Shown here piece after piece: positions 1 to 45,656 of a stretch of DNA of 45,656 nucleotides; positions within the stretch are counted from its first letter, which is position 1; each line of letters opens with the position of its first letter. The DNA is from Acidobacteriota bacterium. Lineage in GTDB: Bacteria > Acidobacteriota > Thermoanaerobaculia > Multivoradales > JAGPDF01. The notes beneath the pieces are model-generated. The model had not been told where the DNA came from. It saw only the letters and a list, made by a program, of their open reading frames with translations, and searched no databases. The stretch spans positions 1 to 45,656 of the forward strand of contig WYBK01000176.1 in assembly GCA_011525905.1 (NCBI GenBank), read 5' to 3'. The translations under genes were made by a program, and so were the position numbers.

Positions 1-365
1 CTACCGCGAGGCGCTGACGCGGGGCTTACGCCTCGCGGGCCTGGTGGACTGAGACCTCCCTCGTCGAGGAACCCCATCGCGGGCGCGGCGGAAGCTCGAT
101 GCCACGCGGTCGGTGCGGCAATCTCAGCACGGCTGGCTACCGGATCTCCCGGCGATCGTCCGACCACGGGCTCTTCTCGCGCAGCGCAAAGCTCATCGCG
201 CGCTCATCCATTCCCCCGAATGCTCGCGCGCCCGCCACGGCGACGCTACGCGTTCGAGCGCGAGAGCCGGATCGAGCGCCGCTTGGCGGTTATGGGGGAG
301 CAGGACCCGGCGCGGCGGCGCTCCGCGACGGGCCTCCGAGCCCCGTCGATTGCGCCGCCAACGCA

Positions 366-643
366 CGAACGCGCAGCGCCCGGGCACGCGCCGAGCCACC
401 CCTTAGCTGCCGCTTCTCAGAGGAGTAGCAAGGCCCCCATGCCCGCTCGCGCAGCGCCGGGGCGGCAGCGAAGTCACTCCCTAGTCGCCGCTTCTCGCAG
501 GAGAAGCCTCACCACGGTGCCCGCACGCGCAGCGCCAGGGCGCTCGCGGAGCCACCCGGTAGATGCAGCTTCCTGCAACGTTCCACCTACCACGAAGGCG
601 GCTCGCGCAGCGCCCAGGCGAGCGCGTCGGCACCGGAGAGAAA
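366..643. repeat. Phased 78-bp degenerate tandem repeat: three full units (366-443, 444-521, 522-599) plus a decayed fourth; weaker relics extend back to about 178
   Basis: The 11-nt core CGCGCAGCGCC recurs at 370, 448, 526 and 604, an exact 78-bp spacing. A TAG is conserved at 404/482/560. Units 1-2 carry a GCTTCTC-N4-GAG(T/A)AGC hairpin (412-429, 490-507). No credible reading frame spans the units. Confidence 0.8.
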
Positions 644-644
644 G

Positions 645-1601
<957 letters not shown>

Positions 1602-1602
1602 C

Positions 1603-2325
1603 ATGTCCACGCTCCTCCGGCGGCGTCGCGCGCCGCTCGCCCTCGCGCTGCTGCTCGCCCTCGGGCTCTCCCCGTCGGCGCCCGCCCTGGCCGAGCTGGT
1701 GGTGCTGACCGACGGCTCCTACTTCAAGGTGACCGCCTTCGAGGCGCTCGACGGCGAGGCCCGACTGACCCTGCCGGGCGGCGGGCGCCTCTCGATGGCC
1801 CTCGAACGGGTGGAGCGCGTGCTCGACGACGAGATCGTGCCGGGCGCCGAGGCGGAAGGGGCGCGGATGGAAGAGGAGGCCGAGGGCTTCCCGGTGCGCT
1901 TCGCGGCCGACCAGCGGCGGCCGGCGACCTCCTACGGCGACCTGATCTACGAGGCGGCGCGACGCCACGAGATCAATCCCGAGCTGGTCGTCGCCGTCAT
2001 CCGCGCCGAGTCGGGGTTCGACGCGCGCGCGGTCTCGCACGCCGGGGCGCGCGGCCTGATGCAGCTGATGCCGGCGACCGGCCGGCGCTACGGCCTGCGC
2101 ACCAGCGAGCTCTACGACCCCGCCAAGAACATCGAGGCCGGCGTGCGCTACCTGCGCTTCCTGGCCGACCGCTTCGGCGACGACCTGGCGCGCATCCTGG
2201 CCGGCTACAACGCCGGCGAGGGGGCGGTCGACCGCTACGGCGGCGTGCCCCCCTATCGGGAGACGCAGGGCTACATCCGCCGGATCTACTCGTTCCTCGG
2301 CATCGAGGAGCTGGCGCCCCGGTAG
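1603..2325 (+). CDS. Secreted lytic transglycosylase (SLT domain)
   Basis: ATG 1603 lies 1 nt after the xerD stop. Signal peptide MSTLLRRRRAPLALALLLALGLSPSAPALA. SLT motifs VIRAESGFD, GLMQLMP, AGYNAGEGAV. Confidence 0.85.
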   Translation: MSTLLRRRRAPLALALLLALGLSPSAPALAELVVLTDGSYFKVTAFEALDGEARLTLPGGGRLSMALERVERVLDDEIVPGAEAEGARMEEEAEGFPVRFAADQRRPATSYGDLIYEAARRHEINPELVVAVIRAESGFDARAVSHAGARGLMQLMPATGRRYGLRTSELYDPAKNIEAGVRYLRFLADRFGDDLARILAGYNAGEGAVDRYGGVPPYRETQGYIRRIYSFLGIEELAPR

Positions 2326-4298
2326 AGCAGCACGACCAGCGTCCGGTCGTCCTCGGGCGCGGCGCCGCCGGTGTGCGCGCGCACGGCGGCGAGCAGCCGG
2401 TCGCGCACGATCGTGGCGCTCGCCGGAGGCCCGGCGAGCCGCTCCCGTACCCGGTCGTAGCCGAACAGCTCGCCGCGCGGCGAGCGGGCCTCGATCAGCC
2501 CGTCGGAGAGCCAGACCACGGCATCGCCGGCCCCGAGGCGGCGCTCGCCGCGCCCCGGCGGACCGGGCAGGCCGCCGAGCGGCGGGCCGGGCAGCAGGAT
2601 CTCCTCGACCGCGCCGTCGGCGCGCACCAGGTAGGTGGGCGGGTGCCCGGCGTTGGCGATGCTCAGCGCGCCGTCCTCGGGGGTGAAGTAGGCGAGCGTG
2701 GCGGTGACGAAGCCGCGGTCGCCGGGGCGCACGCGCAGCATCCGCGTCAGGCGGTGGAAGATGCGTTCCGGCGCTTCGCCGTCCTCGATCTGCAGGGTGA
2801 GCGCCGATTTCATCATCGCCATGCGCAGGCCGGCGGCCAAGCCGTGGCCGGCGACGTCGGCCACCACCACCGCGAGCCCGCCGGCGCCGTGCGGCAGCAC
2901 GTCGTAGTAATCGCCGCCGATCGCCGCCGAAGGCTCGAAGTGGGTCGAGATCTCGACCGCCGGCCCGGGCGCGATCTCGAGCGGCAGCAGATCCTGCTGG
3001 ACCTTGCGCGCCAGCGCCAGCTCCTTGTCGAGCGCCTCCTTCTGCACGGCGGTCGCGACCAGCTCCTGGAGGTGCTCGATCATCTCGTTGAACGAGCGCT
3101 GGAGGGCCCCGAGCTGGTCCTTTCGCTTGACCGGGATGCGCACGGAGAAGTCGCCGTGACCGACCGCCGTGGTCGCCCGCGAGAGCCGGTTCACCGCGCG
3201 CGACAGGCCGTAGATCATGAAGACGGCGAGCGCCGCGGCCGCGGCGTAGATCTCGAGCATGAGCACGCCGAAGCCGATCAGCGCCAGCCAGGCCGACGAG
3301 TCGGCCTGGTCGGAGGCCGAGAGCAGCGCGCGCGCCAGCCCGCGCGGGCTGGCCGCCAGCGAGATCGAGACCGCGTCGGCGACCTCGGTGCCGTCGGCCA
3401 GCGCACGCAGCCGCGGAGAGCTCTCCATCCAGAGCAGCAGCGGCTTGTCCCAGAGGCCCGGGGGGGGCTCGGCGGGCGGGCTGATCCGGTAGAACTCGGC
3501 GAGCTCCGCCTCGGTCCGTTGCACCCAGAGGCCGCGCAGCACGATCGCGCGCTCGCCGAGCTGGATGCGCGTCACCTGGAGCTTGCGCGGATCGTCCGAA
3601 CGGAAGATCTGCGCCCAGAAGTGCCCCCGCTCGCGCAGCGCCTGCTCGATCTCCGCGCCGTACCAGACCAGAACGGCGCGATCCCCCTCGTGCGCGCCGG
3701 CGGCGAGCGAGACCGAGCCGTCGGGCAGGGCGACGAAGGGGCGCCGGCGCTCTTCCGGGTCGTCGGCGCTCGAGGCGACGGCCCGGTCGAGCCAGTCCGG
3801 CCAGTCGGGGGGCGAGGCGGCGTCGCCCGCGATTCGCCGCCCCTGCCAGTACTCGGCGAAGCGCAGCGGGCCGGCGGCGGCGCGCACCGCCCCCTCGCCA
3901 TGGTCGGGCTCTTCGAGCAGCCGTTCGAGGGCGGCGCGCTCGAGTCCCTGGCGCAGGCCCTCGATCGAGTCGCGGTAGAGGTGGCCGAGCAGCATGCCGC
4001 CGGCCAGGTAGGTGGCGAAGCCGCCGAGCACGGTCATCAACACGATCGGCAGCAGGCCGAGCAGGAGATAGGAGAAGGCGAGGCGCCGCCCGACGCTCCA
4101 GAAGAAGCGGCGCCAGACGAGGCGGAAGAGCCAGACCGCCGCGACCAGCAGGAAGCAGCCGAGCGCGAGGGCCCGCGCCGCGCCCAGGAAAGCTCCGCCG
4201 ATCAGCGCGTCGAGCGCCCACGCGACGGCGAGGACGAGCGCGGCGAGCAGGACGAGCCGCAGGAGTCGGCTCCGGGGCTTCGGGTCGGGCGCGGGCAC
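2286..4298 (-). CDS. Membrane sensor PP2C phosphatase (HAMP + SpoIIE domain, RsbU-like)
   Basis: 670-aa ORF with GTG start at 4298. Two TM regions flank a periplasmic domain. HAMP-like segment (RLSRATTAVGHGDFSVRIPV). SpoIIE motifs GGDYYDV, VVVADVAGHG, ANAGHPP, DDRTLVVL. Confidence 0.85.
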   Translation of the reverse strand: MPAPDPKPRSRLLRLVLLAALVLAVAWALDALIGGAFLGAARALALGCFLLVAAVWLFRLVWRRFFWSVGRRLAFSYLLLGLLPIVLMTVLGGFATYLAGGMLLGHLYRDSIEGLRQGLERAALERLLEEPDHGEGAVRAAAGPLRFAEYWQGRRIAGDAASPPDWPDWLDRAVASSADDPEERRRPFVALPDGSVSLAAGAHEGDRAVLVWYGAEIEQALRERGHFWAQIFRSDDPRKLQVTRIQLGERAIVLRGLWVQRTEAELAEFYRISPPAEPPPGLWDKPLLLWMESSPRLRALADGTEVADAVSISLAASPRGLARALLSASDQADSSAWLALIGFGVLMLEIYAAAAALAVFMIYGLSRAVNRLSRATTAVGHGDFSVRIPVKRKDQLGALQRSFNEMIEHLQELVATAVQKEALDKELALARKVQQDLLPLEIAPGPAVEISTHFEPSAAIGGDYYDVLPHGAGGLAVVVADVAGHGLAAGLRMAMMKSALTLQIEDGEAPERIFHRLTRMLRVRPGDRGFVTATLAYFTPEDGALSIANAGHPPTYLVRADGAVEEILLPGPPLGGLPGPPGRGERRLGAGDAVVWLSDGLIEARSPRGELFGYDRVRERLAGPPASATIVRDRLLAAVRAHTGGAAPEDDRTLVVLLYRGASSSMPRNE

Positions 4299-4476
4299 GC
4301 GGAAGGGCTCTCCGGAGGGAACTACGGCGCCGGTTCCCTCGAGTTCCGGCCCGAGCTCCCGTCCGTGTCGCGGCGGACCCGAGGGGCTCGGTCGAGGCGC
4401 GGAATTCGGCTAGGATTCAGTGCCGTCCCGCGAGGGGCGCGACCGATTCCTGCACGACTCGACGAGGGGAGGGCCC

Positions 4477-4875
4477 GTGTCCCGACTGCCACGTGCGCAA
4501 GAGTACCTGAAGACCGGATTCACCGCGGAGGCGGCGAGCGCCGCGAAGTTCCGGGCCGCCGCCCGCCACGCCGAGAAGGAGGGCAAGCCGCGGCTGGCGC
4601 AGGCCTGGCTCGAGCTCGCCGCCGAGAAGGACGAGCTGGCGATCCGCCAGCTCGAGGCGGCCGGCCAGGTGCGCGCCGCCGACGCGGACCTCGCCTCGGC
4701 GCTGGCCGAGGAGCGCTACGAGAACGAGGCGCTCTATCCGCGGATGAAGCGCGAAGTCGACGGCGAGACCGCGACGATCTTCGACGGCGTGGTCGGCAAG
4801 CAGCAGGAGCACCTGGCCCGCCTCGAGTCGCTGCTCGACGCGCTCTCCCGCTCGACCGGCGACCTCGCGAGCTGA
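4477..4875 (+). CDS. Ferritin-like / rubrerythrin-like four-helix-bundle protein
   Basis: Rubrerythrin-type helices (EAASAAKFRAAARHAEKEG, EERYENEALYP, QQEHLARLE). GTG 4477 is preceded by GAGGGGAGGG; the track's upstream start 4420 is the alternative. Confidence 0.5.
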   Translation: MSRLPRAQEYLKTGFTAEAASAAKFRAAARHAEKEGKPRLAQAWLELAAEKDELAIRQLEAAGQVRAADADLASALAEERYENEALYPRMKREVDGETATIFDGVVGKQQEHLARLESLLDALSRSTGDLAS

Positions 4876-4909
4876 CGCCGAGCGCAGCGGCGAGCGCCAT
4901 CCGAGCGGC

Positions 4910-4939
4910 TTGGAGCGCGCGTAAGTGCTGAAGTAGGAT
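4910..4939 (+). promoter_or_regulatory. Candidate sigma70-type promoter for the nuoB block (TTGGAG-18 nt-TAGGAT)
   Basis: An AT-richer patch in an otherwise GC-rich spacer. Hexamers at 4910-4915 and 4934-4939; GGAGG at 4946-4950 precedes ATG 4955. Confidence 0.25.
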
Positions 4940-4954
4940 GCCCGCGGAGGCGCG

Positions 4955-5455
4955 ATGGAAGTCCAAGGCGAATCCTGGCTGACCACGAAGCTCGAGCCCT
5001 TCGTCGACTGGGCCCAGAAGAACTCCTTCTGGCCGCTGCCGTTCGGCACGGCCTGCTGCGCGATCGAGTTCATGGGCACCGTCTCGTCGCACTACGACAT
5101 GTCCCGCTTCGGCTACGAAGTCGTCCGCTTCTCCCCTCGTCAGAGCGACCTGATGATCGTCGCGGGCACGATCACCGACAAGATGGCGCCGGTGCTCAAG
5201 CGGATCTACGACCAGATGCCCGACCCGAAATGGGTCGTCTCGATGGGCGCCTGCGCCTGCTCGGGCGGCTTCTACCGCGCCTATCACGTGATGCAGGGGA
5301 TCGACGAGATCATCCCGGTCGACATCTACGTGCCGGGTTGTCCGCCGTCGCCCGAGGGGCTGATGTACGGCATCCTGCAGATCAAGGAGAAGATCGACCG
5401 GGAGCGCAAGGCCTCGCGGCGCGGCGGCAAGCGGAAGGGCGAGCATGCCGCCTGA
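4955..5455 (+). CDS. nuoB: NADH-quinone oxidoreductase subunit B (N2 Fe-S subunit)
   Basis: 166 aa. FGTACCAIEFM, MGACACSGG and VPGCPPSP supply the four N2 cluster cysteines. Confidence 0.95.
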   Translation: MEVQGESWLTTKLEPFVDWAQKNSFWPLPFGTACCAIEFMGTVSSHYDMSRFGYEVVRFSPRQSDLMIVAGTITDKMAPVLKRIYDQMPDPKWVVSMGACACSGGFYRAYHVMQGIDEIIPVDIYVPGCPPSPEGLMYGILQIKEKIDRERKASRRGGKRKGEHAA

Positions 5456-7163
5456 GGCCGCCGTCGCGCTCGATCCCGCCGCCGCGATCGCCGCCGGCTT
5501 CCCCGAAGGCAGCGTCGTGCCCCAGGAGGGTCCCGGCGCGCCGACCGACCAGCCCACCTGGGTGGTGCGGCGCGAGGTGCTGCGCGACCTCTGCCGGGCG
5601 CTGCGCGACAATCCCAAGACCCGCTTCGACCTGCTGCTCGACGTCTGCGGCGTCGACTACCCCGAGCGCGAGGAGCGTTTCGAGTCGGTCTATCACCTCT
5701 ACTCGATGCCCCGCGGCCGCCGGCTGCGGCTCAAGGTCCCGGTGGCCGAGGGCGACGCCCGCATCCCCTCGGTGGTTCCGGTCTGGAAGGGCGCCGACTG
5801 GTTCGAGCGCGAGGTCTACGACATGTTCGGCGTGGTCTTCGAAGACCATCCGAACCTACGGCGCATCCTGACCCACGACGGCTTCCAAGGGCATGCGCTG
5901 CGCAAGGACTACGACCCGGCGCGCCGCTGGATCCTGACCGAAGACAAGATCTACATGCCGAAGCTGGTCGCCCCGCCCGGGCGGAGCGACTCGATGTTCG
6001 AGCGGATGACGATCAACATCGGCCCGTCGCACCCGGCGATGCACGGCACCTTCCGCTTCGTCGCCATGGTCGACGGCGAGGAGATCGTCGCTTCCGAGGT
6101 CGAGATCGGCTACCTCCACCGCTGCATGGAGAAGATGTCGGAGACGCACACCTGGCAACAGGTGATTCCGTACACCGATCGCCTGAACTACTGCTCCTCG
6201 TTCATCAACAACGTCGCCTACTGCCGCACGGTGGAGAAGCTGCTCGGCGTCGAGGTGCCGCCCAAGGCGGTCTGGGCGCGCACGATCCTCTCCGAGTTCT
6301 CGCGCGTCATGGACCACTGCGTGGCCAACGGGTCGTCGCTGGTCGACACCGGAGCGCTGACCAACTTCTGGTACTTCTTCCAGGTGCGCGAGGAGATCTA
6401 CGGCCTGCTCGAGGCGGTCTGCGGCGCGCGGCTGACGGTCTCCGCCTGCCGGATCGGCGGCCTGCTCGCCGACCTGCCGCCCGACTTCGTCGCCCGCTGC
6501 CGGCGGCTGCTCGAGTTCATCCCGCCGTTGATCGACGACGTCGAGAAACTGATCGACAAGAACCGCATCTGGATCGACCGCTCGGTCGGCATCGCGGCGA
6601 TCTCGGGCGAGGACGCGGTCAACTGGAGCTGGACCGGCCCCTGCCTGCGCGCCTCGGGCGTCGCCTACGACGTGCGCAAGGCGCACCCCTACGACCTCTA
6701 CGACACGGTCGACTGGCAGGTACCGGTGCTCTACGGGGGCGACACCTACGACCGGTACAAGGTGCGCATGCTCGAGATCCGGCAGTCGCTCTCGATCATC
6801 CGCCAGCTGCTCGATCGCGGCATGCCCGAGGGCCCCTTCGTGGTCGACGACCCGCACGTCGCGCTGCCGTCGAAGGAGGCCTGCTACAACCAGATGGAGT
6901 CCATGATCTACCACTTCAAGCTGATCATGGACGGCATCCAGGTGCCGCCGGGCGAGACCTACCTGATGACCGAGGGCGCCAACGGCGAGCTCGGCTTCTA
7001 CGTCGTCTCCGACGGCTCGGGCAAGCCCTATCGGCTGCACGTCCGCGCACCCTGCTTCCCGATCTTCTCGACCTTCTCGGATCTGATGCGCGGGCACTCG
7101 ATCTCCGATGCCATCGCCACGCTCGGGGGCCTGAACGTGATCGCCGGCGAGCTGGAGCGCTGA
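5445..7163 (+). CDS. nuoCD: Fused NADH-quinone oxidoreductase subunits C and D
   Basis: 572 aa. The N-terminal ~170 aa are NuoC-like (WKGADWFEREVYDMFG). The remainder is NuoD-like (GPSHPAMHGTFR ... RAPCFPIF ... IAGELER). The ATG overlaps the nuoB 3' end by 11 nt. Confidence 0.95.
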   Translation: MPPEAAVALDPAAAIAAGFPEGSVVPQEGPGAPTDQPTWVVRREVLRDLCRALRDNPKTRFDLLLDVCGVDYPEREERFESVYHLYSMPRGRRLRLKVPVAEGDARIPSVVPVWKGADWFEREVYDMFGVVFEDHPNLRRILTHDGFQGHALRKDYDPARRWILTEDKIYMPKLVAPPGRSDSMFERMTINIGPSHPAMHGTFRFVAMVDGEEIVASEVEIGYLHRCMEKMSETHTWQQVIPYTDRLNYCSSFINNVAYCRTVEKLLGVEVPPKAVWARTILSEFSRVMDHCVANGSSLVDTGALTNFWYFFQVREEIYGLLEAVCGARLTVSACRIGGLLADLPPDFVARCRRLLEFIPPLIDDVEKLIDKNRIWIDRSVGIAAISGEDAVNWSWTGPCLRASGVAYDVRKAHPYDLYDTVDWQVPVLYGGDTYDRYKVRMLEIRQSLSIIRQLLDRGMPEGPFVVDDPHVALPSKEACYNQMESMIYHFKLIMDGIQVPPGETYLMTEGANGELGFYVVSDGSGKPYRLHVRAPCFPIFSTFSDLMRGHSISDAIATLGGLNVIAGELER

Positions 7164-7164
7164 C

Positions 7165-7830
7165 ATGACCGAGCTCGAAGCCCGCCCCGAAGCCCTCCAG
7201 CTGCCCGGCGTGCAGGACCATCCGAAGGAGGTCCGGCCGCGCCCGATGTCGCTCGGCGAGCGGCTCTACCTGCCGCTGCTCGCCGGCATGACGGTGACGC
7301 TGCGCCACTTCTTCCAGAACATCTTCCGGACGCGCGAGCGGGTGACCATCCAGTATCCGGAGGAGCGGCGCGACTACTCGCACCGCTACCGGGGCCACCA
7401 CATACTGACCACGCGTCCGGACGGCTCGGTGCGCTGCGTCGCCTGCTTCCTCTGCGCCACCGCCTGCCCGGCCGACTGCATCCACATCGAGGCGGGCGAG
7501 CACCACGACGTCAACGTCGAGAAGTACCCGGTGGTCTACGAGATCGACATGCTGCGCTGCGTCTTCTGCGGCTATTGCGTGGACGCCTGCCCGGAGGAGG
7601 CGATCATCATGTCGAACAACTACGACATGGCCTTCTACAGCCGGTCGCAGTCGATCGTCGGCAAGGAGGACCTGATGAAGCCCTTCACCTTCGATCCTGG
7701 CAAGCTCGGCTATCGGCCGCGCTTCCCGGAGGAGGAGGAGAAGCGCGCCGCGATGCGCCGCGAGGCGTTCGACCTGGTCGCCGCAGCCAAGGCGAAGGGG
7801 GAGCCGCAGAGCCGGGTCGCCGCCGGCTGA
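7165..7830 (+). CDS. nuoI: NADH-quinone oxidoreductase subunit I (2x[4Fe-4S]) with N- and C-terminal extensions
   Basis: Two ferredoxin motifs, CVACFLCATACP and CVFCGYCVDACP. The ATG lies 1 nt after the nuoCD stop. 221 aa. Confidence 0.9.
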   Translation: MTELEARPEALQLPGVQDHPKEVRPRPMSLGERLYLPLLAGMTVTLRHFFQNIFRTRERVTIQYPEERRDYSHRYRGHHILTTRPDGSVRCVACFLCATACPADCIHIEAGEHHDVNVEKYPVVYEIDMLRCVFCGYCVDACPEEAIIMSNNYDMAFYSRSQSIVGKEDLMKPFTFDPGKLGYRPRFPEEEEKRAAMRREAFDLVAAAKAKGEPQSRVAAG

Positions 7831-7884
7831 GCCCTCGGGCGCCGCCGGATTCGCCGGAGCCCGAACCGCCTCGAGACGACCGCG

Positions 7885-8850
7885 ATGCGACGCTGGCACG
7901 ACGAGAGCCAACAGGACGCGACGCCGGCCCCCAGCCGCCGGGAGCTGCTGGCGATGCTGGCGGCCGCGCCGCTCGCGGCAGGAGCCTGGCCGATGCACGC
8001 CGCCACCCCGGCGCCGCTGCTCGCGCGCCGCATTCCCTCGACCGGCGAGGAGCTGCCGGCGCTCGGGCTGGGCACCTGGCGCGCCTTCGACGTCGGGGCC
8101 TCGGCGGCGGAGCGCGAGCCGCTCGCGGAGGTTCTGCGCGAGCTCGTCGACGCCGGCGCGCGGCTGATCGACAGCTCGCCGATGTACGGCAACGCCGAGT
8201 CGGTGGTCGGCGACCTGGCGCGCGCGCTCGCCGTGCGCGACCGGCTCTTCCTGGCGACCAAGGTCTGGACCCGGGGGCGCGCCGAGGGGATCGAGCAGAT
8301 GGAGACCTCGATGCGCCGCCTCGGCGCCGAGCGGCTCGACCTGATGCAGGTGCACAACCTGGTCGACGCCGACACGCATCTCCAGACGCTCGCCGGCTGG
8401 AAGCGCGAGGGGCGGGTCCGTTACGTCGGCGTCACCCACTACGTCGCCTCGGCGCACGCGGACCTCGCGGCGGCGATCCACCGCGGCGGTCTCGATTTCG
8501 TCCAGGTCAACTACTCGATCGTCGAGCGCGAGGCCGAGGAGCGCCTGCTGCCGCTGGCGCGCGAGGCCGGGGTCGCGGTGATCGCCAACCGGCCGTTCGC
8601 CGGCGGCGACGCTTTCGCCCGCCTGGCCGGTCGGGCGCTGCCGGACTGGCTGGGCGAGCGCGGCGTCGCGAGCTGGGCGCAGGCGATGCTCAAGTTCACG
8701 ATCAGCCATCCGGCGGTCATCTGCGCCATCCCGGCGACCTCGAAGGTCCGCCATCTGCGCGACAACCTCGGAGCGGCGCGCGGCTGGCTGCCCGACGCCG
8801 ACGAGCGCGCCCGCCTCGCCGCAGACCTGGAGCGCGCCCTCGGCGCCTGA
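7885..8850 (+). CDS. Aldo/keto reductase with twin-arginine (Tat) signal peptide
   Basis: 321 aa. SRRELLAMLAAAPLAAGAWPMHA Tat-like leader. AKR core motifs (LGLGTW, IDSSPMYG, LDLMQVHN, VGVTHY). Confidence 0.8.
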   Translation: MRRWHDESQQDATPAPSRRELLAMLAAAPLAAGAWPMHAATPAPLLARRIPSTGEELPALGLGTWRAFDVGASAAEREPLAEVLRELVDAGARLIDSSPMYGNAESVVGDLARALAVRDRLFLATKVWTRGRAEGIEQMETSMRRLGAERLDLMQVHNLVDADTHLQTLAGWKREGRVRYVGVTHYVASAHADLAAAIHRGGLDFVQVNYSIVEREAEERLLPLAREAGVAVIANRPFAGGDAFARLAGRALPDWLGERGVASWAQAMLKFTISHPAVICAIPATSKVRHLRDNLGAARGWLPDADERARLAADLERALGA

Positions 8851-8862
8851 GCTCGGCCGGGC

Positions 8863-10230
8863 TCAACCGTCCGGCAGCCGGACCTCGAAGCAGACCCCCT
8901 CGGAGCCGCCGTCGAGCAGCTCGACGGAGCCGCCGTGCGCCTCGGCGGCCCAGCGCACGACCGAGAGGCCGAGGCCGCCGATGCCGGTGCCGGCACCACC
9001 CCGGTAGTAGCGGTCGAACAGGCGCGGCCGCTGCTCGGGCGGGATCGCGGGGCCGGAGTTGGCGACCCGGATCCGCGCCTCGGCGCTCGTCCGCTCGACC
9101 TCGACGCGGACCGGCCCATCCGGCGTGCCGTGCTTGATCGCGTTGTCGAGCAGGTTGAACAGGACGAGCCGGACCAGCTGCTCGTCGGCGCAGACGACCG
9201 CGCGCTCGTCGACCCGCGAGACGATCGTGAGCCCACGTTCGCGGCTGGCCGGAGCGAGCCGTTCGATGGCCTCGTCGACGAGGCGTGCGAGGTGGACTTC
9301 CGAGCGGCTCAGGCGGGGCTCGGCGCCCGGCTCGGCGCGCGCCAAGGCGAGCAGCCCCTCGAGCACGGCCTGGAGGTGGACGATCTCCTGCAGGTTCTCG
9401 GCGAGCAGGCGCCGGTACTCCTCGGGGGCCCGCTCCCGCCGCAGGGTCACCTCGATGCCGGTGCGCAGCACCGAGAGCGGGTTGCGGATCTCGTGCGAGG
9501 CGTCCGCGGTGAAGCGGCGCATCGCCTCCAGGCTCCCCGCCAGGCGCTCGAGCAGGTCGTCGAAGGCGTCGGCGAGGATCGCGACCTCCTCGACGGCCGG
9601 GTGGCGCGGACCCAGCCGGCGATGGGGCTGCTCCGGGTCGATCGCGCGGATCGCGGCGACCAGGCCGGCGATCGGCGCCAGCGCCCGGCGGGCGAGCAGG
9701 CGGCCGCCGAGCGCGGCGCCCGGAATCACGACGAGCCCGACCAGGCCGAGGATGAGACCGAGCCGCCGCTCGGCGGCGATCACCCGGTCGAGCGAGCCGA
9801 TCGCTTCGGCGACCAGCCCGCTGCCGAGCCGGCGCCCCCGGCCGCCGACCGCGTGGGCGACCAGCAGGTAGCGGCCGCCCGCCTCGCTCATCTCGATGGT
9901 GACGACCTCCTCCGTCAGGTCCTCGCTCGAGACCGGCAGCGCCGGGGCCCCCGGGGTTGCGGCGAGCAGCTCGCCGCCGCCGCGCACCCGCAACCAGATG
10001 CGCATCGGCTCCTCCTCGGGAGCCTGCAGCTCGGGCGCGTCGAGCCGGCCGCTGGCGGCGACGTAGGCGGCCAGCGCCTCGGCCTCGTTCTTGAGCGTCA
10101 GGGCGGCGAGGTCGCGGCGCGCGCGGGCCGAAGTCAGCCAGACCGCGCCGGCGACGGTGCCGTAGAGCAGGAGCAGCGTGAGCGCGAAGCGCCGCGCGAT
10201 GCCGCGCTCGAGCGAAGCGCCGGAGCTCAC
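8863..10230 (-). CDS. Sensor histidine kinase (two TM segments, HAMP, HisKA, HATPase_c)
   Basis: H-box FTADASHEIRNPL, N-box LLDNAIKH, G-box GIGGLGLSVV. GTG 10230 overlaps the response-regulator stop (GTGA). The track ORF extends further upstream in frame through the regulator gene. Confidence 0.85.
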   Translation of the reverse strand: MSSGASLERGIARRFALTLLLLYGTVAGAVWLTSARARRDLAALTLKNEAEALAAYVAASGRLDAPELQAPEEEPMRIWLRVRGGGELLAATPGAPALPVSSEDLTEEVVTIEMSEAGGRYLLVAHAVGGRGRRLGSGLVAEAIGSLDRVIAAERRLGLILGLVGLVVIPGAALGGRLLARRALAPIAGLVAAIRAIDPEQPHRRLGPRHPAVEEVAILADAFDDLLERLAGSLEAMRRFTADASHEIRNPLSVLRTGIEVTLRRERAPEEYRRLLAENLQEIVHLQAVLEGLLALARAEPGAEPRLSRSEVHLARLVDEAIERLAPASRERGLTIVSRVDERAVVCADEQLVRLVLFNLLDNAIKHGTPDGPVRVEVERTSAEARIRVANSGPAIPPEQRPRLFDRYYRGGAGTGIGGLGLSVVRWAAEAHGGSVELLDGGSEGVCFEVRLPDG

Positions 10231-10907
10231 CGTGGCGGCTCGATCGACAGCCGCCAGCCGACGCCGGGAACCGTGTGCAGGAGCCTGGGGGCGCCATCCG
10301 CCTCGAGCTTGCGGCGCAGCCGGCCGACGATGACGTCGACGACGTTGCTGCGCGCCTCGTAGTCCGCGTCCCAGACGTGCTCGGCGAGCGTGGCGCGCGC
10401 GAGCGCCACACCGGGGTGGAGCAGGAAGTACTCGAGCAGGGCGAGCTCTTTGGGCGTCAGGTCGAGCGGCCGGCTGCCGCGGCTCGCCGTCCGGGCGGTG
10501 CGATCGAAACGGAGGTCTCCGACCTCGACGACCTCGACCGGCGGTGTCGCCCGGCGCCGCAGCAGGGAGCGGACCCGCGCCAGCAGCTCCTCGAAGGCGA
10601 ACGGCTTGGTCAGGTAGTCGTCGGCCCCGGCGTCGAGGCCGGCTACCTTCTCCTCGGTCCGGTCTTGCGCGGTGAGCACCAGCACCGGCGCGGTGAATCC
10701 TTCCGTCCGCCATTCCCGCAGCAGGTCGGTGCCCGAGCCGTCGGGGAGCCGGAGATCGAGCAGCACCAGGTCGTAGTCGGCCTCGAGCGACCGGTCGCGC
10801 GCGGCCGCCAGGCCATGGGCGACGTCGGCGGCGAACCCCTCCTCGCGCAGGCCGGCGGCGAGCCGTTCCGCGAGCCGCCGCTCGTCCTCGACGACCAGGA
10901 GGCGCAC
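10227..10907 (-). CDS. OmpR-family response regulator (REC + winged helix)
   Basis: 226 aa. LVLLDLRLPDGSG, YLTKPF, C-terminal TPKELALLEYF ... VPGVGWRL. GTG start. Confidence 0.9.
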   Translation of the reverse strand: MRLLVVEDERRLAERLAAGLREEGFAADVAHGLAAARDRSLEADYDLVLLDLRLPDGSGTDLLREWRTEGFTAPVLVLTAQDRTEEKVAGLDAGADDYLTKPFAFEELLARVRSLLRRRATPPVEVVEVGDLRFDRTARTASRGSRPLDLTPKELALLEYFLLHPGVALARATLAEHVWDADYEARSNVVDVIVGRLRRKLEADGAPRLLHTVPGVGWRLSIEPPR

Positions 10908-10925
10908 GCCGCGACTATAGCCGAG

Positions 10926-10945
10926 CGCCGTTCATCCGCCGTTCA
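10926..10945. promoter_or_regulatory. 9-bp direct repeat CGCCGTTCA x2 with 11-bp period (candidate OmpR-type box) in the divergent promoter region
   Basis: Copies at 10926-10934 and 10937-10945. A minus-strand TATAGT (10919-10914) sits 6 nt upstream of the regulator's GTG. Confidence 0.35.
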
Positions 10946-11002
10946 CGAGGCGCCGCGACAATGCGTGGCGGTCGCGACGCTGCGCGGCCGTCAGGAGGCT
11001 CG

Positions 11003-11599
11003 ATGAGAAAGTTCGCCTTGCTCGCCCTGATCCTGTCCTGGGGCACACTCGCGCCGGCCGCCGCCGAGGAGCGCGTCCTGGTGCTCGACCCCGCCGCCAC
11101 CGAGGTCGCCTTCGATCTGCCGGCGACCGGTCACGACGTCCACGGGCTGTTCACGCTGCGCGAGGGAGAGATCCGCTTCGATCCGGCGACCGGCGCGGCG
11201 AGCGGCGAGATCCGGGTCGACCTCGGTGCCGGCGTCACCGGCAACGCGAGCCGCGACCGGACGATGCGCGAGGAGGTGCTCGAGACGGAGCGCTTCCCGG
11301 TCGCCCGCTTCGTCGCGCGCCGGCTCGAGGGCGAGCTGCACCCGCAAGGGGCGTCGAGAATCGCGCTCGAGGGGATCCTCGACCTGCACGGCGCCGAGCA
11401 CGAGATCACGCTGCCCGCCGAAGTGGCGATCGACGGTCCCCGCCTGGTCGCCGACCTCTCCTTCCCGGTCCCCTTCGTCGAGTGGGGACTCGCGGACCCG
11501 AGCATCCTCTTCCTGCGCGTGGCCAAGATCGTCTCGGTCCAGATCCACGCCGCGGGTGAGCTGCGCGCCCCCCTCGCCGTTGGCGCCGGCGGCGACTGA
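11003..11599 (+). CDS. yceI: YceI-like periplasmic polyisoprenoid-binding protein
   Basis: ATG 11003 follows AGGAGG (10993-10998). Signal peptide MRKFALLALILSWGTLAPAAA. YceI-like beta-barrel pattern (GHDVHGLF, VTGNASRDRTMREEVLETERFP, LDLHG). Confidence 0.75.
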   Translation: MRKFALLALILSWGTLAPAAAEERVLVLDPAATEVAFDLPATGHDVHGLFTLREGEIRFDPATGAASGEIRVDLGAGVTGNASRDRTMREEVLETERFPVARFVARRLEGELHPQGASRIALEGILDLHGAEHEITLPAEVAIDGPRLVADLSFPVPFVEWGLADPSILFLRVAKIVSVQIHAAGELRAPLAVGAGGD

Positions 11600-11606
11600 G
11601 GCGCCC

Positions 11607-12581
11607 TTGCTCGCCTTGGTCGACCGGAGCCGGCCCGCTGCGCCCCGGCCACGTGCGCCGCTCGTCCTGCTCCCAGCCGCCGAGCTCGACCGCCTGCGCC
11701 TGGAGGTTCAACGGCTGCTCGCGCTACCGCGCGGAACGGAGAGCCACCTGGCCGGCGCGGTGCGCGACACGCTCGCCTCGCCGGGTTCGCTCTGGCGCGC
11801 GCAGCTGGCCTGGGCGACCGGGCGCGTCCACGGCCTCGCCCCGCGCGTCGCGCTCGATCTGGCGCTGGGGATCGAGGCGTTCCACACCGCTTCCCTGCTG
11901 TTCGACGACCTGCCGGCGATGGACGACGCCGTCACGCGCCGGGGCCGCCCCTGCGTCCACCGAGTGCACGGCGAGGCGGCGGCGCTGCTCGCCGCGCTCG
12001 GCTTCGTTCATCGCGGCTACGCGCTGGTCTGGCGAGCCTTGGCCGGTGCCCGGCCGCGGCCGCGGCGGGCGGCCGCGGCCTTGCTCGAAGAGTGCCTCGG
12101 GCTGACCGGCATTCTCGACGGCCAGGCCTGGGATCTCCACCTCGAGGGCGCCGGGCTCGCGGGAGAGCGCTGCGCGCGCGTGGTGGCGGGCAAGACCGTG
12201 CCGCTGCTGCGGCTGGCGCTGGAGCTGCCGGCGGTGGTCGCCGGCGCCCCGGCCGCCCGTCGCCGGCTGCTCGCCGAGCTGGCGCGCCGCTGGGGCCTCG
12301 CCTACCAGACCCTCGACGACGTCGAAGATCGAGTGGCGGCGCCGGATGCCGCCGCCGCGGGCGACGCCGAGCTCGGACGGCCGAACCTCGCCGGTTCGCT
12401 CGGGGCGACGGGAGCCCTCGCCCAGGTCGACGAGGAGCTGGCCGCCGTCCGGCCGCTGCTCGCGGCGCTCGAGAGCGCTCTCGGACCGGACGCCGCGCCC
12501 TATCTGCGGCTCGATGGCCACTTGCGCAGCGCGCGCTGGGCGGCGGCCGCGCGCTGCGGGGCGCCGGCACCGGCAGGATGA
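11607..12581 (+). CDS. Polyprenyl diphosphate synthase family protein (trans-isoprenyl type)
   Basis: FARM SLLFDDLPAMDDAVTRRGRP (DD..DD at 11904-11927), GQAWD, GKTVPLL, SARM YQTLDDVED (12315-12329). No ATG or GTG after the yceI stop; the only candidate starts are TTG 11607 or 11616. Confidence 0.75.
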   Translation: MLALVDRSRPAAPRPRAPLVLLPAAELDRLRLEVQRLLALPRGTESHLAGAVRDTLASPGSLWRAQLAWATGRVHGLAPRVALDLALGIEAFHTASLLFDDLPAMDDAVTRRGRPCVHRVHGEAAALLAALGFVHRGYALVWRALAGARPRPRRAAAALLEECLGLTGILDGQAWDLHLEGAGLAGERCARVVAGKTVPLLRLALELPAVVAGAPAARRRLLAELARRWGLAYQTLDDVEDRVAAPDAAAAGDAELGRPNLAGSLGATGALAQVDEELAAVRPLLAALESALGPDAAPYLRLDGHLRSARWAAAARCGAPAPAG

Positions 12582-13891
12582 GCGCCGCGCCCGCGGCAGC
12601 CGAGTCGACGCTCGCCCGGGAGGCGGCCACCGGAGCGCCGACTCGCGCCGAGAACCTGGCGGAGGCCGTCGCCGCGCACGCCCTCTTCTGGCTCCTCGTC
12701 GGGTCGGGCGTCGGGCTCTGGTTGGCGACGCTGCAGCTCGCCCCCGAGTGGGGCGCCACCCTCGGTGCCGCCACGTACGGGCGCTGGGCCGCGCTCCACC
12801 TCGACCTCACGCTCTACGGCTGGCTGGCGCTGCCGCTCGTCGGCCTGCTCCTCGATGCCTTCGGCGCCGATCGTCACGTGGCGGCGGGGCGGCTGGCGCT
12901 CGCCCTCTGGTCGGGCGCGCTCGCCGCGGGCGCGGCGAGCTGGCTCGGCGGCCGCACCTCCGGCAAGCTCTTCCTCGACTGGACCGGTCCGGCCGCGGTG
13001 CTCTTCGCCGGCGCGCAACTCGGGGTCGCGGCCCTGCTCGCGCGCGGGCTCGCCGGCTCGGTGCGCCGACAGGGCTGGAGCCGCAGCCACGTCGCCCGAG
13101 CGCTCCTGCTCGCCCTCCTGCTCGCGGTGCCGGCCCTCCTGGTCGCCGCCAGCGACGGCCGGGTCTACCCGCCGATCGACCCGGTGAGCGGCGGCCCGAC
13201 CGGCACGAGCCTGCTCGGCAGCTCGCTCGGCCTGGTCGCGCTGCTGCTCGCCGTGCCCCGGCTGCTCCGGCTGACCGAGGTGGCGGCGGGCCGCGGGCGC
13301 TGGCTCGCCCCCGGAGTCTGGCTGCTGCACGCGGCGCTCTTCGTCGGGCTCGATCATGTCGACCGGCCGAACGGGGATCCGCGCGAGCTGCTGGCCCTCG
13401 GCAGCGTGGTGATCTGGGCCTGGCTGCTGCCGCGCGAGGCCGCGCGCTTCCTCTGGCCGCCGGGCAGCCGCAAATGGCTGCGTGCCCTGGCGGCCTGGGG
13501 CCTCCTGCTGCTCGCGAGCGGCCTGCTTTCGTTCGCTCCCGGCGTGCTCGACCGGGTCAAGTTCGGCGAGGGGCTGGTCGCCCACGCGCACGTCGCGATG
13601 GCGGGGTTCGCCTCCGCCTTCGTGATGCTGGTGCTCCATCGTCTGCTCGATCGGGGCGATCGGCGGGCGACCCTCACCGCTCCGGAGCCCTTCGCGCTCT
13701 GGCAGGGAGGGCTCGCCCTGCAGATCGCGGCGCTCGCCGCGCTGGGCGCGCTCGAGGCGATCGACCCGGCCGCACGGCTGCGCGGCGGGGGCACCCTCGA
13801 TGCGCTGCTGGCGCTGCGCTGGGTCGGGGGGGCGGCGATGCTCGCGGCAACGATCGGCTGGCTGCGCCAGCTCGTCCGGCGGCCGGCATGA
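12578..13891 (+). CDS. Polytopic membrane protein resembling haem-copper oxidase subunit I (CcoN/NorB-like) but without a complete CuB His set
   Basis: 437 aa. ATGA overlap with the upstream gene. YGRWAALHLDLTLYGW (H74 codon 12797-12799) and LVAHAHVAMAGF (H336/H338 at 13583-13591) resemble the HCO TM2 and TM10 haem-ligand motifs. There is no His between residues 171 and 251. Confidence 0.55.
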   Translation: MSAAPAAAESTLAREAATGAPTRAENLAEAVAAHALFWLLVGSGVGLWLATLQLAPEWGATLGAATYGRWAALHLDLTLYGWLALPLVGLLLDAFGADRHVAAGRLALALWSGALAAGAASWLGGRTSGKLFLDWTGPAAVLFAGAQLGVAALLARGLAGSVRRQGWSRSHVARALLLALLLAVPALLVAASDGRVYPPIDPVSGGPTGTSLLGSSLGLVALLLAVPRLLRLTEVAAGRGRWLAPGVWLLHAALFVGLDHVDRPNGDPRELLALGSVVIWAWLLPREAARFLWPPGSRKWLRALAAWGLLLLASGLLSFAPGVLDRVKFGEGLVAHAHVAMAGFASAFVMLVLHRLLDRGDRRATLTAPEPFALWQGGLALQIAALAALGALEAIDPAARLRGGGTLDALLALRWVGGAAMLAATIGWLRQLVRRPA

Positions 13892-14328
13892 GCCGGGCCG
13901 CCACGCGAGCCCTCGGTCGAGGTCGCGAGCGCGTGTTGCCCGCGTTCTGCGCGGTCGCGGGCGGCGGCGACCTGCTGACCGGGCTCCTCTTGCTCGCCCG
14001 TCCGGCCGTGGCGCTCGCGCCGCTCGGCCTGACGGTACCGGCCGAGTCCTGGGTCTTCCTGCGCTGGATCGGCCTCTTCGTCGCCGCGGTCGGGACGATC
14101 TACCTGCAACCCTGGAGGCTCCCCCCGGGCTCCGAGCGGCGGTCGCGGCTGCGCGCAGCCCTCGAGATCACCGCGCTCGTCCGGCTGGCGGTCGCCGCTT
14201 TCGTCGCCGGCGCGGTCCTCGCTGCGGAGCTTGCCGCCCCCTGGCTCGCCGTCGGCGGTTACGACGCGCTGGTGGCGCTCGGGCAGCTCTTCCTATTGCC
14301 TGCGGCGAAGGCTCCCGATGTCCACTGA
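13888..14328 (+). CDS. Small hydrophobic membrane protein (about 4 TM), function unknown
   Basis: 146 aa. ATGA overlap with the upstream gene; an 11-nt overlap with the downstream gene. Confidence 0.55.
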   Translation: MSRAATRALGRGRERVLPAFCAVAGGGDLLTGLLLLARPAVALAPLGLTVPAESWVFLRWIGLFVAAVGTIYLQPWRLPPGSERRSRLRAALEITALVRLAVAAFVAGAVLAAELAAPWLAVGGYDALVALGQLFLLPAAKAPDVH

Positions 14329-16222
14329 CCGACGCCGCCTGGTGAGTGTCGCCGCGGCGGTCGCGGCGGTTTACTTCGCTTTCCTGCTCTGCGCCCAGTT
14401 CGGCTTCCTGGCGCAGCTGGAACGCGCGCTGGGCGCCGAGCCGCGCGCGTTGCAGGGAGCGCTCGCCGCGATGGCGGTGGCCGGAGTGGCCGCGGGCGTC
14501 GCGGCGGCGCGCACGCTCGTCCGGCGCTCGGGCCGCGGCGCCGTGCGCGCCGGCCTGCTGGCGGTGGCGGTGGCCTGCGCCGCGTCGATCGGCGCTCGCC
14601 AGGCGCCGACTCTCGTGCTCGCCGCGGCCGGCTTGGGCGCGGCGCTCGGCTGGGCGACGGTGGCGCTCGCCGGCTCGCTCCTCCGGCTCGCCCCGGCGGG
14701 CGCGGCCGGGCGCGCGGCGGGATTCGGCACCGGCGCCGCCTACCTGCTGGCGAACCTGCCGCCGCTCTTCGCGGGCGATCCGGCGCTGCGCGCCGCCGTC
14801 CCGGCGGCGGCCTGCGTGCTGGCTGCGGGGTTGCTGCCCAGCGACCGCAGGCCTCCGCCGGAGCGGCTGCCGCAGGCTGGCGAGCGCTCGCACATCGCGG
14901 CAGCGGGCGATTTTCCGGCGCTGGTCATGGCCTTCCTGCTGCTCGTCGCCCTCGATTCGGCGGCCTTCGCCGCCATTCAGCACGACTCGGTTCTCCTCGC
15001 GGTCAGCTGGGGGGGGGACGCTCACGCGATGCGACAGGGTCTCGTCCACCTGCTCGCGGCTTGCGCCGCCGGCGTCGCGCTCGACCGCGGCGGGCTGCGG
15101 GCCCTGCTGCTGGCCGCCGGCGCGAGCTTCGCCATCGCGCTGCCCGCGCTCGGCGCTGGGGCGGCCGCCGCGGCGCTCGCCGCCCCTCTCTACGCGGTCG
15201 GCATCTCGGCCTACAGCGCGGCGCTGGTCGCGGCGCCCTCCCTGGCGGGGGGTGCGGTGCCCAGGACGGCGGCCAGCCGCGCCGCCTGGCTCTTCGGAGT
15301 CGCCGGCTGGCTCGGCTCGGGGCTGGGGGTCGGGGCGGCGAAGCACCTCGGATGGCCGGTGATCGCCGGCGCCGCGCTCGCGGTCCTCGGCGCCGTCGCG
15401 GCGCTGTTGGCGCCGAGCGTCCGCGGCCGGGCGCGCGAGACGGCGCTCGCCCTCGCGGTGGGAGCCTGCGGCGGCTTCGTCGCGCTGCGCTCGCCGGCGC
15501 CGGCCGACGACCCGGTCGCGCGCGGCCGGCAGGTCTATCTCGCCGAAGGCTGCCAGCACTGCCACTCGCAGTACGTGCGTCCGGTGGCGCAGGACGCCCT
15601 CTGGTGGGGGCCGCGCCGCGAGCTCGACCGGCGGGAGCATCCGCCCACCCCCGGGAATCGCCGGATCGGCCCGGATCTGGCCAACGTCGGAGTGCGTCGC
15701 GCCGCGCTCTGGCAGGAGCGGCACTTGCGGGACCCGCGAGCGCTGTCGCCGGCCTCGAGCATGCCTTCCTACGCCCACCTGTTCGCCACCGGCGAGCGAC
15801 GGGGGTCCGATCTGGTCGCCTACCTGGGCTCGCTCGGTGCGGGGGCCGAGGCGGCACGGCTGGCCACGATCCGGCGGGCGCCGATGGCGGCGGCGCCGCA
15901 GGTACCCTCGGCGTCGCGCGGCGCCCGACTCTTCGCGCGCCACTGCGCCCCCTGCCACGGCGAAGGGGGCCGCGGCGATGGCGGCGCCCTGGGCGACCTC
16001 GCCCTGCCGGGGCTCGACCTGCGCGAGGGAGCGCTCCGCCGAGCTCGCGACTACGGCGTCGACGAGCCGCTCGAGCGGGCGGTGGCGCGGGTGATCCGCT
16101 TCGGCCTGCCCCCCTGGCTGATGCCGGGGCACGAATGGCTCTCCGCGCAGGAGGTCGGCGATCTCGCCGCCTTCGTGATCGAGCTCTCGGCGAGCGGCGA
16201 CGTCCGGGTGGCCGCTCGATGA
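14318..16222 (+). CDS. Fusion protein: MFS-like polytopic domain + CcoO (cbb3 subunit II/NorC-like) monohaem domain + second cytochrome c domain
   Basis: 634 aa. Residues 1-395 are a hydrophobic 6+6-like domain with a central loop. GRQVYLAEGCQHCHSQYVRP ... GPDLANVG ... SSMPSY matches CcoO (CQHCH at 15551-15565). The second haem motif CAPCH is at 15944-15958, with an MPG Met ligand. Confidence 0.8.
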   Translation: MSTDRRRLVSVAAAVAAVYFAFLLCAQFGFLAQLERALGAEPRALQGALAAMAVAGVAAGVAAARTLVRRSGRGAVRAGLLAVAVACAASIGARQAPTLVLAAAGLGAALGWATVALAGSLLRLAPAGAAGRAAGFGTGAAYLLANLPPLFAGDPALRAAVPAAACVLAAGLLPSDRRPPPERLPQAGERSHIAAAGDFPALVMAFLLLVALDSAAFAAIQHDSVLLAVSWGGDAHAMRQGLVHLLAACAAGVALDRGGLRALLLAAGASFAIALPALGAGAAAAALAAPLYAVGISAYSAALVAAPSLAGGAVPRTAASRAAWLFGVAGWLGSGLGVGAAKHLGWPVIAGAALAVLGAVAALLAPSVRGRARETALALAVGACGGFVALRSPAPADDPVARGRQVYLAEGCQHCHSQYVRPVAQDALWWGPRRELDRREHPPTPGNRRIGPDLANVGVRRAALWQERHLRDPRALSPASSMPSYAHLFATGERRGSDLVAYLGSLGAGAEAARLATIRRAPMAAAPQVPSASRGARLFARHCAPCHGEGGRGDGGALGDLALPGLDLREGALRRARDYGVDEPLERAVARVIRFGLPPWLMPGHEWLSAQEVGDLAAFVIELSASGDVRVAAR

Positions 16223-17154
16223 GGGGACGCCGCTTCGCGACGGCCGGGCTGCTGCTCTCCGCCTCCGCGCTCGCTCTGCACTCCGGGTGGGGGAGGGGGG
16301 AGCGCCCCTGGCGGGAGGCGACCGGCTTCGACCGGGTGCCCCCGCCGCTGCGGCCGCCGGACGATCTGCCCTGGCCAGCGGCGGTCGGGCCGCCGCCCCG
16401 ACTGGCCTGGCTCGGCCATGCCGGCTTCCTGCTGGAGTGGCGAGGCGCCCGGCTGCTGGTCGACCCGAACCTCTCCCCGCGGTGCTCGCTGGTGCGGCGC
16501 CGAATGGAACGCGCGATCGGACCGGCGCAGCTCGGAGCGCTCGACGCCGTCCTGCTGACTCACGCCCACTACGACCATCTCGATCGGCCGACGCTCGCCG
16601 CCCTCGAGCGAGTCGGTCGCTTGCTGCTGCCGGCGGGCAGCGAGGGCTACGTCGCCGGGTTGCGCTCCGACGCGGCCGTCGAGGGGGTCGCGGCCTGGGC
16701 CTCGGTGACGGTCGCCGGCCTGGAAATCGTCGGGGTGCCGGCCTTCCACCACGGCCACCGGCACCATCCGCTGGCGAGCTCCAAACAGGCCCTCGGCTGG
16801 GTGGTTCGCGGCGGCGGGGCCTCGATCTACTTCGCCGGCGACACCGGCGCGGCGAACGACTTCGCCGCCATCGGCGAGCGCTTCCATCCGGCGATCGCCG
16901 TGCTGCCGATCGGCGCCTACGCGCCGCCCTGGCCGATCGGGCGGGTCCATCTCTCGCCGGTGCAGGCGGTCGAGGCGGCGATCCGACTCGGCCGCCCGCT
17001 CGTGGTGCCGGCCCACTTCGGCACCTTCGCGCTGGCGCTCGACCGGCCGGCGGCGGCGCTGCCCCGCTTCGCCCTCGCCGCCGCCGGTGGCGGCGTCGAG
17101 TGGCGGATGCCCCGGTTGGCGCGCGCTGCCGCCGCGAACGAGGGAACGTCGTGA
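16219..17154 (+). CDS. MBL-fold metallo-hydrolase (Lactamase_B_2 / NAPE-PLD-like), membrane-anchored or secreted
   Basis: 311 aa. ATGA overlap. N-terminal hydrophobic segment. LTHAHYDHLD metal motif, FAGDTG, PAHFGTF. Confidence 0.75.
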   Translation: MRGRRFATAGLLLSASALALHSGWGRGERPWREATGFDRVPPPLRPPDDLPWPAAVGPPPRLAWLGHAGFLLEWRGARLLVDPNLSPRCSLVRRRMERAIGPAQLGALDAVLLTHAHYDHLDRPTLAALERVGRLLLPAGSEGYVAGLRSDAAVEGVAAWASVTVAGLEIVGVPAFHHGHRHHPLASSKQALGWVVRGGGASIYFAGDTGAANDFAAIGERFHPAIAVLPIGAYAPPWPIGRVHLSPVQAVEAAIRLGRPLVVPAHFGTFALALDRPAAALPRFALAAAGGGVEWRMPRLARAAAANEGTS

Positions 17155-19241
17155 GCAGCCGGCTGGCGGCCTTCTGGGAGCGCCGGCTGGGCGGGCTGGT
17201 CGAGCTCGCGCTGCGCAGGCCGCGAACCGTCCTCGCGATCGCCGGGGTGGTGGCGGCTCTCTCCGGGGCGCTCGTCGTCACCCGCCTCGAGCTGCGCAGC
17301 TCCAACCTCGACCTGATCGATCCGCGGCTGCCCGAGATCGCCCGCTTCCGCGACTTCGCGGCCCGCTTCGGCACGCCCAACGTCCTGATCGTCGCGCTGG
17401 AAGGGGAGGAGCGCGTCCGCCTCGCGCGGCTCGCCGACCGCCTGGCCTCGGCGCTCCCGCGAGTGACCGGCGTGCGCTCGGTGCTCGCCCGCTTGCCCTT
17501 TCGCGACGAGACGCTCGCGGCGTTCGGCGTGGCCCCGCATTTCTTCTCCGACGACGGCCGGAGGCTCTATCTCTTCGTGCAACCGGCGGACGCCGACTCC
17601 GCGGCGGCCACCATCGCGCCCTTCGTCGCCGGCGTGCGAGCGGCCGTCGCGGCGCTCGCGCCGGAGCGCGAAGGCATTCGGGTCGGCTTCACCGGGCTAC
17701 CGCAGTACGCGCTCGACGACCGCGACTTCGTGCGGCGCGACCTCTCGCGCCTTTCGGCGCTGTCGTTCGCCCTGGTGGCGGCGCTCTTCGTCGCCGGCTT
17801 TCGCGGCGTGCGGCAGCCGCTCCTCGCGATGGCCACGCTGGCGCTGGCGGCGCTCGCGACCGCCGGTGTCGCGGCGCTCGCGCCCGGCCATCTGACCCTG
17901 GTCTCGGCCTTCTTCTTCTCGATCCTCTTCGGGCTGGGGATCGATTTCGCGGTCCACCTGCTGGACGCGGTGGCGGAGCGGCGCGCGCTCGGCGAGCGGC
18001 TCGAGCCAGCGATCGCCGGTTCGGCGCGCTTCTTGGCCCCCGGCCTGGGCACGGGGGCGGCGACCACGGCGCTCTCCTTCTTCGTTCTCCTGGTCTCCGG
18101 CTTCCGAGGATTCGCCGAGCTCGGCTGGCTCGCCGGAGTCGGCGTCCTGCTCGCGCTGCTCGCCACGCTGACCGTTCTGCCCGCGGCCCTCTGTCTGCTG
18201 CCGCCGTCCTCGGCTCGACCACGCGCGGCGCACGAGCGCCGGACCGGTCGCTGGCTGCTGGCCGCCCAGCGGCCGGGCATCGCCCTGGCGCTGTTCGGGA
18301 TCGCGGCCGGCTCGCTCCTGGTCGGACCGCCGCCGTTCGACGGCAACTACCTGAACCTGGAGCCGGCGGGCTCCGAGGCGGTTCGCCTGGAGCGCGAGAT
18401 GGTGCGCGGCTCGACCTTTGCGCCGCAGTTCGCGGCGTTCGTGGTGGCCGATGCGGCGGCGGCGCGACGGCTCGCCGCCGAGCTGCGTCGCGAGGAAACG
18501 GTCGCTTCGGTGCGCACGCTCACCGACCTGGCGCCCCTGGTCGGCCTCGGCGCGGCGCTGCCGGAGGCCTTCGAGGGCTTCCGCTCGCTGTTCGTCGATC
18601 CGGAGGGGCGGCACGCCGTCTACGCCTATCCGGCCGGCGACGTCTGGGAGCCGGGATTCCAGCAGAGGTTTCTCGACGCCATGCGGCGTCTCGACCCCGA
18701 GGTCACCGGCATGCCCTTCGTCGGGCGATTCCTGGTCGACCGCTCGCACCGGGCACTGCGCCGCACCGTCTGGCTCGCCGCGGCGCTGCTCGTCGCCGTG
18801 GTGCTCGCCGACTTCGCGCGACCGACGGCGGCGCTGCTGGCGACGTTGCCGACCTTTCTCGGCCTGATGGTCCAGCTGGGGGCGATGCGGCTGCTCGGCG
18901 TGCCGCTCAACCCGCTCGACATCCTGGCTTTTCCGGTAGTCCTGGGCATCGCCGAGGACAGCGGCGTCCACCTCGTGCACCGCTACCTGGCGGAACGGGG
19001 CGACCTGGCGCGCACGCTCGCGGGCGCCGGCCGTACGGTGCTGCTCTGCGGCGTGACGACCCTCGCCGGCTTCGGCGGGCTCGCCGCCGCGACGCACCGC
19101 GGCCTCGCCTCGTTCGCGCTCGCGCTCGCGCTCGGAGTCGCCGCGGCGCTCGTCTTCTCGCTGCTGCTGCTGCCGCAGCTCCTGCGGTTCGCGCTGCCGC
19201 GCGCCGGGTTCGCCGAGGGGCGCGCGGAGGAGCCCGCGTGA
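17151..19241 (+). CDS. MMPL/RND-superfamily transporter (HpnN-like architecture, two 6-TM bundles)
   Basis: 696 aa. GTGA overlap. Two repeats, each a periplasmic loop followed by TM bundles, with GLGIDFAVHLL and GIAEDSGVHLVHRY motifs. Confidence 0.8.
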   Translation: MSSRLAAFWERRLGGLVELALRRPRTVLAIAGVVAALSGALVVTRLELRSSNLDLIDPRLPEIARFRDFAARFGTPNVLIVALEGEERVRLARLADRLASALPRVTGVRSVLARLPFRDETLAAFGVAPHFFSDDGRRLYLFVQPADADSAAATIAPFVAGVRAAVAALAPEREGIRVGFTGLPQYALDDRDFVRRDLSRLSALSFALVAALFVAGFRGVRQPLLAMATLALAALATAGVAALAPGHLTLVSAFFFSILFGLGIDFAVHLLDAVAERRALGERLEPAIAGSARFLAPGLGTGAATTALSFFVLLVSGFRGFAELGWLAGVGVLLALLATLTVLPAALCLLPPSSARPRAAHERRTGRWLLAAQRPGIALALFGIAAGSLLVGPPPFDGNYLNLEPAGSEAVRLEREMVRGSTFAPQFAAFVVADAAAARRLAAELRREETVASVRTLTDLAPLVGLGAALPEAFEGFRSLFVDPEGRHAVYAYPAGDVWEPGFQQRFLDAMRRLDPEVTGMPFVGRFLVDRSHRALRRTVWLAAALLVAVVLADFARPTAALLATLPTFLGLMVQLGAMRLLGVPLNPLDILAFPVVLGIAEDSGVHLVHRYLAERGDLARTLAGAGRTVLLCGVTTLAGFGGLAAATHRGLASFALALALGVAAALVFSLLLLPQLLRFALPRAGFAEGRAEEPA

Positions 19242-20140
19242 GGTCGGCGATTCTGTGCGGGGCGGTCGGCCGTGCCCTCGCCGGTGGGCTGCTGGCGGCG
19301 GCCTGCGCCGGCGCGGCGAGCGCGACGGCGTTCGAGGAGCAGCGCGCGGCGACCTGCTGGGCGGCACGCCACCGGGGCTTCGAAGCGACCGGCCGAGTCG
19401 ACCCGGCGCCGGTCCGGTGCGCGATCGAGGGATTCGGCGCCGCTGCGGCGGCCGCACCGGAGCGACTCGAGCCGAGGTTTCGCGAGATCGAGGCGCTCTG
19501 GTTCGCGGCGCACTTCGTCCGCATGCCCGGCGGCGAGGCGCGGACGCTGCTCGACCGCTGCGTCGAGGTCGCGGAGGGAGCGGTCGCCGAGGTCGCGAGG
19601 CGGGCAGGAGGTGCCGCCCTCGACCCGGGCGCCGACTTCGAGCTCCGGGCCGCAGCGCTGGCGCCGATTCCCGGGGCGGGCGCCGCACACTTCTGGGCCG
19701 CGATCGCCTGGGGCGAGTGGGCGCTCCAGCACGGCGCCCTCGCCGCTCTCGCGCGGGGAGTCCCCACCAGGTTGCGTCGGCACGCCGAGCTCGCGGCGCG
19801 GCTCGCGCCCGGCCTGCGCGACGGCGGCGGCCTCCGGCTCCTCGGGCGCCTGCATGCCTCGCTGCCGCGGATTCCGGGTCTGACCGGTTGGGTCGACCGC
19901 GCGCGCGGCGTCGAGCTCCTGCGCGAGGCGGCCGCCCGCTGGCCCGGCGATCCGAGGAACCGGCTCTTCCTCGCCGAGGCCCTGCTCGAGCGAGACCCGT
20001 CGTCCAGCGGCGAAGCGCTCGCCCTGCTCGAAGACCTGGCGAACGATCGCGCCGATCCGGAGGAGCGGGTCGAGCAGGCCGAGACGCTCCACGCGGCGGC
20101 CGACCTGCTGCGGCGTCTCTCCGTCGAGAGAGCCCGATGA
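19238..20140 (+). CDS. Helical-repeat (TPR/TatT-like) putative lipoprotein, function unknown
   Basis: 300 aa. GTGA overlap. N-terminal LLAAAC lipobox-like signal. Alpha-helical repeat composition. Confidence 0.5.
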   Translation: MRSAILCGAVGRALAGGLLAAACAGAASATAFEEQRAATCWAARHRGFEATGRVDPAPVRCAIEGFGAAAAAAPERLEPRFREIEALWFAAHFVRMPGGEARTLLDRCVEVAEGAVAEVARRAGGAALDPGADFELRAAALAPIPGAGAAHFWAAIAWGEWALQHGALAALARGVPTRLRRHAELAARLAPGLRDGGGLRLLGRLHASLPRIPGLTGWVDRARGVELLREAAARWPGDPRNRLFLAEALLERDPSSSGEALALLEDLANDRADPEERVEQAETLHAAADLLRRLSVERAR

Positions 20141-20832
20141 GCCCGGCCGCGGCCGACCCCTACGCGGCCTATCTGCGCGCCTTCTTCGCTCGGTGGAGCT
20201 CGCTCTACGACCTGTTCGCGGCGCCGATCGGATTCGTCTACCGCGCGGCGGCTCGCCAGGCGGGCGCCGCCCCCGGCCGGCGGCTCCTCGACCTGTGCAC
20301 CGGCACCGGAGAGCTCGCGCTCCGCTGCGCCCGGCTCGGCGCGCAGGTCACCGCGGCCGACTTCACGGCCTCGATGCTCTGGCGCGCGCGGGCCAAGGCG
20401 CGCGGCCGCGGCCTCCGGCTGGTCGAAGCGGATGCCCGGCGGCTGCCGTTCGCGGACGCGAGCTTCGACGTCGTCCTGCTCTCCTTCGCGCTCCACGACA
20501 TGCCGGCCCGGGCGCGGGTGGAGTCGCTGCTCGAGGCGACACGCGTCGCGCGCGAGCGGGTGATCGTCGTCGACTACGACCCGCCGACGAGAGGCCTCGG
20601 AGGCCGGTTGGTGACCGCCATGCTCGCGAGCTTCGAAACCGCCTACTTGCGCGGCTTCCTGCGTGCCGGCGGTACTCCGGCGGCGATCGCCGCCGCTGGC
20701 CTCGGGGTCGAGCGCCGGCGGCGGGCGCTCCCGGGGCTGTTCGGGATCTGGTCGGTCGCGGCCGCCGTTCAGCCGAGCACGCGCCGGATCTCGGCCTCGA
20801 GCACCCCCGGTTCGAGCTCGACGAGCTCGTAG
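20137..20832 (+). CDS. Class I SAM-dependent methyltransferase (UbiE/COQ5-like)
   Basis: 231 aa. ATGA overlap. Motif I LLDLCTGTGELA, then ADFTASML, LPFADASFDVVLLSFALHD. The 3' end overlaps the convergent gene by 64 nt. Confidence 0.75.
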   Translation: MSPAAADPYAAYLRAFFARWSSLYDLFAAPIGFVYRAAARQAGAAPGRRLLDLCTGTGELALRCARLGAQVTAADFTASMLWRARAKARGRGLRLVEADARRLPFADASFDVVLLSFALHDMPARARVESLLEATRVARERVIVVDYDPPTRGLGGRLVTAMLASFETAYLRGFLRAGGTPAAIAAAGLGVERRRRALPGLFGIWSVAAAVQPSTRRISASSTPGSSSTSS

Positions 20833-22085
20833 GTGACGCCGACCACCGGCTTGTCGGAGGCCAGGACGCGGGCCAGGTCGATCGGCGTCCCCTCGACCAC
20901 GACGTCAGCGGGCGTGGCGCGGATGGTCGCCTCGAGGTCGCGCACCTGCTCGTCGCCGTAGCCCATGGCGGGCAGGATGCCGGCCGCGTTCGGGTACTTG
21001 GCGTAGGTCTCGACCAGCGAGCCGACCGCGTACGGGCGCGGGTCGACGATCTCAGCGGCGCCGGCGTCGCGGGCGGCGAACCAACCCGCGCCCACGCTCA
21101 TGCCGCCGTGGGTGAGGGTGGGGCCGTCCTCGACCACCAGCGCCCGGCGGCCGTGGATCGCGGCCGGGTCCGAGGCGCGGATCTCCGAGGCGCAGCGCAC
21201 GATGCGCGCGCGCGGGTTGATCCGGCGGCAGTTCGCCTCGACCTCCGCCACCTTGTCGGCCTCGGCGGTGTTGACCTTGTTGACGATCACGAGGTCGGCC
21301 ATCAGGACGTTGGTCTCGCCCGGGTAGTAGGAGATCTCGTGCCCGGGCCGGTGCGGGTCGACCAGGACGACGTGGAGATCGGAGCGATAGAAGGGAGTGT
21401 CGTTGTTGCCGCCGTCCCAGAGGATGACGTCGGCTTCCTTCTCGGCCTCGCGCAGGATCTTCTCGTAGTCGACGCCGGCGAAGACCACGAAGCCGTTGTC
21501 GATGTGCGGCTCGTACTCCTCGCGTTCCTCGATCGTGCACTCGTGCCGGTCGAGGTCCTCGTAAGTCGCGAAGCGCTGGCAGACCTGGCGCGCGAGGTCG
21601 CCGTAGGGCATCGGGTGGCGGATCGCGACGACCCGTTTGCCCATCGCCTTGAGGATGCGCGAGACGAAGCGGGTCGTCTGCGACTTGCCGACCCCGGTGC
21701 GCACTGCGGTGATGGCGATCACCGGCCGGACCGAGGAGACCATGGTCGCGGTGGCCGAGGCGAGCGTGAAGTGGGCGCCCCAGCCGTTGACGTGGGCAGC
21801 CTTGTCCATGACGTAGCCGTGCGACACGTCGGAATAGGAGAACCAGACCTCGTCGACCCGCTCGTCGCGGACGAGCCGTTCGAGCTGCTCTTCGGCGACG
21901 ATCGGGATGCCGTCGGGGTAGCGCTTCCCCGCCAGCACGGCGGGGTAGCGGCGCCCCTCGATGTCGGGGATCTGCGTCGCGGTGAAGGCGACGACCTCGA
22001 ACTCCGCGCGGTCGCGGAAGAGCACGTTGAAGTTGTGGAAATCGCGCCCGGCGGCGCCCATGATCACGACACGTCTCGGCGACAT
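20769..22085 (-). CDS. COG2403-type P-loop protein (cyclic 2,3-diphosphoglycerate synthetase-like GTPase family)
   Basis: 438 aa. N-terminus VVIMGAAGRDFHNFN, P-loop RTGVGKSQT. GAAGGAGG lies upstream of the ATG. Confidence 0.6.
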   Translation of the reverse strand: MSPRRVVIMGAAGRDFHNFNVLFRDRAEFEVVAFTATQIPDIEGRRYPAVLAGKRYPDGIPIVAEEQLERLVRDERVDEVWFSYSDVSHGYVMDKAAHVNGWGAHFTLASATATMVSSVRPVIAITAVRTGVGKSQTTRFVSRILKAMGKRVVAIRHPMPYGDLARQVCQRFATYEDLDRHECTIEEREEYEPHIDNGFVVFAGVDYEKILREAEKEADVILWDGGNNDTPFYRSDLHVVLVDPHRPGHEISYYPGETNVLMADLVIVNKVNTAEADKVAEVEANCRRINPRARIVRCASEIRASDPAAIHGRRALVVEDGPTLTHGGMSVGAGWFAARDAGAAEIVDPRPYAVGSLVETYAKYPNAAGILPAMGYGDEQVRDLEATIRATPADVVVEGTPIDLARVLASDKPVVGVTYELVELEPGVLEAEIRRVLG

Positions 22086-22178
22086 CGAACCTCCTTCGTC
22101 GGTCCGGCGGCAGCTTATCCTCCCGGCCGGGCGGCGCCCCCCGCGCCCGGGGGCGGGGGGCGCGCGCGGCCGCGCGGG

Positions 22179-23003
22179 TCAGCCCCGCAGGCGCTCGGCG
22201 CCGGCGTAGACCGTCATCTCGCCGCCGCGCACGAAGCCGACGAGGACGAGTCCGAGGCGGTCGGCGAGCTCGATCGCGGCGTCGGTCGGAGCGCCGACCG
22301 CGGCGAGCCCGGAGAGCCGCGCCCGCGCCGCCTTGGCGACCATCTCCAGGCTGGCGCGGCCGGAGAGCAACGCGGCGAGGCCGGCGGTGTCGAGGCCCGC
22401 GCGCATCGCCTTGCCGATCGCCTTGTCGAAGGCGGCGTGGCGGCCGACGTCCTCGGCGACCGCCACGACTTCGCCGCGCGCGTCGAACAGGTGCGTGGCG
22501 TGGCTGCCTCCGGTGGCGGCGAACAGCGGCTGGCGCGCGCGCGCGCCGCGCGCGACGGCGAGGATCACGGGAGCGGGCGGCGGCGGGGCGGCGGGCACCG
22601 GTTCGAGACCGGCGAGGTAGGGCAGCGCGTCCTCGCGGCCGCACAGGCCGCAGGAGGCGTAGAGCACGAGGTTGCGGCTCGCCGCCGCGGGAGCGTCGGG
22701 CGGCCGCGCCAGGCGGACGCGGACGCCGTCGCCGCCGTCGCAGGGCTCGGCGCTCGTGACGTCGGCGAGCGAGTCGATCCATCCCTCGGCGCGCAGGAAG
22801 CCGAGCGCGAGCTCGATCTCCTCGCCCGGGGTGCACATCAGGGCGAACGAGGCGCCGTCCGCGATGCGGATGGTCAGCAGCCGCTCGCGCGCCACGGCGC
22901 GTCGGCCGTCGCGCGCCTCGCCCGGCCGGCCGACCACCGCCACCGGGCGGAGCACGGCGCCCTCGGGCGCGGCGGCTTCGGCATCGGGCTCACGGCGGCG
23001 CAT
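22179..23003 (-). CDS. fdhD: Formate dehydrogenase accessory sulfurtransferase FdhD
   Basis: 274 aa. YASCGLCG and EDVGRHAAFDKAIG motifs. Confidence 0.85.
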   Translation of the reverse strand: MRRREPDAEAAAPEGAVLRPVAVVGRPGEARDGRRAVARERLLTIRIADGASFALMCTPGEEIELALGFLRAEGWIDSLADVTSAEPCDGGDGVRVRLARPPDAPAAASRNLVLYASCGLCGREDALPYLAGLEPVPAAPPPPAPVILAVARGARARQPLFAATGGSHATHLFDARGEVVAVAEDVGRHAAFDKAIGKAMRAGLDTAGLAALLSGRASLEMVAKAARARLSGLAAVGAPTDAAIELADRLGLVLVGFVRGGEMTVYAGAERLRG

Positions 23004-23082
23004 GCGATGCGCGGCAGTGTAGAGAAGGGGGCGCCGCCGGGCAAGCGCCGGCGAGGACGCGCGGGCGCGGCGGCGCCTCCCG

Positions 23083-23400
23083 TTACGGCTCGTCGAGCGC
23101 GAGCGCGAACCGCAGCGCCCGGCCGACGCGCGCCAGCTTCTCTTGCGGCAGCTTGACCAGCAGGTCGCCGACGGTCTCGCGCGGAAGCGTGATCACCCGA
23201 TCGAGGTTGACCACGCACCGCTGCGGCAGCCCTTCGGCCGGTCCGAGCTCGACCTCGACGCGGATGCCGCGGACGCGCGTGGTCACCGGCGCGACCGTGA
23301 CCATGCGCCGGACGAGGTAGGCCTCGTCGCGCGAGAGCAGGAGCACGGGGCGCCGGGTGCCGTCCGGCAGCGCCGCCCAGCGGACCTCGCCCCGCCTCAT
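23083..23400 (-). CDS. mazF: MazF/PemK-family toxin (type II TA endoribonuclease)
   Basis: 105 aa. GEVRWAAL ... RPVLLLS ... TVAPVTT pattern. The ATG overlaps the antitoxin stop (ATGA). Confidence 0.8.
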   Translation of the reverse strand: MRRGEVRWAALPDGTRRPVLLLSRDEAYLVRRMVTVAPVTTRVRGIRVEVELGPAEGLPQRCVVNLDRVITLPRETVGDLLVKLPQEKLARVGRALRFALALDEP

Positions 23401-23654
23401 TCCCAGGTCTCCGTGGCGAGCGCGGCGCCGGCGGCGGCGCCCATCGCCTCGACCTCGCTCGGCGACTCGGGCTCGGCGGCGTAGCTGTCGAGGTAGCGGC
23501 GCACCGCCTCGCGGTGCTCCTCCTGTTCGAGCGAGCCGATCGCGGCGCGGCGCAGGAACTCGCTGCGCGTCTCGCCGGTGGCGCGGCAGTAGCGGTCGAT
23601 GCGGCGCAGCAGCGGGGCGGGCAGGCTGATCGAGATCTTGGCGGAGCTCGGCAT
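23397..23654 (-). CDS. Ribbon-helix-helix (CopG-like) antitoxin
   Basis: 85 aa. N-terminal KISISLPAPLLRRIDRYCRATGETRSEFLRRAA RHH motif and an acidic C-terminal tail. Confidence 0.75.
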   Translation of the reverse strand: MPSSAKISISLPAPLLRRIDRYCRATGETRSEFLRRAAIGSLEQEEHREAVRRYLDSYAAEPESPSEVEAMGAAAGAALATETWE

Positions 23655-23658
23655 GCGT

Positions 23659-23686
23659 CCATGGTACGACTCTGGTCATACCAAGG
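23659..23686. promoter_or_regulatory. Imperfect inverted repeat CCATGGTA-N12-TACCAAGG, candidate TA operator
   Basis: Lies 5 nt upstream of the antitoxin ATG (23654), in the lowest-GC patch of this spacer. 7 of 8 positions are complementary. Confidence 0.35.
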
Positions 23687-23843
23687 CAAGACCGGTTGCC
23701 ACATCGGAATCGGGAAGCTATCCTGGGAAGGCAGTTTCCTGCCGCGCGGCCCCGTCGGACGGATGGGCCCGCCACGAGATTCCGCGAGAGCCGCCGGGCG
23801 AGAGGCCGGCGCGGCGCCCGGCACGAGACGAAGGAGGTGACCG

Positions 23844-25190
23844 ATGCAAGAGCCCCGGCCCGCGCGTTTCCGCGCCGTCGGCCTGAACAACGTGGCGAAG
23901 CGGCCCGAGTGGTCGCGCCTCGATCCGGCCGAGCGGCGCGCCGTCGAGGTCGTCTCGCGCGTGCTGCCGTTCCGCACCAACGCTTACGTCATGGAGGAGC
24001 TGATCGACTGGAGCCGCATCCCGGACGATCCCATCTTTCAGCTCACCTTTCCGCAGCGGGGCATGCTCGACCGCGAGCAGTTCGACCGCATCGCCGCGCT
24101 GGTCGACCGGAAAGCACCGCGCGAGGAGATCGAGGCCGAGGCGAACCGCGTGCGGCTCGAGCTGAATCCGCATCCGGCCGGCCAGCTGACCCACAACGTC
24201 CCGGAGCTCGACGGCCGCCGCCTTCCCGGTCTGCAGCACAAGTACCGCGAGACGGTGCTCTTCTTCCCCGGCCAGGGCCAGACCTGTCACGCCTACTGCA
24301 CCTACTGCTTCCGCTGGGCGCAGTTCGTCGGGCTGCCCGAGATGAAGTTCGAGGCGCGGGAGACCGACGACCTGCTCGCCTACCTGCGCGCGCATCCCGA
24401 GGTCACCGACGTGCTGGTCACCGGCGGCGACCCTCTGATCATGAAGACCAAGGCGCTGCGCCGCTACCTCGAGCCGCTGCTCGCGCCGGAGTTCGAGCAC
24501 GTGCGCAACCTCCGGATCGGCACCAAGTCGCTGGCCTACTGGCCGCAGCGCTTCGTCAGCGACGACGACGCCGACGACCTGCTGGCCTTCTTCGAGCAGT
24601 TGGTGGCGGCTGGCCGGCACGTCGCCCTGATGGCGCACTGGAGCCACCCGCGGGAGCTGGCGCCGGAGATCGTCCGCCGCGCGGTCGCGCGCGTGCGCGC
24701 CACGGGGGCGCAGATCCGCATGCAGGCGCCGCTGGTGCGCCGGGTCAACGACTCGGCGGCGCTCTGGGCGTCGATGTGGCGTATCGGCGTGCGGCTGGGA
24801 ATGATCCCGTACTACATGTTCGTCGAGCGCAACACCGGCCCGAAGAACTACTTCGAGGTGCCGCTCGCCCGCGCCCAGCGGATCTTCGCCGACGCCTACC
24901 GCCAGGTCTCCGGCCTCGCGCGCACCGTGCGCGGCCCGTCGATGTCGGCCTTTCCCGGCAAGGTCCGGGTGGTCGGCACGGCCGAGCTCGGCGACCAGCG
25001 CGTCTTCGTGCTCGAGCTGCTGCAGGCGCGCGATCCGGAGCGGGTCGGGCGCCCGTTCTTCGCTCGCTTCGACCCGCGCGCCGCCTGGTTCACCGAGCTC
25101 GCTCCGGCGACCGAGCGCGACGCTCCGTTCTTCGCGACGGCTTCGGCGGCCCTGGCGTCGGCGGCATCCGGCGACCGGGTGGTAGCCTGA
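23844..25190 (+). CDS. KamA-family radical SAM aminomutase-like protein
   Basis: 448 aa. CHAYCTYC cluster motif (24285-24308), HKYRETVLFF, VTGGDPL, IPYYMFVERNTGP. GAAGGAGG lies upstream of the ATG. Confidence 0.8.
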   Translation: MQEPRPARFRAVGLNNVAKRPEWSRLDPAERRAVEVVSRVLPFRTNAYVMEELIDWSRIPDDPIFQLTFPQRGMLDREQFDRIAALVDRKAPREEIEAEANRVRLELNPHPAGQLTHNVPELDGRRLPGLQHKYRETVLFFPGQGQTCHAYCTYCFRWAQFVGLPEMKFEARETDDLLAYLRAHPEVTDVLVTGGDPLIMKTKALRRYLEPLLAPEFEHVRNLRIGTKSLAYWPQRFVSDDDADDLLAFFEQLVAAGRHVALMAHWSHPRELAPEIVRRAVARVRATGAQIRMQAPLVRRVNDSAALWASMWRIGVRLGMIPYYMFVERNTGPKNYFEVPLARAQRIFADAYRQVSGLARTVRGPSMSAFPGKVRVVGTAELGDQRVFVLELLQARDPERVGRPFFARFDPRAAWFTELAPATERDAPFFATASAALASAASGDRVVA

Positions 25191-25193
25191 GGC

Positions 25194-26405
25194 GTGCTCG
25201 ACGGCGAACGCGTCTCACCGAAGATCGGCAAGTTTCGCCCTTCGGCGACCCTCCTGCTCAAGGCGGTCGCGGGGGAGCGCCGCGCCGAGGGCAAGCCGGT
25301 CTTCGACTTCGGGCTGGGCGAGACCAAGGGGAGCCTGGCGCCGCACGTGCGCGAGGCTTTCCTGCGCGCCATCTCGACCGAGCAGACGATGTACGGCGAC
25401 CCGGCCGGTCTGCCGGAGCTGCGCCAGGCGGTGCTCGCCTGGCTCGGGCTCGAGCGCGCCGGCTACGGCGTCGAGAACGTGATCGTCACCAACGGCGCCA
25501 AGCAGAGCCTGTTCAACGTCTTCCTGGCGGTCTGCAACCCCGCCGACTGCGTGCTCTTCGACGCCGCGCCCTGGGTCTCCTACCAGCCGCTGGCGAGCGC
25601 GGCCTACGCTTTCCCGGTCATGGTGGTGCCCCGCGCGGGCGCCGGCAACCGGCTCAAGGTGACCGCCGACGACCTGCGGCGCAACCTCGACCTGCGGCCG
25701 CACGCCAAGCTCTTCCTGCTCAACAACCCGGTCAACCCGACCGGACAGCTCTACGACGCCGACGAGACCGAGGCGTTGCTCGCGGTCTGCGTCGAGCGCC
25801 GGGTCTACTTCGTGCTCGACCGGCTCTACTGGCGCCTGCTGTTCGACGGCCGCAGCTTCCCCGAGCCGCGCGTCGACGACCAGACCCGCCCCTGGCTGAT
25901 CCAGGTCGACGGCATGTCGAAGAACTTCCGCCGGGCCGGCGGGTTGCGCATCGGCTGGAGCGTGGCGCCGAGCGACGTCGCGCGCGCCATGGCGAACCTC
26001 CAGAGCCACTACACCTCGGGTCCGTCGACGCCGGCGCAGCACGCCTCGCTCGCCGCGATCTCGCGCCCCTACCAGGGGGGGCTGCGCGAGGAGCTCGAGA
26101 GCAATCGCGACCTCCTGGCGCGGCTGGGGCCGAAACCGCCGCGCGTCGAGATCTGGCCGACCCCCGCTTCGTTCTACTCGTTCTGGGACGTGCGCGGCTG
26201 CTTCGGCCTGAAGGCTCCGGACGGCGTCGAGATGCGCTCGTCCGACGACGTCGCCGCCTGGCTCGCCCGCTCCGAGGGGGTGATCACCGCTTCCGGCTCC
26301 GCCTTCGAGCAGGAGGGCTACTTGCGCCTCTCCTTCGCGGTTCCGCCCGAGGAGCTGCTCGAGGGGATGGAGGCCGCGCGCCGGGCGATCGCGGCGCTCG
26401 GCTGA
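25194..26405 (+). CDS. PLP-dependent aminotransferase, class I/II
   Basis: 403 aa. The GTG start is 3 nt after the kamA-like stop. NNPVNPTG and the SKNFRRAGGLRIGW Lys motif. Confidence 0.85.
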   Translation: MLDGERVSPKIGKFRPSATLLLKAVAGERRAEGKPVFDFGLGETKGSLAPHVREAFLRAISTEQTMYGDPAGLPELRQAVLAWLGLERAGYGVENVIVTNGAKQSLFNVFLAVCNPADCVLFDAAPWVSYQPLASAAYAFPVMVVPRAGAGNRLKVTADDLRRNLDLRPHAKLFLLNNPVNPTGQLYDADETEALLAVCVERRVYFVLDRLYWRLLFDGRSFPEPRVDDQTRPWLIQVDGMSKNFRRAGGLRIGWSVAPSDVARAMANLQSHYTSGPSTPAQHASLAAISRPYQGGLREELESNRDLLARLGPKPPRVEIWPTPASFYSFWDVRGCFGLKAPDGVEMRSSDDVAAWLARSEGVITASGSAFEQEGYLRLSFAVPPEELLEGMEAARRAIAALG

Positions 26406-26438
26406 GCGACGGCCGGCCTCTGCGATAGAAATGGGGGA

Positions 26439-27350
26439 GTGCGGCTCTCCCGGCTCCGTCCGATCCTCGTGGCCCTCGGCGCGCTCGCCGCGCTCGGCGC
26501 CGGCGCCTGCACGCTCCTCGCGCCCACCTTCACGCCGTCGGTCGGCACCGACTCGATGTCCGCGCAGGGCATCCAGAGCCGCTTCGCGTCCTGGTTGGGC
26601 CCGTCGCCGGCGCCCGGCGAGGTGCACTACACGGTCGCCGGCCGCGCGGCCGGAGGGTCCCGCGTCCTCTTCGTCCACGGCTCGCCGGGGACCTGGGAGG
26701 CCTTCCGTGGCTACCTGACGGACGCCAAGCTGAACGCGGCGGCGCGGCTGATCGCGCCAGATCGGCCCGGCTTCGGCGGGACGCGGCGCGGGCGCGCCGA
26801 GCCGTCGCTCGAGCTGCAGGCCGCGGCCGTCGCTTCGGCGCTCGACGCCGAGCCGGGGGAGCCCGCGGTGGTCGTCGGTCACAGCCTCGGCGGGCCCATC
26901 GCGTTGCGGCTGGCGGTCGACCGACCCGACCTGGTCGGCGCGCTGCTCCTGGTGGCGCCGTCGATCGACCCGGCGCTCGAGCGCCGCCGCTGGTACAACC
27001 GGGCCGGCTCCTGGCGAGCCGTCCAGTGGCTGCTGCCGGTCGATTGGATCGCGTCGAACCGGGAGCTCTGGCCGCTGCGCGCCGAGCTCGAGGAGCTGGC
27101 GCCGCGGCTTCGGGAGGTGCGCGCTCCGACGCTCGTGATCCAGGGCGAGGAGGACGATCTGGTGCCGCCGGAGAACGCCGACTACGCGGAGCGCGCCCTG
27201 GTGGGGGCGAGCTCGCTCGAGATCCGCCGCGTGCCGGGAGAGGGGCACTTCCTGCTCTGGACCCGCGGCGAGCTGGTCGGCGAAGCGATCCTCGAGGCCC
27301 TCGAGAGGGGACGCCGCGCGGTGTCCGCGACGGGAGGGGTGAGCCGATGA
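26439..27350 (+). CDS. Alpha/beta-hydrolase lipoprotein
   Basis: 303 aa. Lipobox LGAGAC, nucleophile elbow GHSLGG, and C-terminal GEGHFLL His. Confidence 0.8.
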   Translation: MRLSRLRPILVALGALAALGAGACTLLAPTFTPSVGTDSMSAQGIQSRFASWLGPSPAPGEVHYTVAGRAAGGSRVLFVHGSPGTWEAFRGYLTDAKLNAAARLIAPDRPGFGGTRRGRAEPSLELQAAAVASALDAEPGEPAVVVGHSLGGPIALRLAVDRPDLVGALLLVAPSIDPALERRRWYNRAGSWRAVQWLLPVDWIASNRELWPLRAELEELAPRLREVRAPTLVIQGEEDDLVPPENADYAERALVGASSLEIRRVPGEGHFLLWTRGELVGEAILEALERGRRAVSATGGVSR

Positions 27351-27781
27351 CCGCGCCCGCCGGCGGCGAGCGCGCGCTCGTCCGGCTGCTCGCCGGGCTG
27401 CAGCCCGCGCTCGATCCGGTCGGCTACCGTTTCCTCTCGCTGGACGAGGCGCGCGCCGCACCCCGGCTGCGCGAGGCCGTCGCCGTGGTCCGCGAGCAAG
27501 AAGGAGTGACGCTCGTGGTCGGCGATCCGGGGCTCTCGGAGCGCGCCGACGATTCGGTCGGGGCGTGGGCGCGCATCGTGCTGACCGTCCACTCCGACCT
27601 CGAGGCGGTCGGGTTGCTCGCCGCCGTCGCGGAGCGCCTGGCGGCGCGCGGCATCCCGGTCAACGCCATGGCCGGCTGGTTCCACGATCACCTCTTCGTC
27701 CCCTGGGGGCGGCGCCGGGCAGCGCTCGCGGCCCTGGTCGAGCTCCAGCGCGAGGCGGCGGCGGGCGCCGGAGACGAGTGA
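27347..27781 (+). CDS. ACT-domain protein (COG3602-like)
   Basis: 144 aa. ATGA overlap with the hydrolase. The pattern of a small ACT-type regulatory fold (VGLLAAVAERLAARGIPVNAMAGWFHDHLFV). Confidence 0.5.
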   Translation: MTAPAGGERALVRLLAGLQPALDPVGYRFLSLDEARAAPRLREAVAVVREQEGVTLVVGDPGLSERADDSVGAWARIVLTVHSDLEAVGLLAAVAERLAARGIPVNAMAGWFHDHLFVPWGRRRAALAALVELQREAAAGAGDE

Positions 27782-27848
27782 GCCGCCGGCTCGCGCGCCC
27801 CCCTCTGCTACGATTCCGCCGGCCCGCGAGCGGGCGCCACGGAGGATC

Positions 27849-29722
<1,874 letters not shown>

Positions 29723-29726
<4 letters not shown>

Positions 29727-30750
29727 GCGGCTCGACGACTCTGTCCAAGAAGGACTTCCAGACCGACCAGGAGGTCCGCTGGTGCCCGGGGTGCGGCGAC
29801 TACGCGATCCTCTCGGCGGTGCAGGCGGTCTTTCCCGAGCTCGGCGTGCCGCGCGAGCGATTCGTCGTGGTCTCGGGAATCGGTTGCTCGTCGCGCTTCC
29901 CCTACTACATGAACACCTTCGGCTTCCACACGATCCACGGCCGCGCGCCGGCGGTGGCGACCGGGCTGAAGGTGGCGCGCCCCGACCTCGAGGTCTGGAT
30001 CGCGACCGGCGACGGGGACGCGCTGTCGATCGGCGGCAACCATCTGATCCACGCCCTGCGGCGCAACGTCGGCGTCAAGATCCTGATGTTCAACAACCGG
30101 ATCTACGGGCTGACCAAGGGGCAGTACTCGCCGACCTCGGAAGCGGGCAAGCGGACCAAGTCGAGCCCGTTCGGCTCGGTCGATCACCCCTTCAACGCCC
30201 TCTCCGTGGCGATCGGAGCCGGCGCCACCTTCGTCGCGCGCTCGATCGACGTCCTCCAGGCGCACCTGAAAGAGACCCTGCGCGCCGCCGCGGCCCACCG
30301 CGGCACGGCCTTCGTCGAGATCTACCAGAACTGCAACATCTTCAACGACAAGGCGTTCGCCCACCTGACCGAGAAGGAGGTGCGCGACGACGCCCTGGTC
30401 CACCTGGAGACCGGCAAGCCGATGGTCTTCGGCAAGGGGCGCGACCGGGGCATCCGCCTCAAGGGCACCGAGCTCGAGGTGATCCGATTCGCCGACGGTT
30501 TCGGCCCGGACGACTGCCTGGTCTGGGACGACAGGCGCAGCAACCCGGCGATCGCCTTCATGGTCGCGCAGATGGGGCGCCCCGACTTCCCGACCCCGAT
30601 CGGCGTGCTGCGGCGGGTCGACAAGTCGACCTTCGAGACGGGCATGGTCGGCCAGATCGAGCGCGAGACCGAGAAGCGCGGCGTCGGCAACCTGCAGCAG
30701 CTGATCCACTCCGGCGACCTCTGGACCGTCCACGAGGACGGCACGATCTC

Positions 30751-30754
<4 letters not shown>
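29723..30754 (+). CDS. korB: 2-oxoglutarate/2-oxoacid:ferredoxin oxidoreductase, beta (TPP) subunit
   Basis: 343 aa. ATGA overlap. WCPGCGDY, GIGCSSR, GDGDALSIGGNH. Confidence 0.9.
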
Positions 30755-32774
<2,020 letters not shown>

Positions 32775-32778
<4 letters not shown>

Positions 32779-33386
32779 CCGGCTTCGGGCGGGCCCGCGG
32801 CGCCGGCGAGAAGCTCGCGCGACGCCGCCAGCTCCTCGAAGCCGCCGCGAGCTGCCTCGACGCTCGAGGGTACGCCGCGACGACGATGGCACAGGTCGCC
32901 GAAACCGCCGGCCTCGCCAAGGGGACCACCTATCTCTACTTCGGCAGCAAGGAGGCGCTCTTCCTCGAGCTGCTGAGCGAGGCACTCGAGGAGTGGTGCG
33001 TGGCGGCCCTGCGGGCGCTCGAGAGCTCGCTGGCGGAGGAGGTCGACGGGGTTGCGGCGGCGCTCGCGCGCGCCCTCGCCGAACGGCCGCGCTTCGCCCG
33101 CCTGCTCGCGCTGCGCCTGCCGGTGCTCGAGCCCGGGGCGGGCGAGGGCGCGCGGGCCGAGTTCGGCCGGCGTTGGCGCGAGGCGCTCGCGCCGCTCGCC
33201 GACCGGCTCGAGCCGTTCGCAAGCCCGGGCGGCGGGCGCCGGACGGCCGAACGGCTGCTGGCGTTGTCCGCCGGGACGCCGTTCGAGGACGCCGGCGACG
33301 AGCGCGCGGTCTCGGCTTCGATCGTCCGATCGGACGAGCTGGCGCGGGGCTTCGCCGCGCTCCTGCGCGGCGGCCGGCGCGCCTGA
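32775..33386 (+). CDS. TetR-family transcriptional regulator
   Basis: 203 aa. GTGA overlap with the glgX stop. HTH TTMAQVAETAGLAKGTTYLYFGSKEALF. Confidence 0.85.
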
Positions 33387-33471
33387 GCGCGGGCCGCCCG
33401 GCCGGCTCGTCGAGTACTTCCCCCTGATAACCTAGCCGCTTCTTTCCGGACGCCGCCCGAGGGGGACCGCG

Positions 33472-35406
<1,935 letters not shown>

Positions 35407-35429
35407 GAGCCGCGGATGGAGGCGAGGCC

Positions 35430-37178
35430 CTGAGCTCTGCCGACGAGCCGGAGGTCCCGGGGGCCGACCAGGAGACGGTCGCGCTCGGCGCGGACGGCGC
35501 GGCGCCGACCCTGATCCTCGACGGCACGGCGGCCGGAGAGCGGCTCGCCGCCGCGGCCACCGTCGCGCCGCCGGCGCAGGGGCCGGCCGCGAGCGCTCCG
35601 TCGGCGTCCTCCCGGCCGTTCGCGGGGCGCTACCGGCTCGAGTCGGAGCTCGGCGCGGGCGGCATGGGCCGGGTCGCCCTCGCGGAGGATCTCTTCCTCG
35701 GGCGCCGGGTCGCCCTCAAGACGCTCTGGCGCGACCGCGCCTACGACGAGGAGGAGCTCGCGCGCTTCCGGCGCGAGGTGGCTCTGGCGCACGCGGTCAG
35801 TCATCCGAACGTCGCCCGCACTTACGATCTGGGGGAAGTGGAGGGGGTGAGCTACCTCACGATGGAATACCTCGAGGGGGAGACCCTCGAGGCCCGACTG
35901 CTGCGCCGCCTGCGGCTGAGCGGGGAAGAGCTGCGCGAGCTCGCGATTCCGCTCTGCCTGGGCCTGCGCGCCGCGCACCGCGCCGGCGTCGTGCACCGCG
36001 ACCTCAAGCCGTCGAACGTGATGCTGGTCGAGGGGGCGCGGCGGGTCGTCCTGATGGACTTCGGCATCGCCGGCTGGGCGCGCGGACGAGAGCCGGCGAC
36101 CGGCGAGGCTCCCGGCCCGGACGGGGTGCAGGCCCGCTCCGACGTCACCTCCGCCGGCTTCGGCACCCCGCTCTTCATGGCGCCCGAGCAGTGGGAAGGG
36201 GGAGAGGCCGATCCGCGCACCGATCTCTACGCGCTCGGCGTGATCCTCTTCCTGGCGCTCACCGGGCGCACGCCCTACGGTGCCGCCGAGATCGGCGAGC
36301 TCGGGCGCCTGCACCGCGAGGCGCCGGTACCCGACCCCCGAGAGCTGGCGCCCGAGATCGGTGCGGGCCTCGCCCGGCTGGTGCGCCGCTGTCTGGCGAA
36401 GCGCCCGGAGGAGCGGCCGCGCTCGGTCGACGAGGTGCTCGAGCAGCTCGAGATGCCCGCCCGCCGCCGCCGATTCGCCTGGCAGATGGCCGCGCTCGGC
36501 GCGGCGGTGACCCTGCTGCTCGCCGGTCTGGGGGTGCTGCTGACCCGCAGCGCCGAGCGGGCGATCCTCGCCGAGCTGCGCCCGGGCCTGCGGACGCTCG
36601 CCGAGCTGGTGGCCGCCGAGCTCGACCCGGAAGACCTCGACCGGGTGCGCGGCGTCGCGGACGTCGAGTCCGAAGCCTTCCGCCGGATCGCCGATCGGCT
36701 GGTCGCACGCTCGCAGCAGCTACCCGACGAGGCCGACGTCTACGTCCTGCGCCCCGGGGCGCAGCCGGGCCACTATTTCGTCGTCTGCGATCCCGCCCCG
36801 AGCAGCGCGAGGCCCGCCGGCGAGCGGGCGTTCGAGTCGCTGCCCGGCGCGGCGTACGACGGCAGCGCCTTCCCGACGATGACCGAGGCGCTGGCCAGCG
36901 GTCGCGCGGCGGCCGAGCCGAGCTTCTCGCTCGATGCCGGCCGGTACGTGCTCTCCGGCTTCGCCGTGAAACAGACGTCGGCGCCCGATGGCCCCTACCT
37001 GATCGGCGTCGACGCGACCCACGGCCGCCTGGCCGCGATCGCGCGCACGATCCGGGGGTCCGTGGCGGCGGTCTGGCTCGCCGTGCTCGCGGCGCTGGCG
37101 CTCGCCCTGCGCCCCCGCCGCCAGCTGCGAGCGAGCTGGCGGCGGGCGGCCGAGCCGTTCAGGCGGCGAGGACCTTGA
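35430..37178 (+). CDS. Membrane Ser/Thr protein kinase with C-terminal extracytoplasmic domain; start codon uncertain
   Basis: Hanks motifs GAGGMGRV, VALK, HRDLKPSN, DFG, APE. TM segment AALGAAVTLLLAGLGVLL. No in-frame ATG/GTG/TTG lies between the acs stop and the G-loop. CTG 35430 overlaps the TGA of a 5-codon uORF. Confidence 0.75.
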   Translation: MSSADEPEVPGADQETVALGADGAAPTLILDGTAAGERLAAAATVAPPAQGPAASAPSASSRPFAGRYRLESELGAGGMGRVALAEDLFLGRRVALKTLWRDRAYDEEELARFRREVALAHAVSHPNVARTYDLGEVEGVSYLTMEYLEGETLEARLLRRLRLSGEELRELAIPLCLGLRAAHRAGVVHRDLKPSNVMLVEGARRVVLMDFGIAGWARGREPATGEAPGPDGVQARSDVTSAGFGTPLFMAPEQWEGGEADPRTDLYALGVILFLALTGRTPYGAAEIGELGRLHREAPVPDPRELAPEIGAGLARLVRRCLAKRPEERPRSVDEVLEQLEMPARRRRFAWQMAALGAAVTLLLAGLGVLLTRSAERAILAELRPGLRTLAELVAAELDPEDLDRVRGVADVESEAFRRIADRLVARSQQLPDEADVYVLRPGAQPGHYFVVCDPAPSSARPAGERAFESLPGAAYDGSAFPTMTEALASGRAAAEPSFSLDAGRYVLSGFAVKQTSAPDGPYLIGVDATHGRLAAIARTIRGSVAAVWLAVLAALALALRPRRQLRASWRRAAEPFRRRGP

Positions 37179-38379
37179 CGGTGCGGCCGACGCCGTCGAG
37201 CATGTGGCGCAGGTGGTCGTAGTCGGGGTGCTTCATCCGGATCCAGGCATTGGCCATGTAGCCGGCGGAGACGTCGGCGGTGGGCGTTCCGGGCGGCGGC
37301 AGGTGGGAGTCGATGATCCACTCGCCGTACTCCCGCTCGATCCGGTCGATCCCCTCGTAGCCCGAGATGCGGCCGTCGCGGTCGGGCCGCAGGTTGATCA
37401 TGCCCGCGGCGTAGCGGCGGGACGGGGTCTGCCCCGGATGGCCGTGGACGATGGCCATCGCCCACTCGCGGTAGATGTCGAAGTCGTTGGCCGCGGCGTA
37501 GAGATCCCAGACGCCGACTCCCGGCGGCCGGCAGCCGATCTCGGAGAACTTCAGCCCCTTGGGCCCGAAGAACCACTCCATGTGGGTCGCCGAGGTGCCG
37601 ATCTCGAGTGCCTCGATCACCCGCTGCCCGAGCCGCTTGACCTCGGAGTAGCCGGGCGCGTCCACCCGGTTCGTGGTGACGATCTGGGGAGAGATCCAGC
37701 GTGTGCGCATCGCCTCGAGCACGCCGGGGTAGTAGTGCGAGATGAAGTCGTGGACGACGCGGCCGCCGATGGTCAGCGTGTCGTAGAAGCCCTCGTGCCC
37801 CTCGATGAACTCCTCGGCCGCCACGGAGTGTCCACGGTCGAGCCCCTGGGCGACGATCGCGCTCTCGAGCTCGCGCTCGTTGTCGACCCGCTGGGTGCCC
37901 GAGGCGCCGGCGGCGCTGCGCGGCTTGAGCACCAGCGGGAAGCCGACCTCGGCGGCGAACATGCGCAGCTCCTGCGGCGAGGAGACGCCGCGCGACTGCG
38001 CCGTCGGCACGCCGGCCTGGCGCAGCGCGTCCTTCATCGCCGGCTTGTCCCGGCAGAGGAAGGCCGTGCGAACCGAGGTGCCGGGGATGGTCGCCGCCTC
38101 GCGCACCTTGGCCACCGGCAGGATGTGCGCCTCCACCGTGGCCTCCAAACGGTCGACCCACTCCCGGTGCTGCACGCGGCGGACGGCCTCCATCAGCGCC
38201 CCTTCGTCGACCACCGTGCGGACCCGCTCGTAGCCGTGGAGCCAGCTCTTGAGCTCGGGGTCGAGCGCTTCGGCCGGAGCCTCGCCGATTCCGGTCACGC
38301 GGGCGCCGACCGCGTGCAGGCCGCGCACGAACTGGCGCTGGTTGTAGGGGAACTTGGGCTCGACGAACAGGACGTGCAT
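37159..38379 (-). CDS. ATP-grasp domain ligase (carboxylate-amine ligase type)
   Basis: 406 aa. ATG 38379 is preceded by GGGAGGG. FPLVLKPRSAAGASG, EEFIEGHE, EIGCRPPG. Confidence 0.8.
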   Translation of the reverse strand: MHVLFVEPKFPYNQRQFVRGLHAVGARVTGIGEAPAEALDPELKSWLHGYERVRTVVDEGALMEAVRRVQHREWVDRLEATVEAHILPVAKVREAATIPGTSVRTAFLCRDKPAMKDALRQAGVPTAQSRGVSSPQELRMFAAEVGFPLVLKPRSAAGASGTQRVDNERELESAIVAQGLDRGHSVAAEEFIEGHEGFYDTLTIGGRVVHDFISHYYPGVLEAMRTRWISPQIVTTNRVDAPGYSEVKRLGQRVIEALEIGTSATHMEWFFGPKGLKFSEIGCRPPGVGVWDLYAAANDFDIYREWAMAIVHGHPGQTPSRRYAAGMINLRPDRDGRISGYEGIDRIEREYGEWIIDSHLPPPGTPTADVSAGYMANAWIRMKHPDYDHLRHMLDGVGRTVKVLAA

Positions 38380-38503
38380 GGTCCCTCCCGAATCGCTGCA
38401 CCAGGAAGTGTAGCCCGCCTCTCTCGCCGGGCGCGACCCGACCGGCTGGCGGGCCCGCGGCCCGCCTGGTCTCGCGGCGCGGCAGCGCGTAGGATGGTTC
38501 GTC

Positions 38504-39433
38504 ATGCCCTTCGTCGCGCTGCTCGGACCCCAGCGCTTCACGCCCACGCTGGGCGAGGCGGTGCGCTCGCTCGGCATCGAGGGGCGCCTCGCCTCGGTGA
38601 CCGCCGGGTGGCAGGAGCGCGAGGCAGAAGACCTCGAGCTGCACGAGCACCTCGGCGAGCGGACGGTCAATCTCCAGCTCTACGCTCGCGGCGAGGATGT
38701 CGCCGAGCGCGACCCGGAGCTGGCCGCCGCCCATCGCGAGCGCCAGGCCGAGCTGCGCGAGCTCCAAGGTCTCTACCGGCTGCGCCTGGCGGCGGCGATG
38801 GAGGCGTGCGCGGCGCTCGAGCGTTCGAGCGCGCCCGAGCGGCTGCGCGAGCGCGAGATCGAGGCCGCCCTCGAGGAGATCCGCAGGCTCGATGCCCACC
38901 ACTTCGAACGGGTGACCGAGATCGACGAGGCCTTCGAGCGGTCGATTCGGCCGGGCGAGCGGCCCCAGGTGGCGCGGCACCGCAGAGCGGTCGCGCGGCT
39001 GCTGGACCGCACCGAAGCGGTCGCGATCGCCGGCGGGCACGTCGCGATCCTGCTCAACCGCTTGCGCACGTTCGGGCTCGACGGCGAGCTCGGTCGGCGG
39101 CCGGTGCTGGCCTGGTCGGCGGGGGCGATGGCGGTTTCCGAGCGGATCGTGCTCTTCCACGATGCTCCGCCGCAGGGCTCGGGCGCGCCCGAAGTGCTCG
39201 GGGCCGGCCTCGGGCTGGTGCGCGGGCTCGTGCCGTTGCCGCATGCACGGCGGCGGCTCGAGCTCGGGGACGCCGGGCGGGTCGCCCGCTTCGCCCGCCG
39301 CTTCGCGCCGGCGCTGGCGGTGGCGATGGACGACGGCTGCCGGCTCGAGATCCGGCCGGACGGGTGGCGAGCCTCGCCGGGGCTCTGGAGCCTGACCTCG
39401 ACGGGGGCGGTGCTGCCGCTCGACGCGGCATGA
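38504..39433 (+). CDS. Peptidase S51 (PepE/cyanophycinase)-like protein with a long helical insertion
   Basis: 309 aa. AIAGGHVAILL (GGN-like), LAWSAGAMA (Ser205 codon 39116-39118), LVPLPHARRR. Residues ~55-165 are charged and helical. Confidence 0.6.
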   Translation: MPFVALLGPQRFTPTLGEAVRSLGIEGRLASVTAGWQEREAEDLELHEHLGERTVNLQLYARGEDVAERDPELAAAHRERQAELRELQGLYRLRLAAAMEACAALERSSAPERLREREIEAALEEIRRLDAHHFERVTEIDEAFERSIRPGERPQVARHRRAVARLLDRTEAVAIAGGHVAILLNRLRTFGLDGELGRRPVLAWSAGAMAVSERIVLFHDAPPQGSGAPEVLGAGLGLVRGLVPLPHARRRLELGDAGRVARFARRFAPALAVAMDDGCRLEIRPDGWRASPGLWSLTSTGAVLPLDAA

Positions 39434-40566
39434 GCCGCGCGTTGCGCGAGCTGATCGAGGCCGGGCCGGTCACGCCGGCGGCGCTCGACGCCTTTCTCGC
39501 CGGTCGCCAGGTGCCGATGGTCGAAGGGGGGACCGTGACTTTCCTCTACCGCGGCGAGGCGGACGCGGTCTACCTGCAGCACTGGATCTACGGCCTGCCG
39601 GCGGCGGTTCCCTTCACCCGGCTCGACGGCACCGACCTCTGGTATCTGGCCCAGGAGATCCCGGTGCGGTCGCGAGTCGAATACAAGCTCGAGGTCCAAG
39701 AGGGGGACCGATCCCGGCTGATCCGCGACCCGCTCAACCCGCTGCTCGCCCACGATCCGTTCGGCGCCAACTCGGTGTGTCAGGGGGCCGACTACCGCCC
39801 GCCCCGCTGGGCCGAGCCCGACCCGGAGTCGCGTCCGGGCCGGGTCGAGACGTTGCGCATCGATTCGGCGGCGCTCGGCCGCAGCGAGGAGGTCGGCCTC
39901 TACCTGCCGGCGCGCTTCCGGCCGACGCGCCGCTATCCGCTGCTGGTGGTGCACGACGGCTTCGACTACTTGCGCTACGCGGCGCTGCAGACCGTCCTCG
40001 ACAACCTGATCCACCGCAACGAGGTCGCCGGGATGATCGTGGCGCTCACCCAGTCGCGCGATCGCCTGCGCGAGTACGCCGCCGACGAGCGCCACGCCCG
40101 CTTCCTCGTCGAGGAGCTGGTGCCGCGGCTCGAGCGCGACTATCCGCTCGCCGCGGGACCGGCCCAACGCGGCCTGATGGGCGCGAGCTTCGGCGCGGTC
40201 GCCTCGCTCGCCACGGCCTGGCGCCATCCGGGGTGTTTCGGCCGGCTGCTGCTGCAGTCGGGGTCGTTCGCCTTCACCGACATCGGCCCCTCGCGGCGGG
40301 GGCCCGCCTTCGAGCCGGTCGTCGAGTTCGTCAACGCCTTCCGCGCGCGGCCGGCGGCGGTCGCCGAGCGGGTCTTCGTCAGCTGCGGAGTCTACGAGTC
40401 GCTGATCTACGAGAACCGCTCGATCGTTCCGCTACTGCAGCGGACCGGCATGCAAGTGCGCTACGTCGAGGCCCACGACGGCCACAACTGGGAGAACTGG
40501 CGCGACCGCCTGCGCGAGGGGCTCTCCTACCTCTTTCCCGGCCCGCTCTGGATGATTTACGAGTAG
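39430..40566 (+). CDS. Esterase, PF00756-type (enterochelin-esterase-like, with an N-terminal beta-sandwich domain)
   Basis: 378 aa. ATGA overlap. YPLLVVHDG, GASFG nucleophile elbow, HDGHNWENW. Confidence 0.75.
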   Translation: MSRALRELIEAGPVTPAALDAFLAGRQVPMVEGGTVTFLYRGEADAVYLQHWIYGLPAAVPFTRLDGTDLWYLAQEIPVRSRVEYKLEVQEGDRSRLIRDPLNPLLAHDPFGANSVCQGADYRPPRWAEPDPESRPGRVETLRIDSAALGRSEEVGLYLPARFRPTRRYPLLVVHDGFDYLRYAALQTVLDNLIHRNEVAGMIVALTQSRDRLREYAADERHARFLVEELVPRLERDYPLAAGPAQRGLMGASFGAVASLATAWRHPGCFGRLLLQSGSFAFTDIGPSRRGPAFEPVVEFVNAFRARPAAVAERVFVSCGVYESLIYENRSIVPLLQRTGMQVRYVEAHDGHNWENWRDRLREGLSYLFPGPLWMIYE

Positions 40567-40607
40567 GTTTGAGCTAGATTGCCCGCGATCGCGTGGAGGC
40601 TGCGACC

Positions 40608-41876
40608 ATGGCGGATGTGACGCGCAGGATCGGCTTGTCGCTCGGGGCGGACGTCTGCTGGCCCATCTGCTACGAGGAGATCGTCGAGCGGCTGAAGCTG
40701 GCGATCCCGATGGGGGGCGACACCCTGCGCTTCGAGGTCGAGCGGCTGACCATCGAGCCGTTCGACCTGCGCCAGCCGGTGAGATACGACGTCGTGCTCG
40801 ACCGTTTGACTCACTGGTACCACACGAGTCGCGAGTGGATCAAGAAGGCGGTCGTGATGAACGACCTCTACGTGCTCAACAACCCCTGGTCGATCCAGTC
40901 GAACGAGAAGCACACCAGCTACTGCGCCATGATGCGGCTGGGGCTGCCGATTCCCGAGACCTGGCTGCTGCCGCCCAAGGAGTACGAGCCGGCGGCCGAC
41001 CTGCAGGTGACGCTCGAGCGCTACGCGAAGTTCTTCGACCTCGGCAAGATCGGTGAGCGCGTCGGCTATCCGCACTTCATCAAGCCCTACGACGGCGGCG
41101 CCTGGGTGGGCGTCTCGAAGATCGGCAACCGCGCGGAGCTGGTCGAGGCGTACGACGCCTCGGGCAAGCGGATCATGCATCTGCAGTCGGCGGTCGAGCC
41201 CTTCGACCTCTTCGCGCGGGCGCTCGGCGTCGGCCCGCAGGTGCACGTCATGAAGTACGACCCCGCGGCGCCGCTGCACGACCGTTACAAGGTCGCCTTC
41301 GACTTCGTCACCGCGGAGGAGTGGCAGACGCTGGCCAACCTCTGCCTGACGATCAACGCCTTCTTCGGCTGGGATTTCAACAGCTGCGAAACGCTGCGCA
41401 GGGACGGCGTCTTCCACCCGATCGACTTCGCCAACGCCTGCCCGGACTCGCAGGTCACCTCACTGCACTATCACTTCCCCTGGCTGGTCAAGGCCAAGGT
41501 CAAATGGTCGATCTTCGTGGCGGCGACGCGCCGCAAGATGCGCTGGAATCTCGACTGGGCGCCCTTCTTCGAGATCGCCGACGGCGACGAGCCCTTCCCG
41601 GAGAAGCTCAAGCGGTACGCGCGGCTGGCGCACCAGCGCTTCGAGAGCGACCGCTTCGTCGAGTTCTGCGCCGAACACCTGCGCCACGTCGACGAGGTCA
41701 CCTGGGAGTTCTTCGGCACGCCGACCGCCAAGGAAGCGGTGCGCAAGAAGGTCGAGGCGCTCTTCCCGGCGCACGAGGTCGAACAGTTCACCGAGCATTT
41801 CTGGGGGCTGATCCAGTTCTGGCGCAAGACCGAGGGGGAGTATCTCGGCTTGGGCCCGGAGCGCGCCGGCGCGTGA
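40608..41876 (+). CDS. ATP-grasp-fold protein (RimK/glutathione-synthetase-like), second ligase of the cluster
   Basis: ATG 40608 is preceded by GGAGG (40595-40599); the track start GTG 40593 is the alternative. FIKPYDGGAWVGV, RIMHLQ, PIDFANACPD. Confidence 0.65.
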   Translation: MADVTRRIGLSLGADVCWPICYEEIVERLKLAIPMGGDTLRFEVERLTIEPFDLRQPVRYDVVLDRLTHWYHTSREWIKKAVVMNDLYVLNNPWSIQSNEKHTSYCAMMRLGLPIPETWLLPPKEYEPAADLQVTLERYAKFFDLGKIGERVGYPHFIKPYDGGAWVGVSKIGNRAELVEAYDASGKRIMHLQSAVEPFDLFARALGVGPQVHVMKYDPAAPLHDRYKVAFDFVTAEEWQTLANLCLTINAFFGWDFNSCETLRRDGVFHPIDFANACPDSQVTSLHYHFPWLVKAKVKWSIFVAATRRKMRWNLDWAPFFEIADGDEPFPEKLKRYARLAHQRFESDRFVEFCAEHLRHVDEVTWEFFGTPTAKEAVRKKVEALFPAHEVEQFTEHFWGLIQFWRKTEGEYLGLGPERAGA

Positions 41877-42646
41877 CGCCGAGCCGGCGCGAGTTCTGGC
41901 GCTCCGAGCCGCTCGGCGCCGAGGTCGGAGTGGCCGTCTGGGGAGAGGGGGGCGCGCCGCTGCTGCTCTTTCCGACCGCCGGAGGCGACGCCCGCGAGGT
42001 CGAGCGCTTCGGCCTGGTCGCCGGCCTCGAACCTTGGATCGCGGCCGGGCGGCTGCGGGTGATCTCGTGCGACAGCGTCCCCGGGCGCGCGCTGCTCGCC
42101 GACCCGGAGCTAACGCCGCAGCGCTTCGCCGAGCTGCTCTACCGGTTCGACGTCTTCGTCTACCACGAGCTGGTGCCGTGGGTGCGGTGGCTGGCGGACG
42201 ACCCGCGGCAGGAGCTGCTGGCCGCGGGCGCCTCGCTCGGCGCGCTCTTCGCGTTGGTGGCGATCTGCCGCCATCCGGACGCCTTCCGCGAGGCGCTCTG
42301 CCTGTCGGGCAAGTACGACCTGGAGGACTGGTTTGCAGGCGAGACGCCGCCGCTCGCTTTCCACTACGTCTCGCCGCTCCACTTCCTGCCCTATCTCGAC
42401 GACGCCGACCACCTGGCGCTGCTGCGACGCCGCTTCGTGCGGCTGGTTTGCGGCCGCGGGCGCGCCGAGCGCCCCGAGTACGCCTTCCGTGTCGCGCGGG
42501 TGCTCGGCGACCGCGGCGTCCCCAACCGGGTCGACGTCCGCGGTCCCGAATGGCACCACGACTGGCAGAGCTGGCGCGAGGCGCTGCCCGGCTACCTCGG
42601 TCCGCTGGCCAGCGAGCCCGCGCGACCGCTCGGCGCCGAGCTCTGA
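41873..42646 (+). CDS. Esterase / alpha-beta hydrolase, PF00756-like, short form
   Basis: 257 aa. GTGA overlap. GASLG nucleophile elbow, EWHHDWQSW. Confidence 0.65.
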   Translation: MTPSRREFWRSEPLGAEVGVAVWGEGGAPLLLFPTAGGDAREVERFGLVAGLEPWIAAGRLRVISCDSVPGRALLADPELTPQRFAELLYRFDVFVYHELVPWVRWLADDPRQELLAAGASLGALFALVAICRHPDAFREALCLSGKYDLEDWFAGETPPLAFHYVSPLHFLPYLDDADHLALLRRRFVRLVCGRGRAERPEYAFRVARVLGDRGVPNRVDVRGPEWHHDWQSWREALPGYLGPLASEPARPLGAEL

Positions 42647-42662
42647 TTCCGCGGGGTAGGCG

Positions 42663-43097
42663 ATGAGCGACGCGGCGCCCACGAGCTTCCCGGTCGCTCT
42701 CGAGCTGCCGGTGCAGTGGGGCGAGATGGACTCCTACCGGCACGTCAACAACGCCGTCTACTTCCGCTGGTTCGAGAGCGCGCGTATGGAGTACTTCCTC
42801 CGCATCGGCTGGGACGAAGTCGAGCGGCGCACCGGCGTCGGGCCGATCCTGCACTCGACCGCCGCCCGCTTCCGCGCGCCGCTCGAGTTCCCGGACCAGG
42901 TGCGCATCAGCGCCGGCGTCGGCGAAATGGGCGAGGATCGCTTCACCATGCACTACCGGGTCGAGAGCGCGAGGCTCGGCCGGCTCGCCGCCGAGGGGAG
43001 CGGGGTGGTCGTCGCCTTCGACTACCGCGCCGGCACGAAGGCGGCGCTGCCGGCTCCGGTGCGCGCGGCGATCGCCGCGCTCGAGGGGCGAGGGTGA
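42663..43097 (+). CDS. Acyl-CoA thioesterase, hotdog fold (4HBT/YbgC-like)
   Basis: 144 aa. WGEMDSYRHVNNAVYFRWFE. Confidence 0.8.
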   Translation: MSDAAPTSFPVALELPVQWGEMDSYRHVNNAVYFRWFESARMEYFLRIGWDEVERRTGVGPILHSTAARFRAPLEFPDQVRISAGVGEMGEDRFTMHYRVESARLGRLAAEGSGVVVAFDYRAGTKAALPAPVRAAIAALEGRG

Positions 43098-44059
43098 GCT
43101 CGACCGCCGGCGGGCTCTCGCTCCTGGCCGACGTCGGCGGCACCAACGCCCGCTTCGCGCTCTGCGGCGGCCCGGCCGGGCCGCAGCGGCTGCGCGTGCT
43201 GCCGGCGACGGAGTTCGGCGACTTCGCCTCGGCGGCGCGCGCCTACCTCGAGCTGGAGCAACTGGCGCCGGGGGCGATCGCCGCCGCCGCGATCGCGCTC
43301 GCGGCGCCGGTCGTCGGCGACGAGGTCAGGCTGACCAATGTCGGCTGGCGTTTCTCGATCGAGGCGACGCGCCGAGCGCTCGGCCTCGGCCGCCTGGTCG
43401 TGCTCAACGACTTCGAGGCGCTGGCGCTGTCGCTGCCGGCTCTCGTCGACGCCGACCTCGAGCCGCTCGCCGCCGGTCGGCCGGGTGCCGAGGGCACGCT
43501 CGCGCTGCTCGGCCCGGGCACCGGCCTGGGAGTCGCCGGGCTCCTGCCGCTCCCCGGCGGCGGCTGGCATCCGATCGCCGGAGAGGGGGGGCACCGCGAC
43601 CTCGCCGCCGCGGACGAGCGGCAGTGGCGAGTGATCGAAGGGCTCGGTCGCCGATTCGGCCACGTCTCGGCCGAACGGGCGCTGTCGGGACCCGGGCTGG
43701 TGGCGATCGAGCGGGCGCTGCGCGAGCTGGACGGAGCGCCCGCGGCCGGAGCGACCGCCGAAGAGCTCTCGGCGCGCGCGCGCGCTGGAGACGATTCGTA
43801 CGCGCTCGAGGCCTGCCGGCTCTTCTCGGGGTGGCTCGGCGCCGTGGCCGGAGACCTGGCCCTCACGCTCGGCGCGCGCGGCGGCGTCTATCTCGCCGGA
43901 GGCGCGCTCGCCGGGCTGGGCACGGCGTTCGACCGCGGGCTCTTCCTGGAGCGCTTCCTCGCCAAAGGGCGCTTCCGCGCCTATCTCGAGGGCGTTCCGG
44001 TCCGCCGCATCGCGCGCCCGGACGCTGCGCTGCTCGGCCTGTCGCGCGCTCTGCGCTGA
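43094..44059 (+). CDS. glk: Glucokinase
   Basis: 321 aa. GTGA overlap. LLADVGGTNARFAL, VLNDFEA, GPGTGLG, EGGH. Confidence 0.85.
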   Translation: MSSTAGGLSLLADVGGTNARFALCGGPAGPQRLRVLPATEFGDFASAARAYLELEQLAPGAIAAAAIALAAPVVGDEVRLTNVGWRFSIEATRRALGLGRLVVLNDFEALALSLPALVDADLEPLAAGRPGAEGTLALLGPGTGLGVAGLLPLPGGGWHPIAGEGGHRDLAAADERQWRVIEGLGRRFGHVSAERALSGPGLVAIERALRELDGAPAAGATAEELSARARAGDDSYALEACRLFSGWLGAVAGDLALTLGARGGVYLAGGALAGLGTAFDRGLFLERFLAKGRFRAYLEGVPVRRIARPDAALLGLSRALR

Positions 44060-44088
44060 GCGGCGCCGAGGCCGGCCGCCGGTCGGGC

Positions 44089-45636
44089 TCAGGCGGCCGG
44101 CGGGCCGGTCCCCTCGCCGGCGGGTGGCGCGGGAAGGACGGCGAGCCGTTCGGCGCCCTCGGTGAGCTGGCGCAGCCGCTGCGCGACACCGTCGCCGAAC
44201 GCCTCCCACGGGAGCCGCCACCCCCAGTTGCCCGCCGCCACGCCGGGGGTGTTCATGCGCGCCTCCGCGCCCAGCCCGAGCAGGTCCTGCACCGGTGCGA
44301 CGGCGATCTCGGCGACCGAGGTCCAGACCGCGCGCACCATGCCCCAGGCCGCGTCCTCCGGCGCTCCGCCCAGGTAGGCGAGCGCGCGCCGCCGCTCGTC
44401 CTCGTTGGCTGCCTCGAACCAGCCGCGCGCGGTCTGGTTGTCGTGCGTGCCGGTGTAGAACGCCGACGCCGGCTCCACCCGGTGGGGCAAGTGATCCTCC
44501 GAGCCGGTGTGAAAGCCGAACTGCAGCACTTTCATGCCGGGCAGGCCGACGGCGCGCCGCAGCGCGTGGACCTCGTCGGTGATCTGCCCCAGGTCCTCGG
44601 CGAGCAGCGGCAGCTCGCCGAGCGCGGCGGCGAGCGCGTCGAAGAGCGCGCGGCCGGGGCCCTCGACCCAGCGGCCGTCGCGGGCCGTCGAGGCACCGGC
44701 GTCGACCTGCCAGAAGGCCTGGAAGCCGCGGAAGTGGTCGAGGCGCAGCAGGTCGACCTGGCGCAGGTTGGCGCGCACCCGCTCGACCCACCAGGCGAAG
44801 CCCTCCTCGCACATCCGGTCCCAGCGGTAGAGCGGGTTGCCCCAGAGCTGGCCGTCGGCGGCGAAGTAGTCGGGGGGGACGCCGGCGACGTGGCGCGGCC
44901 GGCGCTCGTCGTCGAGGTCGAAGAGGTCGGCGCGGGCCCAGACTTCGACGGCGTCGCCCGCGAGATAGATCGGCAGGTCGCCGACCAGTCGGATGCCGCG
45001 CTCCGCGGCCTCGGCGCGCAGCCGCGCGAGCTGCCGGTGGAACGCGAACTGGACGAAGCGATGGAAGGCGATCTCCCGCGCCAGCTCGCGCCGCGCCTCG
45101 GCGAGCGCACCCGGCTCGCGCTTGCGCACGGGCTCGGGCCAGCTCTGCCAAGCCGAGTTGGCGAAGCGCTCGCGCAGCGCCGCGAACAGGGTCCAGTCGT
45201 CGAGCCAGGAGGCGACCTCGGGTCGTGCCGACCAGGCCGCCTCCCGCTCGCGCAGCTCGGCGATGCCGGGCTCGCCGGAGTCCGACGCGCGCTCGAAGGC
45301 GCGCCCGATCAGCTCACGCCGGACCCGGCCGGTCTCCGGGAAGTCGATCCGCTCGGCGAAGGGGAGGCGCGCGCGGTCGAGCTCGGCCGCCTCGAGCAGC
45401 CCCTCCTCGGCCAGTCGCTCCGGGGAGACCAGGCGGGGGTTGCCCGCGAAAGCCGAGAGCGCGCCGTAGGGCGAGTCGCCGTGCGCCGTCGGCCCGAGCG
45501 GCAGCAGCTGCCAGAGCGCCTGGCCCGAAGCCGCGAGCCGCTCGAGCCACCAGCTCGCGGCCGGTCCGAGGTCTCCGCACCCGAAGTCGCCGGGCAGCGA
45601 GGTCGGATGCAGCAGCACCGCGCTCTGTCGTCGCAT
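44089..45636 (-). CDS. malQ: 4-alpha-glucanotransferase (amylomaltase, GH77)
   Basis: 515 aa. LLHPTSLPG, DSPYGALSAFAGNP, RLDHFRGF, YTGTHDNQT. Confidence 0.95.
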   Translation of the reverse strand: MRRQSAVLLHPTSLPGDFGCGDLGPAASWWLERLAASGQALWQLLPLGPTAHGDSPYGALSAFAGNPRLVSPERLAEEGLLEAAELDRARLPFAERIDFPETGRVRRELIGRAFERASDSGEPGIAELREREAAWSARPEVASWLDDWTLFAALRERFANSAWQSWPEPVRKREPGALAEARRELAREIAFHRFVQFAFHRQLARLRAEAAERGIRLVGDLPIYLAGDAVEVWARADLFDLDDERRPRHVAGVPPDYFAADGQLWGNPLYRWDRMCEEGFAWWVERVRANLRQVDLLRLDHFRGFQAFWQVDAGASTARDGRWVEGPGRALFDALAAALGELPLLAEDLGQITDEVHALRRAVGLPGMKVLQFGFHTGSEDHLPHRVEPASAFYTGTHDNQTARGWFEAANEDERRRALAYLGGAPEDAAWGMVRAVWTSVAEIAVAPVQDLLGLGAEARMNTPGVAAGNWGWRLPWEAFGDGVAQRLRQLTEGAERLAVLPAPPAGEGTGPPAA

Positions 45637-45656
45637 GGCGCCGATGCTATGCGCAG

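Follow-up and report, generated by a model that had tools for sequence, protein, structure and literature searches.

A copper-less relative of cbb3 oxidases encoded among isoprenoid-lipid genes in Acidobacteriota and Verrucomicrobiota: a putative envelope redox-lipid system

HpnN is said to be a hopanoid exporter, as reportedly described by Doughty in 2011. Another lipid transporter, the BstA/BstB/BstC system, acts on sterols (Zhai et al., 2024, PMC10942540). The ligands of YceI lipocalins are octaprenyl phosphate, octaprenylphenol or ubiquinone-8. Genetically, YceI is paired with a membrane cytochrome that contains two haems and gives protection from lipid peroxidation; in BcnA-LcoA a YceI lipocalin and a cytochrome b561 serve the detoxification of lipid peroxyl radicals (Naguib et al., 2022, PMC9113575). 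The family examined here is annotated as a cbb3 oxidase, with the JGI name ‘cytochrome c oxidase cbb3-type subunit 1’, and its genes have been counted as type C haem-copper oxidases (HCO) in genome analyses (PMC5900883, PMC8407424).

The window analyzed was a stretch of 45,656 nucleotides from an Acidobacteriota genome (contig WYBK01000176.1), in which nine consecutive plus-strand genes at positions 11003-20832 were supported by codon bias in a third-position GC frame plot. They encode, in order, a YceI protein, a prenyl synthase (pps), an HCO-like protein, a small transmembrane (TM) protein, a fusion protein, a metallo-beta-lactamase (MBL)-fold protein, an MMPL protein, a BstC-like protein and a methyltransferase. 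The initial annotation had named seven consecutive overlapping junctions, and all seven were found by direct reading of the sequence: ATGA at 12578, 13888, 16219 and 20137, GTGA at 17151 and 19238, and an 11-nt overlap at 14318 between the small TM gene (stop at 14328) and the fusion gene. The yceI stop (11599) is separated by 7 nt from a TTG at 11607. Wrong start calls had been considered as a possible source of the overlaps, but these are conserved in relatives, recurring in independent gene calls at 43-47% identity (11, 4, 1, 20, 4, and 11 nt in relative L001), and in most of the genes no start other than the overlapping one fits the conserved N-terminal residues; for the HCO-like protein the next start at 12722 is excluded because of the conserved H34. 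Since [AG]TGA tetramers are frequent in the window (approximately 2.8 per kb at 75% GC) a single overlap carries little weight; a conserved run of them, taken with the synteny, far exceeds what chance would give. The further inference that tight coupling implies stoichiometric co-production could not be retained, as overlaps alone are insufficient for it.

Divergently transcribed from the predicted operon is the gene of an OmpR-type response regulator (10227-10931, minus strand; Pfam Response_reg and Trans_reg_C), a homolog of which adjoins the cluster in 44 of the 59 complete loci described below, and which is likely the regulator of the operon. A sensor histidine kinase gene (8863-10230, minus strand; Pfam HAMP, HisKA and HATPase_c, with the frame backed by the GC3 plot) runs in the same direction as the response regulator gene and is likewise divergent from the operon.

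The operon is kept by hundreds of soil bacteria: relatives were present in 386 GTDB species genomes of Acidobacteriota and Verrucomicrobiota, and synteny was counted in 59 complete loci from these phyla. The prenyl synthase, CcoN-like, MFS and CcoO/cytochrome c parts occurred in all 59 loci, the small 4-TM protein in 57 and YceI in 52, while MMPL (23 loci), MBL (19), methyltransferase (11) and BstC-like genes (7) were less frequent. The genes are syntenic across the two phyla, in line with the proposed single system, but of the nine no more than about five belong to the core. The gene combination had also been called unfamiliar, and our literature search retrieved neither a description of the system nor a matching characterized locus. 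Pfam, NCBIfam and PDB assignments agreed with every gene label given initially, two of which were sharpened: the ‘MMPL transporter’ is HpnN/BstA-like and the ‘TPR-like lipoprotein’ is a BstC homolog.

The HCO-like gene (12578-13891, plus strand) encodes a 12-TM, CcoN-like protein with the fold of cbb3 subunit I, as determined using AlphaFold2 (pLDDT 89.8, pTM 0.91), Foldseek, HMM comparison and hhalign. The best Foldseek matches were CcoN structures (8SMR_E, 9G6B_A, 3MK7_A; TM-score 0.64-0.68) followed by NorB, and HMM comparison also matched the protein to CcoN. The Pfam scan of the window protein matched no family, COX1 included, but some family members do reach COX1. In the hhalign alignment, the middle region of which is of low confidence, H74, H336 and H338 align with CcoN His60, His345 and His347 and would be the retained ligands for haem b and haem b3. 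According to the residue census H74 and H336 are invariant (82/82 species). The second helix-X histidine is lost in Acidobacteriaceae and is Phe, Leu or Ile in all 43 Acidobacteriota loci of the ABC type (see below), and bis-His ligation of haem b is therefore not universal. The CuB ligands His207, His257 and His258 align with Ser, Arg and Pro/Ser, and the cross-linked Tyr251 with a gap; the CcoN-like protein thus lacks each of the three canonical CuB histidines as well as the cross-linked tyrosine, and its helix VI is free of histidines altogether. Conserved polar residues (T208, S211, S215, D262, K328, T330, E393, R414) take the place of the CuB site. Because H251, H260 and H265 near helix VII are kept in many RND-type members, a non-canonical metal site is not excluded.

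The gene for a small 4-TM protein (13888-14328, plus strand), which matches no Pfam family, is always placed between the CcoN-like and fusion genes. The fusion gene (14318-16222, plus strand) starts with a 12-TM transporter domain of the MFS fold (14318-15409), identified using AlphaFold2 and Foldseek, whose matches were OxlT, NorA, VMAT and SLC37 (target TM-scores 0.6-0.75). In the homolog search this domain is known only as part of a fusion to FixO and cytochrome c (30 of 30 homologs). A 13th TM helix (residues 371-389) serves as anchor in front of a CcoO/FixO-like mono-haem cytochrome c domain (15512-15832; Pfam FixO, 86.5 bits, and NCBIfam ccoO models) with a CxxCH motif at residue 412, of which C412, C415 and H416 are invariant. 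It is followed by a second periplasmic c-type cytochrome domain, CcoP-like, with CxxCH at residue 543 (15911-16195; Pfam Cytochrom_C and Cytochrome_CBB3), and both motifs are present in 64 of 68 fused homologs. Elsewhere the small protein is appended C-terminally to the CcoN-like protein (P0313, P0314, P0327), the CcoN-like, in part small, MFS, CcoO and cytochrome c parts form one protein of 1,130 amino acids, and the cytochrome c domain is fused to the MBL protein (L003, P0417). By these natural (Rosetta-stone) fusions, a purely genomic line of evidence, the putative parts of the haem module are tied together.

A genuine but divergent cbb3-type oxidase or NO reductase made of CcoN and CcoO, with lipid genes adjacent by chance, would account for the CcoN-like fold, the CcoO-like partner, the members reaching COX1, and the database naming and published counts as type C HCO. 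We nevertheless consider it very improbable, given the loss of all canonical CuB/FeB histidines and of the tyrosine, the missing COX1 match in the window protein, the absence of ccoQ, ccoP and ccoGHIS genes, the 4-TM gene between ‘N’ and ‘O’, the MFS domain on ‘O’, and the persistence of lipid-gene synteny and fusions across two phyla. Neither are the genes induced by low O2: in A. capsulatum and T. roseus the ‘cbb3’ genes were nearly silent under all respiratory conditions tested, with transcripts in A. capsulatum falling as O2 fell (PMC8407424). In both strains these genes follow the same order and match family-specific sequence, and they appear to belong to the copper-less family. The lost catalytic ligands and near-zero transcripts in the two cultured strains (PMC8407424) could also be taken as signs of a decaying, functionless remnant of a cbb3 operon. 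This is scarcely credible in view of the conservation data, which contradict it: reading frames are intact with strong codon bias, gene order, overlaps and fusions are conserved, and the family spans 386 species and, at 50% identity, at least 210 clusters, with invariant residues and 38-65% identity.

By homology, the genes surrounding the haem module suggest an isoprenoid lipid. The yceI gene (11003-11599, plus strand), preceded by an AGGAGG Shine-Dalgarno sequence 6 nt upstream, encodes a lipocalin with the polyisoprenoid-binding fold and a signal peptide for secretion (Pfam YceI, 72.9 bits, cut-off 23.7), whose closest PDB relatives are the polyisoprenoid-binding TT1927b (1WUB) and BcnA (5IXH). 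The next gene (11607-12581, plus strand) encodes a short-chain trans-prenyl diphosphate synthase of the FPP/GGPP type (Pfam polyprenyl_synt, 97.8 bits; nearest NCBIfam models FPPsyn and CrtE), the start of which is uncertain (TTG at 11607 or 11616, or the overlapping GTG at 11556 or TTG at 11580). Both DDxxD motifs are kept, and residues -5/-4 before the first are Ala-Ser, [A/S]-Ser being found in 73 of 77 loci. The MMPL gene (17151-19241, plus strand) encodes an HpnN/BstA-like RND lipid exporter (NCBIfam HpnN 4e-84 and BstA 6e-77, both below cut-off; PDB HpnN 6WU0, 7e-31). The RND pump was present in 23 of the 59 loci and a LolCDE-like ABC insertion in 36, none having both; on this genomic evidence the putative lipid extractor is exchangeable, with the ABC form in most relatives. 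The BstC homolog (19238-20140, plus strand) is a TatT-family, TPR-like helical lipid-binding protein with a signal peptide (PDB 7T1S BstC, E-value 1.6e-11; NCBIfam BstC 1.8e-14, below cut-off). The MBL-fold hydrolase, a NAPE-PLD-like phosphodiesterase (16219-17154, plus strand; Pfam Lactamase_B_2, 107 bits), carries an RRF Tat-like signal for export and has human NAPE-PLD as closest PDB relative (4QN9, E-value 8.5e-24); MBL hydrolase genes also occur near ABC-type loci. The last gene (20137-20832, plus strand) encodes a UbiE/MenG-like class I SAM methyltransferase (Pfam Ubie_methyltran, 48.5 bits, cut-off 20.1; generic methyltransferase models; NCBIfam MenG/UbiE subfamily 8e-19, below cut-off). 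Quinone-type accessory genes on the same strand recur as isochorismate synthase (5 loci; fused to the prenyl synthase in L003), UbiA/MqnP prenyltransferase (9) and methyltransferase (11). The window contains no prenyltransferase or isochorismate synthase; its only quinone-type accessory is the methyltransferase, which is generically UbiE-like. A UbiA gene adjoining a cluster could be a housekeeping MqnP.

If this lipid is itself the substrate, the copper-less b3 pocket could be a catalytic site at which electrons from the fused c-type cytochromes and O2 or H2O2 would be used to hydroxylate, desaturate, cleave or cyclize the isoprenoid; the NAPE-PLD-like hydrolase would trim it, and the exported product would be a structural outer-membrane lipid, a hopanoid or sterol surrogate. 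This remains possible but unlikely. The invariant high-spin haem ligand H336 with conserved polar residues in place of the CuB site, the lack of any other candidate enzyme in the core for the prenyl diphosphate, the homology of the exporters to HpnN, BstA and BstC, and the tethering of the MFS domain to the haem module are all compatible with it. No haem-copper oxidase relative acting on lipids is known, however, the cluster has no condensing enzyme or cyclase, the quinone-type accessories suit a quinone better than a terpenoid, and the YceI crystal ligands are linear prenyl compounds or quinones (PMC9113575).

With a dedicated short-chain quinone as the product, the locus could also be an electron-transfer branch without protective role, namely a quinol:cytochrome c oxidoreductase, or the reverse, connecting the membrane pool with periplasmic or outer-membrane acceptors in extracytoplasmic respiration or metal reduction. 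The full c, c, b, b3 haem chain is kept, accessories resembling quinone biosynthesis recur, ubiquinone-8 can sit in YceI (PMC9113575), and the lipid exporters could deliver a quinone to the outer membrane. Such a role is doubtful, as multihaem outer-membrane cytochrome or porin-cytochrome genes were not found in the loci, two cultured strains showed next to no expression in any respiratory condition tested (PMC8407424), and the dedicated two-component regulation suggests a stress response.

As a cbb3 relative without the copper site is encoded together with isoprenoid-lipid genes, the operon product is probably an envelope lipid/redox machine and not the ‘high-affinity oxidase’ of databases and papers. 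Our preferred, still tentative explanation, to which we would give somewhat less than an even chance, is that the genes encode a single conserved envelope system, which would synthesize and export a short-chain isoprenoid lipid, possibly a prenylquinone, and service its redox state; this function is inferred without any experiment. The divergent sensor kinase and OmpR-type regulator probably switch the system on. The product would be a dedicated C15-C20 isoprenoid lipid, with a prenylated quinone of short chain length or a derivative of polyprenyl phosphate as the likeliest candidates. The MFS domain may bring this lipid to the periplasmic face, the RND or ABC module would pull it out of the inner membrane, and YceI, plus BstC where present, would carry it towards the outer membrane. 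A putative electron wire running through the two c haems to haem b and then haem b3 would link the periplasmic cytochrome c pool with the lipid or its oxidized forms. It might hold a quinol on its carrier in the reduced state, or lipid peroxides might be reduced at the copper-less b3 pocket; which way the electrons flow and what the pocket acts on are guesses. On this reading the system would be an envelope antioxidant or redox-lipid device, comparable to BcnA (YceI) with LcoA (cytochrome b561), and not a terminal O2 or NO reductase. The initial annotation had hypothesized that an isoprenoid lipid, perhaps a quinone-like one, is made, modified and moved by an envelope system to which a haem module is wired, and this gains support from the alternating lipid extractors, the recurring quinone-type accessories, the NAPE-PLD-like hydrolase, the YceI-plus-cytochrome precedent (PMC9113575) and the fusions of haem parts, its function still being inferred.

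Compared with the cbb3 oxidase core CcoN/CcoO (C-family haem-copper oxidase; 3MK7, 8SMR, 9G6B), the locus shares the 12-TM subunit-I fold, the equivalents of His60, His345 and His347, the CcoO-type mono-haem c domain with TM anchor and a CcoP-like c-type domain, but differs in lacking the CuB histidines, cross-linked tyrosine, ccoQ and ccoGHIS, in the interposed 4-TM gene and MFS-fused ‘O’, and in always including a prenyl synthase, usually YceI, and an RND or ABC lipid extractor. From menaquinone biosynthesis, homologs of MenF, MqnP/MenA and MenG/UbiE all recur on the operon strand of RND-type loci, but no single locus is complete, the window has the methyltransferase only, and the prenyl synthase looks short-chain and GGPP-like, unlike octaprenyl-type synthases. 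BcnA-LcoA, the equivalent of E. coli yceJ-yceI, shares the genetic coupling of a secreted YceI with a membrane di-haem b-type cytochrome (fused in some BcnA-LcoA relatives), the isoprenoid or quinone ligands of YceI, and the proposed redox service of a lipocalin-bound periplasmic lipid. Its cytochrome is a 4-helix b561, whereas the locus has a 12-TM protein that derives from an HCO and receives input from c-type haems, accompanied by its own prenyl synthase, MFS domain, lipid extractor and hydrolase; for the locus there are no phenotype data. Set against the HpnN and Bst systems, the locus lacks a squalene, hopene or sterol cyclase, and its proteins score far below the NCBIfam equivalog cut-offs (HpnN 283 vs. 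752; BstC 54 vs. 350), the RND protein being shorter (696 vs. about 880 amino acids) and its module replaceable by a LolCDE-like ABC system. The RND protein is nonetheless most similar to HpnN and BstA, the 300-amino-acid protein is a direct BstC homolog, and YceI would take the place of the missing BstB as periplasmic carrier. The logic is shared in that genes for the biosynthesis of a polycyclic or isoprenoid lipid lie next to those for an RND pump in the inner membrane, a carrier in the periplasm and a binder associated with the outer membrane.

Long spurious ORFs are abundant in the window because of its GC content of ~75%. A third-position GC frame plot gave nine consecutive genes on the + strand at 11003-20832, encoding in order a YceI protein, a trans-prenyl diphosphate synthase (pps), a CcoN-like membrane protein, a small membrane protein, a fusion of an MFS domain with CcoO and cytochrome c, an MBL hydrolase, an MMPL transporter, a BstC-like protein and a methyltransferase. 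Enumeration of start codons and direct reading of the junctions bore out all coordinates of the initial annotation, namely ATGA overlaps at 12578, 13888, 16219 and 20137, GTGA overlaps at 17151 and 19238, an overlap of 11 nt at 14318-14328, and 7 nt separating the yceI stop codon from the first candidate pps start. The overlaps, for which wrong start calls had been considered as a source, are confirmed, and the same junctions occur in the independent gene calls of relatives at 43-47% identity. In several genes the conserved N-terminal residues are retained only with the overlapping start, and the yceI ATG is preceded, 6 nt upstream, by an AGGAGG Shine-Dalgarno sequence. The gene labels proposed initially also fit the Pfam and NCBIfam assignments of each ORF, and PDB searches sharpened several of them.

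A scan for promoters and terminators found none and is uninformative at this GC content. The left end of the window carries a tyrosine recombinase of the phage integrase family and a HAMP-SpoIIE phosphatase (429-1601 and 2286-4409), and a fused NuoC/D gene (5364-7163) and a NuoI-like ferredoxin gene (7141-7830) are located just upstream of the locus. Downstream, a radical-SAM-like gene, a class I/II aminotransferase and an alpha/beta hydrolase follow in tandem (23841-27350, + strand); these have no relation to the conserved cluster and show no synteny in relatives.

For the synteny analysis the nine window proteins were compared with the ORFs of 83 loci, and counts were restricted to the 59 whose flanking sequence was sufficient. 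The pps, the CcoN-like protein, the MFS part and the CcoO/cytochrome c part were each present in 59/59 loci, the small protein in 57/59, YceI in 52/59, a response regulator in 44/59, MMPL in 23/59, MBL in 19/59, the methyltransferase in 11/59 and the BstC-like protein in 7/59. In all loci lacking MMPL (36/36), an insertion between pps and the CcoN-like gene encodes a LolC/E-like permease and a LolD-like ATPase. The RND and ABC extractors are mutually exclusive, and each type is present in both Acidobacteriota and Verrucomicrobiota. The genes constitute one conserved multi-gene system. Its CuB-less CcoN-like core is combined with c-type haems as input, with an MFS domain, with a short-chain prenyl synthase of its own and with a lipid extractor that can be exchanged, and YceI usually accompanies these parts. 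The possibility that the locus is a decaying remnant is contradicted by this conservation.

Two further genes were found on the same strand in RND-type loci: an isochorismate synthase in five (above the TIGR00543 cutoff; fused to pps in locus L003 of a relative) and a UbiA/MqnP-like prenyltransferase in nine (above the TIGR01475 cutoff). Neither was found in the window. Siderophore export, considered because of the combination of isochorismate synthase, MMPL and MFS, was not adopted as the principal explanation, since the RND protein is related much more closely to HpnN than to MmpL4/5, and since isochorismate synthase is rare whereas the prenyl synthase and YceI belong to the core.

An OmpR-type response regulator and a HAMP/HisKA sensor kinase are located upstream of the operon and divergent from it. 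All-against-all clustering of ORFs was blurred by shadow ORFs in the high-GC DNA and recovered nothing beyond the ABC genes, already known, and one upstream ORF that lacks annotation. A conserved ORF of ~300 aa without a Pfam or NCBIfam family (L011:2751-3650, + strand, and its equivalents) occurs in ~31 ABC-type loci, ~5.5 kb upstream of the CcoN-like gene and past the response regulator. In two relatives (L001 and L002) the divergent strand upstream of the response regulator encodes a hybrid histidine kinase, a FadL/Toluene_X protein (a channel through which hydrophobic compounds cross the outer membrane) and a PEGA-domain Ser/Thr kinase; this set, which is absent from the window, may point to a broader neighbourhood for regulation and uptake. 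In a Granulicella locus, yceI has a large catalase gene directly upstream (L034:3949-6042, - strand), which is compatible with an oxidative-stress context but was seen only once.

The CcoN-like protein (12578-13891; 437 aa, ~12 transmembrane helices) and the small protein (146 aa, four transmembrane helices) were not assigned to any Pfam or NCBIfam family. The window CcoN-like protein has no Pfam match and so does not reach the gathering threshold of COX1 (PF00115), for which precomputed matches exist in only a minority of its relatives. The family is large, with at least 243 matches in the 90% database, 210 clusters at 50% identity (E ≤ 1e-30), members encoded in 386 GTDB species genomes and, in one branch, 1,267 or more clusters at the 90% identity level. 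An AlphaFold2 model built from a 44-sequence alignment (pLDDT 89.8, pTM 0.91) has 12 transmembrane helices; the best Foldseek match was cbb3 CcoN (TM-score 0.64-0.68), followed by cNOR, qNOR, ba3 and bo3, and CcoN chains were the sole PDB matches of the family profile.

Ligand positions were determined by global profile alignment (hhalign; probability 96%) to CcoN sequences rebuilt from PDB alignments. In this alignment the ligands of low-spin haem b, His60 in helix II and His347 in helix X, correspond to H74 and H338, and the ligand of high-spin haem b3, His345 in helix X, corresponds to H336. The protein has the 12-helix subunit I fold of the C-family and histidines for haem b and haem b3. 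The canonical copper site is missing: the CuB ligands His207 (helix VI), His257 and His258 (both helix VII) align with S211, R263 and P264, and the cross-linked Tyr251 is aligned with a gap. That helix VI and the loop before it are free of histidine can be seen without any alignment, and no HH pair was found at the CuB site across the family (82 species). Six residues (H74, H336, T208, K328, E393 and R414) are invariant in 82/82 members. The H338 position is a histidine in only 39/82; it is Phe, Leu or Ile in 43/43 Acidobacteriota ABC-type members and is kept in Verrucomicrobiota members. H251, H260 and H265 often occur together in RND-type members, and a putative non-canonical metal site using them cannot be excluded; position 265 is a histidine in 75/82 members, and the window protein has H251 and H260 but N265. 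Among the 82 homologues positions 251 and 260 covary (His/His or His/x in RND-type, Glu/Arg in Acidobacteriota ABC-type members), and in both phyla, apart from two exceptions, residue 251 goes with the type of transporter.

The COX1 paralogue of L003 was dropped as a canonical CcoN reference, being atypical (GLAH, not GHVH) and only locally alignable. L003 contains a second haem-copper oxidase (HCO) subunit I gene (19584-20975, - strand) beside FixO and FixS genes, ~8 kb downstream of the cluster, with its end ~4.8 kb past the last cluster gene. Its product keeps the CuB motifs (equivalents of YIHD and GVHH) and, with GLAH in place of GHVH in helix X, seems to lack the proximal haem b3 histidine. 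A further CcoNO candidate (L031:16899-18956) was ruled out, as it is merely a cytochrome c protein.

A genuine oxidase or NO reductase would agree with the fold, the CcoO-like partner domain and the JGI label of the family ("cbb3-type subunit 1"), and is contradicted by the missing ligands, the gene context and the expression data, the last being transcript data and only indirect. The FeB site of cNOR and qNOR (three His and a Glu) is lacking, the same three histidine positions being absent, and NorB is only the second-best fold match. The expression data are those published for "cbb3" genes of cultured Acidobacteria (Trojan et al., 2021; PMC8407424), namely Terro_4248 (ccoN), 4249 (unknown) and 4250 (ccoO) of T. 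roseus and ACP_0885, 0887 and 0888 of A. capsulatum. Their expression was near zero, in A. capsulatum it went down as O2 fell, and the lack of expression at nanomolar O2 puzzled the authors of that physiological study (PMC8407424). The order N, unknown, O of these genes is that of the window, unlike the canonical ccoNOQP. The A. capsulatum reverse primer in the supplement of PMC8407424 encodes xMAMAGF and has 2/20 mismatches to family loci at the helix-X site, where Acidobacteriaceae members have GHS[LF]xAMAGF and canonical CcoN has GHVHAGALG. The T. roseus primer pair falls inside family genes at exactly the published spacing with 5-6 mismatches per primer, which is weaker evidence. Judged by gene order and primer sequences, the "cbb3" genes of both strains appear to belong to the CcoN-like family, and such membership would explain their silence at nanomolar O2. 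Calls of type C HCO have been used to propose a microaerobic lifestyle for Acidobacteria (Eichorst et al., 2018; PMC5900883).

The fusion protein has 634 aa. Its N-terminal 364 residues form a 12-helix MFS fold in the predicted structure (Foldseek matches to OxlT, NorA, VMAT and SLC37, target TM-scores 0.6-0.75), and a Pfam MFS_1 match exists in one relative only. The C-terminal part comprises FixO/CcoO and a second cytochrome c, and the 13th helix is the CcoO anchor, carrying both c-haem domains to the periplasm. The CcoO domain exceeds the Pfam FixO cutoff (86.5 bits vs 29.6) with an invariant CxxCH; it is fused to the MFS domain and remains below the NCBIfam ccoO cutoff (80.9 vs 200.65). 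All homologues found for the MFS part carry the same fusion, and two CxxCH motifs are present in 64/68 fused homologues. Other natural fusions join the CcoN-like and small proteins (P0313, P0314 and P0327) and cytochrome c and MBL (L003 and P0417). The 1,130-aa protein P0340, from an ABC-type locus with YceI and pps, combines the CcoN-like protein, a linker, the MFS domain and CcoO/cytochrome c. A CcoA-type copper importer was considered for the MFS domain and set aside, as the Met/His motifs of CcoA were not noticed among its conserved residues.

The remaining genes are assigned to lipid handling and enzyme families. YceI exceeds the PF04264 cutoff (72.9 bits vs 23.7) and has an N-terminal signal peptide; by sequence, its PDB relatives include the polyisoprenoid-binding TT1927b (1WUB) and BcnA (5IXH). 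The pps exceeds the PF00348 cutoff (97.8 bits vs 27), has the Asp-rich motifs DDLPAMDD and DDVED, and is closest to FPP and GGPP (CrtE) synthases in Pfam and NCBIfam. Product chain length in prenyl synthases follows an established rule concerning the residues before the first Asp-rich motif. Positions -5/-4 are [A/S]-Ser in 73/77 loci, in contrast to E. coli IspA, which has Tyr at -5, and these small residues suggest by inference a product of C20 or longer. The MMPL/RND protein is closest to HpnN and BstA (PDB HpnN, E 7e-31) and does not reach the NCBIfam equivalog cutoffs (HpnN 283 vs 752, BstA 259.5 vs 1400); at the level of sequence it is clearly an HpnN homologue, not an equivalog. The 300-aa BstC-like protein, a candidate for the BstC/TatT T-component family, matches the BstC crystal structure 7T1S over residues 74-257 (E 1.6e-11) and only weakly the NCBIfam model (53.8 vs cutoff 350), and is on sequence grounds alone a homologue of BstC, not an equivalog. 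The MBL protein is NAPE-PLD-like (Lactamase_B_2, 107 bits; human NAPE-PLD 4QN9, E 8.5e-24), with the metal motif HxHxDH as THAHYDH at residues 114-120. The UbiE/MenG-like methyltransferase exceeds the Pfam Ubie_methyltran cutoff (48.5 vs 20.1) and not that of NCBIfam MenG_MenH_UbiE (67.8 vs 158), which is outscored by generic methyltransferase models. Its ORF overlaps by 64 nt (20769-20832) a convergent - strand gene (20769-22178) with a weak CobW-like match, and the protein may be functionally shorter at its C-terminus since the last ~25 residues form a Ser/Thr-rich low-complexity tail.

From these assignments we infer that the system may make and export a dedicated isoprenoid lipid, plausibly prenylquinone-like, and that its c, c, b, b3 haem wire would trade electrons with this lipid or its oxidised forms. 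A tentative and rather doubtful extension is an HCO-superfamily branch without O2 or NO chemistry, in which a copper-less b3 pocket, fed by the fused c-type cytochromes and tethered to an MFS lipid flippase, would act on the dedicated isoprenoid, either by reduction of a prenylquinone or of a lipid peroxide or by oxidation of a prenyl chain, the lipid then passing to YceI and to the exchangeable extractors (RND or ABC) on its way to the outer membrane. Alternatively, the b3 pocket may be that of a lipid-oxidising enzyme, or the locus may be a dedicated quinol:cytochrome c electron-transfer branch.

Neither the locus nor a C-family branch without CuB was found described in the literature searched, a search that was not exhaustive; all parts come from known families, and the system and its copper-less branch appear to be undescribed and widely mis-annotated, the "cbb3-type subunit I" label being carried by the family. 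If the proposed HCO-superfamily branch without O2 or NO chemistry is true, Acidobacteriota and Verrucomicrobiota have a new envelope machine, and the "cbb3 oxidases" whose presence there has been taken to mark microaerobic respiration would not be oxidases. The HCO superfamily would gain a copper-less, non-respiratory branch, with a scaffold reusable beyond O2 and NO reduction. The physiological role of YceI lipocalins has yet to be clarified. By linking them with an isoprenoid supply of their own, an electron wire made of haems and the export of lipid, the locus offers a testable model for the redox biology of envelope lipids in phyla that are abundant in soil; cultured strains appear to carry the system, so that experiments are feasible. 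The model follows the BcnA-LcoA lipocalin-cytochrome system, which guards against lipid peroxidation (PMC9113575). The cytochrome linked to the lipocalin is a b561 (PF01292-type) in BcnA-LcoA and HCO-derived in the window, and the likeness between the two systems is one of function only.

Follow-up and report, generated by a model that had tools for sequence, protein, structure and literature searches.

The locus studied here raises the question of whether a haem-copper oxidase (HCO) subunit I can persist as a haem protein once its copper site has gone, and, if so, what such a protein would do. We analysed a stretch of 45,656 nucleotides from an Acidobacteriota bacterium (contig WYBK01000176.1), hereafter the window, in which a sequence-only reading had described the following gene as an HCO subunit-I homologue that keeps its haem ligands and has an incomplete set of CuB histidines.

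12578..13891, + strand: CcoN-like haem protein (HCO subunit I fold), 437 aa, 12 TM helices, assigned by profile, fold and alignment

The open reading frame starts with ATG, and its GC content by codon position (0.81/0.57/0.93, in a window of 75% GC) follows a pattern typical of coding sequence. The exact same protein sequence is present on 13 contigs, and it is therefore not a sequencing artefact. The motifs LQLAPEW..YGRWAALHLDLTLYGW with H74 and LVAHAHVAMAGF with H336/H338, on which the earlier description had been based, were confirmed. The protein has His at positions 34, 74, 100, 171, 251, 260, 336, 338, and 354, so that, as had been claimed, none lies between 171 and 251 (none at 172-250). 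The only Tyr residues are Y67, Y80, and Y197, and none of them is within TM7.

On its own, the window protein gave no Pfam match at E<=1 and none in NCBIfam, and the sole match of the single sequence in the PDB was glycerol kinase (E 0.14), a chance match. NnrS (PF05940) matched neither the window protein (Pfam, NCBIfam, E<=1) nor any of 47 relatives, and there was likewise no Pfam or NCBIfam match of the window protein to transporter families. PF00115 (COX1) was matched by 9 of the 47 relatives, at best with 3e-13. In a PDB search, a profile of 47 family sequences matched CcoN structures (9g6b_A at 2.9e-8 and 3mk7_A at 3e-7), and hhalign against CcoN/NorB references aligned about 390 columns with a probability of 97.6% and an E of 3e-12. 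An AlphaFold model (pLDDT 89, pTM 0.89) showed 12 long TM helices, and the best 50 Foldseek matches were all HCO subunit I chains, CcoN first (TM 0.62-0.67) and then NorB of cNOR (about 0.63); model and Foldseek matches thus agree with the 12-TM subunit I fold of the HCO superfamily. On the one hand, the fold and the haem ligand positions are shared with NorB (3O0R, 4XYD). On the other hand, the profile similarity to NorB is far weaker than that to CcoN (hhalign E 0.019 against 1.6e-11). By family profile and predicted fold, the product of 12578-13891 is a distant homologue of CcoN, the subunit I of cbb3 oxidase, and its homology is visible at the profile or fold level only. The proposed HCO relationship is thus borne out.

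The likeness to CcoN (P. stutzeri 3MK7, P. aeruginosa 8SMR), which is the best match by both profile and Foldseek, includes, besides the 12-TM fold, the TM2 His, the TM10 H-x-H, an FGR/YGR before the TM2 His, the TM12 Arg, and haem c partners of the CcoO and CcoP types. In hhalign and in three MAFFT modes, H74, H336, and H338 aligned with H61, H346, and H348 of P. aeruginosa CcoN, and all three canonical haem His are present, as had been proposed. The alignment indicates that H74 and H338 are the retained bis-His ligands of the low-spin haem b and that H336 is the retained proximal ligand of a second haem, and R414 and E393 occupy the superfamily-invariant Arg and Gln positions by the haems. 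H74 and H336 are fully conserved in 81 species-level sequences, and H338 is conserved in 46/47 relatives from the subtype of the window protein. In the Acidobacteriaceae branch, Phe or Leu replaces H338, the low-spin haem ligand, and given this replacement the two-haem wiring may fail for part of the family. Conservation across two phyla reaches at least 90% at about 80 positions; these include T208, G205, G206, and S215 of a remodelled loop as well as K130, K328, and E393, and Lys328 stands where CcoN has an invariant loop His before TM10.

Judging from the alignments, the CuB site is lost in the window protein, and more fully than the sequence-only reading supposed. The TM6 CuB His aligns to a GGPTG loop (P207/G205) in which none of the 81 members has a His, in agreement with the absence that had been noted. 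Where CcoN has this His, YPPxxPxSGGPTG forms a loop conserved in the family, which has also lost the W-W-Y-G-H motif of CcoN. In three MAFFT modes, the TM7 His-His pair of CcoN corresponds to N265-G266, and in none of the alignments do the CuB positions carry three His. The earlier statement about TM7 was right in that the pair is lost, but its single His was an undercount, because H260 (in GLDHVDR) had been missed and the TM7 region contains two His. H251 does not mark the position of the pair either, which lies 14 residues after it. Depending on the method, the CcoN counterpart of H251 is either the cross-link Tyr or the TM7 His located 14 residues ahead of the pair, and H251 was rejected as a CuB ligand. 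We also rejected the hhalign placement of D262/R263 opposite the pair, which is offset by 3 residues, in favor of N265/G266, because the MAFFT modes and the His-His column of the family agree and because the family spacing (E/H)251-x13-HH equals that of CcoN, H244-x13-H258H259. Position 251 on TM7 keeps a protonatable side chain in the family, either His or Glu. In contrast to CcoN, the window protein has neither the TM6 His nor the TM7 Tyr of the His-Tyr cross-linked cofactor. Another difference concerns E123 in the TM3-4 loop, invariant in CcoN and NorB, which we take to be the Ca2+-binding Glu that bridges the haem propionates in cbb3 and cNOR structures; it aligns to L131, and the residue is Leu in 61 of the 81 members.

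Considering that most members of the family have a TM7 His (column 265 in 90%, column 266 in 62%) and that the closest relatives of the window protein have an H-x-D-H-x-H loop (H260-x-D-H263-x-H265), a metal site may persist in the family and the window protein, with Arg at 263, may be a derived case. Even in the window protein, a remodelled metal site formed from H251, H260, D259, and D262 is conceivable. One reading that builds on these residues is a terminal oxidase or NO reductase with a non-canonical metal site (H251, H260, D259, D262; in relatives H263, H265, H266) or with haem-only O2 chemistry like that of cytochrome bd. The TM7 His or His-His of most members and the His or Glu retained at 251 are consistent with it, as are the fully intact CcoO/CcoP electron-input module described below and the tolerance of HCO active sites to ligand replacement in gNOR (PMC11214002). 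Nevertheless, we consider this reading quite unlikely, since the TM6 His is absent in 81/81 members together with the cross-linked Tyr, whereas O2 reductases require the His-Tyr cofactor (PMC11214002), since the window protein has Asn-Gly at the His-His position and Arg at 263, and since the operon has lipid genes as neighbours and no ccoGHIS, ccoQ, or norQD. With regard to cNOR in particular, the FeB ligands (three His and the TM6 Glu) are not conserved, the partner is CcoO-like instead of NorC, and norQD is absent.

To our knowledge, the described HCO families keep their metal-binding His, and gNOR was the first with even one of them replaced. Murali et al. 2024 report gNOR, in which Asp replaces one metal-binding His, as the first HCO with any active-site His replaced, and NOD and a putative N2O reductase as closely related to qNOR and cNOR (PMC11214002). 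Together with eNOR, sNOR, and nNOR, these enzymes are precedents for HCO branches with an altered active site and no active-site Tyr. However, at least two metal-binding His are left in gNOR and all three in the other families, whereas the TM6 His is never found in the present family and the window protein has none of the three. OccS of 'Candidatus Dechloromonas occultata' (bioRxiv 10.1101/695007) is an uncharacterised protein that is likewise HCO-subunit-I-like and is reported to keep the haem His while lacking the D and K proton channels and most of the CuB ligands. Compared by description only, OccS differs in that it comes from Betaproteobacteria, where its gene belongs to an occ cluster of multihaem cytochromes connected with Mn(III) reduction, and in that it retains the first CuB His and loses others, the opposite of the pattern seen here. 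A TM6 His missing family-wide, and all three His missing in some members, would mean that the HCO scaffold is reusable for chemistry without a binuclear centre, and a large family lacking CuB affects how the superfamily is defined.

What this chemistry might be is suggested by the genes that surround 12578-13891.

11003..11599, + strand: YceI-like periplasmic protein (polyisoprenoid-binding family) with a signal peptide, assigned by family match
11580..12581, + strand: trans-prenyl diphosphate synthase with two intact Asp-rich motifs, the first preceded by Ala/Ser at -5/-4 (GGPP-type)
13888..14328, + strand: small conserved membrane protein, 146 aa, of no known family, its start overlapping the CcoN-like stop (ATGA)
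14318..16222, + strand: MFS-CcoO-cytochrome c fusion, 634 aa, assigned by domain and profile matches
16219..17154, + strand: metallo-beta-lactamase-fold (MBL) hydrolase, its start overlapping the upstream stop, found only in a subset of related loci
17151..19241, + strand: HAE3/MMPL RND transporter, most similar to HpnN (hopanoid transport) and BstA (sterol transport)
19238..20140, + strand: lipoprotein with lipobox LAAAC, partly matching BstC, the outer-membrane protein of a sterol transporter

These genes are joined by six consecutive start/stop overlaps, and the CcoN-like gene is predicted from this arrangement to be co-transcribed with the fusion gene as one operon. TTG codons at 11580, 11607, and 11616 are the candidate starts of the prenyl synthase gene, whose end overlaps the beginning of the CcoN-like gene; the catalytic motifs of the synthase are intact in 73/76 sequences. 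The 146-aa protein, with invariant D28, T31, R99, W119, D126, and Q133, had no Pfam or PDB relatives even when a 25-sequence profile was used. The fusion protein combines an MFS-fold domain of 12 TM helices and a TM anchor with two haem c domains, one of the CcoO/FixO type (C412xxCH, M482) and one a CcoP-like cytochrome c (C543xxCH, M602); the scores are 2.6e-24 for FixO, 6e-31 for CcoO structures, and 2e-11 for CcoP. Across 46 sequences, neither the two CxxCH motifs nor the two Met ligands vary. The mono-haem CcoO partner of the C-family is thus present, here as part of a polypeptide that also contains MFS and a second cytochrome c. A CcoO-type partner had been anticipated, but directly next to subunit I; in fact the 146-aa reading frame (13888-14328) lies between the two, and FixO/CcoO is the C-terminal part of the fusion. 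Compared with CcoN loci, the partner is fused to MFS, and isoprenoid and lipid-export genes replace ccoQ and ccoGHIS, none of which is in the operon. The norQD genes are also missing from the operon, and norQ/norD from the conserved neighbours, and a tblastn search of the window and of 80 related loci found no gene for a canonical CcoN or NorB.

These 80 related loci, which come from two phyla, gave the following counts of neighbouring genes.

Prenyl synthase: 75/80 loci
MFS domain: 73/80 loci
FixO domain: 68/80 loci
YceI: 63/80 loci
LolCE-like exporter: 52/80 loci
HpnN-like exporter: 22/80 loci

Other than the prenyl synthase, no lipid-modifying enzyme was recognisable as universal among the related loci. 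Haem O synthesis was rejected as the purpose of the prenyl synthase, because the UbiA protein is of the MqnP/4-hydroxybenzoate prenyltransferase type instead of CyoE/CtaB and occurs at only about 8 of the 80 loci. At one locus, that of Granulicella, a catalase and a molybdopterin oxidoreductase stand beside the operon. In the window, a two-component system is encoded divergently from the operon.

10227..10907, - strand: OmpR-family response regulator, CztR/SilR/CopR (heavy-metal) type, divergent from the operon
8863..10230, - strand: sensor histidine kinase, CztS/SilS/CopS (heavy-metal) type, assigned by family similarity

The response regulator is also of the CusR/HprR heavy-metal or oxidant type.

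Based on the sequence and model evidence, we consider that the most likely role of the protein would be that of a cytochrome c-linked haem redox module without CuB, associated with an exported isoprenoid lipid. That it forms a cbb3-derived, subunit-I-like membrane core without a haem-copper binuclear centre, whose redox step is tied to such a lipid, seems to us about evenly balanced. Electrons would pass between periplasmic carriers and the membrane haems along the cbb3 route, from the cytochrome c domain to the CcoO haem c, haem b, and the second haem. Chemistry would occur at this lone haem in a remodelled polar pocket made of the GGPTG loop, H251, H260, and D262-R263-x-N265, and the reaction would differ from canonical four-electron O2 reduction and from FeB-dependent NO reduction. 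It could be an oxidation or a reduction performed on, or serving, an isoprenoid-derived lipid made by the operon, which would then be passed to YceI and the HpnN/BstC-like exporters, with expression under the adjacent Cu/Ag-type two-component system. The lipid substrate is our guess by association with the operon genes; if true, an HCO-derived enzyme would here have a lipid as its substrate in place of O2 or NO.

Among columns 260, 265, and 266, the ex-CuB loop nearly always combines a His with an Arg. Such His and Arg pairs are reminiscent of the distal pairs of peroxidases. Accordingly, we also considered a cytochrome c-dependent membrane peroxidase or a scavenger of reactive oxygen or nitrogen species acting in envelope stress. 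In this case, H2O2, lipid hydroperoxides, or NO would be the substrates reduced at a lone high-spin haem whose distal side offers His/Arg/Asn, and the isoprenoid genes would provide a protective lipid. The replacement of His by Asn at column 265, which recurs in 7 scattered lineages, would suit a hydrogen-bonding residue better than a metal ligand, and the CusR/HprR type of the regulator and the catalase and molybdopterin oxidoreductase of the Granulicella locus point in the same direction. However, the catalase neighbourhood is confined to that locus, and peroxidase activity alone leaves the translational coupling of the prenyl synthase, the near-universal lipid exporter, and YceI unaccounted for, so that we regard this reading as unlikely.

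The degenerate and evolutionarily plastic active site could also belong to a pseudo-enzyme with no catalytic role, which would serve only as a scaffold holding the cytochrome c/MFS subunit in place or as a wire for electrons; alternatively, MFS and the ex-CuB site would handle Cu and not lipid. This reading would be in line with the heavy-metal type of the regulator and with the MFS transporter CcoA, a known Cu importer serving cbb3 assembly (PMC5829832). On the other hand, the fusion MFS domain lacks the Met motifs of the CcoA type and has invariant D213 and H244, the lipid genes would be left unaccounted for, and the roughly 80 highly conserved positions, polar loop residues included, argue for a specific function. 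We therefore consider this explanation very unlikely.

Returning to the lipid-associated redox module, we tentatively extend it to the whole family, as a possible though rather doubtful picture in which an HCO branch without a copper centre, in at least 386 species, would use its cbb3 scaffold, cytochrome c input, and fused MFS as the redox engine of isoprenoid-lipid synthesis and export, induced by a metal- or oxidant-sensing two-component system. A new envelope-lipid pathway in abundant soil phyla is the hypothesis suggested by the linkage to YceI, prenyl diphosphate synthase, and exporters resembling HpnN/BstA or LolCDE. Our literature search gave no description of the family or the operon, the nearest items being OccS and a Nitrospina cbb3 variant. 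Large and uncharacterised, the family is regularly annotated as an oxidase in error. It spans at least 386 species genomes from Acidobacteriota and Verrucomicrobiota, phyla abundant in soil and peat, and its members appear as 'cbb3 subunit 1' at JGI and as 'hypothetical protein' at NCBI, where the partner is named 'cbb3-type subunit II'. Microaerobic, high-affinity respiration inferred for Acidobacteria from such labels, for example in statements on Terracidiphilus (PMC9599518), may count this family.

We found that the CcoN-like gene of the window, which lies in an isoprenoid-lipid operon, belongs to a large group that is unnamed and mis-annotated, a CuB-deficient offshoot of the cbb3 lineage. 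The ORF has an ATG start and 437 codons, and its GC by codon position matches what a real gene should show (0.81/0.57/0.93 at positions 1/2/3; window GC ~75%). Its start overlaps the upstream stop (ATGA) and its stop the following gene's start; the identical protein is recorded on 13 contigs. The genes of the operon form a chain of overlapping or abutting starts and stops.

Genes of the operon and the two-component system beside it
8863-10907, divergent from the operon: response regulator and histidine kinase
11003-11599: YceI
about 11580-12581: prenyl diphosphate synthase
12578-13891 (+): CcoN-like gene
13888-14328 (+): 146-aa membrane protein
14318-16222 (+): 634-aa fusion (MFS, CcoO, cytochrome c)
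16219-17154: MBL-fold hydrolase
17151-19241: MMPL/RND transporter
19238-20140: lipoprotein

As a single query, the window protein matched nothing in Pfam, NCBIfam or PDB, and hundreds of relatives were found by sequence search. In the PDB, a profile of 47 aligned relatives matched cbb3 CcoN chains and nothing else (9g6b_A, 2.9e-8; 3mk7_A, 3.1e-7; 8smr_E, 7.9e-7). Three CcoN and two NorB sequences, all genuine and taken from annotated plasmids, served as references: hhalign aligned the family with the combined set over 392 columns (probability 97.6%, E 3.2e-12), with CcoN alone at E 1.6e-11 and with NorB alone at 0.019. PF00115 was matched individually by nine of the 47 relatives (best 3e-13). 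The AlphaFold model was confident (pLDDT 89.1, pTM 0.89) with twelve long helices, and Foldseek ranked CcoN chains first (TM 0.62-0.67), then cNOR NorB, then A-/B-family subunit I. The profile and fold matches uphold the sequence-only reading, which had proposed a subunit I homologue, and show that the window protein and the C-family catalytic subunit are divergent relatives. Weak matches to DUF2871, a Pfam membrane family, occurred in 17 of the 47 relatives (best E 0.0033), which may point to distant kinship with one part of the subunit I fold.

The six canonical histidines were scored by aligning 81 sequences (the window protein and 80 species-level homologues taken from GTDB genomes), first alone and then, using three MAFFT modes, together with the five references.

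Canonical histidines (P. aeruginosa CcoN), window counterparts and conservation
H61, low-spin haem ligand: H74; family 100%
H346, high-spin haem proximal ligand: H336; family 100%
H348, low-spin haem ligand: H338; 46 of 47 in the window's subtype
H208, TM6 CuB ligand: Y-P-P-x-x-P-x-S-G-G-P-T-G loop; His in 0 of 81
H258/H259, TM7 CuB pair: N265/G266; family His 90% at column 265, 62% at column 266

The CuB ligands are numbered His207, His257 and His258 in P. stutzeri (PMC3578206). The window protein has histidines at 34, 74, 100, 171, 251, 260, 336, 338 and 354. Both haem motifs quoted earlier were found in the ORF, with H74 and H336/H338; the earlier survey was right that no His lies between 171 and 251 and had overlooked H260. 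The loss of CuB ligands proved stronger than first described, with none of the three canonical positions occupied by His. H34, at the cytoplasmic end of TM1, is 96% conserved in the family and aligns with Met, having no counterpart in CcoN or NorB.

All three MAFFT modes placed the CuB His-His pair at family columns 265/266. The hhalign placement of the pair, three residues off in this loop, was set aside, because the family's own His-His column coincides with the MAFFT position and because the (E/H)251-x13-HH spacing equals that of CcoN (H244-x13-H258H259). Therefore H251, previously taken for a residual CuB ligand, is not one; its counterpart is the TM7 His 14 residues ahead of the pair, or the cross-link Tyr position (two MAFFT modes). 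That CcoN His lies in the cbb3 proton channel. TM7 of the window protein contains no Tyr, and L131 replaces a Glu invariant in CcoN and NorB, the Ca2+ ligand of those structures. The protein is a CcoN scaffold with both haem sites, lacking the CuB ligands, the Tyr and the Ca2+-site Glu. In the TM7 loop, the window protein reads D-H-V-D-R-P-N-G-D-P, whereas its closest relatives read D-H-G-D-H-G-H-R-E-P. A rival explanation, an oxidase or NOR still active through a remodelled metal site, is plausible where relatives carry H260-x-D-H263-x-H265, and the window protein is a weaker candidate for it. Elsewhere, the invariant loop His ahead of TM10 in the references becomes K328, itself invariant in the family, and reference Q407 and R438 correspond to E393 and R414, both essentially invariant.

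Searched exhaustively with a profile, 1.84 billion representatives yielded 212 clusters (50% identity) at E<=1e-30, rising to 330 at E<=1e-10; a Granulicella member as query gave more than 1,267 clusters (90% identity). Relatives are encoded in at least 386 GTDB species genomes of Acidobacteriota (Thermoanaerobaculia, Holophagae and Acidobacteriaceae such as Terracidiphilus and Granulicella) and Verrucomicrobiota (Opitutaceae, Puniceicoccaceae, Akkermansiaceae, Luteolibacter). JGI labels them "cytochrome c oxidase cbb3-type subunit 1" and NCBI "hypothetical protein"; we found no paper on the family or operon. Type 1, which includes the window protein, Thermoanaerobaculia and most Verrucomicrobiota, has His at position 251 and H-A-H in TM10. 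Type 2, the Acidobacteriaceae branch (about half of the 81 sequences, e.g. L040:9929-11293, L017 and L025-L027), has Glu at 251 and H-S-F or H-S-L in TM10, so that the second low-spin haem ligand is lost; judging from the alignment, canonical bis-His binding of this haem would be impossible there. In this branch the periplasmic loops have new conserved His, at columns 126 and 326. Across the two subtypes, conservation reaches 90% or more at about 80 positions, which speaks for a function under selection and against decay.

The sequence-only reading had placed a CcoO-type subunit next to the CcoN-like gene. A CcoO domain is indeed in the operon, though within an MFS fusion two genes downstream. 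The N-terminal 390 residues of the fusion have an MFS fold (Foldseek OxlT, NorA, VMAT, GLUT; target TM 0.55-0.69), followed by the CcoO domain (PDB CcoO chains, 6e-31) and a CcoP-like cytochrome c (2e-11). The two CxxCH motifs and the two Met ligands do not vary among 46 sequences. NCBI names the protein "cbb3-type cytochrome c oxidase subunit II". The MFS domain (14318-15500, +) is fused to the CcoO/CcoP-type cytochrome in nearly all loci. L008 and L009 carry the fusion split into a 377-aa protein and a 269-aa cytochrome. Its invariant D213 (TM7) and H244 (TM8) presumably lie roughly at the Met/His motif positions of the Cu importer CcoA. A non-catalytic scaffold, or metal handling jointly with the MFS domain, is a rival explanation. 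A conserved small membrane protein (127-168 aa) always lies between the CcoN-like and MFS-CcoO genes; the 146-aa window member has invariant D28, T31, R99, W119, D126 and Q133 and no relatives in Pfam, NCBIfam or PDB.

Synteny was counted across 80 loci in two phyla. We found prenyl synthase in 75, the MFS domain in 73, FixO ~2.9 kb downstream in 68 (the remainder mostly truncated contigs), YceI in 63-68, the two-component system in 54, a LolCE-like ABC permease in 52 and an HpnN-like RND transporter in 22-23, with no other conserved enzyme family near the CcoN-like gene. The Granulicella operon runs YceI, synthase, LolCE-like, LolD-like, CcoN-like, small protein and MFS-CcoO-cytochrome c. The CcoN-like gene is obligatorily linked to isoprenoid synthesis, to a periplasmic protein of polyisoprenoid-binding type and to lipid exporters. 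Both Asp-rich motifs of the synthase are intact in 73 of 76 orthologues, and Ala/Ser at -5/-4 indicates, by the established chain-length rule, a predicted C20-or-longer (CrtE-like) product. The window's RND transporter is nearest to HpnN, which transports hopanoids (4e-84), and to BstA, which transports sterols (6e-77), and the lipoprotein partially matches BstC (1.8e-14); the Bst system is described in PMC10942540. The window's two-component system is of the CztS/SilS/CopS and CztR/SilR/CopR type (6.8e-60 and 2.9e-59, both under curated cut-offs). In about eight of the 80 loci, a UbiA-family aromatic prenyltransferase (of MqnP or 4-hydroxybenzoate polyprenyltransferase type, not haem O synthase) ends Thermoanaerobaculia-type operons (L006:15179-16036, L008:13682-14533), a hint that their product may be a prenylated aromatic or quinone. 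No such gene is present in the operon of the window.

The operon also encodes an intact CcoO/CcoP-type haem c module. Electrons would pass between periplasmic carriers and membrane haems in cbb3 fashion, and the second haem would act alone in a remodelled polar pocket. Canonical O2 reduction requires the His-Tyr cofactor (PMC11214002). With a lone second haem in such a pocket, both canonical O2 reduction and FeB-type NO reduction appear unlikely. The reaction may instead act on or around the operon's isoprenoid lipid; a lipid-linked substrate is a tentative proposal, which we regard as somewhat doubtful. A cytochrome c peroxidase-like stress enzyme is a rival explanation, favoured by the nearly constant His and Arg in the ex-CuB loop, by a His-to-Asn exchange recurring in seven lineages, by a regulator of oxidant or metal type and by a catalase adjoining the operon at one locus. 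Overall, we give about an even chance to a CuB-less, cbb3-derived haem module tied to an isoprenoid lipid.

C-family CcoN is the closest family, but the window protein lacks the CuB His triad, the His-Tyr cofactor and the Ca2+ Glu, three features that define that family; it was therefore not filed as a cbb3 oxidase. The earlier interpretation of a haem-bearing scaffold without a binuclear centre essentially stands, corrected for H251 and for the location of the CcoO domain. The sole precedent found in the literature for an HCO-like protein without most CuB ligands is the uncharacterised OccS of "Ca. Dechloromonas occultata" (10.1101/695007), whose gene context differs.

Extra FixO-like tblastn matches lie ~8-9.5 kb upstream of the CcoN-like gene in four Terracidiphilus/Acidobacteriaceae loci (L034, L043, L066, L075), with no canonical CcoN or NorB near them by tblastn. 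The window also carries a short complex I-type run at 4937-7830 (+), comprising NuoB-like (Oxidored_q6), fused 30-kDa/49-kDa (NuoCD-like) and 4Fe-4S ferredoxin-like genes and followed by an aldo/keto reductase; no complex I membrane subunits were seen in the scanned stretches. At the left end, a tyrosine recombinase (phage integrase family) lies beside a lytic transglycosylase (SLT); their ORFs, 429-1601 (+) and 1363-2325 (+), overlap by ~240 bases as listed, so that one start is probably wrong.

Follow-up and report, generated by a model that had tools for sequence, protein, structure and literature searches.

In cbb3-type oxidases, subunit I (CcoN) has the 12-helix fold of the haem-copper oxidases (HCOs), with a His in helix 2, an HxH motif in helix 10, a complete CuB site and a cross-linked Tyr. 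Subunit II (CcoO), the gene of which follows that of CcoN, is in its canonical form a protein of about 200-240 aa in which a haem c core with CxxCH and Met is held by one anchor helix. In the bifunctional cbb3 subunit II/cytochrome c proteins of family NF011054, represented by L006 and L007, the CcoO core is followed by one or more c-type haem domains; the anchor helix is single, an MFS domain is absent and the CcoN partner has all six histidines. CcoA, one of the CcoA/CalT copper importers, is an MFS protein that is required for cbb3 biogenesis (PMC3266609, PMC6362234). The YceI lipocalin BcnA and the membrane cytochrome b561 LcoA of Burkholderia have been proposed to counter lipid peroxyl radicals by way of a bound isoprenoid quinone that undergoes redox cycling in the envelope (PMC9113575). 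As in E. coli yceI-yceJ, the gene of a periplasmic YceI-type lipid/quinone binder adjoins that of a membrane haem protein in this case. The HpnN (hopanoids) and BstA/BstB/BstC (sterols) systems co-encode an RND/MmpL exporter, a periplasmic carrier and a TPR-like outer partner. We know of no redox complex in either of these export systems.

The window analysed here is a stretch of 45,656 nucleotides from an Acidobacteriota bacterium (contig WYBK01000176.1, assembly GCA_011525905.1). A gene on its forward strand (14318..16222) encodes a fusion protein of 634 aa with 13 TM helices, in which an MFS domain is followed by a CcoO core and a monohaem cytochrome c. Its reading frame is open from 14231, has its ATG at 14318 and its stop codon at 16220-16222, and homologue alignments begin at residue 1. 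A preliminary description of this DNA had proposed the three-part fusion, which was confirmed by the ORF, Pfam matches, structures and homologues. The latter, with 34-59 % identity, were found as 96 database clusters (coverage mostly 95-99 %) and at 80 genome loci; because all of these share the collinear architecture and the homologues in the 80 genomes are full-length, a frameshift or assembly error splitting the ORF is ruled out. The survey of its spread that had been suggested earlier revealed that the fusion is not rare: full-length copies are encoded by no fewer than 80 genomes at species level, from Acidobacteriota, Verrucomicrobiota and further phyla, the hosts of the 80 loci being Thermoanaerobaculia, Holophagae, Acidobacteriaceae, Opitutaceae, Luteolibacter, Akkermansia, Methylacidiphilaceae and Thermodesulfobacteriota. 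The homologue in Terriglobus roseus is Terro_4250. No description of the fusion, of its locus tags or of a CuB-less CcoN was found in the literature searched.

The topology of the protein was derived from an AlphaFold (AF2) model (pLDDT 87.6) of P0001, a protein that shares 631/634 residues with the window protein, and from the distribution of charged residues. Lys and Arg residues number 16 inside and 4 outside in the window protein, with family means of 14.2 and 3.3, and they are more frequent inside in 86/86 members; this bias places both Cys-X-X-Cys-His motifs in the periplasm, as had been expected. The fusion is an inner-membrane protein with a cytoplasmic N-terminus, a 12-helix MFS domain, a 13th helix and two periplasmic c-type haem domains, an architecture and topology that we regard as virtually certain. 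The 13th helix (aa 371-389, 15428..15484), seen in the AF2 model and in accordance with the positive-inside count, is the counterpart of the CcoO anchor and takes the chain to the periplasm. Neither a split reading frame, nor an N-terminal domain that is a common extension of CcoO proteins, nor haem motifs on the cytoplasmic side, the three outcomes that the preliminary description had named as fatal to its proposal, was found when canonical CcoO was taken as the reference.

The CcoO/FixO haem c core (aa 401-492, 15518..15793) matches PF02433 over aa 402-491 (E 2.4e-24; 86.5 bits with a cut-off of 29.6), as do all 56/56 relatives examined, and the solved CcoO chains 6xkw_o and 3mk7_B (E 4e-16 to 7e-15). 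The CxxCH motif C412-x-x-C415-H416 (nt 15551-15565), present in 86/86 members, and the sixth ligand Met482 (nt 15761-15763), invariant in the 86-member alignment and located in the context M482-P-S-Y, align with 6xkw_o residue for residue; GPDL is found at 451-454. All motifs that had been read from the sequence are thus present, and 46 % of the positions of the core are at least 90 % conserved. The second haem domain (aa 531-625, 15908..16192), which had been likened to one half of CcoP, indeed matches CcoP chain 3mk7_C (E 3.6e-5) as well as Cytochrom_C (PF00034) and Cytochrome_CBB3 (PF13442) over aa 532-621 (E 7e-14 and 4e-11). It carries C543-x-x-C546-H547 (nt 15944-15958; CxxCH in 86/86 members) and Met602 (nt 16121-16123) in M602-PGHE. 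While the haem c core with CxxCH and Met and an additional CcoP-like haem c are shared with cbb3 oxidases, the fusion departs from the canonical CcoO in its 634 aa and 13 helices: a 12-helix MFS domain precedes the core, CcoP has been cut to one haem and fused, and the FixO match spans only positions 52-143 of the 219 in the profile, of which the C-terminal third is absent. The protein does not reach the level of the ccoO equivalog TIGR00781 (80.9 bits vs a cut-off of 200.65). Its best NCBIfam match is NF011054 (E 1.3e-25), at 90.5 bits vs a cut-off of 447.

The MFS domain comprises TM1-12 (aa 1-364, 14318..15409), with six helices on either side of a central cytoplasmic loop (aa 173-197, 14834-14908) in the AF2 model. 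Its top 50 Foldseek matches in the PDB are all MFS proteins, including GLUT3, OxlT and NorA (E down to 1.8e-6; target-normalised TM-score up to 0.74). The N-terminal 395 aa of the window protein have no match in Pfam, including PF07690 MFS_1; this family is reached by 13/56 relatives (best E 2.5e-7). Together, the model, the Foldseek matches and MFS_1 in relatives uphold the earlier reading of this hydrophobic region as MFS-like, with two halves around a charged, Arg-rich loop. A profile of the domain matched only 622 proteins among 1.84 billion, and the domain therefore represents a closed family. Motif A, expected between helices 2/3 and 8/9, is degenerate in the N-terminal half, and its C-terminal counterpart LDRG is only partly kept (D256 by 33 % of members, R257 by 71 %). 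Eleven cavity residues are invariant in 86/86 members (T114, Y142, D213, F217, W231, H244, Y292, Y299, S300, W331 and S334), and these sit on the cavity-lining helices 4, 5, 7, 8, 10 and 11, with none on helices 3, 6, 9 or 12. Because the invariant residues are confined to cavity-lining helices, the domain is strongly constrained and probably functional rather than decayed. The 86-member family alignment contains no conserved Arg or Lys in the cavity, so the domain cannot bind a diphosphate head group; for the same reason, NarK-like nitrate/nitrite transport and sugar-phosphate transport were rejected.

Alternatively, the domain might not transport anything and might instead keep the haem domains close to the CcoN-like subunit or to the exporter described below, as a membrane scaffold or docking surface. 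The failure of the window protein to match MFS_1 and the degenerate motif A would fit such a role, and so would the lower conservation of the domain, which has a mean identity to the window protein of 35 % vs 60 % for the CcoO core. The gathering of invariant polar and aromatic residues on cavity-lining helices across phyla argues against it, as does the occurrence of apparently stand-alone versions of the domain (e.g. P0223, P0237 and P0257), and we consider a pure scaffold unlikely.

Three genes, for a CcoN-like protein, a small membrane protein and the fusion itself as subunit II, form a module that is conserved across phyla. The context of this module, with a CuB-less CcoN-like partner and genes for isoprenoid-lipid synthesis and export, is the new point of the present analysis. 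The CcoN-like subunit I homologue (437 aa, 12 TM helices; 12578..13891, forward strand) retrieved nothing relevant from the PDB in a single-sequence search, and the ccoN equivalog model gave zero match; its homology is seen only by profile, fold search and hhalign. A profile search identified PDB CcoN with an E of 1.3e-7, the AF2 model (pLDDT 89) has CcoN and NorB as top Foldseek matches (TM-score 0.67), and hhalign of the 79-member family against six canonical CcoN sequences gave Prob 99.1 and E 7e-18. As in cbb3 oxidases, the subunit has the 12-helix HCO fold with the His in helix 2 and the HxH in helix 10, and its gene precedes that of the CcoO-type protein. The haem histidines H74, H336 and H338 are kept in the window protein and occur in 100 %, 97 % and only 48 % of the family, respectively.

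The CuB site is a different matter. Canonical H271 in helix 6 aligns with G209, the position being Gly in 94 % of the family; the columns of the helix-7 pair H321 and H322 hold His in 88 % and 63 % of members, with N265 and G266 in the window protein; and the cross-linked Y315 (numbered as in S. meliloti) is matched by D258 of the window protein and by a consensus residue other than Tyr in the family, whose alignment shows no conserved Tyr in either helix 6 or helix 7. The CcoN-like subunit thus has the HCO fold and the histidines for two b haems, and has lost the CuB site. Because of the loss of the CuB histidine and the cross-linked Tyr, the complex is probably not a canonical O2-reducing cbb3 oxidase. 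A high-spin haem alone reduces O2 in bd oxidases, which counts against the view that the complex is no oxidase. Most members other than the window copy retain one or two of the helix-7 histidines and a conserved H34, so that an alternative metal site is possible. P0277 (1130 aa), in which the CcoN-like and fusion sequences are joined, was rejected as proof of physical association, its linker resembling an out-of-frame read-through.

The surroundings of the module were compared at 63 loci with enough flank, out of the 80 genome loci. The CcoN-like gene lies upstream of the fusion in 63/63 of these, and a gene for a small membrane protein is located between them in 59/63. In the window, this protein (146 aa; 13888..14328, forward strand) belongs to no recognised family; its equivalent in T. 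roseus is Terro_4249, annotated as 'hypothetical'. A membrane protein of about 140 aa, unrelated to CcoQ, thus takes the place of the latter. Upstream on the same strand lies a gene for a YceI-family periplasmic lipocalin of the polyisoprenoid/quinone-binding type (11003..11599; PF04264, E 4.7e-20; PDB matches TT1927b 1wub and 5ixh) with a signal-peptide-like N-terminus, present in 50/63 loci. It is followed by a gene for a CrtE-like trans-prenyl diphosphate synthase of the C20 type (11580..12581, forward strand; PF00348), with TTG start candidates at 11580, 11607 or 11616. FPP/GGPP synthases are its best NCBIfam matches; the chain-length motif, in which DDxxxxD is preceded by Ala (-5) and Ser (-4), is found in 70/70 orthologues, and the synthase in 61/63 loci.

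Downstream of the fusion, again on the forward strand, an optional member of the operon (16219..17154; PF12706) encodes a metallo-beta-lactamase-fold hydrolase whose nearest solved relative is the lipid phosphodiesterase NAPE-PLD (4qn9, E 8.5e-24). In P0228, a hydrolase of this kind is joined to the C-terminus of the fusion protein. Next come genes for an HpnN/BstA-like MmpL/RND lipid exporter (17151..19241; PF03176), which matches TIGR03480 HpnN with E 4e-84 and BstA with E 6e-77, both under the family cut-offs, for a TPR-like protein (19238..20140) with 48 % identity to the L002 protein, which itself matches the sterol-transport protein BstC weakly, and for a UbiE/MenG-like SAM methyltransferase (20137..20832), a second optional member. 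An exporter is encoded in 62/63 loci, as MacB/ABC in 52 and as MmpL in 10, never both together; a MacB-type ABC transporter thus replaces the MmpL exporter in most other genomes. The exporter, periplasmic carrier and TPR-like protein recall the HpnN and Bst systems, from which the module differs in its sub-cut-off matches, its use of YceI as the carrier and the MacB-type transporter of most genomes. An MqnP-like UbiA and a UbiE/MenG methyltransferase are present at some loci. The UbiA of L002/L003 was considered together with the prenyl synthase as a possible source of a prenylated, haem O-like cofactor; this was rejected, since the protein exceeds the cut-off of TIGR01475, the MqnP/4-hydroxybenzoate type, and matches haem O synthase at only 1e-15, and since UbiA occurs in 4/63 loci. 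A two-component system is transcribed divergently (8863..10907, reverse strand; regulator 10227-10907, histidine kinase 8863-10230). Its OmpR-type regulator is best matched by the heavy-metal CopR/CusR type (TIGR01387, E 3e-59) and its kinase by the CopS/CusS heavy-metal type (TIGR01386, E 7e-60), both under the cut-offs; such a pair is found near the module in about 45/63 loci.

Several catalytic roles can be envisaged for the complex. One is that of a reductase of NO, N2O or H2O2 derived from the C-family, acting at a modified haem site, with the MFS domain and the lipid genes only loosely related to it. The C-family gave rise to both cNOR and qNOR, which employ a NorC that resembles CcoO; NorB is 7th and 9th in the Foldseek list of the CcoN-like model; NO or N2O reduction has been proposed for several HCO families whose active sites are altered; and His/Asn and His/Glu variation occurs at near-site positions. 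Murali et al. distinguish an 'N2O red' family of HCOs, a relative of cNOR that is linked to Flexibacter canadensis. Against this role, the FeB site of NOR (three His and a Glu) is also missing in the hhalign alignment, no denitrification genes are present in the window or the loci examined, and the near-constant co-encoding of prenyl synthase, exporter and YceI is left unexplained; we hold it to be quite unlikely.

The module could also be a genuine high-affinity cbb3-type oxygen reductase, in which the fusion is a CcoO that has been extended within the membrane in an unusual way. It is regarded as cbb3 in the source annotations and in two papers; in line with this are the strong conservation of the CcoO core and a subunit I that has the HCO fold and is nearest to CcoN. 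The copies in T. roseus and A. capsulatum have been counted as high-affinity cbb3 oxidases (PMC8407424), and in T. roseus the module is the only 'cbb3' counted (PMC5900883, PMC8407424), its silence at nanomolar O2 being reported as a puzzle. Trojan et al. (2021) found Terro_4248-4250 at 0-12 TPM at every O2 level and ACP_0885-0888 down-regulated at low O2 (PMC8407424 supplements). Unlike cbb3 oxidases, the module is therefore not induced at low O2; it lies in a lipid operon, and no ccoP, ccoQ or ccoGHIS genes were found nearby. It fails both equivalogs, the helix-6 CuB histidine is replaced by Gly family-wide and the cross-linked Tyr is gone, and the helix-7 pair is incomplete in the family and wholly missing in the window. 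According to Murali et al. (2024), loss of the active-site Tyr excludes O2 reduction (PMC11214002). The 'cbb3 oxidase' frame is doubtful because the partner subunit I has no CuB site, and a genuine oxygen reductase is very unlikely. Copper import by the MFS domain, which would act like CcoA and couple copper supply to oxidase assembly, is hardly conceivable. The adjoining two-component system is best matched by Cu/Ag-responsive types, and the domain shares with CcoA/CalT an MFS fold with conserved residues on helices 7 and 8; yet MxxxM (helix 7) and HxxxM (helix 8), as defined in PMC6362234, occur in 0/86 members each, with D213 and H244 in an HxxxA context instead, and the partner subunit lacks the CuB site for which copper would be supplied.

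The module as a whole is best explained by a copper-less, cbb3-derived haem complex that would act on an isoprenoid or quinone lipid; to this explanation, taken over all its layers, we assign a probability of about 0.5. Such an envelope lipid-redox machine is proposed because a prenyl synthase, a lipid exporter and a YceI lipocalin are almost always co-encoded; the HpnN/BstA-like exporter, its weakly BstC-like neighbour, the NAPE-PLD-like hydrolase and the CrtE-type synthase make up the lipid context. The earlier suggestion of redox chemistry linked to a substrate that is transported or held in the membrane is in agreement with the operon content. The substrate would be the isoprenoid lipid made by the operon, most likely of the quinone/quinol type. 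The MFS domain would bind its head group or flip it into the periplasmic leaflet, next to the haem complex, after which electrons would pass between the lipid (or lipid radicals or peroxides) and the periplasmic cytochrome c pool by way of haem b, the CcoO haem c and the distal haem c, and the exporter and YceI would take the lipid across the periplasm. The operon may be switched on by the putative CopR/CusR-type two-component system and not by low oxygen. A redox role on an isoprenoid or quinone lipid in which the MFS domain feeds the substrate is put forward only tentatively. The likeness to BcnA-LcoA is one of working principle only, the haem partner here being an HCO-derived b/c-haem complex with an MFS domain and not a four-helix b561, and the operon adding a dedicated prenyl synthase and an exporter. 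Besides the cavity without a conserved Arg or Lys, several points count against the lipid proposal: the two enzymes that would hint at a quinone, prenyltransferase and methyltransferase, are confined to 4/63 loci; the redox potential of periplasmic cytochrome c is too high to reduce bulk quinone; and, given its exporter, the operon has no obvious need of another domain that moves lipids.

The genes ccoN and ccoO are used in surveys as markers of microaerobic respiration. If the present reading is true, what is scored as a 'high-affinity cbb3 oxidase' in many genomes of Acidobacteriota and Verrucomicrobiota is no oxidase at all, and this serves as a warning that counts of high-affinity oxidases based on KO or Pfam in soil members of both phyla may be inflated. 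A CuB-less subunit I would be a simple explanation for the silence of the T. roseus module at nanomolar O2. An HCO scaffold without copper and with a transporter domain would be a new use of the fold. The copper-free cbb3 descendant with its MFS lipid/quinone domain, prenyl synthase, interchangeable exporter and YceI may possibly constitute an unrecognised class of envelope isoprenoid-lipid redox systems. Its fixed tie to prenyl-lipid synthesis, export and YceI makes the role of the latter testable in cultured organisms, among them T. roseus, A. capsulatum, Telmatobacter and Occallatibacter.

The fusion gene at 14318-16222 (+) lies in a frame that is open from 14231; translation from the ATG at 14318 to the stop codon at 16220-16222 yields a protein of 634 aa. 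A preliminary description of this DNA had recognized in it a CcoO core preceded by an MFS-like N-terminal region and followed by a second cytochrome c, and this proved correct. Pfam assigned aa 402-491 to FixO (PF02433, E 2.4e-24) and aa 532-621 to Cytochrom_C and Cytochrome_CBB3; no match was obtained for the first 395 aa. In a search against solved structures, the CcoO chains 6xkw_o and 3mk7_B matched with E values of 4e-16 to 7e-15, with the CxxCH, GPDL and MPSY motifs in residue-by-residue register, and the last domain was matched by CcoP chains. The best NCBIfam model was of the 'bifunctional subunit II/cytochrome c' type, and the protein scored far below the cut-offs of all cbb3 models in that collection. 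An AlphaFold model (pLDDT 87.6), built on the cluster representative P0001 (631 of 634 residues shared with the window protein), contains six helices, an Arg-rich loop (aa 173-197), six more helices, helix 13 (aa 371-389) and the two haem domains. The Arg-rich loop is the charged loop noted previously between the two halves. When this model was compared with the PDB using Foldseek, the top matches were MFS transporters throughout, and the Pfam model MFS_1 is reached by 13 of 56 relatives of the fusion. Both Cys-X-X-Cys-His motifs, kept in all 86 family members, are placed in the periplasm by the positive-inside bias: Lys and Arg residues number 16 on the cytoplasmic side versus 4 outside in the window protein and on average 14.2 versus 3.3 in the family, with an inside excess in 86 of 86 members. 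The periplasmic location expected for the haem domains was thereby confirmed. Both the three-domain architecture and the topology of the protein have been demonstrated in this way.

The fusion is neither an artefact nor rare, and it is widespread. A protein search returned 96 clusters, most of them at 95-99 % query coverage and 37-59 % identity, and a scan in which each species was represented by a single genome revealed near full-length matches at at least 80 loci, which disposes of a frameshift or assembly error as the origin of the reading frame. Carriers were found in Thermoanaerobaculia and Holophagae, in the Acidobacteriaceae Terriglobus roseus DSM 18391, Telmatobacter bradus, Occallatibacter savannae, Granulicella, Edaphobacter and Terracidiphilus, in Opitutaceae, Luteolibacter, Haloferula, Akkermansia and Methylacidiphilaceae, and in single genomes of Thermodesulfobacteriota and Bdellovibrionales. 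When 1.84 billion representatives were searched with a profile of the MFS domain alone, only 622 proteins were retrieved (535 at E <= 1e-10), and not a single generic MFS transporter. Most of these proteins are fused and 600-680 aa long. About one quarter of the best 150 of the 622 matches have 355-445 aa and stop just past helix 12; they represent stand-alone forms of the domain or else truncated gene calls. Two database proteins are longer: P0228 (1016 aa) carries an extra helix and a NAPE-PLD-like MBL domain at the C-terminus of the fusion, and in P0277 (1130 aa) the CcoN-like protein is joined to the fusion by a low-complexity linker, which resembles an out-of-frame read-through.

Judged by residue conservation, the MFS domain is constrained and not decayed. 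Among 86 sequences from several phyla, T114, Y142, D213, F217, W231, H244, Y292, Y299, S300, W331 and S334 are invariant and N146, S214 and Q221 are more than 95 % conserved. By the helix boundaries of the model, the invariant residues are located in helices 4, 5, 7, 8, 10 and 11, and helix 1 bears Y19, F22, L23 and F28, each conserved in at least 95 % of the members. In MFS proteins, helices 1, 4, 5, 7, 8, 10 and 11 line the cavity. No conserved polar residues were found on the lipid-facing helices 3, 6, 9 and 12 of the 86 sequences. That the domain acts as a scaffold only is rather unlikely beside such a pattern. Neither Arg nor Lys is conserved at any position of the domain, which makes anionic substrates (a diphosphate, nitrate or a sugar phosphate, for example) unlikely.

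The CcoN-like protein (12578-13891 (+); 437 aa, 12 helices) is encoded directly upstream, paired with a small membrane protein of 146 aa (13888-14328 (+)) that lies between it and the fusion. The window copy matched no Pfam or NCBIfam model, and a single-sequence search of the PDB gave no relevant match; some relatives show a weak COX1 match and carry the JGI label 'cbb3 subunit 1'. A profile of 46 sequences did match CcoN structures (E 1.3e-7), with H74 falling on the haem b histidine of 'GRLRPLH', and the AlphaFold model (pLDDT 89) was most similar to CcoN and NorB (TM-score of about 0.67 over about 470 columns). Alignment by hhalign of 79 members with six canonical CcoN sequences taken from plasmids (Prob 99.1, E 7e-18) allowed the active-site residues to be traced. 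In S. meliloti numbering, the haem b ligand H121 corresponds to H74 (100 % conserved), the haem b3 ligand H409 to H336 (97 %) and the second haem b ligand H411 to H338 (only 48 %). The CuB ligand H271 in helix 6 is replaced by G209 (Gly in 94 %), and residues 140-250 of the family hold not one conserved histidine. The site of the cross-linked Y315 is not occupied by Tyr in the family; the window protein has D258 there. The helix 7 ligands H321 and H322, His in 88 and 63 % of the family, are N265 and G266 in the window, which leaves its copy with none of the three copper ligands. The haem scaffold is therefore kept, and a canonical CuB-Tyr centre, which by this alignment has been lost from the family, could not form. 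Loss of the active-site tyrosine has been used as a criterion for a haem-copper oxidase family that does not reduce O2 (Murali et al. 2024, PMC11214002). Activity as an NO, N2O or peroxide reductase is unlikely; that the complex is a true oxidase, as its likeness to CcoN and the labels of some relatives would have it, is very unlikely given the loss of that centre. We infer that the complex does not serve as an O2 reductase in respiration.

H34 in helix 1 of the CcoN-like protein is 97 % conserved across the family, and canonical CcoN has no equivalent of it. Position 251 in helix 7 is His in Thermoanaerobaculia and Glu in most other lineages. The second His of the helix-10 HxH motif, a low-spin haem ligand, is Leu ('HSL') in Acidobacteriaceae, namely in T. 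roseus (Terro_4248; L054 7194-8549) and in loci L020, L033 and L041. The nearby M341 (81 % conserved) might be the substitute ligand. These 'ccoN' genes are thus even more remote from the canonical oxidase than the window copy.

The fusion gene is part of a row of nine genes (11003-20832) with mutual overlaps of 4-11 nt. Neighbourhoods were compared among contigs of five relatives and 80 genome loci; a census was taken of the 63 loci that had enough flanking DNA. The CcoN-like gene is present in all 63, the small membrane protein in 59, an exporter in 62, a trans-prenyl diphosphate synthase in 61, YceI in 50, an OmpR-type regulator in 46 and a histidine kinase in 44. The CcoN-like and small proteins are thus obligatory partners of the fusion, and prenyl synthesis, lipid export and YceI are in fixed genomic association with it. 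The exporter is either a MacB-type FtsX permease with an ABC ATPase (52 loci; for instance L054 5400-7207 and L083 5528-7326) or, in the same place, an MmpL/RND protein (10 loci, and likewise the window), and never both. This swap puts non-homologous proteins in charge of the export step, and the interchange of unrelated exporters argues that the tasks of the system include extracting a hydrophobic molecule from the inner membrane. The window MmpL protein is nearest to HpnN and BstA, under both cut-offs; these are hopanoid and sterol exporters. The TPR-like gene that follows it is 48 % identical to a protein of the relative L002 with a weak BstC match, and the nearest relative of an optional MBL-fold gene is NAPE-PLD. 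In all 70 orthologues of the prenyl synthase, Ala and Ser occupy positions -5 and -4 before DDxxxxD, which we take, by established chain-length rules, to be the CrtE/GGPP-synthase pattern; the predicted product is C20. Its gene (11580-12581 (+)) lacks an ATG; the only in-frame starts near the yceI stop are TTG codons at 11580, 11607 and 11616, and it is probably translationally coupled to yceI. In some Thermoanaerobaculia loci there are also genes for an aromatic prenyltransferase similar to MqnP and for a methyltransferase similar to UbiE/MenG. YceI has matches to TT1927b, which binds polyisoprenoids, and to 5ixh, a YceI-like chain. The two-component system is nearest to Cu/Ag-responsive families, with scores under the cut-offs; a CcoA-like copper importer is a barely credible role for the MFS domain, the CcoA copper motifs being absent from all 86 members.

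Elsewhere in the window, a fused Complex1 30 kDa/49 kDa protein and a 4Fe-4S ferredoxin-like protein are encoded at 4937-7830 (+), a cluster shared with the relative's contig L001 and probably preceded, as there, by an Oxidored_q6-type small subunit. It resembles a hydrogenase or Nuo-like module that lacks the remainder of complex I. Two well-formed genes, each of about 440-450 codons, at 20769-22085 (-) and 23841-25190 (+) (GC3 0.94-0.95), had no Pfam match at E <= 1e-5.

The nearest functional analogy to the fusion operon is the pair of BcnA, a YceI-type lipocalin, and LcoA, a cytochrome b561, proposed to quench lipid peroxyl radicals by way of a quinone that is bound by the lipocalin and re-reduced by the membrane cytochrome (PMC9113575). 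The complex would shuttle electrons between the cytochrome c pool of the periplasm and an isoprenoid lipid of the quinone type, or radicals of this lipid, carried in the membrane or by the lipocalin. The MFS domain would deliver the head group of the lipid to the leaflet on the periplasmic side, next to the haem subunit. The earlier suggestion of redox chemistry tied to a transported or membrane-bound substrate is reasonable; these two steps of the mechanism are the weakest and tentative, with a probability of roughly 0.3. The third component of the BcnA-LcoA system is PsrA, a cytoplasmic aldehyde reductase. In the window, an aldo/keto reductase gene (7831-8850 (+)) adjoins the histidine kinase gene; this may be coincidence, since L001 has no such gene at that position.

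The T. roseus genes (Terro_4248-4250) have been given the names ccoN, ccoO and, for the one between them, 'cco-gene of unknown function'; their expression was 0-12 TPM at every O2 level, expression of the A. capsulatum copy (ACP_0885-0888) was lowered at low O2, and a possible loss of function of the oxidase was left undecided (Trojan et al., PMC8407424). T. roseus has been counted among the carriers of a high-affinity oxidase by virtue of a gene of this module (Eichorst et al. 2018, PMC5900883). No description of the MFS fusion or of the missing CuB ligands was found in the literature. In conclusion, the feature is, on the evidence of its sequence, a cbb3-derived, copper-less haem complex in which a dedicated MFS domain is joined to the CcoO subunit in one chain, a complex that is widespread yet annotated as an ordinary oxidase subunit.

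Follow-up and report, generated by a model that had tools for sequence, protein, structure and literature searches.

What joint function could bring together two ATP-grasp ligases, an S51-like serine peptidase and two serine esterases in a single stretch of a bacterial genome? A sequence-only reading of the window (the whole 45,656-nucleotide stretch of DNA analysed here) had singled out five such genes, interpreted them as a paired synthesis and turnover system for a small peptide or ester-linked polymer, and matched them to no described pathway. We find that the gene cluster is real and conserved, that it is undescribed in curated families, solved structures and the searchable literature, and that its probable role is to synthesise and degrade a compound derived from amino acids and linked to the storage of carbon.

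Organization of the locus

All five genes were present where they had been placed (Table 1), with the 406-aa ATP-grasp gene (AG1) divergent from the others, as were the two overlaps described: an ATGA at 39430-39433 that holds the S51 stop and the E1 start, and a GTGA at 41873-41876 that holds the AG2 stop and the E2 start. The four-gene unit drawn from these genes was right in its members and overlaps but not in its end at 42646, as the unit continues through a 4HBT-fold thioesterase gene, 16 bp beyond E2, and a glucokinase gene, whose GTG start shares a GTGA with the thioesterase stop and which is therefore probably the last of the operon. The same three four-base overlaps (S51/E1, AG2/E2 and thioesterase/glucokinase) recur in the independent gene calls of loci L001, L084 and L085. 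The AG2 reading frame opens at a GTG at 40593, but we place the start at the ATG at 40608 because the homologues are 422 aa long with the N-terminus MADVTRR. Upstream of the AG1 ATG, at a distance of five bases, lies a GGGAGGG. The divergent intergenic region, which gave no match to Rfam at E ≤ 1 and showed neither a sigma-70-like nor a terminator-like site, is presumably the shared control region of AG1 and the S51 operon. Read from their sequences, none of the cluster proteins has an obvious signal peptide.

Table 1 Features of the cluster and its surroundings in the window
Feature	Position	Strand	Remarks
GlgX-like GH13 glycogen-debranching enzyme	30784..32778 (start approximate)	+	tblastn; TIGR02100 best NCBIfam match
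AG1 ATP-grasp ligase	37159..38379	-	406 aa; L-amino-acid-ligase type; divergent from operon
Divergent intergenic region AG1 / S51 operon	38380..38503	.	124 bp
S51-like serine peptidase	38504..39433	+	309 aa; helical hairpin insertion
E1 Fes/CE1-type serine esterase	39430..40566	+	378 aa; N-terminal β-sandwich domain
AG2 divergent ATP-grasp enzyme	40608..41876	+	422 aa; C-terminal all-helical domain
E2 serine α/β-hydrolase	41873..42646	+	257 aa; distant paralogue of E1 domain
4HBT-fold thioesterase (YbgC/FadM-like)	42663..43097	+	PF13279
Glucokinase (Glk)	43094..44059	+	PF02685
MalQ, GH77 4-α-glucanotransferase	44089..45636	-	PF02446; convergent with operon

Conservation and distribution

The neighbourhood proved to be conserved across phyla, with the cluster syntenic in 80 loci of species-representative genomes from about nine lineages (Acidobacteriota, Myxococcota, Gammaproteobacteria, Alphaproteobacteria, Actinomycetota, Planctomycetota, Gemmatimonadota, Eisenbacteria and Binatia). 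Since E1 precedes AG2 in 52 of the 62 loci with enough upstream sequence, and AG2 is followed by E2 in 49 of 73, the arrangement is not due to chance; the full S51-E1-AG2 order is seen in 42 of those 62. The five genes are thus syntenic elsewhere, but they are not a fixed set, the most constant core being E1-AG2-E2. Since Actinomycetota loci carry this core with no adjoining S51 gene, the cluster does not require the peptidase. Even in a distant AG2 subfamily the gene lies directly downstream of an S51-like gene, and there two protein kinases come after it. In the split clusters (L006 and L084) both halves lie on one contig. AG2 is the best conserved gene of the cluster, with 64-84% identity across phyla and a mean pairwise identity of 66% in cluster loci, against 54% for the glycogen synthase GlgA; the corresponding means are 64% for AG1, 60% for E1, 55% for E2 and 47% for the S51-like protein.

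Where E1 and AG2 are spaced apart, the inserted sequences are unrelated to one another. The L060 ORF in this position looks by eye like a dicarboxylate/amino-acid symporter. The cluster neighbourhoods contain no recurrent transporter, NRPS, PKS, tailoring or resistance gene, and the cluster itself no conserved small carrier or target ORF. In five loci the gene after E2 encodes a GCS2-family ligase with CBS domains.

Two unrelated families of ATP-grasp ligases

AG1 matches Pfam PF02222 (42 bits, cut-off 27), and its best PDB sequence matches are the L-amino-acid ligases 4wd3 (E 3e-14), BacD and BL00235, the enzymes to which it is closest. Orthologues with 62-88% identity are found in 25 related loci. 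AG1 belongs to one of three ligase orthogroups of its type, all three of which are carried by fuller versions of the cluster, and one of the paralogues also matches the Pfam domain LAL_C2; in the 45 kb of the window, AG1 is the single ligase of this type.

AG2 has only sub-threshold Pfam matches, to the Ddl C-terminal domain, but its AlphaFold model (pLDDT 82.5) is matched by Foldseek with probability 1.0 to Ddl, LysX, ArgX and VanA. By its structure AG2 is a divergent member of the ATP-grasp enzymes and carries a further, helical domain of ~120 residues at its C-terminus. Identity to its structural matches (Ddl, ArgX, LysX, VanA and DcsG) is 12-18%. An alignment of 17 sequences, reaching down to 28% identity, keeps K159, Q193, E261, D273 and N276 without exception, and we read the invariant Lys and acidic/Asn residues as sitting at ATP- and Mg-binding positions. 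AG2 has at least 7952 relatives, and nearly every one that bears a name from its source is a 'hypothetical protein'.

The best TM-scores of the AG2 model, to ArgX and LysX (TMt 0.62-0.68), raise the idea of reversible protein tagging, in which AG2 would attach amino acids to a target protein (possibly an enzyme of glycogen metabolism) at a carboxylate, and the S51 peptidase and α/β-hydrolases would take the tag off. ArgX and LysX acylate the carrier protein LysW; the 66% identity of AG2 is unusually high, which would suit recognition of a macromolecule; two protein kinases lie downstream of the distant AG2 subfamily; and the helical additions of AG2 and the S51-like protein could be docking surfaces. 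We nevertheless judge this scheme improbable, as the cluster lacks a conserved small carrier or target ORF (the E1-AG2 gaps being filled by unrelated insertions), as it leaves three extra enzymes of the L-amino-acid-ligase type and two esterases unexplained, and as AG2 resembles LysX, ArgX and Ddl in fold only (12-18% identity).

An S51-like peptidase with a helical insertion

The S51-like protein matches PF03575 in its C-terminal half only (29.4 bits, cut-off 23.9), and the top 19 PDB matches of its model (pLDDT 87) in Foldseek are all S51 enzymes, including PepE, cyanophycinase, pseudo-CphB and 6nqc. It departs from them by a helical hairpin insertion of ~110 residues (about residues 59-168). 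Its AWSAGAM motif aligns to the PepE nucleophile and LPHA to the PepE catalytic His; among 30 homologues H247 is invariant and S205 nearly so, and behind the catalytic His comes a pair of Arg residues that is likewise invariant (LPHARRRL). The ATP-grasp and S51 assignments of the earlier reading therefore hold by both profile and structure.

Such a peptidase beside ATP-grasp ligases might point to a free-standing, cyanophycin-like poly- or oligo-amide reserve: AG1-type ligases and AG2 would polymerise amino acids, probably including Asp, the S51 enzyme would depolymerise the product as cyanophycinase does, and glycogen genes would adjoin only through co-regulation of carbon and nitrogen reserves. 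The match of the S51 model to cyanophycinase, pseudo-CphB and PepE favours this, as do local matches between AG1 and the ATP-grasp portion of the cyanophycin synthetase model NF010623 (E 3e-11), the Arg pair in LPHARRRL, which may suit an acidic substrate, the putative symporter of L060, and the lack of obvious signal peptides. However, there is no Mur-ligase-type M domain or CphA architecture, every match to cyanophycin synthetase lies far under its cut-off (42 bits against 877), the scheme gives no role to the two conserved esterases that form the most constant core with AG2, and the spacing of 3-30 bp between GlgA and AG1 in several phyla is closer than one would expect from loose co-regulation. 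We consider a reserve of this kind unlikely.

Two related serine esterases

Both esterases keep the features that had been read from them, a GASxG elbow and a terminal H-N/D-W..W motif (GASFG and HNWENW in E1, GASLG and HHDWQSW in E2). With the proteins of the window counted in, at least 95% of 63 E1 and of 51 E2 sequences retain the catalytic Ser and His (S253 and H352 in E1; S121 and H229, both invariant, in E2). E1 matches PF00756 with 74 bits, and its PDB sequence matches are the enterochelin esterase Fes (3mga and 2b20; E about 1e-10), followed by ferulic acid esterases. Its layout is that of Fes, with a β-sandwich domain preceding the esterase domain. Across 26 orthologues the N-terminal domain matches Enterochelin_N in 25, CBM_20 in 15 and CBM_48 in 8, the CBM20/CBM48 matches being sub-threshold and Enterochelin_N fitting both better and more often. 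E2 matches PF00756 with 36.7 bits (cut-off 22) and no PDB sequence at E ≤ 0.1, and its hhalign alignment with E1 extends from the nucleophile elbow through the His motif (probability 94%, E 1.3e-7), which identifies it at the sequence level as a distant paralogue of the E1 catalytic domain. Because PF00756 enzymes can also be transferases or thioesterases, E1 and E2 may have roles other than turnover.

The Fes layout of E1 bears on a further alternative, a secreted or intracellular specialised metabolite (a di- or oligopeptide antibiotic, a siderophore-like oligoester or a low-molecular-weight thiol peptide) for which E1 and E2 would be Fes-like or esterase-D-like enzymes of processing or self-protection. 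AG1's nearest solved relatives, RizA and BacD, make dipeptide antibiotics, and both the GCS2-family ligase of five loci and the thioesterase of the window's operon would fit. We regard this as very improbable, given the lack of a recurrent transporter, NRPS, PKS, tailoring or resistance gene nearby, a broad distribution and housekeeping-level conservation unlike those of typical secondary-metabolite clusters, and a glycogen link that it leaves unexplained.

An α-glucan gene neighbourhood

The interpretation offered from sequence was incomplete in that it took in neither the three ligase orthogroups of the AG1 type, nor the two-domain Fes-like layout and CBM20/CBM48-like matches of E1, nor the α-glucan genes among which the cluster lies. 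These comprise GlgX, Glk, MalQ, GlgA, GlgC and GH13 genes, and the setting is shared by the window and by loci of other phyla. The window's glucokinase (PF02685, 308 bits) follows the thioesterase (PF13279, 91 bits; TIGR00051, 47 bits, under the cut-off of 68.7), an order kept in L005 and L008, and the thioesterase comes next after E2 (after AG2 in loci that lack E2) in seven related Acidobacteriota loci (L001, L004, L005, L007, L008, L009 and L085). MalQ (PF02446, 525 bits) is also close to the cluster in L005, L021, L030 and L085. The GlgX-like gene, 4.4 kb from AG1, has TIGR02100 (glgX_debranch) as its best NCBIfam match (429 bits, under the cut-off of 641) and is 55% identical (tblastn) to a GH13 gene that directly abuts AG1 in L085. 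True GlgA (TIGR02095, 507-550 bits, cut-off 328) lies within 8 kb in 11 of the 38 loci with full flanks, from five lineages, often ending 3-30 bp upstream of AG1 on the same strand (L065, L067, L074 and L078) or else placed directly after E2, and in four loci, of which three belong to Acidimicrobiia, the gene after E2 is a TreS/amylosucrase-like GH13 gene. Only 13 of the 38 full-flank loci have a glucan gene within 8 kb, GH13 genes not counted, and the co-location could reflect co-regulation rather than a shared substrate.

The explanation that we favour, tentatively, is a single conserved system, best read as cytoplasmic, in which ligases are matched with hydrolases and which is coupled to α-glucan (glycogen) metabolism. 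AG1 and AG2, joined by the two paralogous orthogroups of AG1 where the cluster is fuller, would activate carboxylates as acyl-phosphates at the expense of ATP and join amino acids into a short peptide or amino-acid conjugate. The Ser-His peptidase and the Ser-His α/β-hydrolases E1 and E2 would act on the same substrate and dismantle this product, the former cleaving amide bonds and the latter ester or other acyl bonds, so that it would be made and consumed in step with glycogen. The product could serve as a second compound for reserve or stress, or else decorate glucan or maltodextrins, onto which E1 would then dock through its N-terminal β-sandwich. Paired synthesis and turnover thus stays the most economical reading, since synteny and family assignments hold and the searches brought up no characterised locus. 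The genes, their folds and conserved catalytic residues, the operon, the synteny across phyla and the link to glucan genes are observed here, while ligase and hydrolase chemistry on one common substrate, and the nature of that substrate, are something we infer.

A stronger form of the decoration idea would have AG2 or an AG1-type ligase esterify the hydroxyls of glycogen or maltodextrin with aminoacyl or peptidyl groups, with the β-sandwich-docked E1 and E2 removing the esters and the S51 enzyme trimming peptides, making glycogen itself the decorated polymer and a combined reserve of carbon and nitrogen. This gives a role to every conserved part, including GlgA, GH13, MalQ and Glk, and is in keeping with the CBM20/CBM48-like matches of E1 and with ferulic acid esterases, which take acyl groups off polysaccharides, as its next-best solved relatives after Fes. 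Precedents are found in the sugar-ester transferases of the antigen 85 family, which belong to PF00756, and in ester formation by the ATP-grasp enzymes VanA (D-Ala-D-Lac) and graspetide ligases. Yet we know of no report of aminoacylated glycogen and of no ATP-grasp enzyme that acylates a polysaccharide hydroxyl, the CBM matches are weak next to Enterochelin_N, and about two thirds of the loci have no nearby glucan gene; we think such esters distinctly unlikely.

Comparison with known systems

No NCBIfam model passes its cut-off for the cluster proteins, no close PDB entry was found for the cluster, and a literature search returned no paper describing it, in line with the original failure to match it to a described locus. 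Cyanophycin metabolism (CphA1/CphA2 with the S51 enzymes CphB/CphE) is likewise cytoplasmic and combines ATP-grasp ligase activity with an S51 serine peptidase. The cluster does not have the CphA/CphB layout, as had been noted: it lacks the N domain and Mur-ligase-type M domain of CphA, it reaches 37-42 bits with models of cyanophycin synthetase whose cut-offs are 850-877, its ligases are separate ~400-aa proteins of two unrelated ATP-grasp families, its S51 protein carries the ~110-residue insertion, and its conserved set includes two esterases and glycogen genes.

The L-amino-acid ligases BacD/YwfE, RizA, BL00235 and TabS are, like the AG1 types, stand-alone ATP-grasp proteins of ~400 aa, and among solved structures they are the best matches for AG1 and its two paralogous orthogroups. 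Identity to AG1 is low (phmmer E 3e-14 at best), however, and the AG1 type occurs outside antibiotic clusters, in up to three orthogroups per locus beside GlgA, S51 and esterases. With Fes, E1 shares an Enterochelin_N-like β-sandwich and an esterase domain with a Ser-His pair, and Fes is its top match in NCBIfam as in the PDB, but it scores well under the cut-off of the NCBIfam enterochelin esterase equivalog (94.6 against 222 bits), no siderophore synthesis or uptake gene lies near the cluster, and E2 has neither the N-domain nor a PDB sequence match. Finally, AG2 has in common with LysX/ArgX/RimK and Ddl-type enzymes the three-domain ATP-grasp core (TMt up to 0.68), a KP motif whose Lys is invariant, and acidic/Asn residues, invariant too, at the expected Mg-binding positions. 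It differs from them in its 12-18% identity, with no family model reaching its cut-off, in lacking a LysW-like partner, in its extra C-terminal helical domain, and in its fixed partnership with esterases.

Gene organization of the cluster

The sequence-only reading had described two ATP-grasp ligases (AG1 and AG2), a relative of peptidase family S51 and two PF00756 esterases (E1 and E2); exactly those genes were found in the window sequence, as were both of the overlaps between neighbouring genes that it had reported. The AG2 homologues are all 422 aa long with the N-terminus MADVTRR. The operon, which had been drawn as ending with E2, continues past it into genes for a thioesterase and a glucokinase (Glk). 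Because of the short gap between E2 and the thioesterase gene and the overlap of the latter with Glk, the transcription unit most likely comprises S51-E1-AG2-E2-thioesterase-Glk.

Features of the cluster and its surroundings (window positions)
Feature	Position	Strand	Remarks
GlgX-like GH13 gene (debranching enzyme)	about 30784-32778		upstream of cluster
TetR-family regulator	about 32799-33386
Acetyl-CoA synthetase	33472-35406
Ser/Thr protein kinase	about 35409-37178	plus	convergent; 3' end overlaps AG1 3' end by 20 bases (37159-37178)
AG1	37159-38379	minus	406 aa; GGGAGGG 5 bases 5' of ATG
Divergent spacer AG1/S51-like			124 bp
S51-like	38504-39433	plus
E1	39430-40566	plus	ATGA overlap with S51-like
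AG2	40608-41876	plus	422 aa; ORF itself opens at GTG 40593
E2	41873-42646	plus	GTGA overlap with AG2
4HBT (YbgC-like) thioesterase	42663-43097		16 bp 3' of E2; Pfam
Glucokinase (Glk)	ends 44059		GTG start overlaps thioesterase stop, GTGA 43094-43097; Pfam
MalQ (GH77 4-α-glucanotransferase)	44089-45636		downstream, convergent with operon

No sigma-70-like or terminator-like sites were found. An Rfam search of 30000-45656 yielded no credible match (two hits, at E 0.27 and 0.8, fell far under their gathering scores) and provided no clue to a ligand from a riboswitch or other RNA. When the protein sequences were inspected by eye, none had an obvious signal peptide, and the system therefore looks cytoplasmic.

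The TetR-family regulator and acetyl-CoA synthetase genes, which lie between the GlgX-like gene and the protein kinase gene, do not recur beside the cluster in the other loci; protein kinases are also encoded near it in L002, L052 and L084 (handles of this type denote related loci in other genomes). G+C content across the window is 70-78%, and a stretch at 12000-20000 is very high in G+C (74-78%), with a strongly negative AT skew (down to -0.40) and ORFs that by eye encode membrane proteins, a cytochrome-c-motif protein and an MMPL/RND-like exporter. This stretch appears to be unrelated to the cluster.

Distribution and conservation

A scan of one genome per species, with six closer AG2 sequences as the query, identified at least 549 genomic stretches that encode AG2 relatives. 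The best 80 of these, in which AG2 is 64-84% identical to the window protein, were taken for analysis; they represent Acidobacteriota, Myxococcota, Gamma- and Alphaproteobacteria and Acidimicrobiia, as well as Planctomycetota, Gemmatimonadota, Eisenbacteria and Binatia. Searching these loci by tblastn with the window proteins, and counting only loci with enough flank, we found E1 immediately 5' of AG2 in 52 of 62 loci, the order S51-E1-AG2 in 42/62, and E2 immediately 3' of AG2 in 49 of 73, counts that rule out a chance adjacency of unrelated genes. Actinomycetota loci keep E1-AG2-E2 and lack S51, so the most constant core is AG2 flanked by both esterases. Where the cluster is split, its two halves stay on the same contig, with AG1-S51-E1 (L084) about 34 kb from AG2-E2 (L006).

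Across 14 complete loci, mean pairwise identity is 66% for AG2, 64% for AG1, 60% for E1, 55% for E2 and 47% for S51, and in loci that also carry the glycogen synthase GlgA, AG2 averages 67% against 54% for GlgA. The cluster is a conserved unit, probably co-translated, and is under strong purifying selection.

Two unrelated kinds of ATP-grasp ligase

AG1 scores 42.4 bits against PF02222 (cut-off 27), which places it in the ATP-grasp superfamily, and a PDB search matched many ATP-grasp structures, the closest solved relatives being the L-amino-acid ligases 4wd3 (E 3e-14), BacD and BL00235. AG1 resembles these ligases in sequence only, and the BacD equivalog model gives it 39.8 bits where 850 are required. 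The AG1-like genes sort into three orthogroups: AG1, with 26 members when that of the window is counted, and its paralogues AG1b (16) and AG1c (16), with identities of 54-65% inside and 33-35% between the groups. Full loci with four ATP-grasp genes occur, for example, in Gemmatimonadota (L074), Acidobacteriota (L041 and L080), Gammaproteobacteria (L078) and Nannocystis punicea FL3 (L036, NZ_CP114040.1), which is a culturable carrier of the full cluster; AG1 and AG2 are the sole ATP-grasp genes of these types in the window's 45 kb.

For AG2, no Pfam model reaches threshold, and searches of Pfam, NCBIfam and the PDB, family profile included, returned only sub-threshold local matches to D-Ala-D-Ala ligases. 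Its AlphaFold model (pLDDT 82.5, pTM 0.86) has a complete ATP-grasp core and an extra helical C-terminal domain of about 120 residues, and Foldseek matched this model to Ddl, ArgX, LysX, VanA and DcsG at probability 1.0, with identities of only 12-18%. An alignment that extends down to 28% identity has five invariant residues, K159 (part of a KP motif), Q193, E261, D273 and N276; the model and the alignment together assign AG2 to the ATP-grasp fold. Since these invariant residues sit at what we take to be the ATP- and Mg-binding positions of the fold, we treat AG2 as a presumably active enzyme. At E <= 1e-5 it has at least 7,952 relatives, and those that carry a name are nearly all labelled 'hypothetical protein'.

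L086 (8540-16418) has a member of a distant subfamily of AG2 that is rare (409 aa, 38% identity); its gene lies directly 3' of a 464-aa S51-like gene and is followed by two large protein kinases in an apparent operon. Because this locus has the pair and no esterases, it suggests that the pairing of S51 with AG2 is older than the full cluster. A seeming esterase-AG2 fusion (P0252 in the protein collection, 616 aa; L088:5478-7328), which looked like Rosetta-stone evidence, proved to be a gene-calling error due to a frame shift on a metagenome contig: by BLASTP it consists of the E1 C-terminus with frame-shifted sequence behind it.

Three serine hydrolases

The S51-like protein scores 29.4 bits against PF03575 (cut-off 23.9), a match that covers only its C-terminal half. 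Its structural model (pLDDT 87) identified S51 enzymes in all of the top 19 Foldseek hits in the PDB, among them the acI-B1 peptidase 6nqc, pseudo-CphB, PepE, dipeptidase E and cyanophycinase, so that domain and fold both assign it to peptidase family S51. In an alignment with Deinococcus PepE, the motif AWSAGAM falls on the nucleophile elbow and LPHA on the catalytic His; across 30 homologues H247 is invariant, S205 nearly so, and the Arg pair that follows the catalytic His is also invariant. D277 is a tentative candidate for the acidic third catalytic residue. Unlike the matched S51 structures, which have 190-270 residues, the protein has an insertion in the fold, a hairpin of helices some 110 residues long (roughly 59-168). 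This S51 variant has 7,386 relatives.

Both esterases belong to PF00756 (cut-off 22), E1 with 74.4 bits and E2 with 36.7 bits over a short stretch, and in both the Ser nucleophile and the His are at least 95% conserved (S253 and H352 at that level in E1, S121 and H229 invariant in E2). E1 has the layout of Fes and in the PDB matches Fes structures best, followed by ferulic acid esterases, whereas its 94.6 bits against the NCBIfam enterochelin esterase model NF007758 fall far under the cut-off of 222. A PDB sequence search with E2 matched nothing; E2 is homologous to the catalytic domain of E1 (hhalign probability 94%, E 1.3e-7).

In 25 of 26 orthologues the N-terminal domain of E1 matched Enterochelin_N (best E 6.5e-9), the window copy reaching 23.9 bits against a cut-off of 27.1. 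Sub-threshold matches of the same domain (residues 1-147) were seen to CBM_20 in 15/26 orthologues (best E 1.1e-4) and to CBM_48 in 8/26 (best E 4e-6); neither appeared at E <= 1 in the E1 of the window. Because they are sub-threshold, these hits are a lead to putative glucan binding and not a proof of it.

Linkage to α-glucan metabolism

The cluster recognized by the sequence-only reading is real, and it is wider than was described there; a link to glycogen had been missed. When the 3,335 ORFs of 81 loci were clustered without supervision, GlgA emerged as the only cross-phylum family beyond the cluster genes themselves, with GlgC, GCS2-CBS, HD-GYP/GGDEF, Rrf2 and GalE-like genes confined to 4-6 loci each. 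The GlgA proteins (about 485 aa, with the Pfam starch synthase catalytic domain) score 507-550 bits against the NCBIfam model for ADP-glucose-type glycogen/starch synthase (cut-off 328). Of the 38 loci with full flanks, 11 from five lineages have GlgA no more than 8 kb from AG2. It often stands inside the cluster, and does so in several phyla, either ending 3-30 bp 5' of AG1 on the same strand (L065, L067, L074 and L078, at 10708-12159 in the last) or directly 3' of E2 (L041, at 10012-11466, L055 and L080). L061 (3183-4634) is another locus with GlgA in the cluster.

In the window's own lineage the glucan neighbours are others than GlgA, namely the GlgX-like gene, MalQ and, within the operon, Glk. 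In L085 a GH13 gene (6486-8486) abuts AG1 and MalQ comes after the operon, and in four loci, three of them from Acidimicrobiia, a TreS/amylosucrase-like GH13 gene is found 3' of E2. The cluster is thus genomically tied to α-glucan metabolism.

In L073 (10027-11940), L056, L061, L065 and L067, E2 is followed by a gene for a carboxylate-amine ligase of the GCS2 family with fused CBS domains, a further amide-forming enzyme near the cluster; these five loci belong to Myxococcota, Binatia, Eisenbacteria and a deltaproteobacterium without classification. In the acidobacteriotal loci L043 (5468-7973), L045 and L053, where AG2 is present without E1 and S51, AG2 is immediately preceded by genes for an HD-type protein (HD_5) and a diguanylate cyclase of the GGDEF type; L013 and L015 have the HD-type gene only, and L041 only the GGDEF gene.

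Possible functions of the cluster

In the cluster, ATP-grasp ligases of two unrelated kinds are combined with three serine hydrolases, and we infer that ligases and hydrolases share one substrate, in synthesis and turnover. ATP-grasp enzymes form an acyl-phosphate that is then attacked by an amine or, more rarely, a hydroxyl; characterised S51 enzymes such as PepE and cyanophycinase act on Asp-containing peptides, and Fes and CE1 enzymes cleave carboxylic esters. ATP-grasp chemistry and the likeness of AG1 to L-amino-acid ligases point to a product that may be an amino-acid-derived oligomer or conjugate. The reading that we rank first, tentatively and at somewhat under an even chance, is a ligase-hydrolase system in which an amino-acid-derived compound is made and consumed in step with glycogen, the type of link being left open.

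Esters of aminoacyl or peptidyl groups on the glucan itself (glycogen or maltodextrins), written by AG2 and the AG1-type ligases, erased by E1 and E2 and trimmed by S51, would give every conserved part a role, as no other reading does; this arrangement has no precedent, stands third in our ranking and is in our view distinctly unlikely. If this reading is true, the chief carbon reserve of bacteria would carry a covalent modification that has not been described before. Fifth, and very improbable, is a product of the kind of a specialised small metabolite or thiol peptide.

Conservation that exceeds that of glycogen synthase, genes that are translationally coupled, as many as four ATP-grasp ligases in one locus and recurrent insertion among glycogen genes argue for an important and so far unrecognised function, which probably concerns the storage or buffering of carbon and nitrogen in these abundant, little-cultured bacteria. 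AG2 occurs in bacteria of soil, sediment and sea, in at least 549 genomes that each represent one species. Should the product be a novel storage compound or a glycogen modification, the cluster would represent a new element of bacterial storage metabolism and a source of new ligases and esterases for biocatalysis, and its conservation, broad distribution and glycogen linkage make it a good experimental target.

Comparison with known systems

The N, ATP-grasp G and Mur-like M domain architecture of CphA, on which the cyanophycin system is built, is absent from the cluster. Cyanophycin synthetase models matched only an ATP-grasp segment, at 37-42 bits against cut-offs of 850-877, and these low scores together with the missing architecture rule out a cyanophycin synthetase/cyanophycinase system; no Mur-ligase gene recurs in the neighbourhood of the loci. 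A free polyamide similar to cyanophycin is our second-ranked reading and an unlikely one, behind the glycogen-linked compound of the preferred reading.

A graspetide (RiPP) system is ruled out by the lack of a precursor ORF; the window gaps, of 124, 41 and 16 bp, could not accommodate a conserved small ORF. The long gaps between E1 and AG2 in L010, L052, L057 and L060, considered as sites of a carrier-protein or precursor ORF, contain unrelated insertions that by eye encode Uma2-like proteins, a Ser/Thr kinase, an unknown protein and a symporter. The last of these insertions (L060:6540-7844, from Eisenbacteria) resembles, by eye only, a dicarboxylate/amino-acid:cation symporter, which hints weakly at acidic amino acids. 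A reversible protein tag with AG2 as its writer ranks fourth and is improbable.

None of the five proteins had a PADLOC match at E <= 0.001, which rules out a known anti-phage defence system. A full-text literature search found no description of the cluster, and an earlier, purely computational mention may exist; Iyer and colleagues reportedly surveyed amidoligase gene neighbourhoods in 2009. AG2, the S51 variant and E2 have no curated family, solved structure or name past superfamily level. The parts of the cluster are members of known enzyme superfamilies, and the system that they form as a whole is undescribed.
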